Virus record (IMG/VR): IMGVR_UViG_3300030376_006003
Location: 1-64,000 of that record
From: a virus
Taxonomy: Duplodnaviria > Caudoviricetes
Direction: 5' to 3' (one strand)
DNA length: 64,000 nt
The notes under the pieces are model-generated. The model worked only from the letters and a program-made list of their open reading frames with translations. It was not told the DNA's origin and searched no databases. Shown here in pieces: positions 1 through 64,000 of the stretch; the first letter of the stretch is position 1; the number at the start of each line of letters is the position of its first letter. Position numbers and translations under genes: made by a program.

Positions 1-1175
1 GGAGCTACTGTATATACAATAGAAGTATCATCTCCAAAATTAGCATTTCCTGGTAATATAGCCATTATAGTATCACCACATAACGTTTGCACTACTGCTC
101 CTCCGTCAGCTCCACCATAACATGATCCACACAAACCATCTCCAAATGAATCAAATAAGGTAAATTCTATAACTGTCCCATCTGGTATACATACTTCAGT
201 GATTACTGGTACACCTGGTACAGAATAAGCTGGTGATGTAGCTAATACAGTTCCTGTTGTATCTGCTATTTCCCAAGACGTTTCTCCCGGATATGTATCT
301 GGCATTATTGATACTACTATATTAGACTCTCCTGTTGCACAATTAGCTGGGGGCATTTGACATGTCCCGTCATCAGAGTTTGCCCAAGGATTATAGTTTA
401 AAGCAAGCGGATCAGTACATCCTGGTATACAATCTGCTGTTGTTATAGTTAACGTATCCGTTAAGCTTGAGTCAGCAAGCATACCTAAGAAATAATATGT
501 AGTATTATTTTGAGAGTTACTGTATAATAAACCTGTATTAGAAAAGTTTGCTGGATAATTATACCAGGTATTACCTAGTGTATTTATATCTGTTGTTCTA
601 GTATAAGCTAGCATTCTGCAGTTAGGATTAGCCATGTTTGACCACTTATAGTGAACTTTGTTTTGTGCACCATCACAATAGTTTATAACATAAAATGTAT
701 CTAAACCTGCACAAAGAGGATAGATACATGAACCGTCATCAAATGATGCCGTTGAGTCATAGTTTACTGCAATAGGGTCTAAACACCCTCCGCTTGGTGG
801 TGCACACGGTAATATGTTTACTGTAGTATCTCTTAAATAGAAGGAGCCTAATACAGGATCCCAATCTATAATCAATCCTTGACAAGTATTTGACATCTTA
901 AAGCTAGCTGGATTTTGAGATACCCAACCATCACCATAAGAATCATTCAGTTGTATTGTATAAGAACCTGACTGAAGAGTTATTGTAGTGTCTAAATATT
1001 CATATGCAATTGTAGGTTGATAGAAGAACTGTTGTTGTCCTGAGCTATCGTTAACCATAAGAAAGTTAGACTCTGATGGTGCATAGAAATCAAACTGCAC
1101 TTTAAAGTTTACCCAACTGTTTTGTCCAAACAATAGTGCTGGTAATAGTAATAATATTAGTAATAGTTTTTTCAT
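1..1175 (-). CDS. Exported Cys-rich repeat protein resembling Bacteroidota T9SS cargo (3' end runs off the window)
   Basis: Not in the ORF track; translated by hand. ATG at 1175 overlaps the upstream TAA (TAATG). N-terminus MKKLLLILLLLPALLFG-Q is signal-peptide-like. Contains GCLDPIAVNYDSTASFDDGSC and GCTDPLALNYNPWANSDDGTC repeats, plus NDSYGDGW and DTYPGETSW...FDSFGDGLC motifs. Confidence 0.8.
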   Translation of the reverse strand, partial: MKKLLLILLLLPALLFGQNSWVNFKVQFDFYAPSESNFLMVNDSSGQQQFFYQPTIAYEYLDTTITLQSGSYTIQLNDSYGDGWVSQNPASFKMSNTCQGLIIDWDPVLGSFYLRDTTVNILPCAPPSGGCLDPIAVNYDSTASFDDGSCIYPLCAGLDTFYVINYCDGAQNKVHYKWSNMANPNCRMLAYTRTTDINTLGNTWYNYPANFSNTGLLYSNSQNNTTYYFLGMLADSSLTDTLTITTADCIPGCTDPLALNYNPWANSDDGTCQMPPANCATGESNIVVSIMPDTYPGETSWEIADTTGTVLATSPAYSVPGVPVITEVCIPDGTVIEFTLFDSFGDGLCGSCYGGADGGAVVQTLCGDTIMAILPGNANFGDDTSIVYTVA

Positions 1176-1402
1176 TATTTAGTTTTTATTTTTTCAAAGG
1201 TACTAATTCCAAAACAACCCAATGTTACAAAAACAAATGAATTGTAGATAGTATCATTAATTAACAAGTAAGCATCATCTCCTGAATACACAAAACTAGT
1301 TATAAGATCTGTTAGAGCAAATAACACCATTATAGCAAAAGATATAAAACCAATTATATTCTTTTCATTTATATCATTCTTATCTTGAAATAATTTCCAC
1401 AT
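1175..1402 (-). CDS. Small two-TM membrane protein, holin candidate
   Basis: Likely start MWKLFQDK at 1402 (75 aa). Two hydrophobic segments (IIGFISFAIMVLFAL, SFVFVTLGCFGI) and a basic C-terminus; lies near the endolysin. Confidence 0.55.
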   Translation of the reverse strand: MWKLFQDKNDINEKNIIGFISFAIMVLFALTDLITSFVYSGDDAYLLINDTIYNSFVFVTLGCFGISTFEKIKTK

Positions 1403-1406
1403 TATT

Positions 1407-1541
1407 TTATATATAGTATTTTTTATCTGGTTTTTTGTTCTTAACTTTATACCTTTTTGTACAATACCCAGTATCACACCAACCTACACAAACCATGTTG
1501 AATGTAAGTTTGCAAATAAGTTTACACATTTTTTCTTTCAT
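1407..1541 (-). CDS. 44-aa Cys/Lys-rich small protein
   Basis: Manual translation MKEKMCKLICKLTFNMVCVGWCDTGYCTKRYKVKNKKPDKKYYI. It fills the gap between neighbours with 2-nt and 4-nt spacers. Confidence 0.55.
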   Translation of the reverse strand: MKEKMCKLICKLTFNMVCVGWCDTGYCTKRYKVKNKKPDKKYYI

Positions 1542-1543
1542 AA

Positions 1544-1873
1544 TTAAAAATCACTCATTATTAATTCATCAATATATTCTTGTACCTCTTCTCTTGTTGC
1601 TGCCATCTTAAAGCTTACATCAGCTTGAAATCTTTTTACTTCTTCACCGTCTTTAAACACTATAATAGTTGGTACAACTACTATCTTATGTTTAGTCTGA
1701 AGCTTAGGTTGTTTAACTATATCAACTTTACTTACATCACAATCATTTAGTTTCTTTAACCATTCAACTTTATTTGCGGCATTCCATTCCGCATTAAAAT
1801 GAGTAACAACCACTTGACTATAAAGTTGTCCAGCGGTTGCCATAGTTAATAGTAATGTTAATAGTTTACTCAT
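1544..1873 (-). CDS. Exported thioredoxin-fold protein lacking CxxC
   Basis: Probable start MSKLLTLLL at 1873, signal-peptide-like up to LYS-Q. VVVTHFNAEWNAANK aligns with Trx VVVDFWAEWCGPCK; also KVDI and VVPTIIVFKDGEEVKRF (cis-Pro region). Confidence 0.75.
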   Translation of the reverse strand: MSKLLTLLLTMATAGQLYSQVVVTHFNAEWNAANKVEWLKKLNDCDVSKVDIVKQPKLQTKHKIVVVPTIIVFKDGEEVKRFQADVSFKMAATREEVQEYIDELIMSDF

Positions 1874-2003
1874 ACCATACTCCATATACCTTAACACCTT
1901 TAGGTTCACACATCAGAACTTTTTTCTTTATAGGTTTCTCTTTTAATAAGGCTTCATCCCAATACTTAGGATTTTTACTATTTAATTTTCTTTTCTTTGC
2001 CAT
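1866..2003 (-). CDS. 45-aa basic hypothetical protein
   Basis: Probable start MAKKRKLNSKNPKYW at 2003, just after the stop of the CDGSH mini-gene. Confidence 0.55.
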   Translation of the reverse strand: MAKKRKLNSKNPKYWDEALLKEKPIKKKVLMCEPKGVKVYGVWYE

Positions 2004-2004
2004 T

Positions 2005-2076
2005 TTAACATCCTTTGTGAGAACCGTCACATGAACCATCCTCAGCTTTTGTTTTACCACATACACATTGTGCCAT
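2005..2076 (-). CDS. 23-aa CDGSH-type iron-sulfur mini-protein
   Basis: Manual translation MAQCVCGKTKAEDGSCDGSHKGC, i.e. C-x-C-x2-T-x6-CDGSH. Confidence 0.7.
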   Translation of the reverse strand: MAQCVCGKTKAEDGSCDGSHKGC

Positions 2077-2102
2077 AATTTCTAGTTTTTATTAGTTAAT
2101 AC

Positions 2103-2387
2103 TTATCTTAATTTGTCAATCTTTTCTTCTAATCTTTTCATGTCTTCTTTTATTTCTGACACGTCATCAGCTGTAGTTTGAATAGTTTGTCTAATGAGCT
2201 GATCTTTCATATCATATTCCATTCTAGTTACATCTGGTGGAGGAGGTACTGGTAATTCTTTTGCTTCTTCAATATCTGCTTGTAAAGCAAACCACATACC
2301 TACTATTGTTGCTATCCCAAAGGCAATACCTATGAGGGTCTTAACACTTATTTTAAAAGATGTATCTTCATTTAACTCTTTGCTCAT
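2103..2387 (-). CDS. Single-TM coiled-coil membrane protein (lysis accessory candidate)
   Basis: TM segment LIGIAFGIATIVGMWFAL, Pro-rich linker, C-terminal coiled coil; ATGA overlap with the endolysin stop. Confidence 0.6.
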   Translation of the reverse strand: MSKELNEDTSFKISVKTLIGIAFGIATIVGMWFALQADIEEAKELPVPPPPDVTRMEYDMKDQLIRQTIQTTADDVSEIKEDMKRLEEKIDKLR

Positions 2388-2860
2388 TTTTTATCAATTG
2401 CTCTATGTTCATATGCGGTTCTGCCATTCTTCTTCAATGCTACTGTCAGCTTCTTTCTATTAGGTCTATGAGTTACATAGCTTACATGAATCCAATTAGG
2501 GTTATTTTCATCTCCAAACTCCCATACCATTTGATCAAAGTCTAGGTTTTCTCTTATATAGTGATATACCTCAGCATTTGTTTTATATCCAAAAGTGTCA
2601 TCTATATCCATAGCTTGACCTTTCATATGTTGTGAAGTCTTAGATCCACCAATGGCTGTGTTGACAGGCTCTCCTCTAAACATACTGTTAATCTTTATAG
2701 GACCTCCTGCCCATTCTCTTAAAGGTTCAAACACATTCTCTGCAATATCCTTCATACATTTAATTTGATCTTCATTAGGGATATTTTCTAGACCTCTTCT
2801 TTCTCCTGTTCTGCTATAGGTTGCTTCCTTCCAGCTTACATGTTTACTTATTCTATTCAT
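2384..2860 (-). CDS. Endolysin, peptidase M15A family
   Basis: INSMFR...N.AIGGSKTSQHMKGQAMDI and WIHVSY provide the H/D/H Zn ligands of M15 peptidases. Confidence 0.9.
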   Translation of the reverse strand: MNRISKHVSWKEATYSRTGERRGLENIPNEDQIKCMKDIAENVFEPLREWAGGPIKINSMFRGEPVNTAIGGSKTSQHMKGQAMDIDDTFGYKTNAEVYHYIRENLDFDQMVWEFGDENNPNWIHVSYVTHRPNRKKLTVALKKNGRTAYEHRAIDKK

Positions 2861-2871
2861 TATTTTAAATT

Positions 2872-3255
2872 TTATGGTACTACTTCATATACTTCCATTG
2901 ATACTAAAAATCCTGCAGGATGTCTTGTTGCTGTTCCTATAGCCCCTTCTGCATCAAATGTATCATGAACTATTAATTGATCACCTGCTTCCATCCAAGT
3001 TCCATTTAAACTTACACCTTTACCAACATATCCTACACCAGCATCTGCAGAATCTGAACCTGCTGGAGCTCCGTCAGCACTGGTTATTGTATACCATAAA
3101 TCTGTACCGCTTTTATGAGCACGTACAATTCTAGCAACTTTACCACTAGCAACCGTATATATACTAAGAGTTCTTTCTGATGTTCCACCAGTTAGAATAG
3201 AGGGATTTAATCTACCCGCAAGAGTGTCTACTTCTATAAATGATAAAGTTGCCAT
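2872..3255 (-). CDS. Hypothetical beta-rich protein
   Basis: 127-aa ORF closely packed in the operon. Confidence 0.65.
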   Translation of the reverse strand: MATLSFIEVDTLAGRLNPSILTGGTSERTLSIYTVASGKVARIVRAHKSGTDLWYTITSADGAPAGSDSADAGVGYVGKGVSLNGTWMEAGDQLIVHDTFDAEGAIGTATRHPAGFLVSMEVYEVVP

Positions 3256-3256
3256 G

Positions 3257-3565
3257 TTATGGTTCTAAAAAGAATAATACTTTAACTAAACCAAGTAATA
3301 CACCAGTTGTAATAATCCAAAGAACTCTAGACACTGTACTTTTCCAACGTCTTATCTCGTACATATCCTTAACTAAGGGACCAATATCTTCTCTAAATTG
3401 AGTATTTCTATTTACCCTTGATACAAATCCTTGATCTGGATTTAACAAGTGCTCTGTAATAACACCCAATTTAGAATTAATATGATCAATCTTTTCTTCC
3501 AAAGTTTCAATCTTTAGTTTCATAATGTGCAGTTCTTCATTAACCGTATATTCTCTATTAGCCAT
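3257..3565 (-). CDS. Coiled-coil protein with C-terminal TM (XhlA/holin-like architecture)
   Basis: Heptad region KIETLEEKIDHINSKL and C-terminal hydrophobic VLWIITTGVLLGLVKVLFFL; TAATG overlap with the upstream gene. Confidence 0.6.
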   Translation of the reverse strand: MANREYTVNEELHIMKLKIETLEEKIDHINSKLGVITEHLLNPDQGFVSRVNRNTQFREDIGPLVKDMYEIRRWKSTVSRVLWIITTGVLLGLVKVLFFLEP

Positions 3566-6500
3566 TATTCTGCCGGTCTTTCTTCTCCTTCTTTACACCA
3601 AGGACAATTTTCCAAACACTCTTTTTGACTAGTATATTGTAGATCTGCTGCAATTGCTGGATTTTCACTACCAGTAACAACTCTACATTTACCACCACCT
3701 GTTACAGTTTCTCTTTTTCTTTCACCTTTATACTTTCCTTCTTCTTCTACAGATTTATCATCTTTATATTTCTCTGCATCATTAGCATCAGGACAAAGAA
3801 TTTCACAGAACCATTTAGCAGAAGCCCCAGGACCTGCTTGCCCACACTCTGCTTGACAAGCTGCTAGAGTAGCATATGTTCCATTTCCTGTAACTGGATA
3901 ACACCCTGAGTGTCCACAATTATACATGGTTCTTCTTTGCCCACAACCTGTTTCATTACAAGCTGCTAAAGAACCATATGTACCATTACCATCACCAGGA
4001 TCAACACATCTTCCATCTACACAATTAAAACTTTCAGCTATAGGTGTAGAACCACCTCCACAAGGCTCATCTAAACAAAGTTGTAAAGTTGCAAAATCAC
4101 AAGGTGCTTGTCTACACTCTATACAAGAATATTGAGCTCTCTTCATTGTAAGATTATCAATATCAATATTACAACCTGTAGCCAATGCCTGCCCGTTGTC
4201 AATAATCATTATGGTAGCTGAAGTTGCTGTAGCTTTATACTGTACAGTTGTATCTCCTATACCGTCAAATCCTCCATTATTATTATTTTCAAGTGTTGCT
4301 GCAGTAGTTCCATTAAAAACTTTAATGCTAGCTATTCCTGTTTGGAAATTAGAGTTACATGCTGTAAAGGTTGTAGAAGCACTCACTTTTATATCGTAAG
4401 TGTGTCCTATTGTAAGTCCGGTCACTTTTTGAACAATACCTTGTTGATTCGTTAAGTTAACTGAACCACCTGCTGCTGCTGGTGCGCTTTGACCTGTAGG
4501 AGCAAATGGATACCAAGTTCCTGCAACCATAGGTAATGCGTCAAGTGCTGCTATTGCTGTAGCAGAGTCTCCTACTTGAGCAGCACCAAATGTAGTAGAG
4601 AAATTAACACCATCAGTAATATGATCTGTTGTACTTCCTGATACCATTGTCATATCCTTTATATCTACATAACCTGCAAAATTTAATACTCCACTTACAT
4701 AACTAGTAGCATGCATAGCACCTCCAGACATTCTTGTTCCTGAGTCACTAACATCTACAGAAGTTCCCATCATACAACCTTTTTGTATACCATAAACAGT
4801 TTCACATTGTTGTACCCAAGTTCCATCAATGAGTTTGTAAGCTTTCATATATCCTGAATCTAATCCATTAGGACCGTCATCATTCTTTCTAGATCCAACA
4901 ACTACTACATCTCCTGCAGCATTAAGTTCACAACCAGTAGCTCCAATTTCTATATTATTGTTTGATAAATAATCTTGACCAGATTGCCCTTGTATGTCGT
5001 TTCCTATTTGACTCCAAACCCCACTTCCATTATCTTGGTAAACTTGCACTATACCTTCATTATCAGCTGCTTTACCATTCATAGCAGGATGTCCAATTGC
5101 AATTCTATCTCCAGCAGCATTTATACTAACACTATGTCCTGTGTTGTTTTTAAATCCTACATTTCCATTAAGATTTCCGTATGATGCCCAAGCTGAAGAT
5201 GCATATTTATAAACTGCCCATCCACCGTCACCAGAGTTTCTACCAGGGAATCCTACTACAAGTTTAGTTCCATCATCACTAATACCAAGAGCTCCCATTA
5301 CAAATGTATCTCCTGTAATAGAAGTAGGGGTTGTAGGTGTTATATCAGCTCCTTGTTGAGCCCATGTTATACCGTTTGAAGTAGTATAAACTTTTACTTC
5401 TCCCATGTGATTATTTGTAGTTGGACCACTAAACGCAACTTTATAACCATCTCCACTTAGTGAAACTGAGTATCCTAAACCTGCTAAACTATCTGCTCCT
5501 ATTTGAAGAGTCATAGTCCAACTTGATCCGGTCCATCTGTATACATATATTTTTCCTTGACCATTGTTATGACCTGGCGCACCTACTGCTATGTAGTTTC
5601 CATCTAAATCTATATCAACAGATGAACCAAATTTTGCACCATTTGATTCACCAAATAATGTTTGTCCTTTCTGTACTGGAGTACCTGAAACATATGTATA
5701 TACTCTAACTGAACCACAATTGCTAGCGGCTGCGTTGTTTTCACTCCAATATTCTCTTTGGAATTTTTCTTTTACACCATGTTCGCCTGCTGAATCTTGA
5801 GGACCTGGACCCTCTCCACAATCATGATAAGGAGCCCCAACAACTGTTACAAGCCCGTCTCCAGATATAGCGTGAGCTAATCCTGATTTTTCATTATCTT
5901 GTATTCCATCTATTCTAGCTACTGAAGTCATTGTACACGTATCTTCATAAGCTTGCTCACAATTGTATCCTAATACTGGATCAACCCAGTTAACATCAAT
6001 ACATTGAGTTACGGTACATGCATCAGGAAGAAAAGAATCTGTTACTGTTAAACACCATAAACCGCTTTGTGTAGGTGTAAAATCTGGAATAACTGTTGAG
6101 GTCGTTCCTGCTGCAATATTAACACCATTAAGAGTCCATTGGTAAGAATAAGCAGGTGTTCCACCGGAAAGACCTACTACAGAAATAGTACCTAACGTAG
6201 GTTGTGTTATTAATGTAAAGTTAATAGGGTAGTTACTTATTCCAACAGTATATGTTGCTGTTTCTGTACATCCATTGTCATCTGTTACAACAACCGTATA
6301 GCTTCCTGCACTTACACAAGATAGATCTTCTGTATAGTATGGTCCGCCTAATCCTGTCCATAGATAAGTGAATGGTGCTGTTCCACCACTGACAGTTAAG
6401 TCAATAGATCCGCAACAATCTCCACATAAATCTTCATCTACAATTACAGCGTCTAAAGTCATACCTGATGCAGTTGAAGTAACTGCGGCAGAACCATTCC

Positions 6501-9500
6501 ATTTACAACCATTAGCGTCTGTTACTTCTAAGTAGTAGGTTCCTGCAGCTAAATTATCAATCACCGGATCAGTTGGACCATTAGTAGTCCCTGAAACAGG
6601 AATTGTTCCTGAAGCGTCTACTGTCCAGTAATAACTGTAAGGTGCTGTACCTCCAGTTGGTGTAGCAGAAGTTAAGATTCCTCCTGTTCCGTTACAAGTT
6701 ACATTAGATGTAACAGTAATACTATTAGTAATACTACCTGCTGCTGCAATCATTATTACTTCCGTGTCTGTACAACCGTTGTCATCAGTAACTACAACTT
6801 GATAAGTACCAGGACCAATATTAAGTAGATCAGATGCAGTAGCTGCGTTAGATCCTAAAGACCCTTGAGGTGTTGCTGTTGGTGTTGTCCAAGCATATGT
6901 ATATGGAGGTGTACCACAAGGTGTATTAGTGCTAACAAATATATCTGTTGTATTGCCTGATTGTAACTGCCCTGTTAATGAGAGATTAGTTATACATCCA
7001 TTTCCAGTAGCAGAATTACCTGTTGTTTGTATTTCATATACATAACCTGCTCCTTGATCACCTGTAATCACTGTACCTGGAACATCACCGTTATTAAATG
7101 GAGCTCCTATTACAAACATATCTCCAGTAGCATTTAACATTCCATCAAAACCAAAGTAATCTCCACCAAATTCTCCTCTTTTTTCATCTGCTACTAAATC
7201 CCATGAAGTTGTTCCTGAGTTCCAATCATATACTTTTACAGATCCTGCATCAGCTTGTCCAGTAGCTCCGCTTTCATCAGTAGTTGTTTTTGGAGCAGTT
7301 ACCAATACTCTATTACCTGCGGTATTAAGTGATACGGCCCAACCTGAATAACCAAAGGCTTCTGGTCCGTCTATATCAGCACCCTTTTGTGTCCAAGCTG
7401 ATCCTCCCCATTCATAAATTCTTACGTGTCCACTAGACATTCCGTTTATTCCATCATTCTTTTCAGCTCCAATAGCTATAATAGTTCCAGCTCCGTTTAT
7501 ATCAACAGAAGTACCAGAGAAATCTTCTGCGGCTTCTCCGTCAACGTCTGCTCCCATCTGTGCCCATGCACTACCATTCCATTGGTAAACTCTTACGTGA
7601 CCTGAATCATTACCAACTGCATCATCTCCTGGAGCTCCAATTACTACTTCAGATCCATCATCAGATATACCTAAGCTAAAACCAAAATTATCACTACCAC
7701 TTTCTCCGTTTATAACAGCGCCTTTTAAAGCCCAATCATTAGTACCTGAGTTCCATTCATAGATCTTTACTGCACCTGTATTACCACTAACACCTTTTGC
7801 ACCAACCGCTATATGTGTACCATCACCTGACATAACAACAGCGTGTCCAAATTGATTATCATCAGCAGCACCGTGTATTGCAGTACCTTTAGGTTCCCAT
7901 ACTCCATAACAAGATCCTGCATTAGTTTCTGTGTAGTAGTAAGCTGTTACTTTACCGTTCTGTGTAAGACCGTTAGAATCAGTAAAAGGACTTCCAATAG
8001 CACATAATGATGCATCGTGTGAAATAGATATACTTTCTCTATCTCCTATATTATCTCCAGAAACATCACCGTGAATTGCTGTTGAAGCAGCATAAGCACC
8101 ACCACTATAAGGGTATGTTGATCCTCCATTACATATTCTATATGTTCTAACAGTTCCTTTTCCTGAATTATTTGCTGGTAACCCTATCATAAATGTCATA
8201 CCATCTGCTGACATTGCAACCCCTTTACCTGTTAAAGGAGGAGTATTTGAATTATATCCACCAGCAACCTTCATGCCTGATGATTGATCAAACAGTCTTT
8301 CCCAAGTTGAAACTGATCCTGCACCAGTTACTCCATCATATTCAACTGCAACATAGACACTAGATTTTGAAGCAACAAATGTAACAGAATGAGTACCTGC
8401 TGTTGTTAAAGTACTTGTTCCTGTTAAAGTTTCTTGAGTAAATGCTGAACCACTATCGTACCATGCTGAAAGTTTCCATGTATCTCCAGAAGTAAACGAA
8501 GCTGCATCAATAGTTATTGAATATGTATATGTTTGCCCAGGGGTAAGTCCAACAACTAATTGTCCCATATCTGTACCTGGTAAGAAACAAAGTGTATTAG
8601 CAGCAGCACCTGCTGTTTGTACAGGAAATGTTCCATTATCACTATATAATTGCCAAACACCTGAACTAAATGGTGCACTCATAAACGCAGATACATTTGT
8701 ATAATTAGTAACATCCCCCCAAGTTGAAAAGTCTGTAGTTATTTGAAAAGTTTGATTATCATTTACCCAATCGTAAAATGGTCCACCAGATAAAGTGTTT
8801 AAGCTAAATCCTCCATTAACTATATATTCTGTAGTTGATCCTGATTGATCACAAGGAATAGGATCAGCAGTTAGTGTAGCATCAAACGTACAATGATCTT
8901 TTAGCATGAAAGTACCAGTACAAGTACATCCGTTTGCATCTGTTACTGTATAATCGTATAATCCTGTAGTAGATAATCCTGTTAATGCAAAGTTAGTTGA
9001 TGTAAATCCACTTGGTCCTGTCCATGCAATAGTATAAGAAGCAGTACCACCACTTGCAGTAACTGTAACTGCTCCATCATTTCCAAGACAGCTCATTTGA
9101 GATTGAGAAGTTTTTATACATTGTAATACTGGTGGGTCAGTTAAAGTAACTGGTACAGAACTAGCAATCATTGTAATAAGACCTGTTGTATCATTAGTTG
9201 CAAAGTAGTCATATGTATAGTTACCTGAACATAAATCTCCTCCTGAATTTCCAAAAACATGAGGTGAAGGGAAAGAAGCTAAAGGTCCGTGTGTATGAAT
9301 AGCCGTACCACCAGAATTATATAAAACTAATGTGAATTTTTCTCCTGTAAAAGTTTGTACGGAAGGTGTCCAAGTTATAAATCCGTCACAAGTACTACCT
9401 GTATTTTCATTATAACAATCTGGATTTGTAGCAACATGGGTGATTGTTGGCATTGGGTCCATTGGACAAACTATGTCTACATTCTTAGTTACATTACATC

Positions 9501-11373
9501 CATTAGTATCAGTAGCTGATAAAACGTATACTCCTGAAGTTACACCACTTAACGTACTACCACTAGTTGTGGTGCTTGTTGAATTTTCAGTTATTGTATA
9601 AGTATAAGGAGCTGTACCACCAGTTGCAACAAATGAGATAGTTCCATCAGAACCACCTGCACTACAATAAGTTGGTTGGTTTACTGTTTCATTAATTGTA
9701 ACTGCTGTTGGGTTTACTACCATTGATGAACATGTTTGTGTTCTTGGTGTTCCACTTGAGTCAGTTACAGTAAGCTGCCAGAATTCACCTGGTGTTAATT
9801 GTTCTGTTGCACTTGGGCATGAGAACCATGGTCCAGCAACAACATTAGCGCCACCTTGAGTACAAGTAGGTGTACTATTAGCAGGGTGAGATGCAACTTG
9901 TACAGAAGCACCACCTGACCATGCAGGTGTACCGGAAATAGAACCACTTGCGCTAATTGTAACAGGATAAGTAGCACTTGCATCCAACATTATGTGCCAG
10001 TTTACTTTATCATCTTTACAAGGAGCTTCATTTATACAACACTCAATATCTAAGCTTGAAGGTGTATCTAAATTTATAACTACTTGACAAGTTGTTGAAC
10101 AACTATCAGAATCTGTAATTGTTACTGAATATGTACCAGGAACAGACACTGCAGCGGTAGCAACGTTTCCAATTGCTGCTGCTCCACCAGGAACAGTCCA
10201 CGCATAAGTTAATTGGTTACCCCATCCTCCAGTAACGACAGCTGTTACTGATCCGTCTACTAAAGCACCACCTGCAGTATAATAAGGATCTACTCCTGTT
10301 ACTGTACAAGCAAGAGGAGCTAAAGGTCCTTCTACAATTCCTACACATGTTGCAACTACATCATCTGCAGCATTACCTGCAGTACCGTTATCACTAGTCA
10401 ATACACAAGTATAAGAACCTGCTGCAAGACTTGATATTGTTTGTGTTGTAGCACCAGTGTTCCATAAGTAAGTAATAGTAGATCCTGCAGCTGCACCTGT
10501 AAAGTTAGCTGTTAATGTTCCATTAGTGTCACCATGACAAGCTAATTTAAATTGATCTATTCTACATCCTGCTGGCTCTGGTTCATCATCACCTTGACAA
10601 AGGTAACAATCTAAACACCATATTTCTTTATCTGTTAATGCTCTATCAAACTGCATAAATGTTGCAACTTTACCGTCAAGAGGGTTAGTTCCATCATATC
10701 CTATCGTACTTACATCATAATTACCAGTTGCAATAAAGGTTGGTCCCCAAGCAAGACCACCTACAAATAATTGACAAACGTCATTTAGTCTTCTAAGTGT
10801 TACATTCAACATTTCACATGGTGGTGTAAGACCTGATTGAGGACTAAGAGTTGGTCCTGTTATAGTTTGTGTAACGTTATTAAATTCAACATCTATAGTG
10901 GTATCACTAGTTATCGTTACTGAGTCATTGTCAGTACTACTATTCCATAGAGCATGAGTAGTAAATGTTCCTGCAGTTACTGGTATAAATCCAAGAAGTA
11001 TTGTAAAGTCTTGACCAACTGCATAAGATACCTTTGCAAAAGTAAGTTTATCGTCTGTCCCATCAAACAATAGTGTACTGTCTGCTGAATTCCAAAGAGG
11101 TTGATTACCACTTCCTGGCATTGCAGCATCGTTAGTTCCTATTTCATCATTCCAATAAGAAACAGCAGTACCGTTTCCAATAGTTGCTGTATCTGCTGGT
11201 AGTGCGTAAGCAGTACCACCTGCTGTTACATTAAACTTTTGTCTTAGCCAATGTTGTATGTTAGGTATTAGATGTGCTGATGACGCACAAGGATCACAAT
11301 CATTAAGCCAGATCCCCTGGTTAACTGTTCCTGCTATTTGGTTACAATTGATGTGTGTTGAATTTCTTGACAT
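3565..11373 (-). CDS. 2602-aa fiber/adhesin: LamG-like N-terminus, SprB-type repeats, two FG-GAP-like beta-propellers, CBM-like domains, Cys-rich C-terminal repeats
   Basis: LamG-like FDGTDD...FDRALTDKEI; repeated GGTAPYTY.W...G.Y.V.VTD.NGC (SprB repeat); repeated FG.SV.(L/I)S.DG..(I/V)AVGAP.......G.V.VY.W; C-terminal NC..G.C...G.GTY..LAAC...C repeats. Confidence 0.85.
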   Translation of the reverse strand: MSRNSTHINCNQIAGTVNQGIWLNDCDPCASSAHLIPNIQHWLRQKFNVTAGGTAYALPADTATIGNGTAVSYWNDEIGTNDAAMPGSGNQPLWNSADSTLLFDGTDDKLTFAKVSYAVGQDFTILLGFIPVTAGTFTTHALWNSSTDNDSVTITSDTTIDVEFNNVTQTITGPTLSPQSGLTPPCEMLNVTLRRLNDVCQLFVGGLAWGPTFIATGNYDVSTIGYDGTNPLDGKVATFMQFDRALTDKEIWCLDCYLCQGDDEPEPAGCRIDQFKLACHGDTNGTLTANFTGAAAGSTITYLWNTGATTQTISSLAAGSYTCVLTSDNGTAGNAADDVVATCVGIVEGPLAPLACTVTGVDPYYTAGGALVDGSVTAVVTGGWGNQLTYAWTVPGGAAAIGNVATAAVSVPGTYSVTITDSDSCSTTCQVVINLDTPSSLDIECCINEAPCKDDKVNWHIMLDASATYPVTISASGSISGTPAWSGGASVQVASHPANSTPTCTQGGANVVAGPWFSCPSATEQLTPGEFWQLTVTDSSGTPRTQTCSSMVVNPTAVTINETVNQPTYCSAGGSDGTISFVATGGTAPYTYTITENSTSTTTSGSTLSGVTSGVYVLSATDTNGCNVTKNVDIVCPMDPMPTITHVATNPDCYNENTGSTCDGFITWTPSVQTFTGEKFTLVLYNSGGTAIHTHGPLASFPSPHVFGNSGGDLCSGNYTYDYFATNDTTGLITMIASSVPVTLTDPPVLQCIKTSQSQMSCLGNDGAVTVTASGGTASYTIAWTGPSGFTSTNFALTGLSTTGLYDYTVTDANGCTCTGTFMLKDHCTFDATLTADPIPCDQSGSTTEYIVNGGFSLNTLSGGPFYDWVNDNQTFQITTDFSTWGDVTNYTNVSAFMSAPFSSGVWQLYSDNGTFPVQTAGAAANTLCFLPGTDMGQLVVGLTPGQTYTYSITIDAASFTSGDTWKLSAWYDSGSAFTQETLTGTSTLTTAGTHSVTFVASKSSVYVAVEYDGVTGAGSVSTWERLFDQSSGMKVAGGYNSNTPPLTGKGVAMSADGMTFMIGLPANNSGKGTVRTYRICNGGSTYPYSGGAYAASTAIHGDVSGDNIGDRESISISHDASLCAIGSPFTDSNGLTQNGKVTAYYYTETNAGSCYGVWEPKGTAIHGAADDNQFGHAVVMSGDGTHIAVGAKGVSGNTGAVKIYEWNSGTNDWALKGAVINGESGSDNFGFSLGISDDGSEVVIGAPGDDAVGNDSGHVRVYQWNGSAWAQMGADVDGEAAEDFSGTSVDINGAGTIIAIGAEKNDGINGMSSGHVRIYEWGGSAWTQKGADIDGPEAFGYSGWAVSLNTAGNRVLVTAPKTTTDESGATGQADAGSVKVYDWNSGTTSWDLVADEKRGEFGGDYFGFDGMLNATGDMFVIGAPFNNGDVPGTVITGDQGAGYVYEIQTTGNSATGNGCITNLSLTGQLQSGNTTDIFVSTNTPCGTPPYTYAWTTPTATPQGSLGSNAATASDLLNIGPGTYQVVVTDDNGCTDTEVIMIAAAGSITNSITVTSNVTCNGTGGILTSATPTGGTAPYSYYWTVDASGTIPVSGTTNGPTDPVIDNLAAGTYYLEVTDANGCKWNGSAAVTSTASGMTLDAVIVDEDLCGDCCGSIDLTVSGGTAPFTYLWTGLGGPYYTEDLSCVSAGSYTVVVTDDNGCTETATYTVGISNYPINFTLITQPTLGTISVVGLSGGTPAYSYQWTLNGVNIAAGTTSTVIPDFTPTQSGLWCLTVTDSFLPDACTVTQCIDVNWVDPVLGYNCEQAYEDTCTMTSVARIDGIQDNEKSGLAHAISGDGLVTVVGAPYHDCGEGPGPQDSAGEHGVKEKFQREYWSENNAAASNCGSVRVYTYVSGTPVQKGQTLFGESNGAKFGSSVDIDLDGNYIAVGAPGHNNGQGKIYVYRWTGSSWTMTLQIGADSLAGLGYSVSLSGDGYKVAFSGPTTNNHMGEVKVYTTSNGITWAQQGADITPTTPTSITGDTFVMGALGISDDGTKLVVGFPGRNSGDGGWAVYKYASSAWASYGNLNGNVGFKNNTGHSVSINAAGDRIAIGHPAMNGKAADNEGIVQVYQDNGSGVWSQIGNDIQGQSGQDYLSNNNIEIGATGCELNAAGDVVVVGSRKNDDGPNGLDSGYMKAYKLIDGTWVQQCETVYGIQKGCMMGTSVDVSDSGTRMSGGAMHATSYVSGVLNFAGYVDIKDMTMVSGSTTDHITDGVNFSTTFGAAQVGDSATAIAALDALPMVAGTWYPFAPTGQSAPAAAGGSVNLTNQQGIVQKVTGLTIGHTYDIKVSASTTFTACNSNFQTGIASIKVFNGTTAATLENNNNGGFDGIGDTTVQYKATATSATIMIIDNGQALATGCNIDIDNLTMKRAQYSCIECRQAPCDFATLQLCLDEPCGGGSTPIAESFNCVDGRCVDPGDGNGTYGSLAACNETGCGQRRTMYNCGHSGCYPVTGNGTYATLAACQAECGQAGPGASAKWFCEILCPDANDAEKYKDDKSVEEEGKYKGERKRETVTGGGKCRVVTGSENPAIAADLQYTSQKECLENCPWCKEGEERPAE

Positions 11374-11386
11374 TTCTTTTAATTTT

Positions 11387-11674
11387 TTATATTGTTCCTA
11401 CAATTACCACGTTATCTGCAGTTACTTTAAATGAATTAGTAACAAATCTGTTAGTCTCTTTCCCTACTCCTTCAGCAGCATCAAAGTTCACTGTAACTCC
11501 TACGGGAATAGTCATTACATTACCACAGTTTTCTAATGTTACGGTACATGTACCAAAATGATTATAAACTGAAAAAGTTCTGAACCTTTCCCCAAATGTT
11601 TTAGTTGTATTTGTTGTCCAGGTTATACCAAATGGGACAACAGTGTTAGTTCTTTTATTCGGTGTTACTTGCAT
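11387..11674 (-). CDS. Hypothetical small beta-rich protein
   Basis: 95-aa ORF preceded by the recurrent promoter-like motif; first gene of the fiber-lysis unit. Confidence 0.65.
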   Translation of the reverse strand: MQVTPNKRTNTVVPFGITWTTNTTKTFGERFRTFSVYNHFGTCTVTLENCGNVMTIPVGVTVNFDAAEGVGKETNRFVTNSFKVTADNVVIVGTI

Positions 11675-11714
11675 GATGTTGAATTTTTATTATTTTTGTA
11701 TTCTACTTTCTATA

Positions 11715-11728
11715 TATAATATACAAAA
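11715..11728 (-). promoter_or_regulatory. Recurrent promoter-like motif TTTTGTATATTATA
   Basis: Same core as at 45826, 59470, 60703 and 62412; about 40 nt upstream of the ATG at 11674. Confidence 0.6.
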
Positions 11729-11879
11729 TCTTTTTAAAAGTAGAAAGCAAAAAGAAAAAAAACAAATATGTTTGATTTATCAATTTATACTACTAAATAT
11801 AAATATAATTATGTATCTTACATATACACAATTTGCTATTTTAAGCAAGCAATATAAACCCCTCAAAAAAAAATAAGAA

Positions 11880-13739
11880 ATGAAGTTAAACAACAAAATT
11901 TTAAGTGACATCACAGTCCACATGAAGTATGCTAAATATCTACCTGAATTAAATAGAAGAGAAACTTGGGAAGAGTTAGTTACAAGAAATAAAAATATGC
12001 ATATAAAACATTACCCTCATATCAAAGAGGATATTGATAAAGTATATGAGATGGTATACAATAAGCAAATATTACCATCAATGAGATCAATGCAGTTTGG
12101 TGGTAAACCAATTGAGATTGCTCCTAATAGAATATATAATTGTGCTTATATGCCTATTGATCATGTTGACTCATTTAGTGAGTGTATGTTTTTGTTGTTA
12201 GGTGGAACAGGTGTTGGTTATTCTGTTCAGAATCATCATGTTGCTCAGCTTCCTCCAATAAATAAACCTTATCCAAAAAGAACTAAGAGATACTTGATTG
12301 GTGACTCTATTGAAGGTTGGGCTGATTCAGTTAAGGTATTAATGAAGTCTTATCTTAACGGTAGATCCTCCAAGATCATATTTGATTTCTCAGACATTAG
12401 ACCTAAAGGAGCAAGACTTGTTACATCAGGAGGTAAAGCCCCTGGGCCTCAACCACTTAAGGAATGTTTATTAAAAATTGAAGGTCTTCTTAGCTCTAAA
12501 GATGATGGAGATAACCTTTCTGCATTAGAAGTTCATGATATTGTATGCTATATTGCTGATGCTGTATTAGCTGGAGGAATTAGACGTGCTGCTTTAATTA
12601 GTCTCTTTAGTGCTCATGATGATGAAATGATTTCTTGTAAAGCTGGTAGTTGGTGGGAAACTAACCCACAAAGAGGTAGAGCTAATAACTCTGCAGTATT
12701 AATGAGACATAAAATAACTAAGAAGTTTTTTATGGATCTATGGGATAGAGTTGAGAAAAGCGGTGCAGGTGAGCCAGGTATCTATCTAAATAATGATAAG
12801 GACTGGGGTACTAATCCTTGTTGTGAAATAGCTTTACGTCCTTATCAATTCTGTAATCTGTGTGAGGTTAATGTTTCAGATATAGAATCCCAAGAGGAAT
12901 TAAATAAGAGAGTTAAGGGTGCTGCTTTTATTGGTACACTTCAAGCAGGTTATACTAACTTCCATTACTTGAGGGAGATATGGCAAAAGACTACTGAAAA
13001 AGATGCTTTAATTGGTGTATCAATGACAGGTATTGGTAGTGGTAAAGTCTTAAAGCTTGACATGTCTGAGGCAGCGTCATTTGTTAAAAGAGAGAATACA
13101 AGAATTGCAAAAAAGATAGGTGTTAATAAAGCGGCTAGAACAACTTGTGTAAAACCGGCTGGAACAACTTCTCTAACTCTTGGTACTTCTTCTGGCATTC
13201 ATGCTTGGCATAATGAGTTTTACATTAGAAGGTTGCGTGTAGGAAAGAATGAGTCAATCTATAATTACTTATCTGAAAAGCATCCTAGATTAATAGAAGA
13301 TGATTACTTTAGACCACATGATACAGCAATAATATCTATACCTCAAGCAGCTCCAGAAGGTTCAATAATAAGAACAGAGTCTCCGTTTGATTTACTAGAA
13401 AGAGTTAAGAAGGTTGCTACTGAATGGGTAGCTTCCGGTCATAGAAATGGATCAAATACTCATAATGTTTCTGCAACAATTTCACTTAAAGAAAATGAAT
13501 GGGAGGCAGCTGGTGAATGGATGTGGATAAATAGAAATTCATACAACGGTTTATCAGTATTACCATATGATGGTGGGTCATATACTCAAGCTCCGTTTGA
13601 AGATATAACAGAAAAAGAGTATGAAGAATTATTAAAGCACCTTGTTAATGTGGATCTATCTCAAGTTGTAGAGTTAGAAGATAACACAGATCTTAAAGGT
13701 GAGTTGGCTTGTGCTGGTGGTAGCTGTGAAATTACATAG
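11880..13739 (+). CDS. nrdJ: Class II (B12-dependent, monomeric RTPR-type) ribonucleotide reductase
   Basis: RRETWEE, YNCAY, GGTGVGYS, GGIRRAALI, TNPCCEI (thiyl radical Cys), FCNLCE, CVKPAGT, C-terminal ACAGGSCEI; no small subunit gene nearby. Confidence 0.92.
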   Translation: MKLNNKILSDITVHMKYAKYLPELNRRETWEELVTRNKNMHIKHYPHIKEDIDKVYEMVYNKQILPSMRSMQFGGKPIEIAPNRIYNCAYMPIDHVDSFSECMFLLLGGTGVGYSVQNHHVAQLPPINKPYPKRTKRYLIGDSIEGWADSVKVLMKSYLNGRSSKIIFDFSDIRPKGARLVTSGGKAPGPQPLKECLLKIEGLLSSKDDGDNLSALEVHDIVCYIADAVLAGGIRRAALISLFSAHDDEMISCKAGSWWETNPQRGRANNSAVLMRHKITKKFFMDLWDRVEKSGAGEPGIYLNNDKDWGTNPCCEIALRPYQFCNLCEVNVSDIESQEELNKRVKGAAFIGTLQAGYTNFHYLREIWQKTTEKDALIGVSMTGIGSGKVLKLDMSEAASFVKRENTRIAKKIGVNKAARTTCVKPAGTTSLTLGTSSGIHAWHNEFYIRRLRVGKNESIYNYLSEKHPRLIEDDYFRPHDTAIISIPQAAPEGSIIRTESPFDLLERVKKVATEWVASGHRNGSNTHNVSATISLKENEWEAAGEWMWINRNSYNGLSVLPYDGGSYTQAPFEDITEKEYEELLKHLVNVDLSQVVELEDNTDLKGELACAGGSCEIT

Positions 13740-13779
13740 TACCTAGAACAAACACAACAACCATAAGAACAATGTAAAT

Positions 13780-13836
13780 AGCTGGGGTTATATCTATACG
13801 TTTCATATAAACAATATAGAAATTATAATCCCAGTT
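13780..13836 (+). terminator. Long imperfect hairpin between the convergent nrdJ and SET genes
   Basis: AGCTGGGGTTATA-TCTATA-CGTTT...AAAC-AA-TATAGA-AAT-TATAATCCCAGTT; the outer-stem mismatches are G:U pairs on the plus strand. Confidence 0.55.
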
Positions 13837-13862
13837 TATGTTAAGAAAATGTTAAGTGAATG

Positions 13863-14204
13863 TTAATTCTCGTTACAAAGATAGTCACATAGATCATACA
13901 TAGAATACTTAAGAGTAAGTTCTTTACCTGCTTCTATCTTCTTTATTGTCTTGATCTTCTTGTAATCTGTATTCTCATCATCATCTATAAGTTCACAATT
14001 AGGTTCATCATTATGATTAATGAAACCTCCTAAAGGTGTTCTTATATATTCATGTTGAAAGTTTGGATCGTATACATGACTTATTCCTACCTCAATATCA
14101 GCCGGAATATCATCCTGTGCTATTATACCTGCACCGTGTATATCAGATGGACCTATTGCTAAGTAATCAGGCAATGGTTTATAAGGTTTCTTTTTGTTTG
14201 TCAT
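13863..14204 (-). CDS. Stand-alone SET-domain protein (putative lysine methyltransferase)
   Basis: SDIHGAGIIAQDDI (GxG), GGFINHNDEPNC (NHxxxPN), IKKIEAGKELTLKY (ELxxxY). Confidence 0.85.
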   Translation of the reverse strand: MTNKKKPYKPLPDYLAIGPSDIHGAGIIAQDDIPADIEVGISHVYDPNFQHEYIRTPLGGFINHNDEPNCELIDDDENTDYKKIKTIKKIEAGKELTLKYSMYDLCDYLCNEN

Positions 14205-14209
14205 TTGTT

Positions 14210-17200
14210 TTATTTTATATAAAAGTCATTCATTTGAACAAAGTTTTTCCATTTGTTAACCGTCCCTAAAAATGGTGCAGCATCTCCCCATTCTTTAGAT
14301 AGTTTTAATTCACCAGCTCTAATTCCTCTTGAATAAACTACATCTTTATTATCATAGAAATCTTCCTTAGATTGGAAGCCCCAAGCAACTCCTGTACGTG
14401 CTGTCATTTCTATGGCCTCACCCATCTCCCCCAGAGTTCTAGAAGAAGCAATTGGGTTTTGAATAAAGTGACCTACTTGTTGTAGTCCTCCAGCTCCTGG
14501 GATAGGTACCCATAATACACTCTCATCATGTAACCTATCCATTTGGTATATTAATATGTTTCTTAATCTCTTTTCTATATTGGAAACTTCTTCTTTTGTC
14601 TCTCCGTACATTGGGTTAATGTAATCACTATCATCATCGTCATCTGGGTTCATTCCCCACAATGACAATAGCATTTGTTTTGCTAAGTACGTTCCCATAA
14701 TGATTGCTATCTCTCCTGCTACTCTATGTAAGTTCTGTACTTTCATCTCTCCCTTCTCTCCATGGAATGCTTTATAATCACTTGCATCCATTTGCATCTT
14801 TCCTATATTCTTGAAAGCGTATCCTAAAAAATTCCAGAAAGTCAGGTATCTACCTTCCATCCACCCTAAGTTCTCGTCAAAGTATTCTTGTCTAAATCTT
14901 GCTTTAATTGCTGGAGCTACCCACTTGTGGAACTGTGCAGCTAATTGTCCTAATGAGTTAGATTGCATAACCATTCTATCTTCATAAGCATAGTTACCAT
15001 GTGTTACCTTATTAGTTTCTCTTATATAATTTCTTATCTCATATCTGGCATCATCGTTCCAAGGCATTGTTTTCTCAGAGTTATACATCTTTATTTCAGT
15101 AAATCCATCCTTGATCTTTAGTTCACCTGATACTCTATCAAAACTAAGGGCATCATATAAACTCATTGTTGCACCTGTTTTAGGATTAACAGCTTCAGTT
15201 GAATGTATTATTGCCATTCCTGTTTTACTTTGTACGTTGAATTCACCTGCGTCCTGTAATGCATATGCCCAACTTGTATACTTGTTCCACATGTCTGATA
15301 CATCACCTGACTCACGCATATCTGCCTTGCTATCCATCATTCTAAAGAAGGCAACCATTGCTCCATATTTACTATATGGTATCTTTTCTTTTAGTTTACG
15401 GTCTTTACCAATGTTCTGTTGAGCAACTTTACCAAGGTTCATCATAAGATCACTGCTGATAAACTGGTTATATCCCATCACAGCCTTTGCCATACCTTTT
15501 CTTGTATAGAACCTTTGACCTATTGTTTCCAGAGTATTGGATATTCTACCAAAAGCGTAGTTATTTATATTACCAAATACGTTGGTACCTACATATGCAA
15601 GAGATGTATAGCTAATAAGACCTTTAGTTAACTTATCCCAGAATGTTTTTATCTCATTATCATTATTATAGTATACCATCTTCATCCACTTCTTAGCTCT
15701 CTGTACTAGTCTAGCTTCTGTTCCAGTAGGATCTGCAGCATCTTTAATATTGTTCTGATCATCTACCACTTTTATATCCCCTCTAGAATTAGTATATGTT
15801 CTATCTTCTAATACTTTAATCATGGCCAAATGTGTATCTTCAGCTTGAGCCATTGTTTCATAGTTCTCAGCCATAGCACTAAACTTAAGTAGAGAGTCTG
15901 TCATATCCATACTTATTGTAGTAGATGTAGGTGCATTTTCTAAGGCCCTTAATTTACCCCTTAGTATCTTTATAGGTTGTTTGTACTTATCCTTTGCGGC
16001 CTGTGTCTCAGCGTTTTTGTATTTTTGCTCTAAAGTTTCTAATTCATTATTAAGAGCTACAAAGTCTGCTTCATCTTTCATACTACCTGTAAAAAAGATA
16101 GGTAGTGAATCATTAATAATATGTCCATTCTCATCAGTAAACACCTTCTTAACTCTTGTTGTTGGGTGTATTAGATTAGATCCCCATGTTTTCATCCCTG
16201 TCCACATTCTGCTTACTATGTTCTTTTTATTTTTTAGCTTATCAATCTGTGCAGCTCTAATTACAGGAACCTTTCCAATCATGTGAATATTCTCAGGAAG
16301 TTTTTCTAATAGATCTTTTTCATAAACATCTATAAACATGTTGTAATACTCTAACTGTGCTTTTTGTAACTCATTAGTAGGATTTTGAAGTTTAGCCCAT
16401 TTAGGATTGATCATAGAATTACCCTTACTAGTAACCTCTCTGATTTCTATATATTCTTTTTTAATAACAGGCATGCCGTCTACACGTTCTGTAACTCCTG
16501 TTGGTTGACCATCACTGTCTTTTACAGCTCTCTCATATTCTGGTAGTATGTCATAGTATCTGTTTAAATATGATCTATATTTTTCTTTTGATACAGAATT
16601 GGCTCTTACCCAACGCCCTATACCACTAAACTTGTTATATATGTAAACCTCATGTTTAGCTCTTGCTTCTTTAAACTCATCTGTATACTTGTGATATTCA
16701 GCATCTTCTACACCTTCTTCCCATCTAACCTCAGCTTTCATAAAGTCACCGTATGCTGCCTTATCTCTAGCTAACTGTTTATTATATTCTAACTGCTCAG
16801 GTGTAGCATCCTCTTCATTTTCAATTGTAATGAACTTTTTAAATCCATTATCATCATATAGTTTTGATCTAAGTTCATGTAGTTTATCTTTATATTGCCT
16901 TCCTATCTTTGTTAGATACCTTCCTGTAAACTCACCTGACTCATCAAAATCTAGCATAAAAGAATAGTCTACCTTCTTGCCTCCTGATAATCTAGATAAC
17001 TTTAAACCTGCAGATCTAATTCTTGGGGCCCTTTGTTCAATCTTATCAAGAACCCTTTGTTTATCTCTCTTATAAATCTTATCCATTAGAGCAAGAATTG
17101 TATCTCTTGATGTAGCCATATCTCCTGTTTGATACTCTACGGCATTAATGTCTCTTGCTGTAGTTAAAACTTCTTCTATTTCAGAAGGAGTAAAATTTCT

Positions 17201-19594
17201 ACTTGATTTGTTTTTAATTAGAGTTCTGACATAATCTTTTATTGCTATATCAAATACACCTTTCTTAACAACTCCTTTATCTGCTGATCGTATACCTACA
17301 AGATCATTTAAACTGTCTATTAATATGTCTCTATAATCTTTTTCTGTCTTGTTTAATCCATTTGATTTAGTTAAATGTGTTAAACCTCTAAAGCTTTCAA
17401 CAAATTTACTCCAATTTAATATTTTAGATATAAACTCTTCCTTACCAAAGTTGTCAGGGTTTGTTGCATATTCTTTAAATTCTTTTACTTGTTTTGTTAC
17501 TTCCCTTATTACATCAACATATACTTTACGTATTTTTTCTGGTTCTTCATACATAACTTCAACAATTTGTCTAGTCATCTGAACCTCTTGGATTATTTCT
17601 TTTCTGCTTTTATCCATAGAGATGATATTTCTTGCTTCTTTAATACCTTTTTCTCTACTAATTAAAACTTTTCTAAATTCTTTTAATGCTGAGAATACTG
17701 AATCATATGTAGCATTATCTAATTCTTCAGGTTGTGTCTCTTCCGTAAGATCTTCTACAGGGTTGTTTCCTTCTACATTTCTCTCTCTACCTAATATTTC
17801 ATCTATTATATCTTTATTTGTATGATCAATGTTATCAGCTACTATTTCTTCAACAGCTTCTATATTTTGTGAATCATAGTGAGTTATTGTTCTGCTATAT
17901 TGACCATCTTTACCTATTACTATGGTATGTGAGTTATCAGTTACATCATAACCAAGGTTCTCTAATATCTTTCTTTGTGTATTTATGAATGTAGATTGAT
18001 CAACATCCTTTATGTCAGCAAGTCTTTTGAGGTCAAGCACTGTTATGGATCCGTCTGGTCTTATCCTTAATGCTGTAGCTTTGGTTGCTACTCCACTTGC
18101 TGAGTCAGCAAGAATAACTCCAGGTAATATCACACTACCATCTTCTCTCATCCCTTCTAGTCTGATTGCTATACCTTTAACATCAGTAGGATCAGCTCCC
18201 ATATCATCTTTTAAAATTCCTTCAATAATATGTGCAGAACTTCTATCATTTGCAGATTGATTATATATTTCATTTTCAAGACTTACATATACATCATCTG
18301 AATTATCAAGATCAACAAACTCTCCTGATGATTTATCTATTATTACTCTACTAGTACCAAACGTATCAAACGTTGCCTCTACATCTTCTATTTGATGTAA
18401 AAGTCTATCAACAATATCTACTTGAGCTTCAGTTACTGCTTCCTCTAATGCTATGTCTAAAGTATTTTGAGTTTCTTCACTTAGTGCGTATTGAACTCTT
18501 CTGTCTCCTGTTTCATATAGATCTAATCTGAATTCAAACTCTGTAGTATTTAGCATCTTAGCTATATCAGAAAGAGTCATATCAGAATTAATAAATCCTA
18601 CGTTTAACCTCATGGTTCCACCCATATAGTTTTTATATGTATTTTTTACTATATCACTAAACCATTTTAAAAAATCTTTTATTGCTTGATACCATGGTCT
18701 ACTAGGGTTGGTTTCATATTCTTTATTGAAATGTCTAGATAAAGCTTGAGTAACAATTTCTAAATCTCTATCTTTTTTATAAAATCCCTTTTTATCAGAG
18801 TAAGATGCTTCTATTTGTTGTGATAACTCAGGAAAATTCTTTTTAGACTCATTCAATAAATTAGAAAACAGATTACTATTATTTGAATAGAAGGCATTAA
18901 CAAACGGGTGAAGAACTTCTTCTACCGCTGTATCCTTTGTTACTCTACCTTTTATTAATACAGCATTACCTTTATAGTAAAAACTTTTAACGTCTTTAAA
19001 GTTAACTTTTTTCTTTGAGCTTTTAGGTAGTTCTTTATAAGCTTTTTCAGCTTCACCTGGAGTCATATATCTGACTCTAACTTGAGGGAACATGGATGAT
19101 AAATGATTTACTACATCACCTATTCTTGTTGCATTTGTGTCAAATCTTTCTGCAAGTAAATCTTTCTTTGTAAATAAATTTTCATTTACTATTACTTCAT
19201 AAGTATTTCTTGTTCTCTTTAATGATACTACATTTCCTAAATCTTGATTTCTTAAATAATTCTTAAGTTTAGAAATATTTTGGTTTAAGTATAAACTAGA
19301 TCCTTCTGTTTTTCCTGGTATAGTTACATTAACATACCATCTATTATTAAACTTACTTATGATTTTTTTATTAGCCAGATTCCTTAATAGTGAGCTTGAT
19401 AAAGAATTTCTTCTTATAGATAGCATTATATTATCAGCTTTCATCATATCATCTATGGCTTCTGCACTAGGTATTTCTTCAACACCTGTCATACCTTGCC
19501 AGTCGTTAATTAATAAATCTACTGTTATAGGATCTCCATGAGCTTCCAACAGTTTTTTATATTCTTTAGTATTTCTATTAAAACATCTTGCCAT
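14210..19594 (-). CDS. Large virion cargo/ejection protein, partner of the vRNAP (about 1794 aa)
   Basis: Probable start MARC at 19594 (TAATG overlap with the RNAP stop). Largely helical; degenerate zincin-like TAVEEVLHPF. Its position right after the RNAP matches crAss-like gene order. Confidence 0.75.
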   Translation of the reverse strand: MARCFNRNTKEYKKLLEAHGDPITVDLLINDWQGMTGVEEIPSAEAIDDMMKADNIMLSIRRNSLSSSLLRNLANKKIISKFNNRWYVNVTIPGKTEGSSLYLNQNISKLKNYLRNQDLGNVVSLKRTRNTYEVIVNENLFTKKDLLAERFDTNATRIGDVVNHLSSMFPQVRVRYMTPGEAEKAYKELPKSSKKKVNFKDVKSFYYKGNAVLIKGRVTKDTAVEEVLHPFVNAFYSNNSNLFSNLLNESKKNFPELSQQIEASYSDKKGFYKKDRDLEIVTQALSRHFNKEYETNPSRPWYQAIKDFLKWFSDIVKNTYKNYMGGTMRLNVGFINSDMTLSDIAKMLNTTEFEFRLDLYETGDRRVQYALSEETQNTLDIALEEAVTEAQVDIVDRLLHQIEDVEATFDTFGTSRVIIDKSSGEFVDLDNSDDVYVSLENEIYNQSANDRSSAHIIEGILKDDMGADPTDVKGIAIRLEGMREDGSVILPGVILADSASGVATKATALRIRPDGSITVLDLKRLADIKDVDQSTFINTQRKILENLGYDVTDNSHTIVIGKDGQYSRTITHYDSQNIEAVEEIVADNIDHTNKDIIDEILGRERNVEGNNPVEDLTEETQPEELDNATYDSVFSALKEFRKVLISREKGIKEARNIISMDKSRKEIIQEVQMTRQIVEVMYEEPEKIRKVYVDVIREVTKQVKEFKEYATNPDNFGKEEFISKILNWSKFVESFRGLTHLTKSNGLNKTEKDYRDILIDSLNDLVGIRSADKGVVKKGVFDIAIKDYVRTLIKNKSSRNFTPSEIEEVLTTARDINAVEYQTGDMATSRDTILALMDKIYKRDKQRVLDKIEQRAPRIRSAGLKLSRLSGGKKVDYSFMLDFDESGEFTGRYLTKIGRQYKDKLHELRSKLYDDNGFKKFITIENEEDATPEQLEYNKQLARDKAAYGDFMKAEVRWEEGVEDAEYHKYTDEFKEARAKHEVYIYNKFSGIGRWVRANSVSKEKYRSYLNRYYDILPEYERAVKDSDGQPTGVTERVDGMPVIKKEYIEIREVTSKGNSMINPKWAKLQNPTNELQKAQLEYYNMFIDVYEKDLLEKLPENIHMIGKVPVIRAAQIDKLKNKKNIVSRMWTGMKTWGSNLIHPTTRVKKVFTDENGHIINDSLPIFFTGSMKDEADFVALNNELETLEQKYKNAETQAAKDKYKQPIKILRGKLRALENAPTSTTISMDMTDSLLKFSAMAENYETMAQAEDTHLAMIKVLEDRTYTNSRGDIKVVDDQNNIKDAADPTGTEARLVQRAKKWMKMVYYNNDNEIKTFWDKLTKGLISYTSLAYVGTNVFGNINNYAFGRISNTLETIGQRFYTRKGMAKAVMGYNQFISSDLMMNLGKVAQQNIGKDRKLKEKIPYSKYGAMVAFFRMMDSKADMRESGDVSDMWNKYTSWAYALQDAGEFNVQSKTGMAIIHSTEAVNPKTGATMSLYDALSFDRVSGELKIKDGFTEIKMYNSEKTMPWNDDARYEIRNYIRETNKVTHGNYAYEDRMVMQSNSLGQLAAQFHKWVAPAIKARFRQEYFDENLGWMEGRYLTFWNFLGYAFKNIGKMQMDASDYKAFHGEKGEMKVQNLHRVAGEIAIIMGTYLAKQMLLSLWGMNPDDDDDSDYINPMYGETKEEVSNIEKRLRNILIYQMDRLHDESVLWVPIPGAGGLQQVGHFIQNPIASSRTLGEMGEAIEMTARTGVAWGFQSKEDFYDNKDVVYSRGIRAGELKLSKEWGDAAPFLGTVNKWKNFVQMNDFYIK

Positions 19595-22500
19595 TATATA
19601 TAACATTTTTTAAGCAGCTTCATAACATCATCAGCTGTCGTGTTCTTTCCTTTACTTAACAAAGATACAACATCCTTAGCAGAAATTATAGCTAAGTCTT
19701 CATTCATTGCTAATTTTGCTTGTTGATCCCCTGATAATTCATTATCATACCAATCTGTCAATATCTCTTCATCAGAAAGTTCTAGGTTGTCTTCTTTATT
19801 CTCTATATCTAAATTAAGATCAGCTTGTTCTGTTTCTACTTCATCTTGGTTACCTGCCTCTACTTCCTCACCAAAAAACTTTTCTAAATCTGATACTCCT
19901 TGTTCATCATCTGCTTTTATGTTTATATCATCACCAAAAGACTTTCTCTTATCGTTACCAAACTCAACTATCTCATTGCTTGTAGGTCTATTACCAAACA
20001 TAAAGCCTATAAGTGTTTGTGAAGATGATCCTTCTAAATCTATCTCAGTATACTTTGCTTCATTACCAAAAGCAATATTTGAATCACTTGGTATTATATT
20101 ATTTAGATCTCCGTCTTTTTTATATGCTCCATCTCTAGATACAGTTTCTAACATGTAGTATTTTTTACCAACTCTTAATACTGCTGGGAATTTTATTTGA
20201 GGTACTAATGATTTTGTATCATCTAGTTTTACTTGAATCCATTTAACTCCAAGTCCTGCTTTCTTTAACTTTTCTATCAAGAAGTCCCTCTTTTCTTTAT
20301 TCTTTAAGTTTTTAGATTTATCTGCTAATTTCTTCATAAATCTTACTCTCTTTATTCTTTTTGAATACTCAAAAGGCAGACCTCTAAATATGTCTATTGT
20401 TAAGGTTTTTTCTTCTTCATTAATGAATAAAGGAGATCTTTGATTTATTGTTTTGTTTTTTGTTAAAGACTTATTTATGTTTCTAATGTCTTGGAACTTT
20501 CTAGATGCAAACGGATCTTGTTTATCTGTTTCTGACTGAACTACATATCTTAAATTCTTTCTAGCATTTAATAGTCCTTTTTTAGTAGCTTTTGAAACTG
20601 CATCATTAGCAGGAAATCTAAATGTTTTAGCGTGTATAAGCACTTGAGGAAGGAGTGTACTAGATGCATTTTCTAAACTAAGATTTTGCAGTATAGACTC
20701 TTCAACTAATTTCTCTAAGAGGTAGTTTGGATCCATTGAACCTTTCTTTCTCTTCTGATTATTTGTTATCATCTTGCCTTCAGCATTTTTTAAACCTTGC
20801 GTAACATCACCTTCTTTATATTGTGCATCAATCTTTTTATTAAAAGTTCCTGCCTTAAGGGTTTGATAAGCATGCATTACAGATCCAAACTCATAGATTT
20901 CATTGTTAAATGTATATTTAAAAGGTCTGTAAGCTATGTTTGATAACATCTTAGAATTAGTTACTGACTCAGGAAGATTAAAATCTACAGTAATGCTTTC
21001 TGCACCTTCCCCTATATTTTCTATATCTTCTACGTCCTGAACTTCTATAACATCAACATTTCTAGGAGCCACTGACTTTAAAGCAAATGAGTTTCCTTTT
21101 GATTTTAAATACCCTTTTATAAAGTCATCAACCATTTCATCAAAACTTATATCAAATACGCCTTTAAAAGCTCCTTCTCTATCTGTTTGATCTAAGAATA
21201 AGTTGTGAACTTTATCAACGCTGTTTAATAAATCTTTAGTTAAAGCTGTTGGTATTACATTTATGAATGATCCAGATGCAAAAGACATTCCGCTCATAAC
21301 TGCTGCATAATGTACTATATGTTGAACATCATCCCACATTGTACCGTCTCCTTTATCTAAATTCAATAACTCTAAGATACTATTTTGCACTCTAACAAGT
21401 GTAGAATCAGAAGGTTGAGACCAACTGTTTGCTTCTAACTTTATCATCCCTGATTTATTATCTTCGTGTTCTGCTCTTATTATTCTTGTAAAATTATTGA
21501 TAAAGTAATTTGATTTATTTTCTTCTGCTAATCTATCTTTAACTCTATCAACCACTTTAGATATTGTTAGTGCTTCTGCATCCATGTTACTATATATGCT
21601 ACCATCATATATTAAACTATTTGATAATGATTCTAGAGAATTGTGTCCATATGGATTTTTAGATAAGTTAACCATATATGCTTTTAAAGTTAAATAATTA
21701 ACTAGATCTCTATTAATTTGTTTAATATCTGGTCTACCAAGATTTGCTATTACTTTGTTTTTAAGTTCTAAAAACTTAGGCGTTCTTTTTAAGAAAACTC
21801 TAGGTGTTAAGTTATCATAGAATTCTCTAAATACTTCATAATGAGCATTATGCATTGTACCTTTCTTTAAGAATATACCACGTAAATCTACAGGAATAAT
21901 ACTATCCTTAAACTCTTTTTCAGTAGCAAGAAGACCCAGTTGTTCTGCAGCTTCTTGTTTGCTATCAAGCTCTATTAAGTCTTTACCTAAACCTTTTTGT
22001 AAATTAAGAAGTGTACTTGCATGTGATGTAGCTTCAGTTATTTTATTAAATCTTAAGAATTGCTCTATTACCTGATTTTCTAATGAAAGTTGATCAACCT
22101 CTAGTGTCTCTATTCCTGCTACTGTATACGCTTCTTCTCTATTTAGCTGTATAGTTTCTATTCCTGTTATTAAGTTCTGAATATTAAGTTCAACTTCTGT
22201 TATTGATTTTTCTTTATTTAATCTTTCTTGTATAGCTTTTTGTCTTCTCTCAAGTAAAGTTTTATAACCAGGATCAAACATACCCTCTTTATTTTCACCG
22301 TGGAATAATGCTTCTTTAATTGTTGGGAAGTTTAATAATAATACAGCTGTCTTTAAGTCAACACCCATACCTAACATTGTTACAACATTGGCAAGAGCTT
22401 GTTTATTAAGACCTAGTTTAGATGCTAATCTAAGTTTAGCATTATCAGTCATTGCTGTAATAAGAGCAGATATTATAAACTGTTTTCTGTGTAATTCTGG

Positions 22501-25500
22501 ATCAGACTTCTTTGTTGAATGATTTATTTCATAATCATGTTCAAAAGTATTATAAGTAATACCGTTCATTTCAGGATGTACTTTACCTCTTAATTCAATC
22601 TTGTATTCAGTTAATATACTTGATACAACATTTGGAAGGACTACATTACCAATAGATCTTGCTCCCGCTTTATTATTTGTCCAAGCTTCAATCTGACCAA
22701 GCATGCTATCTACATCTGTAGAGTTTTCACCTAATGTTTTTAATACTTCTCCCAATTCATCCATTAACCATTCATATACCCCTCCTTCTAATCCTTGCTC
22801 TTTACCTTTAGGATCTGATAATGGTGTAGTAACTGCTGGTTCAAAATATAATCCAACATGTCTACCTTTACGTGGATCTGTTATACCTGCATTACCTAAT
22901 AATGCGTATTTTATATCTAATAGGTTATTATCAATTGCTGATTGATATGGTTCTCTTTTATTAGTATTTTTAAATTCTAGATATTCTTCATAAGTAACAG
23001 GTAAGCCTAATGATTCTAAAGCTTCTGGTAAACCTTCCGCTCTATTATATAAAGTTTCTAACATAGAGTCATTTAAAGAAGGACCATACATGATTGCATC
23101 TAATACCTCTTTCATAATCTTATATGAGCCTGCGCTTAATTGTTTACGGTAAGCCTTTTGCTCTTCAGCACTCATAGCGGCATAATCCTGAGCAGTATAT
23201 TCTACAGGAGTTACGGTTCTGGACCCTGTTGTCCATCTATCAAGAGCCTGTCTGATAGCAGATGATTTGCTTGCGTTCTCTACAACCCATCTTACATAAT
23301 GCTTATATGCTTCTTTATTGTCTTTAGTTTTCCCGTACTCAACAAAATCTTTTCCATCATAGAAAAAATCTTTTATGTGCATATACAGTTTATCAATATC
23401 AAAATCAGCTCCAGATAACTCTATAAGTTCTCTAGCATACATTGCTGATGATCCGTAGTAAACAGGTAGGTAATCTACTAATTTAAGATTTACTGCAGAG
23501 TGCTTATCTTGTGAAGGAATTCTAATACCAAACATTTTAGCAATAGCGTCAGGAAGAGGTTGATTCCATGCTACTGAATTTTGTAACATAGATCTAAAGT
23601 GAGGAGGCATCATAAACTCAGTATATCTCTGACCTGTAGCCTTTCCGTCTTTATACTCCATTACATTACTTCTTAATCTATCCATGAAAAAGTCTCCTAC
23701 TTTCAAAGTATGATCCTCTAAGTTTTCATATAACATCCCACCATTATCTGTCTTAAGTGCTTGATATTTAGAAGGTCTTCTTCTTTTTAGATTTTCCCAA
23801 TCGTCACTTCTTATAACTTTCCACTCTGTTGGTGTTCCTGTTTCATCAACCTGCACAACTTGTTTAATAACACCCATGTGTGCATCAGATACTAAAGCTG
23901 CAGATATACCTGGTTGCTTGGCTGCTAATATTCCTTTTGAGAAATAAGCAAGAAAAAGTTCTTCAAACTTCTCATGAGTCATGTTATTATTTAGGTTATA
24001 TTGAGGATTACCTAATTCATCTACTTGAAAGTAAGATAACATTTGAGTTTTAGCCTGAGATGATTCTAGACCTGCAATTGCATATTTAACAAAAGCTCTT
24101 AAATCTCCGTCTAGTTTTTTAACTTTATTATTAGGTACAAATCTGTTTATATCCATTACTCTATCTAGAGTTGATATTGCATCAGACCAATTAAAAGTTA
24201 AGTTTCTTTGAGCAAAGAAGTTGTTTAATAGTTTATCTCCTGCCAATTTGTGGTATTGTCTTACAAGATCTCCTACAGGAACCTCTTCACCGTTGAATAT
24301 TACAGTAGCTTTTGGATCTTGTTCTCCTGTTATAAGATTTTTAATCTGTCTTGCATCAACAATTACTGTCTTATTAGAAGGATTAATCATTTGTAACCTC
24401 ATATAATCTGCAGACAAGTCCATTGTGTGCTTAGTGTTAATAGGTTTCTCATTAATCATATCAAGATTATCAGGCATAATATTTTTGTTCATCATTTTTG
24501 ATGCTGACTTAGGAACTGACATTCCTAGTACACCTTCACCATTTGCCCAAGCGTCTTCCTCCATTTTTTCTAACTTCACCCTCATATTATGAAGCCCCTC
24601 TCTACCTTCTCTTGCTATCCATTCTCCATTTTCATTTTTTACAGATGTTAAATTTTTAGTTAGGGTTATACCTGACATTTTAAGGAAGGTTAGACCATCA
24701 CCATAAACAATCTTTAGTGAATTTGCAATCATGTCTAAGTTCTTGTAGCTTAGCTTATTATTAGTTCCAAAAAATTCTCTGTTTATTTTTATAATGTCAC
24801 CTTCTTTAATTAAATCTAATACTTCTGACTGAGATTTATTTAACTTACCAAAACCAAATAGCATATATCTTAACGCCTTTTCTGTCAAATATATCTGACC
24901 ATCTGTTAAGTCTGCTAATTCTTTCTTTCTAGCTTTATCTCTATTATATATTTCATTAAATTGTTGGGTATACTCAAAATCTTCATGAACTACTGCTTTC
25001 ATCTTATCAACCTTGTGCATAACTCCTTTGGATTCATCAAAGATCTCTGTAGCTGCAGATTGTCCTGCACCATTTTGCATCTTAGCTCTTTTAACTGCGT
25101 CAATAAAGTTCTTTAATGATAAGGCTTGATCACCAAGCAGTAACTGATTAAATGATTTAGTATTTATATAGTTGTTTAGATATATCTGAGCTAAGTTAAA
25201 ATCTAAATTGTCAGGTTTTAGATTATATAATTCCATAAAGTATTCAGAATCTGAACTGTCATATGCAGTATCTTTACCTCCTTTTACCTTTTTATATTCT
25301 CCTAGTCCGGAAGATATTTCTTTAGAGACTTTGTTATAAGCTTTTATCTCTTTTAAGGTTAGGATAAACTCATTTACCTCATCTGTTAGTCTTTGTTCAA
25401 TTATCTTTCTACCTTCTACTTCATTAAAGACTGTATCAAATAAATCTTTTTCTTCCACTCCCTCTCTACCAATTTTAGCAGCTTTCTCTAATATCTCTAC

Positions 25501-28500
25501 AACAGTCAAATCAACATCAACTTGTTCTACTGTTATCTCCCCTGTTTCTTCTGACTCAACAAGTTTGTTCTCAACGTCTTCTGCTTCTTCTACTCTAACA
25601 AAGTCAAATACAACCATATCTTTATAGCCTCTAAAGAAACGCATTGTATCATAACTATAAGTGTTATATACTGTTCCATCTATCTCTAAAGGATATTGCT
25701 TCTTATCTTCGTGTTTAATTGTTGTTATTGATGGATAATAATCTTCTCTTAGTTGAACTTTTTCTTCATCTGTTAAATCATTCCAATTCTTAACCCCTCT
25801 ATTTGTCATTAAGAAAAATTCCCCATCTATTTCCACAGTGGCGTTTTCTCCTTGAGATAGGTTTGAATATATAGCATCTGTTGAATTTGATATGTATACT
25901 TTTTGTTTTCCCTCTGTTATTGCAGCTCTCTGGTCCTTTCCTATCTTTGGTAATCTAGCTTGTATATTACGTTTTCTTGACTCTAATTTTGAAAGAAGTG
26001 TGTATGTTGTATTTAGTTTACCTAGTCTTTCTTTATTATCATATGGGTTTTCAACACCTTCTTTTTCCTGTGTATAGTATCTTCTAGCTCTATCAAATTC
26101 TATACGTATCTCATTAGTGAACATGTCTAAAGCTTTAGATGACAGCTCCATGCCTTCTTTGCTTTTGTTCATCATCTTGTGTATAGGTAATGAAACAAAA
26201 TCTCCTGTATTAGCAGCTTCTATTACCCTTATGTTTAGAGGAGCAAATGCAAACTCTAACTTAGTACCAGGATTACCTACTTCTGTATTTTTAGGAGAAA
26301 CCCTGTTATAATTATATACGTATGAATGTATTAAGTCTAGTGCAAATTCTCTTGGTGTTGATTTACCAAAACTAACTCCTTTACCTTTTATACTTCTTCC
26401 TCTTTGGGTTGTCAGTCCTTGATCCCCTAACATCAACGCTTCTTCTTTACTACCAACAATACGTAAAGCCCTAACTTGTCCTGCCTCAACCATTGACTTA
26501 AATTTAGGATCTCTAAGTAACATGTTCCTTTCAAAGAATACATCTTCTTTCATTTTCTCAGATATATACTCAGCATTATCCATCTCAGCAATTTTTTCTA
26601 AATGGAATGTTGGATCTTGATGAGCGTATCTTCTGTTACCTTCAGCGTCAATAAATGTTGATGCACCAACTGTTTCATCAAATCTAGAGTTATTCAATGC
26701 AAGTTTTTTTAATCTACCTTTTACACCACCTTTTTCATATTTAACTTCTGAACCCTCTTCTGCTTCAAATACTGTTTGATTATCTAAATATAAGTTTTCA
26801 CCAGAAGCTAAAGATTGTCTTATGTAAGAAATTGCTTCTACTTCTATAGGCTCTACACCTCTATAACTATTATATAATGCTTCCTGTTCTTCAGTAAGGT
26901 TTGCTAAATTTTCATATACACTGTATAATATGTAATTCTCATGGATATTCATACCTGCAACAGTTCTTAAAACTTCAGTAATATCTCTCACCTCTTTAAG
27001 TAAATCATAATTCTCAGGAATAGTTGTATACTGTAATATACTCTTTAGTTCTGTTAGTGTATCTTTAACCTCTTCACTTTCTGGAGACCCTTGTATTTTT
27101 AATCTAGAATATCTTCTATTAAAGTCTTCAGCCCATTGTTGAACCGTAACGTGAGCATCATCTTTTTTATTTGCAGCATATAAATGTGTTATTCCTGTAT
27201 CAGTATCTGTATGTGCAAATATATTATCAACTCTGTATTTTCTAAATCCTTTTATAAATGATAAATAAAGTGATGAATTACCCACTTGACTAGGAATACT
27301 GCTTCCTGGTTTAAACATTTCTCCACTAGTTGCAAACTCATATATACCTATATCTCTAAATAATTTGTCAACAACTGCTTTAGTATGTTTATTATGCTTA
27401 CTAAACATCCAAGCTTTCTTAAACATCTCTAGATCATTTGGTGTATTTGCAAGAACTTTAAGTAAACCATTATATACATTATTAGGATCAACAGAGACTA
27501 TTATAGGTTCTCCTGTTTCTAAATTTACATATTTATTATTATATCTATCTTTTTCTTCAATAGTGGTTGTTGCTATAAGATGTCTTATACGTTTAGGTAA
27601 AGAAGAATAACCACCAAACATGTCTGCTGTTTTATCATAGTCACCTACAGATTTCTCATCTTGCTCTGCATAATCTGCATCTTCAGAGATAGGAACAGTT
27701 GAAAATTCTATAAGGTTTCTATTAACTAGATCTTTTATATCATTAACCTGCTCTAAAAGAGATTCATAAAGTAATGTTAATTCATCCACATTATCATCAA
27801 ACCACAAACCTTGGTCAATATAGAAATCTCTTTCTGGATTATACATTTCAATCCAATCAGCAATTGTGTCTTCCAGTAAAAGGTTTCTGTCTATAGGACC
27901 TTTTGCGTCATCTGCTCTTCTGCTATATAAATTTGCAATTCCAGAAACTATCTCATGTGTTTGATCAGATGGTATATAGTTTTTAACTTGTTTTACTTTT
28001 GATGCCCCACCTACAGATGTTCTTTGTATAAACTTAGGGTCATACAATTCTAATTTATATGCTACATCTCCTTCAAAGTTTCTTGTAAATCTATTTTCTT
28101 TGATAGAAGCGTTCTTATATTTTCCTGAATCTATACCTTCAAATAGTCTATTAAGTTTTCTAGTTGAGAAGTTTCTTAGTACCTCTAGTATAAAGTCTAT
28201 TAATCTTGTAAACATTGATTTATTCTCAGAATCAGTCTTGCTATTTCTAGGATTCATTTTGAATTTCTCAAACTCATCTGCTAAATGCTCTTCATACAAT
28301 CTGTCTTTAAGTTCTTTATCAGACATCTCTGCATACATCAGATGCTGTCTTCTCATTTCTTTTATTGCTTGATCTAAAGTTTTTCCTTCAGCTCTTAATT
28401 TTGATCTTACTTCTTTTTCAGCTAACTTGAGATATTTTTTAATTTCTGCATCTGTAAGAAACATTCTGAATACTGCATGAAAAGCTTCGTGATATTTAAA

Positions 28501-31500
28501 TGGAGAATTTTCTCCTACTGTTATTACTCCTTCTAATCCTGGTATACCTCTTGATATATCTTTTAGATTCATCATAAAGTGACCTGCTGTGATATAACCA
28601 GACTTTAGTTTTTCAGTAAGATTCTGAATATCAACTTTTACATTCTCAGGCATATTGTGTTTAACCCATGTTGTAAATGTTTCTACATCTTCAATATCAT
28701 GACCATCAAAACTTCTTATTATTTTATTTGCTCTTGATTTAGCAGCTGCAAGTAATCCTTCTAAAGTTCTTAACTTAGGATCTACAGCCATAATGGACTT
28801 GTTTAATTCATGTACTTCTCTATGTGATAACTTAGCATTATCTGGGTTCTTTCTATTGTTATCTCTAATTTCTCTCTTTCTATCCTTAATTTTTTCTGTT
28901 AACTCTATTATTTCTCTAACTTCTTCTTGATTCTTTTGTTCTGATTCAGTGTTAGACTGAGTTACTGGTCTGGTTGATAGCTTAAGTCTAAGACCTTTAA
29001 GCACTTCAAGATTTTGTGAAGCAATTGTTTTTTCTAATTCTGTAAGCTCTTTTTCTGATAATTGTTTTTTAGCTATATCTTCTAAAATCTCTGGATCTAC
29101 ATTTTTCATTTCAGTTACAAATGCATCTCTCTTTTCAGCAGGACTCATGTTATCAGCTTCCTTTGGTCTTTTAAATTCTTCTGACTTAGCAACTCTTCTC
29201 CTTACTGCTTTTATAGATTCTGTAGAACTCAATGAGAAGTTAAAATCTTTCTTAACCTCCTTGTTAAGTGATGTAGACATCTTATTAATATGTTCTATTG
29301 TAGGATTTTTAGGAACAGAATGTTTGAAGTTTTCTAAGGTTATGTTAGCTTTTCCTTTAATTGGACTTTTCTTACCAAAAAGAGCTTTGTTAACTTCATC
29401 AATTACGTCTTGTACATCTTGCATTTCTTGAAAAGCTTCAGCTTTTATTACAGTATAACCTCTTTGAAGTTTAGCACCTTTTTTAAGATTTAAGTTTGAA
29501 TAGTCAACTCTAAAAGAACCGTTCTCAGAAAGTTTCATCTCTAGATAAACACCTTGTTCTGATGATATAAATAATCTATCTTGTAATTTGGCATTATAAG
29601 GTTTATTATAACCTAAAGTTTTTACTTTATTATCCTCTGTTATATTATTATCAGTAGTTTCAATAGATTTATTTTGAAGTTCTGTAAATAGATTTGTAAC
29701 CTCTGTCTCAGACATTGTAGCTGGCATAAGATTAATAAACGCAGATCTACCGTTAGGTAAAGTAACAAAAGCAACATACTTACCTAATCTTTCTTGAGGA
29801 GAAAATTTCTTTTCATATATCTTTACTTCTTCTTTTAGTTTTCTAAAAGAGGGTGAATTTGTTTTAATATTAGAGATAATACTATATTCTACTTTTCCAA
29901 CATCCTTGGAGTCATCGCCTTTATATTGTCTATTATAATCTAATATATAATAAGGCTCTTCACCAGGATTCCTCATATCTTCTTCTTTAACTCCACTTAG
30001 AGAATTAAATTCTAAGTCTTCAAAGAAAACTCCTTCTCCAGGTTCTGCAAGAGACATAGATCCTTCAGATATATTGAGTCTAATCTTTAGATCTTTTTGT
30101 GTAAAGTTCTTAGCTCCCTCTACATTTTTCATTGCTTTATCTATTGCTTCATATATACCAAAAGCTTCTGTGTAATTATCTCTTATCTCTTTAGTTTTGT
30201 CTTCAAGGTTTTCATTAGCATAAATCTTAAAAATATCCTGAACTTGTGATTCTGTTATTTCCATAGGATTTATAACATTACCCTTTCTATTTACCAGTCT
30301 TAATGTAGTTGGTCCTTGAAAAAATCCAATGGTCTCATTATTCAACTGTATTTCAACTTGCCATTTTTGACCATGTCTCTGAATTAGTTCATTTTCAATA
30401 GCATCTTCAGCTTCTTTAAAGCTTTTTTTGTTTTTTTCTTCCTCTGCACGGAACCAGTTTGGGCCTGGTGAAACTCTAAATGTTATATTATTAGCCTCCT
30501 CTTCTGTTAGATTTCTTAGAGTTTTTTGTAATCTTTCTACACCTTCTTGAATTTGCTCAGATCTATTTTTAATTGATCTATCATATACAGGAAATACTAC
30601 TAAAGGTTCATTTGGTTTTATCTTACTAGCTCTATTTTTATAATCTAGTTGCTCATCAGATATTTTATCTAACTTCATTGCTTTAAAAGCTTTCTCGTCA
30701 GCAAATATCTTATCTTTCTTAAGCCTACTATTTACTTTTTCTAATTTTTTAAGGTATATGTTTTTGTTTGTCTCAACCATTGTTGGTGTAGAAAACACCA
30801 TATATTTATTCCCGTCTGAATCAATAAGTATATCTCCTCTTTGGTAGTCCATTTCTGCAAAAGAAAAAGGTGTATTCTTATCAATGTTATTTCTTTTTTC
30901 TTTCTCAAGGTTTCTTTTAGCAGTTTCAGCTTCTTTTTTATTAAGATAGACTTTATCATCTATAGAGTCTCCGTTCTTATCTGTAACATTATATATTTGA
31001 ATGTTTTCTCCTGTATCCTTATCTCTTTGTTTTCTTACCTTAACTTTGTAGTTTGGTTTAGGTTTCTTTCCCATAGTGCCTTCTGACTCTACTTCAACAC
31101 TGAAATCTACAATATCATTCATTGTAATACCAACACTTCTTAGTATGTCAGAAATTCTAGGATCATTTCTCATTGTGGATAACCACTCATAGAATGTACC
31201 ATCAGATGATTTCAACAACTTCTCTTCTATGTATATTTCATCATGTATTCTATTGATTGCGCTTTCTGCTTTTCTTGCTTTAAGTGATATAGGGCTGTCT
31301 AACCATTCTGCATGATCTGTAAGAATCTTCTCTTTAGACTTTGAATCTTCTTTACTTAATAAATATTCTTTATGTTTTTTTACTAAGAATGCTGTACCGT
31401 AAGGGTTACCTGTGTATTTACCCAAAGAATCCTCTGATATAGATTCATTATTTTCATCTTTTTCAAAATGTGTATTTGCAAAGTTGTAAGGATCAGCTTC

Positions 31501-34500
31501 TTCTTCCTTTACATTCTCTTTCTTCTCTTCTGTTTTTTTCTCTTGAACTTTATTACCACTAAGGTTTAAATATGTACCTAGTATTTCATCTTTCTTTTGA
31601 TATAAGCTTATGTTTGAATCTGGTGATAGAGGTCCATCTTCTGTAAAGTATAAAGAAGGGGCATCTCCTCCTTTTAGAAAGGTTTCTACTTGATCTTCAA
31701 TAGGGTAGATTCCATGATTAGCTAACTGATTAAGGAAGTCAGTTTTTTCTTTTTGTTCTACATGAGCTTCCATTCTTTTCTTAACTCCAAGCTTATTTTC
31801 CATAAAAAGCTCTTTAAACTTTACAGCTATCTTGTTAGAAAGAGTTGAAAGATAATTAGGATCTGTCATGATTTGAATAGCTTTGTTATAATCTTCAGAT
31901 CTACCTTTAAGACTTTTATGATCTATAAGATCTATAATAGTACTCTTAATTTTATCATACTCTACAAATGATTCCTTGTTTTCACCAGAGACATGATTTA
32001 AAAAACCCATAACTGGTTTTTCTAACATATCTATATTATCTGAATTAAAAATACCAAAAGGATTAGCGGAGCCTGATTCATATGTCATTATAAGTTCAGA
32101 ATCTACATCTGTAATATCCTTTGAGCTTAATATAGTTTCTCTAACTTTCATGATAGATTCATCTACCATATCACCTTTAGTTCTGCTTTTAATATCATAC
32201 TTCTCTATATTATCAGGATCAGTAAGAGTTGCAAAATATTCTTGAAGGTTGGTTAGTCTTTCTTTCTTTTTATCATAAATAAGTTTATCTTCTCCAGATA
32301 AAGTAATCTTCTCTTCACCGGTTGGAGATTTCATATTCTTTAACTCAATCTTCAATAATCTTATTTCTGATATTAACTGTCGTGTATCAGCAAGAACTCC
32401 AATATCATTAGCTGCCATTTTACTAATAACAGGATTTTCAGAAAGTTCAGTATATATTTTATTAGATCTTTCTAATGCTCTTTCAAATGTGTTTCTTGTA
32501 AACAAAGCCAACATCTTAGCATGGTCAAATGCTTTTGCAGAAATCACTTCATCTAAATGTTCTTTAGTTCCTTTTTTATATTGAGCTGGAGAATAAGGAT
32601 TTATAATCTTATCATTAAGATCTTCATATGCTTTTTCAACATCATTCATTCTATTAAGCATACTTTGTAATCTATCTCTTGTTTTGCCTGATTTGATTTC
32701 TTCTGGAGTTGCTTGCTCAAATGCTTCAGCTAAACCTTGATCATCTAACTTAAGGTAGTCTTCCATCTGACCTTTAAACTCATGCATCTTTCCTGCATGT
32801 AATACTGTGTAAAGATGATGAAACTTACCTGCATCTTTTTTATCCATAAAAGACATAGCATCTTCTGCAAAAGATGAAGTAAAGAGTGACTCGTTTATTT
32901 CTTTTTGAGTTAGTGCATGAATTTTATTAGGGTTAAAATATTCTTCTGGATTCTCATAAACTTCATTTAATATATCAACAGTCTCTTTAATGTATGTTTC
33001 TTTATTCTTTTTATATTCTTCAAACTTTTTAGGATCTGCCATTCTTTGATATAGTTCAGGTCCTTTTTCAAATACCATTTTTTGTGGTCCTCTTACTAAA
33101 CCACCCATTAAAAATCCTGACATAAATACCTCAAAGCCCTCATGAGACATTTGAGATCTTGTTCCTGCTAATGTAGATGCCCAAGCAGCATCCATACCGG
33201 AAGCCATTGGATCTTGATATAAATTATAATAATAGTCTTTTGCTCCTACTGCTATACCTTCTTGTGTTATTTCTTGAAAACCTTCTACAAGATTAAATCT
33301 TCCGTAGTTTAAAGCTGCACCAGCAAAAGTTTTTAAATTACCACTAAAACCTTTATTAACAAATCTTCTAAACATTGTGCTACCACCATCATAAAAAGCT
33401 TTAGCTCCATCTTTTTTCATTTGGTTGGCAGAACTTTTTAGTATTCTGCTACCAATACCCTTTTTAGTAGCTGCTAACAAAGCACCTGTTCCTTTAAATC
33501 CTCTTAACATAGTATCAAATACAAATGCATTTGAAAAATATATTACAGGAAAGTTTAACATTATTGTTTTAAAAGCTGCCTGGTCTGCTGCATTAGATAT
33601 TTCAGTTAGCTCTTCTCCTATAGGGGCACGTCCATGCTTATCTACAAACTCTGCATAGAGCTGATCTACAAGATCATTTTTAACCATTCCTCCCTCTAGC
33701 TTAGATTCAGCCATAGCAAGATTGATCATTCTCAGATCTCTATAGAATGCGCCAAATGTTTTAGCTGTTTTTGCTGCTGCTGACAAAGACTTAGCTGTAC
33801 CTTGTACTGAGCGTATTGACTTAAGAGCCTTGTAAGTATTTGGTGTTAGAGCATTACCTGCCCATCTTCCACCTTTCATCCAAAAATCTTTAGCCCAATC
33901 TAGATTTTTCATGTTAGTAAGCATCTGTCTACTTTTTTCTGCATATGCTCCTACATCAAACATTTTATCTATAGCTTTTACACCTCTTTGAGCATTGTAT
34001 GCTGATCTACTTGCAACCAAAGGAGTGGCTCCTCCAAATGTTGCCGTATTAAGAAGACCTAATGCAAGTTCTTCTACTGCTATATTAGACATTATACCTA
34101 CAGTATATCCTGAGTTTAACATAAGATTGTTAAAGAATGCACCAGTACCTTCTTGTGTTGAATTACCAATTCTCATTGCATCAGCAAATGCTTCTGCTGA
34201 TTCTGTATCTGGTCTCATATAGTCACCACTCATAAGATCACCTATAGCATTATAAGTACTTAGAAAACCTGTTCTAAATATTTTACCATACTGAGTCCAC
34301 ATTCTAGCATTTTCATCCCACCATGTTGATTGTTCATTATAAGCTAACTCATTGTTAGCATATGGATGAAATCCTATTTGATTGAATTTTGGATGATTAT
34401 AGTATCTATCAAAGTTACTACCTTTTATACTAAATCTAATTGGTTGAGCTTCATTAGGTAAATTATTACCCAGCTTATACATTACATCATCTATAACAGA

Positions 34501-34800
34501 TCCAAAGGCTTCCTCTCTTGCGTCATCATCTCCGGGTTTTAATCTTGGTTCAGTGCTTACAGGAAACTTTGCTACCATATTATGTAATGCTGTAGCTCTA
34601 TCTAAACCCTCAATATCAAAATTACCAAGGGGTTCTGTTCCATCTACAAGTTCGTCTTTGATTAAATCCCAATCAGCTGCTGCATCTACAGGTGTTCCCT
34701 CCATTACATCTCTTGACATAATTTGAGAATGGGGGTTTTGTTGAATATTGTCTTCTGGCATAGACATTGATTCTGTCAGATTCTGGTTTTCTTCAGCCAT
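19594..34800 (-). CDS. Giant virion-packaged two-barrel RNA polymerase (crAss-like) with a zincin-like domain
   Basis: GIRIPSQDKHS (~23500-23529), catalytic GADFDIDKLY (DFDID at 23392-23406), DGQIYLT, AMTDNAK; HEAFH (28477-28491) with downstream EEHLADEF. Confidence 0.9.
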   Translation of the reverse strand: MAEENQNLTESMSMPEDNIQQNPHSQIMSRDVMEGTPVDAAADWDLIKDELVDGTEPLGNFDIEGLDRATALHNMVAKFPVSTEPRLKPGDDDAREEAFGSVIDDVMYKLGNNLPNEAQPIRFSIKGSNFDRYYNHPKFNQIGFHPYANNELAYNEQSTWWDENARMWTQYGKIFRTGFLSTYNAIGDLMSGDYMRPDTESAEAFADAMRIGNSTQEGTGAFFNNLMLNSGYTVGIMSNIAVEELALGLLNTATFGGATPLVASRSAYNAQRGVKAIDKMFDVGAYAEKSRQMLTNMKNLDWAKDFWMKGGRWAGNALTPNTYKALKSIRSVQGTAKSLSAAAKTAKTFGAFYRDLRMINLAMAESKLEGGMVKNDLVDQLYAEFVDKHGRAPIGEELTEISNAADQAAFKTIMLNFPVIYFSNAFVFDTMLRGFKGTGALLAATKKGIGSRILKSSANQMKKDGAKAFYDGGSTMFRRFVNKGFSGNLKTFAGAALNYGRFNLVEGFQEITQEGIAVGAKDYYYNLYQDPMASGMDAAWASTLAGTRSQMSHEGFEVFMSGFLMGGLVRGPQKMVFEKGPELYQRMADPKKFEEYKKNKETYIKETVDILNEVYENPEEYFNPNKIHALTQKEINESLFTSSFAEDAMSFMDKKDAGKFHHLYTVLHAGKMHEFKGQMEDYLKLDDQGLAEAFEQATPEEIKSGKTRDRLQSMLNRMNDVEKAYEDLNDKIINPYSPAQYKKGTKEHLDEVISAKAFDHAKMLALFTRNTFERALERSNKIYTELSENPVISKMAANDIGVLADTRQLISEIRLLKIELKNMKSPTGEEKITLSGEDKLIYDKKKERLTNLQEYFATLTDPDNIEKYDIKSRTKGDMVDESIMKVRETILSSKDITDVDSELIMTYESGSANPFGIFNSDNIDMLEKPVMGFLNHVSGENKESFVEYDKIKSTIIDLIDHKSLKGRSEDYNKAIQIMTDPNYLSTLSNKIAVKFKELFMENKLGVKKRMEAHVEQKEKTDFLNQLANHGIYPIEDQVETFLKGGDAPSLYFTEDGPLSPDSNISLYQKKDEILGTYLNLSGNKVQEKKTEEKKENVKEEEADPYNFANTHFEKDENNESISEDSLGKYTGNPYGTAFLVKKHKEYLLSKEDSKSKEKILTDHAEWLDSPISLKARKAESAINRIHDEIYIEEKLLKSSDGTFYEWLSTMRNDPRISDILRSVGITMNDIVDFSVEVESEGTMGKKPKPNYKVKVRKQRDKDTGENIQIYNVTDKNGDSIDDKVYLNKKEAETAKRNLEKEKRNNIDKNTPFSFAEMDYQRGDILIDSDGNKYMVFSTPTMVETNKNIYLKKLEKVNSRLKKDKIFADEKAFKAMKLDKISDEQLDYKNRASKIKPNEPLVVFPVYDRSIKNRSEQIQEGVERLQKTLRNLTEEEANNITFRVSPGPNWFRAEEEKNKKSFKEAEDAIENELIQRHGQKWQVEIQLNNETIGFFQGPTTLRLVNRKGNVINPMEITESQVQDIFKIYANENLEDKTKEIRDNYTEAFGIYEAIDKAMKNVEGAKNFTQKDLKIRLNISEGSMSLAEPGEGVFFEDLEFNSLSGVKEEDMRNPGEEPYYILDYNRQYKGDDSKDVGKVEYSIISNIKTNSPSFRKLKEEVKIYEKKFSPQERLGKYVAFVTLPNGRSAFINLMPATMSETEVTNLFTELQNKSIETTDNNITEDNKVKTLGYNKPYNAKLQDRLFISSEQGVYLEMKLSENGSFRVDYSNLNLKKGAKLQRGYTVIKAEAFQEMQDVQDVIDEVNKALFGKKSPIKGKANITLENFKHSVPKNPTIEHINKMSTSLNKEVKKDFNFSLSSTESIKAVRRRVAKSEEFKRPKEADNMSPAEKRDAFVTEMKNVDPEILEDIAKKQLSEKELTELEKTIASQNLEVLKGLRLKLSTRPVTQSNTESEQKNQEEVREIIELTEKIKDRKREIRDNNRKNPDNAKLSHREVHELNKSIMAVDPKLRTLEGLLAAAKSRANKIIRSFDGHDIEDVETFTTWVKHNMPENVKVDIQNLTEKLKSGYITAGHFMMNLKDISRGIPGLEGVITVGENSPFKYHEAFHAVFRMFLTDAEIKKYLKLAEKEVRSKLRAEGKTLDQAIKEMRRQHLMYAEMSDKELKDRLYEEHLADEFEKFKMNPRNSKTDSENKSMFTRLIDFILEVLRNFSTRKLNRLFEGIDSGKYKNASIKENRFTRNFEGDVAYKLELYDPKFIQRTSVGGASKVKQVKNYIPSDQTHEIVSGIANLYSRRADDAKGPIDRNLLLEDTIADWIEMYNPERDFYIDQGLWFDDNVDELTLLYESLLEQVNDIKDLVNRNLIEFSTVPISEDADYAEQDEKSVGDYDKTADMFGGYSSLPKRIRHLIATTTIEEKDRYNNKYVNLETGEPIIVSVDPNNVYNGLLKVLANTPNDLEMFKKAWMFSKHNKHTKAVVDKLFRDIGIYEFATSGEMFKPGSSIPSQVGNSSLYLSFIKGFRKYRVDNIFAHTDTDTGITHLYAANKKDDAHVTVQQWAEDFNRRYSRLKIQGSPESEEVKDTLTELKSILQYTTIPENYDLLKEVRDITEVLRTVAGMNIHENYILYSVYENLANLTEEQEALYNSYRGVEPIEVEAISYIRQSLASGENLYLDNQTVFEAEEGSEVKYEKGGVKGRLKKLALNNSRFDETVGASTFIDAEGNRRYAHQDPTFHLEKIAEMDNAEYISEKMKEDVFFERNMLLRDPKFKSMVEAGQVRALRIVGSKEEALMLGDQGLTTQRGRSIKGKGVSFGKSTPREFALDLIHSYVYNYNRVSPKNTEVGNPGTKLEFAFAPLNIRVIEAANTGDFVSLPIHKMMNKSKEGMELSSKALDMFTNEIRIEFDRARRYYTQEKEGVENPYDNKERLGKLNTTYTLLSKLESRKRNIQARLPKIGKDQRAAITEGKQKVYISNSTDAIYSNLSQGENATVEIDGEFFLMTNRGVKNWNDLTDEEKVQLREDYYPSITTIKHEDKKQYPLEIDGTVYNTYSYDTMRFFRGYKDMVVFDFVRVEEAEDVENKLVESEETGEITVEQVDVDLTVVEILEKAAKIGREGVEEKDLFDTVFNEVEGRKIIEQRLTDEVNEFILTLKEIKAYNKVSKEISSGLGEYKKVKGGKDTAYDSSDSEYFMELYNLKPDNLDFNLAQIYLNNYINTKSFNQLLLGDQALSLKNFIDAVKRAKMQNGAGQSAATEIFDESKGVMHKVDKMKAVVHEDFEYTQQFNEIYNRDKARKKELADLTDGQIYLTEKALRYMLFGFGKLNKSQSEVLDLIKEGDIIKINREFFGTNNKLSYKNLDMIANSLKIVYGDGLTFLKMSGITLTKNLTSVKNENGEWIAREGREGLHNMRVKLEKMEEDAWANGEGVLGMSVPKSASKMMNKNIMPDNLDMINEKPINTKHTMDLSADYMRLQMINPSNKTVIVDARQIKNLITGEQDPKATVIFNGEEVPVGDLVRQYHKLAGDKLLNNFFAQRNLTFNWSDAISTLDRVMDINRFVPNNKVKKLDGDLRAFVKYAIAGLESSQAKTQMLSYFQVDELGNPQYNLNNNMTHEKFEELFLAYFSKGILAAKQPGISAALVSDAHMGVIKQVVQVDETGTPTEWKVIRSDDWENLKRRRPSKYQALKTDNGGMLYENLEDHTLKVGDFFMDRLRSNVMEYKDGKATGQRYTEFMMPPHFRSMLQNSVAWNQPLPDAIAKMFGIRIPSQDKHSAVNLKLVDYLPVYYGSSAMYARELIELSGADFDIDKLYMHIKDFFYDGKDFVEYGKTKDNKEAYKHYVRWVVENASKSSAIRQALDRWTTGSRTVTPVEYTAQDYAAMSAEEQKAYRKQLSAGSYKIMKEVLDAIMYGPSLNDSMLETLYNRAEGLPEALESLGLPVTYEEYLEFKNTNKREPYQSAIDNNLLDIKYALLGNAGITDPRKGRHVGLYFEPAVTTPLSDPKGKEQGLEGGVYEWLMDELGEVLKTLGENSTDVDSMLGQIEAWTNNKAGARSIGNVVLPNVVSSILTEYKIELRGKVHPEMNGITYNTFEHDYEINHSTKKSDPELHRKQFIISALITAMTDNAKLRLASKLGLNKQALANVVTMLGMGVDLKTAVLLLNFPTIKEALFHGENKEGMFDPGYKTLLERRQKAIQERLNKEKSITEVELNIQNLITGIETIQLNREEAYTVAGIETLEVDQLSLENQVIEQFLRFNKITEATSHASTLLNLQKGLGKDLIELDSKQEAAEQLGLLATEKEFKDSIIPVDLRGIFLKKGTMHNAHYEVFREFYDNLTPRVFLKRTPKFLELKNKVIANLGRPDIKQINRDLVNYLTLKAYMVNLSKNPYGHNSLESLSNSLIYDGSIYSNMDAEALTISKVVDRVKDRLAEENKSNYFINNFTRIIRAEHEDNKSGMIKLEANSWSQPSDSTLVRVQNSILELLNLDKGDGTMWDDVQHIVHYAAVMSGMSFASGSFINVIPTALTKDLLNSVDKVHNLFLDQTDREGAFKGVFDISFDEMVDDFIKGYLKSKGNSFALKSVAPRNVDVIEVQDVEDIENIGEGAESITVDFNLPESVTNSKMLSNIAYRPFKYTFNNEIYEFGSVMHAYQTLKAGTFNKKIDAQYKEGDVTQGLKNAEGKMITNNQKRKKGSMDPNYLLEKLVEESILQNLSLENASSTLLPQVLIHAKTFRFPANDAVSKATKKGLLNARKNLRYVVQSETDKQDPFASRKFQDIRNINKSLTKNKTINQRSPLFINEEEKTLTIDIFRGLPFEYSKRIKRVRFMKKLADKSKNLKNKEKRDFLIEKLKKAGLGVKWIQVKLDDTKSLVPQIKFPAVLRVGKKYYMLETVSRDGAYKKDGDLNNIIPSDSNIAFGNEAKYTEIDLEGSSSQTLIGFMFGNRPTSNEIVEFGNDKRKSFGDDINIKADDEQGVSDLEKFFGEEVEAGNQDEVETEQADLNLDIENKEDNLELSDEEILTDWYDNELSGDQQAKLAMNEDLAIISAKDVVSLLSKGKNTTADDVMKLLKKCYI

Positions 34801-34808
34801 ATTATTTG

Positions 34809-37800
34809 TTATTGAGAATTATCACTCTTATCTTCAGTCTGCTCTGCTTTATGAGCATTAGCTGCATCAGTATTAGTTTTTATGTTTGCCCTTAGTCTTC
34901 TATCATATTCATTATATATTTCATCAATAGCAAGTCCTGATGGTGGTAATATTTTTGGTTCTGAGTATGGGCCTTTTACTAAAGATCCTCCATTAACATT
35001 CTTATCATAGTATATTTTAGATTCTTTAACCATCATCTGACCGTTGCTATCTTTAAAAAATATTACTCTTCCTCCTTCATTATCAATAGTTCTTACTTTA
35101 TTGAGATTAATAAAGAATTCTGTTTCTGATACATAAGTATTTTGTACACTATTAGGGTTTTGTGATGCCAGGTCTCTAGGTGCAAAAATTGTTATAGCAT
35201 TACCCGGTAGAGCACTAGCTGGAACAAGCTTGTTGTTTTTAGTGTCGCTTGATGATTTTTTTGTAGAAGCATAATCACTATTTAAAGTGATAACCCAACC
35301 TCCATGTTTACCTCCTCCTTCTTCACCACCTATAACTTCAGCCCATCTTATGTTTATATTTGGTTCTTTACCTTTACCGAATGACTTAGGGTCTCTCTTA
35401 AGATCTTTAAATATTTCTTTTAGTACAATCATAGCATCTGGATTAGTTACTGCATCATATGAAGCAGATGCATCACCAGCAACTACTGAATAGTTCATTG
35501 AAGGAGTTGTTAATAATTGATTAATTAAAGCTAATTGAGCATTGGCTTTTTCATTTACTTGACCAGTTATATAGTCTGAATCATAAAAATTAAACAATGT
35601 TCCTCCTGCTCCTGTTTGTTGTTGATTTGTTATATAAGATGCAAAGTTAAAGTTCAGTGTACCAGCTGGTGCATTTGCTCCTCCCATCACTTTATTCATC
35701 TTATCTTTTACTTTTACAAATACAGATTGAGCATCATCTTTACCTATAAATTCATCATAGATGTTTTTAAAATGTCTTTTAGCTACAAAGTTAATATCAG
35801 ATTGTCTCCCTGTTTTATCTCCTGGTGCATTGGCAAGCCTATGATCTCCATAAGTACCATTCCAAGGATATATTGCATCAAATAATGCGTCTACATCTTG
35901 AAACCCAAAATTATCAGCTATTTCTTGATATTTATTTTTAACATCATTACCTGCTTGTTCTTTATAAAAAGGTAAGTCATTCATTGCTTCAGTATACCAA
36001 TTTACAAAATCAGTATTCATTTTACCTACTATTGCATCAGGATCTTGAATTACACCTCTAGTGTTAAATAAAGGATATGCTTCCATCATTTTATATTCAA
36101 CAGTATTTATATCTCCTTTAGAAAGCAAGAGATCCACCACATTCCTATATACATCTCTTTGTTTTTCCCAACCTGCTAATAACTTAACAGATTCACCATC
36201 TATCTTTCTTTTATTATTATGTAAAATTTCATAAAGAGCAGGGTTATCTTTTTGTAGACTAGGTCCAGTATCTATACCTTGATAGATAGCATCTACTTTA
36301 TCAAACTGAGCTTTTAATTCTAGTTTATTTTCAGGATTTGTATAATATTCTTTTGCTTCCGCCCATGTCATAAACTCTCCATTAACTTTCATTCCCTCTG
36401 TAGAGTATGTATTATCATCATCACTTAGATCTTGAGCTTTCACCTGATAATATCTTTCAATAGAGTTCCATCTCAAATCTCTTATCTCATTTATTTTATT
36501 GTTTGATGTTGTTGCATTTTCAGCTATAATATCTATTATTTCATCATCATCTGGATAAGAACCTGAAGTTGAATTTGCATCTCCTGCCACTACCTGTTGA
36601 GATCCACCAGCTCCTCCAAATATTTGCTGTTGGTTAGTGTTAGAAGGATTTCCGCCAGTTTCTGCCCAAGGCATTGGTATCAACTGACCATCTTCACCAA
36701 TCATGTAACCTTTCTCAAATGCTGTTTGTATTCTTTTATTAGCAGCTTCTTGCTCTTCCATTCTCTGGTTTAGTATATGCTGATGATTTTGTAATGCAAA
36801 CTTATCAGCTTCAATAGTTCTTTCTGAATTTATGTCTGCATAAAACTTAGCTGCTTCTCTTGTGTCTGCATCAATATTATATTGCATAAAAGCATTTGTA
36901 GCTTTCATACGTAGATCATTAAGATCACCTTTTGATTCTGCTGTAATTACACTATGTTTCTTATCAAAAAGTTTTCTACCATTTGCTAGAGCAATATATT
37001 CATTGTATGCTTGTGCATATTTTTTATGTTCTTCTGATCCTAACACAGGTGTGCCGTGTTTTGCTTTATATGCTTCCCAATTATTTTTTGCTTCTAGTGC
37101 TGATGTTAACTCAGCTTCTTTTTTATCATTTTCTTCACTGTGTTTTACATTATAGTCTGACAACATCTGCTCATAGAATACTCTTTCAGCTGCATCCTTA
37201 CCTCCATACTTTTCTGCATTTTCTTCATAAAACTGCCTAGCTTTAACATAAAACTTAGTTTGATAAAATCTTTGAACTCTAGGATCATCTAGTGTAGTTT
37301 GTAATATGTATTCTTGTGCAGGATTTGTGTAGATGATATTATCATCTTTATCTTTACCCACAGCTCTTCTAGTTAATAAAGTACCATTTCTTTGTGTTAT
37401 CTGATAATGCCCATCTTTAGACATTGATACATCAGTAACATCCATACCTAAATCTTTTAATTTTGCAATACCAATTTCAACAAGATTTACATGTTCTACA
37501 GCTTCTGGTAATTGTACTTGCATTGATCCTTCTCTAGTTGCATTTTGAAAATCTGCCATGCTATAGTTAAGAGCTTGTACACCACCGTCCCAATATTTTT
37601 TTCTAGTTTCTTCATCTTCACTACCCTTCCAACCTTGAAACCTTTGTTGTTCTGTTTTAAATCTTTTAGTAAATACAATATCTCTAACTATTTTTTCATC
37701 TTCAAAGAATGGTGTAAATAATGCCTTTGCAGAATCTACATTTTGTGCTAATGAAAAATCTACACCAGATATTTGCTGCAGTTTTGGAGCAAGTTCTTGA

Positions 37801-38003
37801 GCATATACATCTCTGATGTTCATATTATCTTCTCTGCTTAAATCTGCATGGACAACACTACCATATAGATTATTCATCTTCTTATAGTTAGTATCATATC
37901 TATCTTGCCTTTTTGCTAAGGCATCAGATAAAAACTTAAAGTCAGGAGTAAAGGACTCTGTCTTTGATACATATTTATTTACATTTGGTAGGTACGTTGC
38001 CAT
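34809..38003 (-). CDS. Putative ejection/cargo protein (1064 aa, Cys-free)
   Basis: Helical composition, no Cys found on manual scan, immediately upstream of the vRNAP. Confidence 0.65.
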   Translation of the reverse strand: MATYLPNVNKYVSKTESFTPDFKFLSDALAKRQDRYDTNYKKMNNLYGSVVHADLSREDNMNIRDVYAQELAPKLQQISGVDFSLAQNVDSAKALFTPFFEDEKIVRDIVFTKRFKTEQQRFQGWKGSEDEETRKKYWDGGVQALNYSMADFQNATREGSMQVQLPEAVEHVNLVEIGIAKLKDLGMDVTDVSMSKDGHYQITQRNGTLLTRRAVGKDKDDNIIYTNPAQEYILQTTLDDPRVQRFYQTKFYVKARQFYEENAEKYGGKDAAERVFYEQMLSDYNVKHSEENDKKEAELTSALEAKNNWEAYKAKHGTPVLGSEEHKKYAQAYNEYIALANGRKLFDKKHSVITAESKGDLNDLRMKATNAFMQYNIDADTREAAKFYADINSERTIEADKFALQNHQHILNQRMEEQEAANKRIQTAFEKGYMIGEDGQLIPMPWAETGGNPSNTNQQQIFGGAGGSQQVVAGDANSTSGSYPDDDEIIDIIAENATTSNNKINEIRDLRWNSIERYYQVKAQDLSDDDNTYSTEGMKVNGEFMTWAEAKEYYTNPENKLELKAQFDKVDAIYQGIDTGPSLQKDNPALYEILHNNKRKIDGESVKLLAGWEKQRDVYRNVVDLLLSKGDINTVEYKMMEAYPLFNTRGVIQDPDAIVGKMNTDFVNWYTEAMNDLPFYKEQAGNDVKNKYQEIADNFGFQDVDALFDAIYPWNGTYGDHRLANAPGDKTGRQSDINFVAKRHFKNIYDEFIGKDDAQSVFVKVKDKMNKVMGGANAPAGTLNFNFASYITNQQQTGAGGTLFNFYDSDYITGQVNEKANAQLALINQLLTTPSMNYSVVAGDASASYDAVTNPDAMIVLKEIFKDLKRDPKSFGKGKEPNINIRWAEVIGGEEGGGKHGGWVITLNSDYASTKKSSSDTKNNKLVPASALPGNAITIFAPRDLASQNPNSVQNTYVSETEFFINLNKVRTIDNEGGRVIFFKDSNGQMMVKESKIYYDKNVNGGSLVKGPYSEPKILPPSGLAIDEIYNEYDRRLRANIKTNTDAANAHKAEQTEDKSDNSQ

Positions 38004-38062
38004 ATTACAAAAATACTAAATTTTATTTATTTATTAGGTTATTATATCTAAACTTTTAGAGT

Positions 38063-41000
38063 TTATGAATAACCTAATATCCATTTTCTTAATTTACTTT
38101 TACTTCTTAAAAGATCTGTTTGTCTTTTTTTCATACGTTTTGTTTCTAATCCATGTCTTGCAGTATCATCTTTATTTTTATCTGAAGGTCTACTAACATC
38201 TACACCACTGCTTGTTCCTGGATCATTTTTCTTTCCGTACATTTTTTCATAGTAGATCTTAGCAAAATCTGGGTTTTGAGCATGTAAATACTCATAGTTA
38301 GCTAACTCTTGATCTAAAGGATTAGTAGATGAAACTTTACCATCAAAATCTCTAGCATTATAATATTCAATATTATGTGCTTGCGGACTATACCAGAACT
38401 GTGGATTTTCTAAGTTTCTTATATATAGTTCATCCGCATTAGTCATTTGATCATTAAAAGCATTTACTAAGTTATCTGTTAGTTCCATTTTTGCTACATT
38501 ATAGTTTTCTTTGGCTGCATTGCTGTCATCCATGTATGTTTTAAAGTTGTTAGCAGCCTGTTCACCAGCCTCATTAATAAGAGGGATGTTAATATTTTGA
38601 GCGTTATTATATATCTTAGTATTAAGAGCTTCATGTTTATTAATAATTTTTTCACTTGCATCTTGCACTGCTCCCATAATTGAACTTGCTTGATCAGGAT
38701 TTGCTCTCATTGCTGCAGCTGCTGATGCTTCTACAGATGCCAGCTCTTGTCTAGGATCCACATACATAGGGTTTACTAACACAGGATCAAGTGTAGGTTC
38801 CATAACTGGATTTATTTGTTCTAGTCCTGCTAATTGTGCAGATTTAGTTGCAACAAGAAGATCATCTTGAGGGAATGTTTCATACTCAGGATACTTAGGT
38901 GTTGTCCAATCTCCTGTTACTGGTGCACAATCACAACTTGCCTGATCAAATCTTTGTCCTTTTTCTAAACACTCTTTCATTTTTTCATTTCTCACTTCTT
39001 CAGGGCAAGGAATGTCTTGATCTATTGTTGTTGTAGATGTATTTGTTTTATTGTCTGCTCTGTAGAATTGTCCACCCGTTGTGTGACCTAACTTTCCATC
39101 TACAAATGATACAGGGTTTCCTTCTGCATCTACCATTTTATTATCACCTACTTTCTCATCAGTCCATGTTTTGTTCTTTTTCATGGCTGCAATATCCTTC
39201 TTGGTATAAACATGATGTCCTCCCATTGGTGTTGTTACAATTTGGTCAAGTAGTCCTGATTCATCTTCTAATTTAGCATTATTTAATGAAGTATACATTC
39301 CTTGGAATATTTTAACTTCCTCTTCAGTAGGTGCTGTATCACCCCAACCATATTTTTTTGCTGCAGCATCATCTGGTGCACCATTAGCATCAAACTTATG
39401 ACCAGCACTATGTGCTGTAGATAAAAATTGATTCATTTTGTTAAAGATCATAAATAACTCAGCGTCACTTTTACCTTGAATCCAATTATTTTTACCATCT
39501 TTATTTTTTGCAGCTGCTTCTCTATATTTTTGTATCCAAAGTTTTCTTGGTGGATCAAAATCTTTACTAGCCATTACATCAAATGCGTCTGCATGAGAAC
39601 TTTGACCAGAGCTAAAATCAGGATTATATGTTTCAAAAGCAGGCTCACTAGATCCAATAATAGGCATTCCATATTCGTCAGTACCTTGATACCCCCAGGC
39701 CTCTGATCCTTGTAACGTAGAGGGATCAAACTCACCTGTATCTTGAAATCTTGGTAGTTCTTTTCCGTATTTTGCTACTGAAGGATTTTGTGGTGCTCCT
39801 TGTGGTGGCATTGATGGATCAGCAAAAGGATCAATTTGTAAACTATCTTGTATCATTTTTGCTTCTATAGATTGAGTTTGTATATCAATCTCATTTAGCT
39901 GTTGTTCCATTACCTGAATAGATGCTTGAATCTCATAAGCTTTTTCAGGATCTTCAAGAATGTTTGGATTCTCAGAAATAAAAGATTTAGTTTGTTCATA
40001 CTCTGTTATTAACTGTTTTCTGTACTTCAATATATTCTGAAGTGCTATCTGTGAATCACTTAACCGTCCTTGTTGTGCTGCTTGGTTTATTGCTAAACTT
40101 CCACCATCAGTAAATTGTTTAAGAGAGTCTGCTTTGAAAGGAGATATTGGTCCTGATCCCAATGACATACTTTCACCATAAGATTTAGGGTTTAATGGTA
40201 TTGATGTGGTCATTCCTGATTTAGGATCATAAATTACCTTGTTTGGATTTATATCTTTTTCATCTGATCTAAATATATTACCTATTCTTGTCCCAATATT
40301 TCCAAGAAAATTTCTATTATTAACTTTTGCAGACTCTTGACAATCACATATAGCTTCATTAAATTGTAACCCTTTAGTAACACATTCTTTCATTTTTTCT
40401 CGTGCATTAGGACACTCAATTCCTGGACCTGATTCTGCTGCCATTATTTCTCCTTTAATTTGGTACCCTGGTAATCCAAGAGGATTTTGATCTCTTACAT
40501 ATCCTTCAGGAACTCCCATTTTAGGGACCATTGGTTGACCAGTCATAGGGGATGTTTCCGCACCATATTGAGCTCCAGGTCTAAAAAGAGCTGTTGGTCT
40601 TGGTGGATTATTCAATACATTATCTCTCCAACTAGGAGAACCTGGTATTTGAGACTCGTCAACTAATTCTGGTATTATTTGCTCTAATGAAGGATTTGGT
40701 TGCTCTTTTCTTTTTTCATGCTCTATTTCTCCTTTAGTTTGATAACTTGGTAACTCAATACCATGTTGAGCTCCAGCAAACATTTTACCCATGCTCATCA
40801 TATTACCTACATCTTCTTTTAGCTTTTCATCTTTGTTTTTCATGAAAGGGTTTGCATATTTTAATCCTGCCATACCAAACATTGCTTGTGGTAACTCAGT
40901 ACCATATTTACCCATTGGAGGCATACCTCCTTGCGGTGGTCCTGTAAATTCTTGCAGTCCCCCTTGATTTTGCATAGCCATATATTCTTCATGCGTTGCT

Positions 41001-41641
41001 CCAGGATGAACTGTACCATCAGGCATAGTATGTGTTGGTCCTTGTTGATTGTTTTGTTCTTGTATTTTAGCTTCTAACTCCTGTGGATTAACACCACTTT
41101 CTATAAGAAAAGGATAAGCTGCTAATGGTAATCCATCAGAGAAATTCTTCTTACTCTCTTGTATAAATGCAAGTTGAGATAACTTGATCTTATTTTTGTT
41201 AATCATATCTTCAGCAGTTGCTATAGATATTTTGTCTGAAGTCTCATCTTCTATTATTTCAATATACTTATTTAAAGGGAAATTTTTAGATGCTTTTGCA
41301 GGAGTCATCTTCTTCTTAGATGTTATACCTAATAATTTAAGCTCATCTAAAGTAAGATTCATTTTTCTTGTATCAGAGTATATAAAACTTTGTTCAGGTA
41401 AATTTAAAGGAGTACCGCCATTACTGTGTCTATTACCTCCTATATTATATAGCTCAAATGAACCATCATTAGTAAGATCAGTTAATGCTGTCTCACCTTT
41501 TTCTGCTTCTAGATTAGCTTCATCTCTATTCATTGGTCCTAATGTATTATTTATAGCACCTCCTGCTTTCATTGTTTTTACAATAGTACCATTTACATAT
41601 TTAAAACCTTCTGGTAACTTTCCGTTTATTTTTATTTTCAT
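38063..41641 (-). CDS. Putative virion cargo protein with repeated xxG-x-E-LP motifs
   Basis: N-terminal EANLEAEKGE...GNRHSNGG domain, low-complexity Pro/Gln/Met segments, about 8 motif copies, two Cys4 mini-repeats. Confidence 0.7.
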   Translation of the reverse strand: MKIKINGKLPEGFKYVNGTIVKTMKAGGAINNTLGPMNRDEANLEAEKGETALTDLTNDGSFELYNIGGNRHSNGGTPLNLPEQSFIYSDTRKMNLTLDELKLLGITSKKKMTPAKASKNFPLNKYIEIIEDETSDKISIATAEDMINKNKIKLSQLAFIQESKKNFSDGLPLAAYPFLIESGVNPQELEAKIQEQNNQQGPTHTMPDGTVHPGATHEEYMAMQNQGGLQEFTGPPQGGMPPMGKYGTELPQAMFGMAGLKYANPFMKNKDEKLKEDVGNMMSMGKMFAGAQHGIELPSYQTKGEIEHEKRKEQPNPSLEQIIPELVDESQIPGSPSWRDNVLNNPPRPTALFRPGAQYGAETSPMTGQPMVPKMGVPEGYVRDQNPLGLPGYQIKGEIMAAESGPGIECPNAREKMKECVTKGLQFNEAICDCQESAKVNNRNFLGNIGTRIGNIFRSDEKDINPNKVIYDPKSGMTTSIPLNPKSYGESMSLGSGPISPFKADSLKQFTDGGSLAINQAAQQGRLSDSQIALQNILKYRKQLITEYEQTKSFISENPNILEDPEKAYEIQASIQVMEQQLNEIDIQTQSIEAKMIQDSLQIDPFADPSMPPQGAPQNPSVAKYGKELPRFQDTGEFDPSTLQGSEAWGYQGTDEYGMPIIGSSEPAFETYNPDFSSGQSSHADAFDVMASKDFDPPRKLWIQKYREAAAKNKDGKNNWIQGKSDAELFMIFNKMNQFLSTAHSAGHKFDANGAPDDAAAKKYGWGDTAPTEEEVKIFQGMYTSLNNAKLEDESGLLDQIVTTPMGGHHVYTKKDIAAMKKNKTWTDEKVGDNKMVDAEGNPVSFVDGKLGHTTGGQFYRADNKTNTSTTTIDQDIPCPEEVRNEKMKECLEKGQRFDQASCDCAPVTGDWTTPKYPEYETFPQDDLLVATKSAQLAGLEQINPVMEPTLDPVLVNPMYVDPRQELASVEASAAAAMRANPDQASSIMGAVQDASEKIINKHEALNTKIYNNAQNINIPLINEAGEQAANNFKTYMDDSNAAKENYNVAKMELTDNLVNAFNDQMTNADELYIRNLENPQFWYSPQAHNIEYYNARDFDGKVSSTNPLDQELANYEYLHAQNPDFAKIYYEKMYGKKNDPGTSSGVDVSRPSDKNKDDTARHGLETKRMKKRQTDLLRSKSKLRKWILGYS

Positions 41642-41645
41642 AATA

Positions 41646-44600
41646 TCAACCTGTTATTTGTATATTAGCTCCTGCCTTCATTAACTCATAATATAAATCC
41701 ATATCTATTTCAGCTTCTTGTTCTCCTCCATACTTAGCAGTAGTTCCAACTTTTTTAGTACTACTCATATTTTCTGTAACTAGAGGTGCTTTCTTATCTG
41801 TAACAGCATCTGCAACTTGTGTACCAACACTTTTAGTAGTATCCATAACACCAGCATATCCTGCTGTATCTTTTGCTAATGAAGTAGTTGCTGATGCTAA
41901 ACCATATCCAGGTATTGCAGATGTTGCATTTAATACAGCATTTTCTGTATGTACTTTTCTTTGTTCTGATCCTTCTGGTGCTGCATATGCTCTAGTTCCA
42001 GATATAGCTGAATTAAGAAGATCTGCTCCTGCTGCAATAGGTCCTGAATAATCTTGCATGCCTGCTACAGTTAACCCTGTCTGTGTATAATCTAAAGCTT
42101 TATTAACTGATTCATTTTCAGAAATAGTTTTTTTAGTAGATTCTCCTTTATAGTCAGGAATAAATCCTTGCTCTCCTTTTAACCATCCTTTTAAATTCCA
42201 ATTACCTCCATCATTCATTGTTGGTAATTGACCTCCCCATTTCATACCTGGACATGTTCCTGGTATTGCACATTCTGGTCCTGTTCCTTTTCCATCAGGA
42301 TCATCATAAGGTAAAACTGGAGCACTATAATCTGCTTTAGAGTTTTCTTCATTTGTTGGTCCTACAGGTCTATCGTATGCGTCACATAAAACAGCTCCTT
42401 CTGATCCTGTGTTTCCTCCTCTTAGAAATTTACGTAACTCACCACCTTTTGTATATATACCATAGTCTATAGAATCTTTTGTTTTAAGATATATATCATC
42501 TTCACTTTTATAACCAGTCTTTATTTTTCCGTCTCTAAGATCTTTTTCATACAAGAGTACATCATCATAACCAGCCTCTGTTGCTGCCTTTTTTAAGAGT
42601 TCCTTCTTTTTTGCTTCTTCATTCCTTAAACCATCTGTACTAGATAATCCCCAGTAAGTTAATGCTCCTAGTGTCAGGGGAATTCCTGCGTATTGTAATT
42701 TATTATGTTTTTTTCCATCTCCTATACGTAGACCAGGTCCACTGAATCCGCTTTTAATACCTCTCCATGTTGGAGAATGAATATCCCAATCACCTCCTAC
42801 TCTATCAATTGTGTAATTAAATATGCTTGAATTTTCTTTACCTAATTCTGTATAAAATCTATTTGTTTCATCAACCTTCTCTCTTCCTATTGCATTTAAA
42901 CCTCTTAGTTTAACTCTAGTATTAAAGTTATAATCTGGTTCAAGTATAGATTCAGGTTTAAAGTCTGGATCATTTTTAAACTTATTGGTTCTTAAACCAC
43001 CTTCATTTACATCAAAGTCATAATGTTTCCATATATTTACAGTAGCTTCAGGATTATCTAATGTTTCTCCACTAATAACCCCTGGATATTTCTCTCCAAA
43101 ACCTCTTGTTGATCTTATAGCTGCATCATATAGAGAAGTACCTATACCTGTCTTTCTATATTCGTCTAACACACTCACCATTTCAACTGAAGAGGGTGCA
43201 TTTCTTTTATTTTTAAGATTTAAAAATCCTATAGTGTTAGATTTATCACTACCTATTGGTGTTTCATTAAAATTTATTTTAGTGAAACTAGGTGTTCTTT
43301 TTGCACTAAATAGTACATTATCTCCATAGTCAAATGCTAAAGGATTAATAGGTCTTAAACCTTCCCAAACATACTTAAAACCATTCCACACCCATTGCCC
43401 ACCTTTTTTAATTTTACCTGGTTGTGTAAGTCCCACCTGAGCTTTTGGTAATTCAGCACCATTTTTCATTTTACCTAAATACGTTTTTTGTTTATCTAGA
43501 TATTCATCTTTATATTTAAGAAAATCAACTTCAGGATTCATATAATTAACTACTCCTGATAGATCTGATTGTTGTTCCATTAATTCTTGACCTTGTTGAG
43601 CTTGACCAAATACTTTACCTGTTCCATATAAGCTATCTCCGTACCCTCCTTTATTTACATCATAGAATCCTTTTGATCCTGTTCCTGCAGTTTCTTCCAT
43701 TACTGGAGCTATATCTTCAGCAGATACAGATCTTTTAAACATTTCATTCTGCTTCTGAACATTTCTGTTATATATATCTTCTAAAAACGGAGCTGCTTTA
43801 TCTACAATAAATTCTGATGCCTTTCCATATATATCTGTTACAGCTCCTACAGCTCCAGTGTTAAAAAACTCTTTACCTTTATTCCAAGTGCTTTGTATAG
43901 GGCCATCACCATAACTAACATCAACACCCATATCTTGAGGATCATTCCAAACTCCTCCATTTCCTTCACACTGCTCTCTAGTTGTTGATACACCATCGCT
44001 ACATGAAAAACCTTTTGCAGCACCTTCCATGTCAGTACGGTTAGCAGGGTCTAATACTCTTGGGTTATTAGCATGTGCTTCATTCTTTTCTGCTATACTA
44101 GCATCAAACTCAGCATTATTATCATAGTCAGGACCTGGATCTTTATTTAAATGTGAATCACCTTTAAACCAATTTTTAAGTTTATTTATATTACTTGGTT
44201 CTTCCCAATTAGATTTTGGTTCTGGTTGAAGATCTATTTCTTTATTAGGGTCACCAAAAGATCCTGGTTGTGCCCAAGGCATATTCATAGCAGAAGTAGG
44301 ATCATTATACTCCTTATTAAAATTAGCTACAGGATTATCAAAATACATCTCTGATTGTGATGGAGGTAATTGTAATAAAGATTCTTTGTACATTCTTTCT
44401 TCTTTCTCATCAATAGTTTCTTCAGTTTCTTCACCATCTTGAAATTTACGCAGTGCTCCACCGTATCTATAATCAGTTTTAAAATTATTTTCAAATACAT
44501 CAAAGTTAGTTTCAAAGTCAGCAGTACGTCCACCTGATGCTTGATCATCTTGAGTAGCTCCTCCTCCTACTTGAAATCTTCTGAGCTCTCTACCATATCT

Positions 44601-45797
44601 AGCATCATCCTCTGATTTTTCTTTAGCCTCTCTATTTATTCTTTGTTGTTCTGTTTCTCCTTCAGTAACTATTGTTTCTGAATGCGGTCCATATATTTTA
44701 TCAGGATCATATTTATTCTGCTGAAGTTGTACATTAGTTGTTGGAGTACCTTCTGTCCAAACTGCACTATTAGCCTCACATTGTTCTCTTGTTGTAGATG
44801 TACCATCAGAACAAGAACTTGTAGTTTCTGTTACCTCATCAAAAGATGTAAATCCTGCTAATTTATTGTCTCCTTCTTTGTCAAAATCAAACAGCATTGT
44901 CTGAGCATTAACATCTCCAAGACCACCTTCACCTTTACCTTCCTCTATTATATCATACTGAGTTTGTGTTGACTTATCATAATCTACAGTACCATCTTCA
45001 TTGAAATAAGTATATGTACCATCTTCATTTTTTGTCTTTATACCAAATAAAGCATCTCCGGTCCAAACACCTCCGTTAGCTTCACAGTCAGCTCCGTTAG
45101 TATATTGAGGATCTGAACAACTTCCTTGATCAGGATTCCTATAATGCTCACTTCTTTTCTGACTAACTCTATAGTTAACACCATCAAACTTAGCTGTACC
45201 ATCTTCATTACGGTCCATCCAATTCCATTTACCGTGTGTTAACTCATCAGGTGTCCACCATAAATCTGAATTCCTCATGTCTCCTGATTCTATAAGCCTC
45301 TTTCTTTCTTTATTACTCATTCCAAGATACTTGGCAAAATTTTCTCCGTGTAATAAAGCATTCTCATCTCTAGTGTTTGTTAAATTTACTCTACCGTATT
45401 TCAATGCACCATCAGCATCAAACTTGGAATACTTACCTCCTGGAGTATAGTTATCTTTATCAAAAGCTCCTACAACATTACCAAAAAGATCTCCTGCTCC
45501 TTTAAACATATTCGCCATTAATCCCATAGGACCTAATCCTCCTAAACTATTATACTTGTCTCTGTCTCCTTGATTACCTACATTATTTTTCCACTCTTCT
45601 CTTACTCCATCAAAAGTACGGTCATACTGGTATTTATTGGTTGGTTTGATTTTACGTACAACATCATTAATATTAACTTGACCCGTTTCTTCATATTCAG
45701 GTAAAGTACCTCCACCTTTCATAAAGTGTTGATAACCACCTAAATATGGATAAACGTTAAAAGTTTGTTCTTTTTTCTTTCTCTTCTTTCCTGCCAT
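41646..45797 (-). CDS. Putative virion cargo polyprotein with GNAT-like domain, TM segment and Cys-repeats
   Basis: VSVLDEYRKTGIGTSLY (GNAT motif A), hydrophobic AGIPLTLGALTYWGL, three CSD......CE.N..VW repeats, about 8 motif copies. Confidence 0.7.
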   Translation of the reverse strand: MAGKKRKKKEQTFNVYPYLGGYQHFMKGGGTLPEYEETGQVNINDVVRKIKPTNKYQYDRTFDGVREEWKNNVGNQGDRDKYNSLGGLGPMGLMANMFKGAGDLFGNVVGAFDKDNYTPGGKYSKFDADGALKYGRVNLTNTRDENALLHGENFAKYLGMSNKERKRLIESGDMRNSDLWWTPDELTHGKWNWMDRNEDGTAKFDGVNYRVSQKRSEHYRNPDQGSCSDPQYTNGADCEANGGVWTGDALFGIKTKNEDGTYTYFNEDGTVDYDKSTQTQYDIIEEGKGEGGLGDVNAQTMLFDFDKEGDNKLAGFTSFDEVTETTSSCSDGTSTTREQCEANSAVWTEGTPTTNVQLQQNKYDPDKIYGPHSETIVTEGETEQQRINREAKEKSEDDARYGRELRRFQVGGGATQDDQASGGRTADFETNFDVFENNFKTDYRYGGALRKFQDGEETEETIDEKEERMYKESLLQLPPSQSEMYFDNPVANFNKEYNDPTSAMNMPWAQPGSFGDPNKEIDLQPEPKSNWEEPSNINKLKNWFKGDSHLNKDPGPDYDNNAEFDASIAEKNEAHANNPRVLDPANRTDMEGAAKGFSCSDGVSTTREQCEGNGGVWNDPQDMGVDVSYGDGPIQSTWNKGKEFFNTGAVGAVTDIYGKASEFIVDKAAPFLEDIYNRNVQKQNEMFKRSVSAEDIAPVMEETAGTGSKGFYDVNKGGYGDSLYGTGKVFGQAQQGQELMEQQSDLSGVVNYMNPEVDFLKYKDEYLDKQKTYLGKMKNGAELPKAQVGLTQPGKIKKGGQWVWNGFKYVWEGLRPINPLAFDYGDNVLFSAKRTPSFTKINFNETPIGSDKSNTIGFLNLKNKRNAPSSVEMVSVLDEYRKTGIGTSLYDAAIRSTRGFGEKYPGVISGETLDNPEATVNIWKHYDFDVNEGGLRTNKFKNDPDFKPESILEPDYNFNTRVKLRGLNAIGREKVDETNRFYTELGKENSSIFNYTIDRVGGDWDIHSPTWRGIKSGFSGPGLRIGDGKKHNKLQYAGIPLTLGALTYWGLSSTDGLRNEEAKKKELLKKAATEAGYDDVLLYEKDLRDGKIKTGYKSEDDIYLKTKDSIDYGIYTKGGELRKFLRGGNTGSEGAVLCDAYDRPVGPTNEENSKADYSAPVLPYDDPDGKGTGPECAIPGTCPGMKWGGQLPTMNDGGNWNLKGWLKGEQGFIPDYKGESTKKTISENESVNKALDYTQTGLTVAGMQDYSGPIAAGADLLNSAISGTRAYAAPEGSEQRKVHTENAVLNATSAIPGYGLASATTSLAKDTAGYAGVMDTTKSVGTQVADAVTDKKAPLVTENMSSTKKVGTTAKYGGEQEAEIDMDLYYELMKAGANIQITG

Positions 45798-45825
45798 ACT
45801 ATTGATTCAGTTATAAAGTTACATT

Positions 45826-45858
45826 TATAATATACTAAAAATCAAGCATATTATCTAA
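45826..45858 (-). promoter_or_regulatory. Bipartite promoter-like motif TTAG-N19-GTATATTATA
   Basis: Same core and spacing as at 59470 and 62412; upstream of the ATG at 45797. Confidence 0.6.
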
Positions 45859-48800
45859 TTATTTAATGATTTCATATAATCAAGAACTGTCATTTTGCTA
45901 GCCTTAGCCTCATTATAATAGATGGTATTTAACCTATTATATATACTTTTTAGTTTGTTAAACTTTTTATCTTTATCTAAAATACCATTTACTCTAGTTT
46001 CATATAATAATATTTGGGAAGCTAATGATAAGCCATAATTATTACCATCTGTTTTATTAAACAAGTCTTTACTAACATTAATGTCACTTAAAGGCATACT
46101 TGCTCCACCATACTTCATAGGAGCAACTCTGTCTTTTACTTTTACTTCTGCTTTAGGTTTATTATCTAATAATCCAAAATTTTCCATTTCATTCTTTTCT
46201 GCTTGAGTTATAGTTTCACCTTTATTATATCTTGTTACTATATCTTTCATTCTTGAAAAGAATCTTTTCTGTTCCTGTTTTTGTTTAGTTATATCAACTA
46301 TATCATTATTATCATAATAAATTTTATTATCTTCAATATTTTCTGTTTGAACATTATATTCTATATAAGGTAATTGTACGTCATCATCATATCCTTTTTT
46401 GATTTTATATTTACCTAACATCCCTTCTATACTTTTTTCTGATCCCATCTTAAACTTAGGTAAAAAAGCTCCGTTTTCTAACATGTCTCCTATAACCTCA
46501 TCCTTTACATTAATGGAACCTCCAAACTTATAAGTAGGTATATTTTTAAAAGGTTCTCTTAGATCATGACTCTCCATAAAGAAAGGTGATTTACTTACAT
46601 CTAAATCAGGATTTAAATACCTATTAACCCTTTCTGTATATCCTCCTACAGAAATATCACCTTTGACTGACTCTTTAGAAAACTCACCTTTAGATAACTG
46701 ATCTCTCAGCTCAGGTTGACCTGCTCTATGTAATGCTGCTATTAATTGAAAATCTGAATATTGAGATGAAGCTTCTGGATAACTATGTCTAATTTGAAGA
46801 ATCTCCTGTGGATATACATCTGTAATAAGATATTGCATTAACTTTCTTTGATCATCTTTATTGTTAAGATAATTAGCTTTCCAATCTTGCTCTTCTTTAT
46901 ATCCTAAAACATCTTTACCGTACTTATTTAAATGTTCTATCTTTATTCCAAATCTACCTAATGCATCAGCACTGCTGACATGTGAATAAGCATCATCCAT
47001 ACCACTTTCATACTGTCCTAGGAATGGGTGATTATCTAAATCATATTGTCCTCCTGGTATAGTATTTCCAAACTCATCTAAATCTTTTCCTGTAACATAA
47101 ACTCTTCCTTCAGGTTTTTTATATTTAACTAGACTTCCTGTTTCAAGATGACCTATTGCTGATATTGTAGACCATAATTCATCTTCAGATATATTTTTAA
47201 AAGAATCTTTATACTTCTTTCTAGCCGTAGAGTATTCTACATGCTTATCAAAATCTGGACCACCTACTAATATTTGATCCCCTACCCACATTCTATTAAT
47301 ATTTTTTGCATAATTAGGTTGATCTTTAATATCAGAAAAATTACTATTTACAGAATTTAAAATACCTTGCTCATTCCACAAGTTATATTTTTCACTAATA
47401 TCTGACTTAGTGTCACCAGATTTAACTTTATATCTGTAATATGTTTTACCATTAATGGTTACTTCTTCTGTATCAGAATAATCTACAGCTCCTCCATTTT
47501 CATAGGCTTTGATTTGTCCACCAAGCTGAAAAGCTTTTATTGGACCACTTCCTATTTTATAGTCATGTGGTATTTCAAATTCATACCAGATATTACCTTG
47601 GTCATCACGGATCTCTTTATAATTATACTCTTTACCAAAAGTACCCTTCATTAATTTATTAAACTCTTTTTCTGTATACTTCTTTAATATTGTTTGATAA
47701 CTTTTACCGTATGAACTTATATCAAAAGGTTTTTTCTCATAAGGTTTTTCAATATGTTTAATTTCTCTTATATCATTTATATACTTCTTAGTATTAGGAT
47801 CATTATGTTCTCCAATAAATTTCCAAGAACCATCGTCTTGTATATGATATGTACCAGCTTGTAAATTTTTTGCAGTCTCTACTGGTATTTCCAAATGCTC
47901 CATTGTTTCATCATCCCCAGTTCTAACACTAGAGCGTGTATTTATAGTATACCTACCATCATTATCAAGAGCTATGTGATTATTTTTCCAGTGACCTATG
48001 TTTGCCGTATAAGCATCTATTTCTGCATCACTCCATCCACTTTTATAAAGTGATTCTCTATATGATGCATCATCTGCATAAACATCCCTCCTAGGCTTTG
48101 TTGTCTTTTTTGGAGCCCAGCCTTTTTCTTCATGTGTTATTCTTGGACTGTTATCCAGAGAGTATACTGAATTAACTTCTTTAGGTATACTTACAAAAGG
48201 ACCATGTCTTTTGGCTACTGTAGTATGACCATAAGTATTACCTGTATTCATACTATTTATTGCTTTTTCATATTCAGCAATATTTTCTAATGTCCATGGA
48301 TTTTCAAGTCTATCTGCCAATGATGCCTGACCGCCACCAAATCCTTCAATAGTTGCTACAGTACTAGCATGTGGAAATCTTACAGTTTGATAATTATTAT
48401 CTAATGCGTATCCAATAGTCTCTGAAAATAATCTTCTAGAATGATTTTTTTCTAAATTTTTTAATTGTGCAGTTTGAACATCACTTCTACTTTGTAGTAA
48501 GGCTTGAATTTTATCTCTATTAGATTCTGCATCTTTTAAACTACTTTTAAGATATTTTATTTCTTCTCTTGCTTGTGAAGTATAATTTTGCCATTGTTGG
48601 TTATCAGGCATTATACTATTTTGATCAGGTACAAAATTATCTATTTTATATTGTTTTGCATCTATTTTATTTTGAGCTTCAATAACATATTCATTAGATT
48701 TTTTAAGTTTAGCTAACAGAGGTCTTTGAAATTCATCTGATTGTATTTCCAGTATGTTAAAAGTTTTTCCATCTATAGAGAAAAATCTTGTATGTCCATA

Positions 48801-49706
48801 AGTTGGTCCAAGATCTTGTGTAGGAAAATGATTATCAGATACTGGATTACCTATTTTATCATTTTGCCAAAGTATTGTTTTGTTTTGAATACTATTATAT
48901 GCAAGTTCTGCTGCATCATATTCTTCTTGTGAAGGAGCAAGAGTACCACTCAGTTCATTTCTTTTATCAAAACCTAATTCTTTCATTCCTACATCAGCAT
49001 ACTTATCTACTTGTTTAGGAGTAAACTGAATTAAATTATTTTGAACTTGTTCTTCAAAAACTTTATAAGGTATTTTATACTTGTTTACATCGTCTACATT
49101 AGCAGGCACTGTTGCTATTACATCATCTATTGATTTTTTTAATACTGCTTTATCTGCTAAATTATCTACGTTATTTGAGAATTGTATTAAAGTATTAATA
49201 TTAACATTTCCACGCTTGTCAGTATTACGTAATATGCTGTTATCTCCCATTAAGGAGTTTATTTGTAATCCTCCTTTATTTTGTATACCATGTTTATTTA
49301 TATACCAATCCCATTCTTCAAAAGTTTTTGGTCTAACGCTAAGATCTGGCACGTTAAAAAGGTTTGGTTTATCTAAAATAGATGGAGGAGGAGTTCCAAA
49401 TATACTTGGAAATGTATTTTGTCCCCAATTTATAATTGGTCTTATTACATTTTTAGCATCTTTTACTTTTCTTACTTTATCAACTCCACCAAGCATTTGA
49501 TACTTGGGTAAAGGTATCTCATATACATCATTACCTGGAAACTTATATTCACCACCTGGCATCATTATCTGTTGGTTACCTTCATCGTCTATACCCAAAA
49601 CAGGATAATTAACTCCTTTCATAGTTATATTTCCATCTGCATCTGGAATTAAAGTATTTTTCCCAGGATGAGCCCACTGTCCATTTTTGTCTTTTATAAA
49701 TGTCAT
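45855..49706 (-). CDS. Putative virion cargo polyprotein with EIQSD domain, LysM and lysozyme-like domain
   Basis: GHTRF...ILEIQSD; LysM YKVKSGDTKSDISEKY...MWVGDQILV; lysozyme-like IGHLETG...ALGRFGI...IAALHRAG; about 5 motif copies. Confidence 0.7.
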   Translation of the reverse strand: MTFIKDKNGQWAHPGKNTLIPDADGNITMKGVNYPVLGIDDEGNQQIMMPGGEYKFPGNDVYEIPLPKYQMLGGVDKVRKVKDAKNVIRPIINWGQNTFPSIFGTPPPSILDKPNLFNVPDLSVRPKTFEEWDWYINKHGIQNKGGLQINSLMGDNSILRNTDKRGNVNINTLIQFSNNVDNLADKAVLKKSIDDVIATVPANVDDVNKYKIPYKVFEEQVQNNLIQFTPKQVDKYADVGMKELGFDKRNELSGTLAPSQEEYDAAELAYNSIQNKTILWQNDKIGNPVSDNHFPTQDLGPTYGHTRFFSIDGKTFNILEIQSDEFQRPLLAKLKKSNEYVIEAQNKIDAKQYKIDNFVPDQNSIMPDNQQWQNYTSQAREEIKYLKSSLKDAESNRDKIQALLQSRSDVQTAQLKNLEKNHSRRLFSETIGYALDNNYQTVRFPHASTVATIEGFGGGQASLADRLENPWTLENIAEYEKAINSMNTGNTYGHTTVAKRHGPFVSIPKEVNSVYSLDNSPRITHEEKGWAPKKTTKPRRDVYADDASYRESLYKSGWSDAEIDAYTANIGHWKNNHIALDNDGRYTINTRSSVRTGDDETMEHLEIPVETAKNLQAGTYHIQDDGSWKFIGEHNDPNTKKYINDIREIKHIEKPYEKKPFDISSYGKSYQTILKKYTEKEFNKLMKGTFGKEYNYKEIRDDQGNIWYEFEIPHDYKIGSGPIKAFQLGGQIKAYENGGAVDYSDTEEVTINGKTYYRYKVKSGDTKSDISEKYNLWNEQGILNSVNSNFSDIKDQPNYAKNINRMWVGDQILVGGPDFDKHVEYSTARKKYKDSFKNISEDELWSTISAIGHLETGSLVKYKKPEGRVYVTGKDLDEFGNTIPGGQYDLDNHPFLGQYESGMDDAYSHVSSADALGRFGIKIEHLNKYGKDVLGYKEEQDWKANYLNNKDDQRKLMQYLITDVYPQEILQIRHSYPEASSQYSDFQLIAALHRAGQPELRDQLSKGEFSKESVKGDISVGGYTERVNRYLNPDLDVSKSPFFMESHDLREPFKNIPTYKFGGSINVKDEVIGDMLENGAFLPKFKMGSEKSIEGMLGKYKIKKGYDDDVQLPYIEYNVQTENIEDNKIYYDNNDIVDITKQKQEQKRFFSRMKDIVTRYNKGETITQAEKNEMENFGLLDNKPKAEVKVKDRVAPMKYGGASMPLSDINVSKDLFNKTDGNNYGLSLASQILLYETRVNGILDKDKKFNKLKSIYNRLNTIYYNEAKASKMTVLDYMKSLNN

Positions 49707-52700
49707 TATCTACTTGATGCGTTTAGTTTTGTATTATTTAATCTTAATAACATCTTCTTATCTCCTGAAACTAATCTTCTTAGTACAACATGATTATAAT
49801 AGTGTCTAAACTTCTTTCTTTCAAATGAAGATTTCAAAAGATTTATATTAGCCATATTTAAATCTCTTATATAACCATTTAATCTTGTTAGGTATATAGT
49901 ATTTTCTACTCCTGTAAATTCTCCTCTATCATTAGTAACATCCCAGAATTGGTTGAATCTATATTTCTGTTCTTCCTTACTGTATAATATATTTATATCA
50001 TTAGCATTGATTATAGGATAAGTAGTTATTAAAGGTGCATTATTTTTTGGAGATAAATCTAGTTTTAATAAACCGGATGTCTGTTCTGAATTATAAATCT
50101 CTGCTTCATCAAAGTTAAAATCTAATACATGGAATCTATCTCTACTGTCATTTTTATATACAAATGATTCTAATGAATATTCAACGCTTCTAAGAGTAGT
50201 TACTGTTTGACCTGAAGTTTCAAGTAAGTCAATTTCCCAAGGATAATCTACATCATAGAAATTAGCAAACTTATCTGTTCTTGCATTATGTCTCCATATT
50301 CCAGCTATATCATAATTAGGTGGTATACTATCTGAAAAGTCATAGTTGCATATTAAAGGATTACTTTGATCATTACATACTCCAGTTTCCCAATTCATGT
50401 TTGTACCATACCCTGGAGTACCTTCACAACTACATATTTGTCTTTCACAGGTAGGCCATAGGCCGGCACCACATGTACCAACTAATGAATAAGGAGGAGA
50501 AGCTGTTGGACATTCACAATCTCCCTTAATACATAGAGGTGTTTCAGTTTCACTACAATTACCAACTTTTTGATATGTATTATCAGGACATTCACATACT
50601 ATTGGTGGAGTACATGATTGAGCTACTATTACATCAGCTATATCCTGTGCATCTTGAGGATCATCAAATGTAGCTTGATAAGTATTAACACCTTCACCAT
50701 TACTTGGATTATAATTAGGTCCTGTACTGTCGTAATTTGCTCCATAATCTAACAGCTGTTGTGTAGTAGGACTACCGCTTGGATCTAAAATTACAGAATA
50801 TACTTCTAAATCAGAGTAAGCAGGATTATTAAGAACATTATTTATAAACCACTGTTCATTAGATCCAATTGTCCAGGATCCTAAACCTCCTTCATTTAAG
50901 GTTACAGTTGGCGTTACTACATCTAGGTCTGCTGGAGTCCATCCAAATGGTAAATCAGTATTAGAATTAAAGGTTTGATCAAAACCAGGACCAGCACAGT
51001 GACCATCAGCACCATCAGCTGCAAGAAATAGTTTCTTAGGTACACCTGGTCTTGAATTTGGTCCATATAATATAGCTAATGCATGCCAAAGACCACCAAC
51101 CGTATCTGTACCACAAGGTGTATCTGGTGTGTAACCAGGGTCATATGTATTTGCTCCAGTACCAATATGATAACCTGTTCCAGCAACAGTGCCATTACCT
51201 GGTGCATGAGGACCTGTATTATTTATACGGTCTGTCAACTCTTGTTCAACACTTGTTAAATCTTGAAGTTCGTTATCATTAAAACCAGTAAATGAACCTC
51301 CACCATTTTGTAGACCACCACCAAATCTTACAAATCCCATCCTGGTATTACCAAGAGCAAGTGAAGCTGAGAAACTGTTTACTATACCTGTACCAAAGGC
51401 TCTCATATTATCTACATTATCATTATTAGCCACACTGTTTGATGCATCTAAACATAGTACAGCATCAAATTCACATTGAACAGCACCGGTATAGCTATTA
51501 CTTGCACTAATTGAAACAGAGGTATTAGTTGCTACTATTATATCATCAATAAGGTTTGCTGGTTGAGAACCTACAGCACTTATCTCACACATATCTGTAA
51601 CTCCATTGTATGTATATCCTGGAGGACATATTGGTGTTGCTGATATACTTTTCTTAGTTGTTAAGAAATGATTTATACTATTAAATGCTAGTTCAGGATG
51701 CCAGTCATGGAATGAGATCCAAGCTTTAGCTTTAGGATCAAAACTAACTGTCCAAGAAATATCCTCAAAATAATCTGTGTCAGTTAAATCAACTGGTACC
51801 ACAGTCCATCCATCATTATATTGAAACTGCCCATTTTGATAAGACATATCAGCAGCTTTACTTGCAAGTGGTTTATAATCTCTTTTTGAGAAATATACAA
51901 TATCATTATTAGGATCATATATTGCTTGTACTCCTGCACCAATTACAGGATTGTCTACATATCTTGGATGTTCTTCTATTTCTGGAAAAGCTTTTAATAA
52001 TTGAGATGGTAGATATTTATTGAACCACCACTTCATACCTAGATCAGATATAGCCTCTATACCTTTACCTGAATATTTAAATATTTTACCTTGAGCTTGT
52101 GATACAAAGAACATACCTGCTGGTGTTTGTACAACACTTCTTGAACTCTCACATGATCCATATTCATGAGATACATTAGAGTTTGATACTTGTTGGAAAG
52201 TTTGACTAAATAAACCACCATCACCAATAGTTAATTTATTACCTGACTTAGCCATTTCTATTTGATCTGTTCCTTGAAATAATTGTGGAGATAATGTAGG
52301 GAATAATATTAAAGCTCCTGTTTGATTAGTAGGTACTATTGTATTAACTGTAGATTTAAAGTCTCTAAAATTCTCTGGTAAGAATGTTCTCCAATGGTCT
52401 GATCTTTCATCATTCTTGAATTGTTTTAATGATTTTGTATGAACTCCTACTGAAGGTAATGAGTATAATAATCTTTTAGGGTATTTAGTAAAGCAAGTTT
52501 CTGAAACTATTGGATCATACCATCTAGGTTGTATATTACCAAATGATGCTGTCCAGAATCTACGTATATTAAGAGACTGATCATATTTATAGAAGTTATC
52601 TCCTGATATATGATCTTTATGGAATAGTTCATGATAATCTGTATATCCTAGATGATCATAATGTTTTTTTCTTTTTACATCTTCCCAATCTCTAAAGCTA

Positions 52701-55700
52701 AGATTCATATCTGATTCAACAAAGAAATCTTGTATACCACTATTATGTGTATACATATAACCTAAGTTCTCTATAAATAAACCTCCTGTTCTTTTAACTC
52801 CGTCATCTGGTCCACCTGGATCATTAACTGTGGCACTATAATTATCTCTATCTGAACCTATATCACTAGTTCTAGGGGGAGCCCCACCTTTAGTTAATAA
52901 ATAATGATTAGTATTTCTATAACAACCATCTGGATCTAAACCATTAGCTCTATCTTCTGATCCTGGACGACAGAATTTATAACCACTACCAACACAATCT
53001 GTCCAACTACCAGGGTTACTGGTCCCATTAGCATCTGAACCACCACCATTTACATTAAGTGATCCTCTTTCAAAATCAACCCAACCTGCCCATCCTGACT
53101 CATTTACTGTATAGAATTCATTATAATATATAAAGTCTCTTGGATCATCTTCTGGCCAACAACTATCTACCCAACTTCCTCCACCTAAAGTACAACTTCT
53201 TTTATCTTTAATTGTATCACTTATAACTCCTGCTATAGTACATTCACCATTGTGGTTACATGATCCTCCAGGAAAACCTGGATATGCTGGAGTATTATAG
53301 GCAGGATTTCCAATAACTCCTGTATCAACACTATTAGCTACAGGATATAAAAATTCACCCGCATTCCAATCATATAAAGCTTTAAATGTTCTAACTACAC
53401 CTGAAAAATCAAAAGTCTTTGGAATAGAAGGTTGATGCATATCACCTTCAGGACGTACTAAATCTAACCAGTGGTCACTAGTACTTGATATACAATCATC
53501 ACCTTCCCAATTTATTAATGGAGTATCAAATTGATGACTTCTATGTCTAGCTTGTATACCAATTGCTACTTCTCTTTTTCTTGCAGGTTCAAGAGCTGAT
53601 GAAGGTGCTGTATACCCTGCAGCAACATACCAAGCTGCAGTTTCTCCAGGATGACTAATCCATTGAGTTTTACCTACACCATTTATCTCCCATGATTTAT
53701 CATCTAAATAATTAAAGACTGTTGCCATAATTTTACTTGATGAAGGAATCTTTACAACTTGTAAATGGAAGTTTGCCTCTTCAAAGTAGTTTGCAACTTC
53801 ACCACCAGAATTGTCTCCAAAAGCATTATATCCCATAAGATCACAGTCAATGGCTGTTGGTTGATCTAAATGATACATGTCAGATGGAAACGCCTCATCA
53901 AACTTAAAACTTAAATTTGTTATTGGTCTAACAAACTCTTCCATGCGGTACTTCTCTGTATTCATCCAGTATCTAGGAAAAGGTATGTTAGAGTAATATC
54001 TATAATCAAAAGGCATTCCGTCAGGGCCTTCTTTCATAAAATCAAACCAGAATGGCATTGTAACTTTTTCTGTATATCTTGATATATAAGTATCTCCTCC
54101 AAATAATGGTCCTGTATTAAATCTAGTATTAGTAGTTATATCATTTGTCATATCCTTAAATCTGAAAGGTTGTGACATTGGTGTAAATAAGACACTGTCT
54201 AATTGACCATATTGATTATCATTATCTACTTTTAATCCTACATAATGTGCAGCAATATTAGATTTAACTAAACCTGTAGGAGTCCACCAACTTACTGTAC
54301 TATTAGTTCCGTCTGCTGCACATTGTGCACCACCAATAACAAATTTTGAATCATCTAAGTTATTCCAGTTTCCTGGTGTATCTACACTGGTGTTAGTATT
54401 AATAACAACAGTAGAAGGTCTATGTAAATTATTTACAGCAACATCATCTATATATTGGATACCTTGTTTAATATACCTAGCTTTATTTATTTGATGTCTA
54501 TATGTAGAAGTACATTCTCCTGGTAATAAACCTTGACCTCCTATACACGTTCCTGCAGCAAATGGTCCATAATCACTATAGAATCCATGTGAGTTATATT
54601 TAAAAGCATAGTCTTGATAATCCACCATTTTAAGAATAAGATCTATAATCTTATCTCCACCTATAGCAACATAATTTAAGAAAGTTAATACACCTGTAAT
54701 CATTGAAAATAATGTAGGAGTACTTGTGAAATCACTCCCTACATATTCAATACTTTTATTAGGTCCAATATGACCAGCCATAAGTCCTGTAGTTCCTGTC
54801 TCAATCATTTGATAAATAGGAGTACCAATTTGTCTTGCTAATTTACCAGCACCAAATACAGAGGCTACATCTACAACAGTATTAAATGCTATATCTGCTA
54901 TAGCTCCAACAACTACTCCTGGAATATTTAATAGTACGTTTACTGCTGCTGCTGCTGTACCAGTACCTGGCATAGGAGTCATACCTGATCCTACTGCCAT
55001 TGTTTCCCCTGATGATTGAGATCTTGCTGTATTAATTTTTACATTTCTTTTACCTCTCATGTGGTTAAGTGCATAACCTACACCAATAATTGCTGCAATT
55101 AATACAGCTTTATTTTTAAGAAGTTTAGCTCCTGGGTGATCTTCTGACTTTTTAAAGTTTCCTTCTGCTCTACCTGTTAAAGTTTTATATACTACCATTT
55201 CAGATGGAGCAAGATACATCTGTGTAAAGTTAAGATCAGGAGAATGGAATGTATGATAATCTCTTGTAAATTCATTCAACGCTCTATTGTCATCTACCAT
55301 ATGAATTGTTGCATCATCCGTTGGTCCAAAAAGACTTCCTCTTCCTGTTATCCAATTACTTTCTACAGGATCACCACCAAATAAACTTGCCAACCAAGGG
55401 CTATCTGTAGTGCTAGCATCACCGTTTCCTCTATGTATTAAATATGGATCAAATGCTGTATCATTATATGGATAGTTTGCAAATAAACCCCATTTAATAT
55501 CACTACCTGTAGCTAAACTTGTTGCATTTGCTAAAGCTTCTCTAGGACCTTCTGTATCATCTAATGCAGAATTTTCTCCTGCAGATTGACCTGGTTCTAA
55601 AAGACTTCTTGTATGTTCATATCTTTCATAGGTCATCATATTTCTTATAATACCTTTTGCTATGATAGATTTATTACCATCCCTGTTTCCTACAAGTATT

Positions 55701-57367
55701 TCATATCCTGCAATATTAGGTATTATAGTTCCGTCATTATATCTTGGTGCAGCAATGTTAGAAAATTGAGCACCTAATATATTTATGTGTGTTGCACAAT
55801 TTTCAACACATGGTGTTGTTACAGTAGAGTTAGTTGCTAGTCTAGTTGATACATCTGTATTTTCATCAGGCATTTTATGATGTCTGATAGGTTTACCACA
55901 TAGATCAGGAGCACCTACAGCAAAAGTATCATTATATCTTTCAGGATCTGTAGCAGGATATTTTTCACTAGCAGCTTCCCAATAACCCATATTACCATAA
56001 GCAGTTAATACTCCACCATCATCTAAAGTTCCTGTTAAAGCTCCTGTATATGATGCTGTATTTATTACTTTAAAGTTTTTAGCTACCCCATCCCAAGTAT
56101 TAGTACCAACATAAGGGTCAGTTTCATTTCCTACTGGTGCTCTACCAGGTATGTGATATGCTTTAGATTTTTCTCCTGTATTATAAAAGAAACGTATAAA
56201 GAATGTATATACTTCATCTCTTAAGAAAGTTGGTTTGTTACCCCCATCTTTATAGTAATTTGAAGGATAGCTAGCAGAAACCCATTCCGTTATAATATCA
56301 TTAGCTAATGGTTGATAATTAAAATCAAATTGCTCTGTAGGTTGAGATCTTATTAAGTAATCATTAACTTCATACATTCCTGATGATTTTTCATATGCAG
56401 GATTTCTCAATAATAATCTTGATGATTTAACTTTTTCTAAATCAGGATCTAAATAATCAATATTTAATGTTGTAGTTTCAGTGCTATAGTAACCTAGTAT
56501 ATATGATACGTAACCATTATGAACTCTTGTTCTTACAACAACCTGCATGAATTCAAACTCCTTATCAATACCTGAGAATTTAACATCTAATGATCCTCCA
56601 TTATTTTCATGAGACCATAAGGATTGTAGATTAGACTGACCAAGGTAGTCTCCTATAATTTGATCATTAATAGAATATGCCACAAATACCTGATACATAC
56701 CATTAGGTAATTGACCGCCTTCATTAGCTTTTGTTAACTTTATAGTAGGAGTATCCAACAGCGGTGCTAATCTTATCTTTTCACAATCTAACTGTAAAGG
56801 TTCAAAGTTTACGTAAATTGCACAATCCTCTCCAGGAGTTGAATTATATGTTAAATAAGGAATATCATTAAGATTAATTGTTCTTGAAGGATTATACCCA
56901 TCATCCCAATATATTTGCCATGAGCAATCAAAGTTTTCTTTTGAAACTCCTATTATAAGATTATCTTTATGGAAATTTAAACAAGTATCATTTATGAGTG
57001 TTGTATATGTACATGTGCTGTCATCAAATTCACCTATCTCAGAAGCTTTATCATTTACAGGATTTCCATTAGCAGGATTTCTTTCTTCATTGTCTGTAGA
57101 AAATATAATCCACTTGTCTCCATAAAGATGTATCCCTCCTATAACAGTGTATGGAATTTCAGCACATAGTAGGTTTGCAGGCTCATTACCAATAACACCT
57201 GTATCACCGTCTATTGAGTTATTTATTGCATTTCTAGCATGTGACCAATTCTTCTTATCTAAATAAGTAGCGTGTGTATCTTTGATCATACCCTTCATTG
57301 GTAGATTAGTATCTACACTAGATGTTGAAGGATTTTTCTTAGCAGGTTGATTCTTTTTCTTTGCCAT
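49706..57367 (-). CDS. Tail stabilization / muzzle-like protein with inserted vWA and Cys-rich region
   Basis: GMIKD...WSHARNA N-terminus and WTVSFDP..KAWISFHDWHP resemble crAss-like tail stabilization proteins; follows the ring proteins; vWA MIDAS LDASNS. Confidence 0.7.
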   Translation of the reverse strand: MAKKKNQPAKKNPSTSSVDTNLPMKGMIKDTHATYLDKKNWSHARNAINNSIDGDTGVIGNEPANLLCAEIPYTVIGGIHLYGDKWIIFSTDNEERNPANGNPVNDKASEIGEFDDSTCTYTTLINDTCLNFHKDNLIIGVSKENFDCSWQIYWDDGYNPSRTINLNDIPYLTYNSTPGEDCAIYVNFEPLQLDCEKIRLAPLLDTPTIKLTKANEGGQLPNGMYQVFVAYSINDQIIGDYLGQSNLQSLWSHENNGGSLDVKFSGIDKEFEFMQVVVRTRVHNGYVSYILGYYSTETTTLNIDYLDPDLEKVKSSRLLLRNPAYEKSSGMYEVNDYLIRSQPTEQFDFNYQPLANDIITEWVSASYPSNYYKDGGNKPTFLRDEVYTFFIRFFYNTGEKSKAYHIPGRAPVGNETDPYVGTNTWDGVAKNFKVINTASYTGALTGTLDDGGVLTAYGNMGYWEAASEKYPATDPERYNDTFAVGAPDLCGKPIRHHKMPDENTDVSTRLATNSTVTTPCVENCATHINILGAQFSNIAAPRYNDGTIIPNIAGYEILVGNRDGNKSIIAKGIIRNMMTYERYEHTRSLLEPGQSAGENSALDDTEGPREALANATSLATGSDIKWGLFANYPYNDTAFDPYLIHRGNGDASTTDSPWLASLFGGDPVESNWITGRGSLFGPTDDATIHMVDDNRALNEFTRDYHTFHSPDLNFTQMYLAPSEMVVYKTLTGRAEGNFKKSEDHPGAKLLKNKAVLIAAIIGVGYALNHMRGKRNVKINTARSQSSGETMAVGSGMTPMPGTGTAAAAVNVLLNIPGVVVGAIADIAFNTVVDVASVFGAGKLARQIGTPIYQMIETGTTGLMAGHIGPNKSIEYVGSDFTSTPTLFSMITGVLTFLNYVAIGGDKIIDLILKMVDYQDYAFKYNSHGFYSDYGPFAAGTCIGGQGLLPGECTSTYRHQINKARYIKQGIQYIDDVAVNNLHRPSTVVINTNTSVDTPGNWNNLDDSKFVIGGAQCAADGTNSTVSWWTPTGLVKSNIAAHYVGLKVDNDNQYGQLDSVLFTPMSQPFRFKDMTNDITTNTRFNTGPLFGGDTYISRYTEKVTMPFWFDFMKEGPDGMPFDYRYYSNIPFPRYWMNTEKYRMEEFVRPITNLSFKFDEAFPSDMYHLDQPTAIDCDLMGYNAFGDNSGGEVANYFEEANFHLQVVKIPSSSKIMATVFNYLDDKSWEINGVGKTQWISHPGETAAWYVAAGYTAPSSALEPARKREVAIGIQARHRSHQFDTPLINWEGDDCISSTSDHWLDLVRPEGDMHQPSIPKTFDFSGVVRTFKALYDWNAGEFLYPVANSVDTGVIGNPAYNTPAYPGFPGGSCNHNGECTIAGVISDTIKDKRSCTLGGGSWVDSCWPEDDPRDFIYYNEFYTVNESGWAGWVDFERGSLNVNGGGSDANGTSNPGSWTDCVGSGYKFCRPGSEDRANGLDPDGCYRNTNHYLLTKGGAPPRTSDIGSDRDNYSATVNDPGGPDDGVKRTGGLFIENLGYMYTHNSGIQDFFVESDMNLSFRDWEDVKRKKHYDHLGYTDYHELFHKDHISGDNFYKYDQSLNIRRFWTASFGNIQPRWYDPIVSETCFTKYPKRLLYSLPSVGVHTKSLKQFKNDERSDHWRTFLPENFRDFKSTVNTIVPTNQTGALILFPTLSPQLFQGTDQIEMAKSGNKLTIGDGGLFSQTFQQVSNSNVSHEYGSCESSRSVVQTPAGMFFVSQAQGKIFKYSGKGIEAISDLGMKWWFNKYLPSQLLKAFPEIEEHPRYVDNPVIGAGVQAIYDPNNDIVYFSKRDYKPLASKAADMSYQNGQFQYNDGWTVVPVDLTDTDYFEDISWTVSFDPKAKAWISFHDWHPELAFNSINHFLTTKKSISATPICPPGYTYNGVTDMCEISAVGSQPANLIDDIIVATNTSVSISASNSYTGAVQCEFDAVLCLDASNSVANNDNVDNMRAFGTGIVNSFSASLALGNTRMGFVRFGGGLQNGGGSFTGFNDNELQDLTSVEQELTDRINNTGPHAPGNGTVAGTGYHIGTGANTYDPGYTPDTPCGTDTVGGLWHALAILYGPNSRPGVPKKLFLAADGADGHCAGPGFDQTFNSNTDLPFGWTPADLDVVTPTVTLNEGGLGSWTIGSNEQWFINNVLNNPAYSDLEVYSVILDPSGSPTTQQLLDYGANYDSTGPNYNPSNGEGVNTYQATFDDPQDAQDIADVIVAQSCTPPIVCECPDNTYQKVGNCSETETPLCIKGDCECPTASPPYSLVGTCGAGLWPTCERQICSCEGTPGYGTNMNWETGVCNDQSNPLICNYDFSDSIPPNYDIAGIWRHNARTDKFANFYDVDYPWEIDLLETSGQTVTTLRSVEYSLESFVYKNDSRDRFHVLDFNFDEAEIYNSEQTSGLLKLDLSPKNNAPLITTYPIINANDINILYSKEEQKYRFNQFWDVTNDRGEFTGVENTIYLTRLNGYIRDLNMANINLLKSSFERKKFRHYYNHVVLRRLVSGDKKMLLRLNNTKLNASSR

Positions 57368-57370
57368 TTT

Positions 57371-58258
57371 TTACACGTTTGTAGGTGTGCTCTTAAACAT
57401 ATTATAATAATTATGATATTGAGCTTTTCTATTTTTTTCCCATAGTGTTTTTAATTGTGCAAAATCTGGAGTATTCACAAATGATAATGCATTATTTCTT
57501 GCAGCTCTAAGTTTATTCTGCATAAAAGATAATTGATTAACAACATTCTCACCAGCAAACATCATGTTTTCTAGGATTCTTTCTTTCAATGCATACTCAT
57601 AATATTCATTACAATATGGATGATCTAATACTAACAGATCTCCATTTTCATCTTCCATTGCCCCTTGATAACTTATATATATTTTTCCTGATTTAAAGTT
57701 TGTTATAAGAAATCCATCTCTAATTTCAACATCATCTGCTCCTTGATATACAGGACATTCGTCACAACTGTCTCCCTGATTATCTTTAATGTTAATAGGA
57801 ATCATGTAGTTATAAATTCTATATATATCAGGATTTACTTTTTGAACTAACATTAATTCATTACCATCACAATCTTTTTCAATAACACATACGTTATCAC
57901 ATTTTGCTGTAGGATCATCACATGGTCCTGTATAACCTGGTTCTAATTTATAAGTTGCTTTATTTACAGCCTCTGTATTTGTCCCACTTGGCATTACAGT
58001 TTTTGTCTTATATGTACCACAGAGAGATCCATAGTTCAATACGTTAAAATCAGAAGGTAGTTTACCCTTACTATTTTCTATATCAACTATAGCATTTTTT
58101 GTTCTTTGTATCTTAAGACCTAAATCATAATTGCATCTTACAGCAACTTTAATTAATTGTTGAGGTTCTATCATTCCTTCTAGAGCATATGTTCTAAAAT
58201 CTACAGTAACATCTTCTAGTAGTTGATTAAAAGTTCTATATTTATGTGATACACTCAT
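57371..58258 (-). CDS. Putative tail ring / head-tail adaptor protein
   Basis: Synteny (IHF-like, ring, ring, stabilization); IRDGFLITNFKSGKIYISY...DENGDLLVLD. Confidence 0.6.
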   Translation of the reverse strand: MSVSHKYRTFNQLLEDVTVDFRTYALEGMIEPQQLIKVAVRCNYDLGLKIQRTKNAIVDIENSKGKLPSDFNVLNYGSLCGTYKTKTVMPSGTNTEAVNKATYKLEPGYTGPCDDPTAKCDNVCVIEKDCDGNELMLVQKVNPDIYRIYNYMIPINIKDNQGDSCDECPVYQGADDVEIRDGFLITNFKSGKIYISYQGAMEDENGDLLVLDHPYCNEYYEYALKERILENMMFAGENVVNQLSFMQNKLRAARNNALSFVNTPDFAQLKTLWEKNRKAQYHNYYNMFKSTPTNV

Positions 58259-58932
58259 TATTGTCTATTTATATTTATTTTATTATGTGAATCCTCCGGT
58301 GTAACTTTTAGTGAATTAAACTGTACATTTAGTATTTGATTCTCTATTTCTGCAAATAAGAATTCAGGTACGTATAGTTTCTGTAAATATCTTGGAACAC
58401 AGTCATCCTCTTCTGCACATGTCCAAGTTGATGTATCACCTTCAAAGACTCCTTCTAATTTAATACCGTCCCAGTCTATATTAGGAAAGTATAAATAACC
58501 ATCAACAAACCAATAGTATTTAGTATTGTTATATTTGAACGTTGTAGTCTTTGCCATAGAAACATAAGATCCTGGACTTGTAGGTTGTATCTCAACACTA
58601 CCGTCTAATGATGATACGGTTCTAACTAGTGGTCCCCAATAACCTTGCATAAAGGTTGGAAGCTTATGTTTACTTCTTTTTATAGTATGTCCTGAAGTTA
58701 AACCAGTACAACCAGCTTCTAGTTTATCAACCTCTATTAGCTCTACATGAGGTAATGTCTGCCAAATTGCGCTAAACTTCATTAGTTTATTGGCATGATC
58801 TTGCCTTCTCATTAACATCTGAGCATACTTTAGGATAAGACTATATAAGTATCTATCAGTAATAAAAGCGTCTTGTGACGTTGCTTTAAGGGATCCTCTG
58901 AGTCTTGATATTGCTTCTCCTATTGTTGTCAT
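58258..58932 (-). CDS. Putative tail ring / structural protein
   Basis: Synteny; YYWFVDGYLYF...IKLEGVFE; TAATG coupling to the next gene. Confidence 0.6.
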   Translation of the reverse strand: MTTIGEAISRLRGSLKATSQDAFITDRYLYSLILKYAQMLMRRQDHANKLMKFSAIWQTLPHVELIEVDKLEAGCTGLTSGHTIKRSKHKLPTFMQGYWGPLVRTVSSLDGSVEIQPTSPGSYVSMAKTTTFKYNNTKYYWFVDGYLYFPNIDWDGIKLEGVFEGDTSTWTCAEEDDCVPRYLQKLYVPEFLFAEIENQILNVQFNSLKVTPEDSHNKININRQ

Positions 58933-58933
58933 A

Positions 58934-59458
58934 TTACTTCTTTTTGTTTTTATACATATCTGTAACTCTAATTTTTGTTCTCATAGTGACAAATTTTTTC
59001 CAATTCTTAGGATAAAATTTTGCTACAGCTCTTTTAAATTGCCTTACTGCTGTAAACTGCCATAACTCTCTAGTTTTAAACTTATACCTAGGAGAATAAT
59101 TTGTATAAAATATTTTACCTACATGACCATCTGTATCCCAGTTCTTGTTTTGTATAAGCTTTCCATACTTTTTTGATAAGGCATAATCAACATTAACCTT
59201 TTTAGCAGCAGGACAGCTTCCTATAAACAAGTAACCTAGAAACTCTGGAAGTTCAACTCCATTTCTATTATTTAGAACCATGTCCCAGATTTTACCATTA
59301 AAGCTTGATATAACTTTTTTTAGTTTATTATTATCAACACTTGAATACATAGGATTCTTATCCTTAAATTTATCTAATGTATCAGAGTTTAACAAGTTCA
59401 AAACCTTTTCTTTATATCTGGGTTTATTTAAATCTGGTCCTTTATAATTACCTATCAT
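58934..59458 (-). CDS. IHF/HU-like basic protein of the crAss-like structural module
   Basis: KKVISSFNGKIWDMVL...GVELPEFLGYLFI resembles the HU/IHF helix2-beta region; very basic. Confidence 0.6.
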   Translation of the reverse strand: MIGNYKGPDLNKPRYKEKVLNLLNSDTLDKFKDKNPMYSSVDNNKLKKVISSFNGKIWDMVLNNRNGVELPEFLGYLFIGSCPAAKKVNVDYALSKKYGKLIQNKNWDTDGHVGKIFYTNYSPRYKFKTRELWQFTAVRQFKRAVAKFYPKNWKKFVTMRTKIRVTDMYKNKKK

Positions 59459-59469
59459 ATTTCATACAT

Positions 59470-59502
59470 TATAATTTACAAAAAAAAGAGGAGTTATTCA
59501 AA
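59470..59502 (-). promoter_or_regulatory. Bipartite promoter-like motif TTTG-N19-GTAAATTATA
   Basis: Recurrent motif just upstream of the ATG at 59458. Confidence 0.6.
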
Positions 59503-59503
59503 C

Positions 59504-60685
59504 TTATTCAGGAGAATATGATAACTCACAAATTTCCCCTTTTATAGGGCTATGCAAAGACAATACACCAGATCTTCTGGATCCTACAAATTTATTATGA
59601 TAATGGTAATAATCTGTACGTGAAAGACTTGGTAGAATTTTTAACATAAAACCTGTCTTTTCATGTTCAGTTATATATTCTATTTTCTTTTTATGGTGAT
59701 AATGTCCTGTATATAATGTTCTATATAAAGTTTTACCCCACTCTCTAGGATACTCCATGGAATATACCATTAATGAATTCTTAGTATTAACATCTCCATG
59801 TTCAAAAGCAAAGAAGTTATCTCCATATACAAACACTTTTCTTTCAAGATATACAACATCCCATATTATTTTTGGATCATCAAAACATTTAGATAATGCG
59901 TGTGCTAAATGAAATGAAGATAATCTATCATGATTACCAGGTATATAAACTACTTGTAATTCATCACAAAATTGTTTAATGTAATTAATACTCCATTGTA
60001 TAGCATTAAAAGCTTGCATATATGCCTCTGTAGCTGTTTTACAGTTATCTAATGGTGTTCCACTAGTGGTACTACCATTCCATGTATCCATGTTGATTAA
60101 ATCTCCTCCTACTACATAATATATTTTTTCTAGATGATGTGATCCAGATGCTCTTGCTACTAAATCTACTATTGTTTCTTCAAAATCTTTATCTATAGTT
60201 TCATTACCTTCTTTACCAAAATGTATATCTTGTAAAGACAAAACTCCAGCTGTTTTTATTTTACCTGGAGTTTCTAGTCTTTTTACTTCTTTATATTTTT
60301 TTGGTTTAAAACCTTTTAATAATTCAGCAACATTATCTACCTCATTATCTTTTAATTTAGTAACCATTGCTGATACACGCCAATGATCACCCATTTGTTT
60401 ATTCCAATAACTTGATAACTTCCATTGAGTTGTATCTATATTTAATATATCAATTATTTCTTCAGGTGATTTAGGTTCTGAAGCACTCATTGTCTCCATT
60501 TTTGCTTCACCTTTTTCTAGATTATATTCATATGAGGTTGCTGTATTCTCTAGTAAATCCTGTGATTTTACATAATCTTTTAGTTTGTCATAATCTTCTA
60601 CTGAAATTTCTAGTCTTTCTGCACAATATTCAGATGTTTTTTTCCACTTAAATGATGTTCTAATCTTGTCAAATAATGATTCCAT
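59504..60685 (-). CDS. Calcineurin-like metallophosphoesterase
   Basis: All five motifs present: QDIHFG, GGDLIN, PGNHD, FEHGD, TGHYHH. Confidence 0.9.
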   Translation of the reverse strand: MESLFDKIRTSFKWKKTSEYCAERLEISVEDYDKLKDYVKSQDLLENTATSYEYNLEKGEAKMETMSASEPKSPEEIIDILNIDTTQWKLSSYWNKQMGDHWRVSAMVTKLKDNEVDNVAELLKGFKPKKYKEVKRLETPGKIKTAGVLSLQDIHFGKEGNETIDKDFEETIVDLVARASGSHHLEKIYYVVGGDLINMDTWNGSTTSGTPLDNCKTATEAYMQAFNAIQWSINYIKQFCDELQVVYIPGNHDRLSSFHLAHALSKCFDDPKIIWDVVYLERKVFVYGDNFFAFEHGDVNTKNSLMVYSMEYPREWGKTLYRTLYTGHYHHKKKIEYITEHEKTGFMLKILPSLSRTDYYHYHNKFVGSRRSGVLSLHSPIKGEICELSYSPE

Positions 60686-60702
60686 TTATTTTATTTTGGT
60701 TA

Positions 60703-60714
60703 ATAATTTACAAA
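60703..60714 (-). promoter_or_regulatory. Promoter-like core TTTGTAAATTAT
   Basis: Core of the recurrent motif, located between a terminator and the ATG at 60685. Confidence 0.5.
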
Positions 60715-60730
60715 TATATAAAAAATATTT

Positions 60731-60765
60731 AAAAAAAAAGGTCCAGTGTTAACCCCGGACCTTTT
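60731..60765 (-). terminator. Rho-independent terminator
   Basis: Minus strand GGTCCGGGG-TTAA-CACTGGACC followed by T9, downstream of the FN3 gene. Confidence 0.8.
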
Positions 60766-60816
60766 CACAATTAAGTTTTGGAAAACCAATTAAACCATCA
60801 CTTTCTTGTTTTATCT

Positions 60817-61341
60817 TTATAATGTTGAAGCATATATTATAACAGATGGACATAAAGCACTAGAAGAATATACTCTAAATTCATATGCTGTTCCAGTAGC
60901 AAGGCAAGTTATATCATAATTTGTTGCTGTTAAACCTGTTACTGCATCAGTCCAAATACTTGTACCAGCTTGTCTATATTGAACTGTATATGTTCCTGCT
61001 ACTAATGCAGCACTCCATATAAGATTAATACTGGTAGTTGTTATACCTGAACTCATTAAACCTACTGGAGCTTTTGTAAAACAATCTCCTCCAGCTGTTG
61101 CAATTATCATTCTCTGTAATGTAGATAATAATCTTTCACCATTTTCTACAATAATATCATTAGAACCATTTATAGTATAACTAAATTTATCATAACAATG
61201 AGATAAACAGTTTGTACAAGTTAATGACTCACATCTTTCTATAGGTTTATTGCAATTTGATAACTCACACGTATGTGTATAAGCTGTTTGATCACAACCA
61301 CAAGGTAATTTATTACATGGATCTGTTGTACAGTCGCTCAT
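60817..61341 (-). CDS. Cys-rich protein with C-terminal fibronectin type III domain
   Basis: APVGL...ITTTSINLIW...YTVQYR...W...LATGTAYEFRV is an FN3 pattern; N-terminal Cys cluster. Confidence 0.75.
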   Translation of the reverse strand: MSDCTTDPCNKLPCGCDQTAYTHTCELSNCNKPIERCESLTCTNCLSHCYDKFSYTINGSNDIIVENGERLLSTLQRMIIATAGGDCFTKAPVGLMSSGITTTSINLIWSAALVAGTYTVQYRQAGTSIWTDAVTGLTATNYDITCLATGTAYEFRVYSSSALCPSVIIYASTL

Positions 61342-62387
61342 TATACTTCTAATTTAGTTGGGTTAGTATATTCTTTTTGAGGTGCTGGACAAGCAGAAGA
61401 AACATCTGTCCAAAAAGGAGCTGTTCTACTATACCTAGCAATTGTGTTACCGCCCTTTGAACCTGCTACTGCATACCAAGCTCCATTTAAGCATTCTGAA
61501 GAAGCTGAAGGTACCCCACTTGAAAAAGCTGGTAACGCTGGATCAAATAAAACTCCATTCTCATTCCAAAGATCTCTAGCACCATGTTGTGCTCCATCTG
61601 TAACAGAAGCATTTTTCAGCACTGTCTCACATTTATTACCGTGTAAAAAGAATGTATATATACCTCCCATTCTTGTAATAGTTAACTTATCTGCTGTTTC
61701 ATCTAGTAAGATTCTAACTGTACTTCTAAGATCTCCAATTACAGCCCACATGTTTTTAACTGTGTCTGATAAAGTTTGTGTATTATGTTCAAGAGGTTGT
61801 GTATATTCTGTCAGTGGTTGATTAATATCTCCAATTTGTGCTGATATACCCTTTGCTATTTGTGATGTATTTCCTACAAGTTTACCTGTAGTTACTACTT
61901 CTTTTTCTGTAGCTCTTACAATTTTTTCTATTGGATGTAGTTTATTTTGTTCAACTGTTCCGCTTGAATAAAGTAAAGGATTTTTCTCTCCTTGTTCTCT
62001 TCTATTAGCTTCATCTAACTTTTTTTGTAAACCTTGTGCAACCTTCTTTTGAACTGATAGATCTTTATGTAGTATTGCTACACCATTTGTTAATGCTTCT
62101 ATTAGATTAGGTAAAGTTACTTTATCACTTGTCGTATTAGCATACCTTTTAAAAGACTCTGATACACTGAATATCAGATCATTAACATCTATCTTACCAT
62201 CATTATTTGAATCAGGTGTACCTGCTGGCACTTCCATTTTAGCAACATTATCAATTATAAGTTGTAAAAGTTGTTCATCTGTTGCCGCCCTTTCTCCTTT
62301 TAAACTATTTTGATTGATATTAGAAATATCAAGACGTATTGTACGTCCATTATTTAGACCTGATTTGTTTGAAGTTTCAAAAGCCAT
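61341..62387 (-). CDS. Coiled-coil protein with a DxNxDG Ca-binding-like loop
   Basis: DSNNDGKIDVNDL plus heptad-rich segments. Confidence 0.6.
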   Translation of the reverse strand: MAFETSNKSGLNNGRTIRLDISNINQNSLKGERAATDEQLLQLIIDNVAKMEVPAGTPDSNNDGKIDVNDLIFSVSESFKRYANTTSDKVTLPNLIEALTNGVAILHKDLSVQKKVAQGLQKKLDEANRREQGEKNPLLYSSGTVEQNKLHPIEKIVRATEKEVVTTGKLVGNTSQIAKGISAQIGDINQPLTEYTQPLEHNTQTLSDTVKNMWAVIGDLRSTVRILLDETADKLTITRMGGIYTFFLHGNKCETVLKNASVTDGAQHGARDLWNENGVLFDPALPAFSSGVPSASSECLNGAWYAVAGSKGGNTIARYSRTAPFWTDVSSACPAPQKEYTNPTKLEV

Positions 62388-62411
62388 ATTCTATTTTCTT
62401 TTCTTATATAT

Positions 62412-62444
62412 TATAATATACAAATATTATGTGTTATATACAAA
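62412..62444 (-). promoter_or_regulatory. Bipartite promoter-like motif TTTG-N19-GTATATTATA
   Basis: Recurrent motif upstream of the ATG at 62387. Confidence 0.6.
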
Positions 62445-62458
62445 TGATTCATCATTCT

Positions 62459-64000
62459 TTATACTACAGTAACTGTATTGTTAAATAAGTCAATTTCAAC
62501 TGAAGTACCATCACCTGCTGATATTGCTTGTCCATTTGTTCCAATACCTACTTCTATGTGTGAACCTGGATTACTAGGATCTTCTCTAAATATTCTCATA
62601 ATACTAGCATCTCCGTGAGCATTAGCAACCCATGTATTATCACCATCAAATTCTATTTGATCACCTACCTGATAATTCTCACCTGGTTGTTGTACAGTTG
62701 GTACTATTGAAGTATCTGTATGTGCAGAAAGTACATTTCCAGCTGATTTATCAGCTCTAATAAAAGCACCTGAACCTGAACCTGTAATAGCTTTTATATA
62801 ATACGCAGTATTATTTTGAGAGCTATTATTAGTTATATAATTTGAACCACCTGCAGTAAAAGCACCTAATGTAATAATTCCACCATTAGCGTCAACTGAT
62901 GCTACGGTTGCAAGAGCTCCTGAACCTGAACATTTATTCCATTGATCTCCAATTAGTCTTGCTGTTATTACACCATTTGCAGACTGAGAAGACAGGTCAT
63001 TAATAATAGAATCTGTTAATTTAAATAATCCTGAATTTCTACCACTGTAACCCCAGGTATAACCTACTGGAAAATAACCCCAAATATTTTCATTTTGTGT
63101 CTGTCTTGCATCATTTATTATTCCAGAATCCGTTTGATCTGTGTCATTAGTGTGTATGGACCATGAGTTTGGGTAGTTCCTTGACCACGTTGGGTCAGTG
63201 TTAGAAGCTCTAGTCCAACCTGCTGGTGGGTCAAAACTTTCATTACTCCATCTTCTTGCATATACACTATTCCAGTTGTCTTGTTTATCGCTGCTGCTAT
63301 TATTTGTATTTATTTTTCTAGATTTTCTATATATTGTTTCACCTGCTTGATTTACACAAGAAAGTTGTAACCTAAATCCACCATCAGCACAACCATGGGT
63401 ATTGTTAGATTCTGCTACTAAAGGTATTGATACAGTAGAATTAGGAGCATACATTATATCTTCTTCTACAATTGTAAATTCCATAGGACCTGTAAAATTT
63501 AAATCGTTTGTAGCAAATGCTGCATTTAAAGTAGCAACATCAAATTCAATTGTTTGACCTACAGCTACATTGCCAGGATTAGAACAGGATTCTAAACTTG
63601 CTCCTATCTCATTACCTTTTCTAAAAAGCGTGAATGTAGTTCCTCCACCTAAACCTCCATATGTTCCACCTGATGCCGTTATTCCATTATAAGAATTATT
63701 AGTAGAACTACCTCCTATTGAAAATACGGGAAGTATACTTCTATTCCAAAGAGGAGGTCCGGGTAAAGTTAAACCAGCATGACTCTGAGGTGCTGTATAT
63801 GTATTAAGGCCTGTTGTAGCAGGCATCGTATGTACTATACTATTTCCTGCAGTAGTTGTACCACCAGTATATCCTATTTGGAACTGCATGTTTTGTATTA
63901 TTTGATAAGCAGCACTTACAGTAACTATTTGTTCAGCAAATAAAGCACCCGGATCTTCAACTCTTAATTTGAATAATGTTTGACCTGCTGCTACAGGTCC
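62459..64000 (-). CDS. Tail/fiber-like Gly/Thr/Asn-rich protein (5' end beyond the window)
   Basis: The frame stays open for 37 codons upstream of the track start at 63889, up to the window edge; beta-rich, with GSGA.A....G.I......GG.NY-type repeats. Confidence 0.7.
   Translation of the reverse strand, partial: GPVAAGQTLFKLRVEDPGALFAEQIVTVSAAYQIIQNMQFQIGYTGGTTTAGNSIVHTMPATTGLNTYTAPQSHAGLTLPGPPLWNRSILPVFSIGGSSTNNSYNGITASGGTYGGLGGGTTFTLFRKGNEIGASLESCSNPGNVAVGQTIEFDVATLNAAFATNDLNFTGPMEFTIVEEDIMYAPNSTVSIPLVAESNNTHGCADGGFRLQLSCVNQAGETIYRKSRKINTNNSSSDKQDNWNSVYARRWSNESFDPPAGWTRASNTDPTWSRNYPNSWSIHTNDTDQTDSGIINDARQTQNENIWGYFPVGYTWGYSGRNSGLFKLTDSIINDLSSQSANGVITARLIGDQWNKCSGSGALATVASVDANGGIITLGAFTAGGSNYITNNSSQNNTAYYIKAITGSGSGAFIRADKSAGNVLSAHTDTSIVPTVQQPGENYQVGDQIEFDGDNTWVANAHGDASIMRIFREDPSNPGSHIEVGIGTNGQAISAGDGTSVEIDLFNNTVTVV

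Follow-up and report, generated by a model that had tools for sequence, protein, structure and literature searches.

How an RNA polymerase (RNAP) cargo of more than 600 kDa passes through the narrow tail of a crassvirus has yet to be explained. Partial unfolding is all that the crAss001 cryo-EM atlas proposes, with gp47, gp49 and gp50 being virion cargo thought to leave the particle partly unfolded (PMC10172136). The window analyzed here (64,000 nucleotides from the 128,949-bp genome of a crAss-like marine phage) contains a virion RNAP cargo block and raises the question of whether its giant proteins travel as separate molecules or joined end to end. An earlier note on this DNA had seen a single cysteine at the end of one giant and another at the start of the next, facing each other across the gene junction, and had proposed that a disulfide joins the two.

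Gene layout and cysteine content of the cargo block

The cargo genes lie downstream of the muzzle, ring 1 and ring 2 tail genes and on the same strand (Pfam crAss_MUZ 3e-30, CrAss_Ring_1 4e-08 and CrAss_Ring_2 5e-17, each exceeding its gathering score). Their features are collected in Table 1.

Table 1. Coordinates of the cargo block and of the features discussed in the text
Feature	Position	Strand	Remark
Virion RNAP fusion, 5068 aa	19594..34800	-	gp47-like N-half + gp50-like catalytic C-half; single Cys
gp49/g065-like protein, 1794 aa	14210..19594	-	single Cys
TAATG stop/start overlap, RNAP gene / 1794-aa gene	19592..19596	-	
Cys5066 codon TGT, residue 3 from the RNAP C-terminus	19603..19605	-	kept in 10/10 close homologs and 73 loci
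Cys4 codon TGT, 1794-aa protein	19583..19585	-	N-terminal Cys in 118/120 homologs and 95/98 long representatives
C-terminal tail module of RNAP, last 45 residues, belonging to a ~60-residue four-helix unit	19597..19731	-	
N-terminal motif M-A-[KR]-C-x-N-[RK]-N-T-x-E-Y-K-A-L, 1794-aa protein	19550..19594	-	conserved
Catalytic motif G-A-D-F-D-I-D-K, two-barrel RNAP, aa 3797-3804	23389..23412	-	
Zincin-type motif H-E-A-F-H, gp47-like half, aa 2104-2108	28477..28491	-	
Cys-free 1064-aa protein, directly upstream of the RNAP gene	34809..38003	-	cargo by gene position only
Cys-free 1283-aa protein with transglycosylase-like segment	45855..49706	-	cargo by gene position only
crAss muzzle homolog, 2553 aa, 42 Cys	49706..57367	-	start of cargo gene block

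Counting confirmed what the earlier note had reported from a scan by eye. The sole Cys of the 5068-aa protein is its third-last residue (Cys5066, in the C-terminal sequence K-K-C-Y-I) and that of the 1794-aa protein is residue 4 (M-A-R-C), with no internal Cys in either giant; the 1064-aa and 1283-aa proteins have none, and the external proteins are rich in Cys (42 in the muzzle protein and 78 in a 2602-aa SprB-repeat protein). Two proteins encoded between the 1064-aa and 1283-aa genes, which that note did not mention, carry 8 and 9 Cys. The two giants together have 2 Cys in 6,862 residues, and the four proteins (9,209 residues) have 2 versus about 145 expected (Poisson P ~7e-60), the remaining ORFs of the genome containing 1.58% Cys. 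Random placement of the two Cys would put one among the last 3 residues of the RNAP and the other among the first 4 of its neighbor with a probability of ~1.3e-6. Starting from an in-frame ATG at 19606 would lengthen the 1794-aa protein by 4 residues, but the relatives favor the M-A-R-C start.

The 5068-aa protein had been described as an RNAP. We found that the polymerase identity stands (BLASTP E 5e-14 against a gp50-like protein of Kehishuvirus and 3e-7 against g066 of phi14:2, the crystallized virion RNAP), but that two proteins are fused in it, a gp47-like one bearing a zincin motif and the gp50-like catalytic RNAP. Its residues 2044-2234 align with residues 2104-2255 of a gp47-like protein (E 4e-7) across the H-E-x-x-H zincin motif. 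The 1794-aa protein matches a gp49-like protein of Kehishuvirus (E 4e-26) and g065 of phi14:2 (7e-12), with tblastn matches in 48 crAss records. The cargo block is made of three ancestral parts, A (gp47-like, with the zincin motif), B (gp50-like, the catalytic RNAP) and C (gp49-like), which are encoded as one, two or three polypeptides depending on the lineage; in the window phage, A+B form the 5068-aa protein and C the 1794-aa protein. Judging from homology and gene order, both giants are probably packed in the virion and ejected into the host, the mass spectrometry support for packing and ejection of homologs coming only from crAss001 and phi14:2.

Neither giant had a significant match in PHROG or Pfam, and broad scans with both collections gave no family for the cargo proteins of the window, the polymerase being of the two-barrel crAss type. 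Comparing the RNAP with PDB sequences, as a single sequence by phmmer or as a profile, returned no match, and a Foldseek search of the PDB with the model of the N-terminal domain of the 1794-aa protein returned nothing below E 0.3. Neither a DNA search of phage records nor a single-protein locus search yielded a match, and an Atlas feature search gave only leads below 0.9.

Terminal cysteines at split and fused junctions

If the two Cys act together, they should occur together in relatives and disappear where the genes are fused, as the earlier note had anticipated. Both expectations held, in the phage's own clade as well as in three Crassvirales families. Among 120 homologs of the 1794-aa protein, with identity down to 33%, 118 have a Cys within the first 8 residues, which is the sole Cys in 112 of them, and internal Cys are limited to 8 in 228,743 residues. 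In a survey of 150 representatives clustered at 50%, 98 of which were long, 95 of the 98 long ones had an N-terminal Cys and none (0/98) had one among its last 12 residues. RNAP homologs have their single Cys at the third-last residue in every case (10/10), and both junction Cys were found together at 73 of 73 IMG/VR loci. The RNAP of these loci has no further Cys over the at least 3,300 visible residues, bar spurious ones in L072 (an out-of-frame translation) and L067 (a short split-off ORF).

Several features of these junctions vary. First, the spacing between the two genes ranges from -1 to +16 nt, and once reaches +134 nt. Second, both TGT and TGC are used as Cys codons. Third, the C-terminal Cys is followed by 1-4 residues and the N-terminal Cys sits at positions 3-6. 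Because spacing, codon and Cys offset all vary, the constraint bears on the protein and not on the DNA. Close to the N-terminal Cys, an N at +2 is present in 56 of 56 junctions and an E at +7 is conserved. A K or R usually precedes both Cys, and such a residue generally favors a reactive thiolate.

The clade also contains a split of its own: in G002/L067 the tail module of the RNAP is a separate 148-aa protein with a Cys at position 3 and another at the fourth-last residue. Apparent additional splits in L037, L054 and L072 turned out to be frameshift artefacts, and P0138, N-terminally incomplete through a 23-nt tandem duplication, is uninterpretable. In AF2 models, the C-terminal Cys is predicted at the end of the last helix of a 60-residue helical module (pLDDT 92-96), which sits behind an acidic linker of low confidence, and the N-terminal Cys of the 1794-aa protein lies in a coil before helix 1. 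A complex prediction from custom alignments, pairing the last 150 aa of the RNAP and the first 300 aa of the 1794-aa protein, gave a median of 0.38, with one control at 0.47, and weighs neither way.

Across Crassvirales, the cargo block has 14 split junctions in 13 named genomes, and every one of the 14 has both Cys. The genomes include phi14:2 (g067/g066/g065), crAss001 and Kehishuvirus (gp47/gp50/gp49), DAC15 (_61/_63/_62), Carjivirus, crAss002, cr271_1, cr50_1, cr10_1, cr118_1, cr60_1 and cr55_1. When encoded as a separate polypeptide, B, which lies in the middle, has one Cys near each terminus, whereas no Cys is ever seen where the block itself begins (N-terminus of A) or finishes (C-terminus of C). 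The earlier note had included the adjacency of the genes in the pattern. This adjacency is incidental, because the gp47 gene of crAss001 lies on the strand opposite gp50; the gp47 gene is likewise on the opposite strand in Kehishuvirus and DAC15. At the level of sequence, the rule is that, where the parts are separate, a Cys stands at the end of the upstream protein and another at the beginning of the downstream one, nearly all other Cys being purged. Outside the clade the purge is incomplete, with 2-15 internal non-conserved Cys in the giants of Intestiviridae and Suoliviridae, such as the one at residue 1334 of crAss001 gp50. Some C-terminal Cys are also less terminal, lying 9 residues from the end in crAss001 gp50, 11 in cr10_1 and 62 in the G002 RNAP.

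Fusion has the opposite outcome: no conserved Cys is found at fused junctions. The A|B junction inside the 5068-aa protein of the window has no Cys. When four A+B fusions of Suoliviridae were aligned, the C-terminal Cys was the only conserved one, and in three aligned B+C fusions of Intestiviridae it was the N-terminal Cys3. In one relative, A+B+C make up one protein of 4452 aa, which lacks terminal Cys altogether. Longer relatives of the 1794-aa protein, as expected of fusions, were sought among proteins of up to 5000 aa; an RNAP+C fusion would measure ~6,900 aa.

Single Cys in Carjivirus (2220), crAss002 (2108) and cr271_1 (2545) were considered as markers of the fused B|C junction and rejected, as they align to V/I, T/T and A/A, respectively, in the two remaining proteins. 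A motif look-alike near the catalytic site illustrates that matching Cys by eye is unreliable. An HMM of the N-terminal domain did not locate the exact junction within the fused proteins.

Possible partners and chemistry of the terminal cysteines

The reading that we favor, with somewhat better than even confidence, is that head-to-tail disulfides join the separate cargo proteins into one linear thread for ejection, which the cytoplasm reduces. We weighed it against four others.

The terminal Cys could instead bond elsewhere, either to a Cys-rich structural protein (portal, muzzle or ring) serving as an anchor or plug, or to a copy of the same protein in a tail-to-tail or head-to-head homodimer. 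Structural proteins here are indeed rich in Cys, many disulfides exist among the tail proteins of crAss001, and the bonding partner is not decidable by sequence alone. However, the Cys occur only at ends that face another part and never on the outer ends of the block. Moreover, they are lost on fusion, whereas a role as anchor or in a homodimer would be independent of the fusion state of the neighbor. We therefore regard a partner elsewhere as unlikely.

A facing pair could also work without a disulfide, by sharing a metal ion or through thioester- or thioether-type covalent chemistry. Co-conservation proves a joint constraint and not its chemistry, and this reading leaves room for the N at +2 and the E at +7, otherwise unexplained. 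Nevertheless, each side offers one Cys and no adjoining conserved cluster of His, Cys or Asp, a metal would be poorly held by just two thiolates, and the drifting offsets argue against a precise coordination geometry, which makes such chemistry improbable.

We consider it very improbable that Cys4 is an intrinsic functional residue of the N-terminal domain of the 1794-aa protein, for example a nucleophile acting with His229, the RNAP Cys being unrelated. In an alignment of 37 homologs C4, N6 and H229 are invariant, and residues 234-403 give a weak, sub-threshold Pfam match to DUF1839. Yet the unrelated N-termini of gp50-like proteins equally carry a Cys, always with a C-terminal Cys upstream, and B+C and A+B+C fusions that contain the gp49-like part have no conserved Cys in that region. 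In addition, AF2 places the Cys in the N-terminal coil, outside the core, and no fold match to any Cys hydrolase was found.

Finally, chance or a nucleotide artefact is next to negligible: the ATG at 19606-19604 does overlap the TGT at 19605-19603, behind six consecutive A, but neither a TGT forced by this ATG nor gene fusion through a -1 slip on the six A survives the variable spacings and frames, and this origin, translational coupling included, is further opposed by the lack of such an overlap in most relatives, the use of TGC, the shifts of the Cys by whole residues, an upstream ATG that runs into a stop in L003, and a Cys pair of crAss001 encoded on opposite strands.

A proposed disulfide tether for the cargo

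The comparisons above show where the Cys lie, that they are conserved, that they depend on the genes being split, and what the proteins are. We infer the disulfide chemistry, the timing of its formation, the ordered threading and the reductive release as follows. Once the virion exits the reducing cytoplasm, each facing Cys pair would oxidize to an intermolecular disulfide. The cargo parts would then be linked head to tail in a single unbranched chain, no more than 0-10 residues overhanging at each link, that could pass the narrow tail channel partly unfolded and in a fixed order, while the purge of other Cys would prevent loops or branches from jamming the channel. In the host cytoplasm, thiol reduction would free the RNAP from its partners. 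A 1:1:1 pairing of the three proteins per virion is assumed; for gp47, gp50 and gp49 of crAss001 the joined mass would be about 690 kDa. Extended to all Crassvirales, the proposal has about an even chance of being right: wherever the RNAP cargo module is split, a disulfide would functionally replace the peptide bond, so that the cargo is always one continuous, unbranched thread of fixed order and ~5,000-7,000 residues, which the reducing host cytoplasm would take apart, a switch that sets the active polymerase free.

Against the tether stand the incomplete purge outside the clade and the less terminal Cys described above. Furthermore, virions assemble in a reducing cytoplasm, so that the disulfide could arise only within the capsid and once the cell has lysed, and the gut habitat of gut crassviruses is largely anoxic. 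Recombinant gp66 of phi14:2 is active alone in DTT, which means that linkage is unneeded for catalysis; for a role in ejection this result is neutral.

Compared with known systems, the closest are the g067-g066-g065 block of phi14:2 and gp47-gp50-gp49 of crAss001. They share with the window homologous DFDxD, zincin H-E-x-x-H and gp49-like parts, a position behind the muzzle gene, with two to four cargo genes poor in Cys in between, and the same terminal-Cys rule; the window differs by the A+B fusion (5068 aa), larger proteins and a complete Cys purge. Intersubunit disulfides are known in the tail of crAss001 virions, and those of the tail hub, the ring proteins and the gp57 dimer show that crassvirus particles form such bonds after assembly (PMC10172136). 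In contrast to the proposed tether, they stabilize the external tail and the capsid vertex, not the internal cargo, and are not terminal head-to-tail bonds. Schitoviridae (N4 gp50 vRNAP; DEV gp71, gp72 and gp73) resemble the window in having a giant virion RNAP and co-ejected proteins with strongly suppressed Cys, a suppression attributed to passage through the oxidizing periplasm (PMC11445570). Their vRNAP, by contrast, consists of one polypeptide essentially devoid of Cys, and reports mention neither conserved terminal Cys nor pairing. The two groups also differ in polymerase, the N4 RNAP having a T7-like (single-subunit) fold and the crAss RNAP being two-barrel.

In AB toxins such as diphtheria toxin and the clostridial neurotoxins, one interchain disulfide holds the translocated enzyme and its partner together while they are outside the cell; its reduction in the cytosol then releases the active enzyme. 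There, the chains derive from one precursor nicked within a disulfide loop, whereas the proposed tether would join separately translated proteins in series at their extreme termini. We found no description of an end-to-end terminal-Cys tether in the literature, the publications consulted on the cargo block of phi14:2 and crAss001 do not mention its cysteines, and one supplementary file of the crAss001 atlas paper, whose authors analyzed virions with and without reduction, contained none of the terminal peptides sought.

Crassviruses are the most abundant human gut phages. If true, a conserved tether would give both an order of ejection and a physical mechanism for it, would explain why the module fuses and splits freely in evolution, and would account for the extreme purge of Cys while adding a redox-triggered release. 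The terminal-Cys rule also offers annotators a simple guide to where such giant genes truly begin and end.

Cysteine content and identity of the giant cargo proteins

By counting cysteines with a script, we confirmed what the earlier note had claimed by eye, namely that the 5068-aa and 1794-aa ORFs, lying head to tail with a TAATG overlap as their joint, have a single cysteine each, near the RNA polymerase (RNAP) C-terminus and at residue 4 of its partner, respectively. Also as claimed, cysteine is absent from the upstream 1064-aa and 1283-aa proteins, and the external proteins are indeed cysteine-rich, with 42 in the muzzle protein and 78 in the SprB-repeat protein. Over the whole 128,949-bp genome, cysteine content of the other ORFs is 1.58%, and the four cysteine-poor proteins (9,209 residues) contain 2 cysteines versus about 145 expected (P about 7e-60). 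Under random placement, finding both at most 3 and at most 4 residues from the facing ends has a P of about 1.3e-6.

Coordinates of features in the window and in relatives' loci (L-numbers)
Feature	Position	Strand	Remarks
5068-aa ORF	19594..34800	-	single Cys at residue 5066 (TGT, 19603-19605)
1794-aa ORF	14210..19594	-	single Cys at residue 4 (TGT, 19583-19585)
N-terminal domain of 1794-aa protein	18695-19594	-	invariant G-R-V-T..E-E-x-L-H-P-F block, residues 216-231
1192-aa protein	38063-41641	-	8 Cys, regular spacing
1383-aa protein	41646-45797	-	9 Cys, regular spacing
2602-aa protein	3565-11373	-	SprB and FG-GAP repeats
Ribonucleotide reductase-like gene	11880-13739	+	class II (B12-dependent); alone on opposite strand, between cargo block and fibre gene
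174-aa protein	60817-61341	-	13 Cys (7.5%), ten in first 50 residues, then fn3 domain
4452-aa A+B+C fusion	L100:10001-23359		JGI 3300072490 contig
Inserted YkuD protein and separate tail module (record G002)	L067:9548-9991 and L094:16468-18294		YkuD protein: 609 aa; L,D-transpeptidase (Pfam 1.6e-05); C-x-x-C motif. Tail module: 148 aa
gp49-like gene with in-frame TGA	L101:9221-10001		NCBI GCA_040384425.1; TGA just after a Cys
Start of fused B+C, Carjivirus MW067002	L082 about 16152-16220		looks annotated too far upstream
Start of fused B+C, crAss002 gp33	L083 about 15996-16094		looks annotated too far upstream
gp49-like gene, cr10_1 (NC_055875)	L084 about 21960-25574		M-K-I-I-C start, after 4460-aa gene; absent from record's annotation

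The 1192-aa and 1383-aa proteins, encoded between the 1064-aa and 1283-aa ones, are cysteine-bearing exceptions within the otherwise cysteine-free cargo gene block; their sets read C-x9-C-x11-C-x-C twice and C-x10-C three times, and neither has a family in Pfam or PHROG. The 2602-aa protein is probably an external fibre, and its repeats hint at a Bacteroidota host.

The window is crAss-like; Pfam matches to crAss_MUZ, CrAss_Ring_1 and CrAss_Ring_2, all above threshold, lie just upstream. Neither giant has a match in Pfam, PHROG or PDB sequences. Judging from its similarity to relatives, the 5068-aa protein is a fusion of a gp47-like part with a zincin motif (A) and a gp50-like catalytic RNAP (B): residues 2044-2234, bearing H-E-A-F-H, resemble the C-terminal part of the Kehishuvirus 'tikkala' gp47-like protein (E 4e-7), and residues 3725-3858, with G-A-D-F-D-I-D-K, resemble its gp50-like RNAP (E 5e-14) and phi14:2 g066 (E 3e-7). 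The 1794-aa protein (C) is matched by Kehishuvirus gp49-like proteins (E 4e-26) and by phi14:2 g065, and in tblastn it matched 48 crAss records.

Facing cysteines in the clade and across Crassvirales

For the 1794-aa protein, 120 homologs at 33-100% identity were compared: 118 have a cysteine within residues 1-8, which in 112 is the sole one; the other two homologs are truncated gene calls starting at internal positions. Internal cysteines amount to 8 per 228,743 residues. All ten RNAP homologs have exactly one cysteine, third from the end. With a profile of C we retrieved 78 IMG/VR loci, 73 with an analysable junction. The co-occurrence put forward in the earlier note was found in all 73: the upstream giant ORF has a cysteine 2-5 residues before its end, with no second one in the visible ORF (mostly at least 3,300 residues) except at two loci described below, L067 and L072, and the downstream protein has its only cysteine at residue 3-6. 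Logos built from 56 distinct junctions read E-E-F-[IL]-[DE]-x-[IL]-K-K-C-x-[LI] on the C-terminal side and M-A-[KR]-C-x-N-[RK]-N-T-x-E-Y-K-A-L on the N-terminal side. By searching 1.84 billion cluster representatives with HMMER and the conserved C-terminal 719 residues of C, we obtained 1045 matches; of the 98 long proteins (1400 aa or more) among the best 150, 95 have the N-terminal cysteine and none has one in the last 12 residues. P0131, an RNAP-bearing protein of another lineage (3558 aa, Logan assembly), starts with C-x-N-x-N..E-F-K (Cys4) and ends on a cysteine, so that this N-terminal motif extends beyond gp49-like proteins.

The same arrangement, which the earlier note proposed to test across crAss-like genomes, holds at 14/14 split junctions examined in 13 named genomes of Steigviridae, Intestiviridae and Suoliviridae. 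The outer ends of the block, N-terminal in A and C-terminal in C, are cysteine-free in all genomes examined.

Cysteines of the cargo parts in named crAss-like genomes
Genome	Part	Cysteines
phi14:2	g067 (A)	only Cys is last residue
phi14:2	g066 (B)	two: residue 3 and second from end
phi14:2	g065 (C)	only Cys at residue 3
crAss001	Gp47 (A)	third from end; no other among 2006 residues seen
crAss001	Gp50 (B)	residues 5, 1334 and ninth from end
crAss001	Gp49 (C)	only Cys at residue 5
Kehishuvirus 'tikkala'	A, B, C	facing pair at each split; gp47-like Cys second from end
DAC15	_61	third from end
DAC15	_63	residue 5 and last residue
DAC15	_62	residue 4
Carjivirus, crAss002, cr271_1	A split from fused B+C	A: second from end; B+C: M-S-C start
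cr50_1, cr10_1, cr118_1, cr60_1, cr55_1	fused A+B split from C	2-11 from A+B end; C residue 3-5

In Carjivirus and crAss002 the annotated B+C start must be moved to the following ATG, further downstream, to give M-S-C as in cr271_1; one of the two annotated starts is a non-ATG codon.

Within the window the RNAP TGT shares bases with an in-frame ATG, and a six-A run lies ahead. A DNA-level effect as the source of the pair could be ruled out: among relatives, gene spacing lies between -1 and +16 nt apart from a single +134 nt, relative frames differ, TGC replaces TGT in several and the cysteine is displaced by whole residues, so that the constraint is on the proteins. Moreover, the A gene is on the strand opposite to B and C in crAss001, Kehishuvirus and DAC15, and codon adjacency in the window is thus incidental.

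Fused parts, split parts and apparent exceptions

Cysteine loss upon gene fusion, which the earlier note had also proposed to test, was observed as well. In Suoliviridae A+B fusions (n=4 aligned, 25-33% identity) the C-terminal cysteine alone is conserved, and the fused A|B junction of the 5068-aa protein has none, its sole cysteine being C-terminal. In Intestiviridae B+C fusions (n=3 aligned, 31-37% identity) Cys3 alone is conserved, all internal cysteines being lineage-specific. Finally, at L100 the three parts form a single protein (zincin motif at 1129, D-F-D-V-D at 2480, C part 3534-4452), placed directly after the muzzle gene and two cysteine-free genes, with a cysteine at neither end. 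This fusion is much shorter than the window's two proteins (6,862 residues).

Where a YkuD-domain gene lies between the RNAP body and tail module (G002/L067), the tail module is encoded on its own (148 aa), with Cys3 and a cysteine fourth from the end, and the body has one cysteine, 62 from the end. At G001/L023 a shorter RNAP (3288 aa) opens the block and has, as expected, no N-terminal cysteine. Apparent exceptions at L037, L054 and L072 are frameshifted assemblies. The gene call of protein P0230 is cut by one in-frame TGA; in the same frame upstream, the ORF opens with M-S-I-C, and a cysteine lies fourth from the end of the preceding giant. P0138, an incomplete sequence, was left out of interpretation. 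The gp49-like gene at L101 is broken in one frame into a 175-aa N-terminal piece and a 1516-aa rest, and its TGA could reflect read-through, recoding or sequencing error.

Models of the termini and possible chemistry

We modelled both termini with AF2. The last 300 RNAP residues (41-row alignment, mean pLDDT 78) are predicted as a folded domain, an acidic stretch of ~40 low-confidence residues and a four-helix unit of about 60 residues (pLDDT 92-96), whose last helix ends at the cysteine. In the first 300 residues of the 1794-aa protein (mean pLDDT 79), residues 1-9, including Cys4, form a coil ahead of helix 1; the N-terminal domain fold has no significant PDB match, with only weak, non-significant rows to zincin proteases. 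In these models both cysteines would sit on exposed ends, one on a flexible leash, which is compatible with pairing but is not proof of it.

The crAss001 atlas, which includes mass spectrometry on reduced and non-reduced samples, nowhere mentions cargo cysteine (PMC10172136). The phi14:2 RNAP preprint, in which gp66 was purified in DTT/TCEP, mentions neither cysteine nor disulfide. Cysteine suppression without terminal pairs has been described in Schitoviridae (PMC11445570). A full-text search, with thin coverage of subscription papers, found no report of terminal cysteines in crassvirus cargo.

The cysteine observation holds: the pattern is highly non-random and its conservation spans an order. 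The earlier note's reading also came through both of the comparative tests it had proposed, co-occurrence and loss on fusion. That the terminal cysteines bond separate partners or make homodimers is unlikely, and the dependence on split versus fused parts counts against it. Pairing of the facing cysteines without a disulfide, for instance by a metal bridge, seems less likely still. The same dependence speaks against Cys4 as an intrinsic catalytic residue, which we consider very improbable. For two co-conserved, exposed, lone thiols, the disulfide proposed in the earlier note, joining RNAP and next protein into an ejection chain, would be the simplest chemistry, and we regard it as the more probable reading. 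With each cysteine only a few residues from a terminus, the joined product would be nearly linear, which would matter if cargo, in line with the proposal for crAss001 (PMC10172136), traverses the tail in a partly unfolded state, and the purge of other cysteines would prevent loops or branches. Given the reducing cytoplasm, bond formation would have to wait for particle release, as it likewise must for the crAss001 tail disulfides (PMC10172136), and the bonds would be reduced again on entry.
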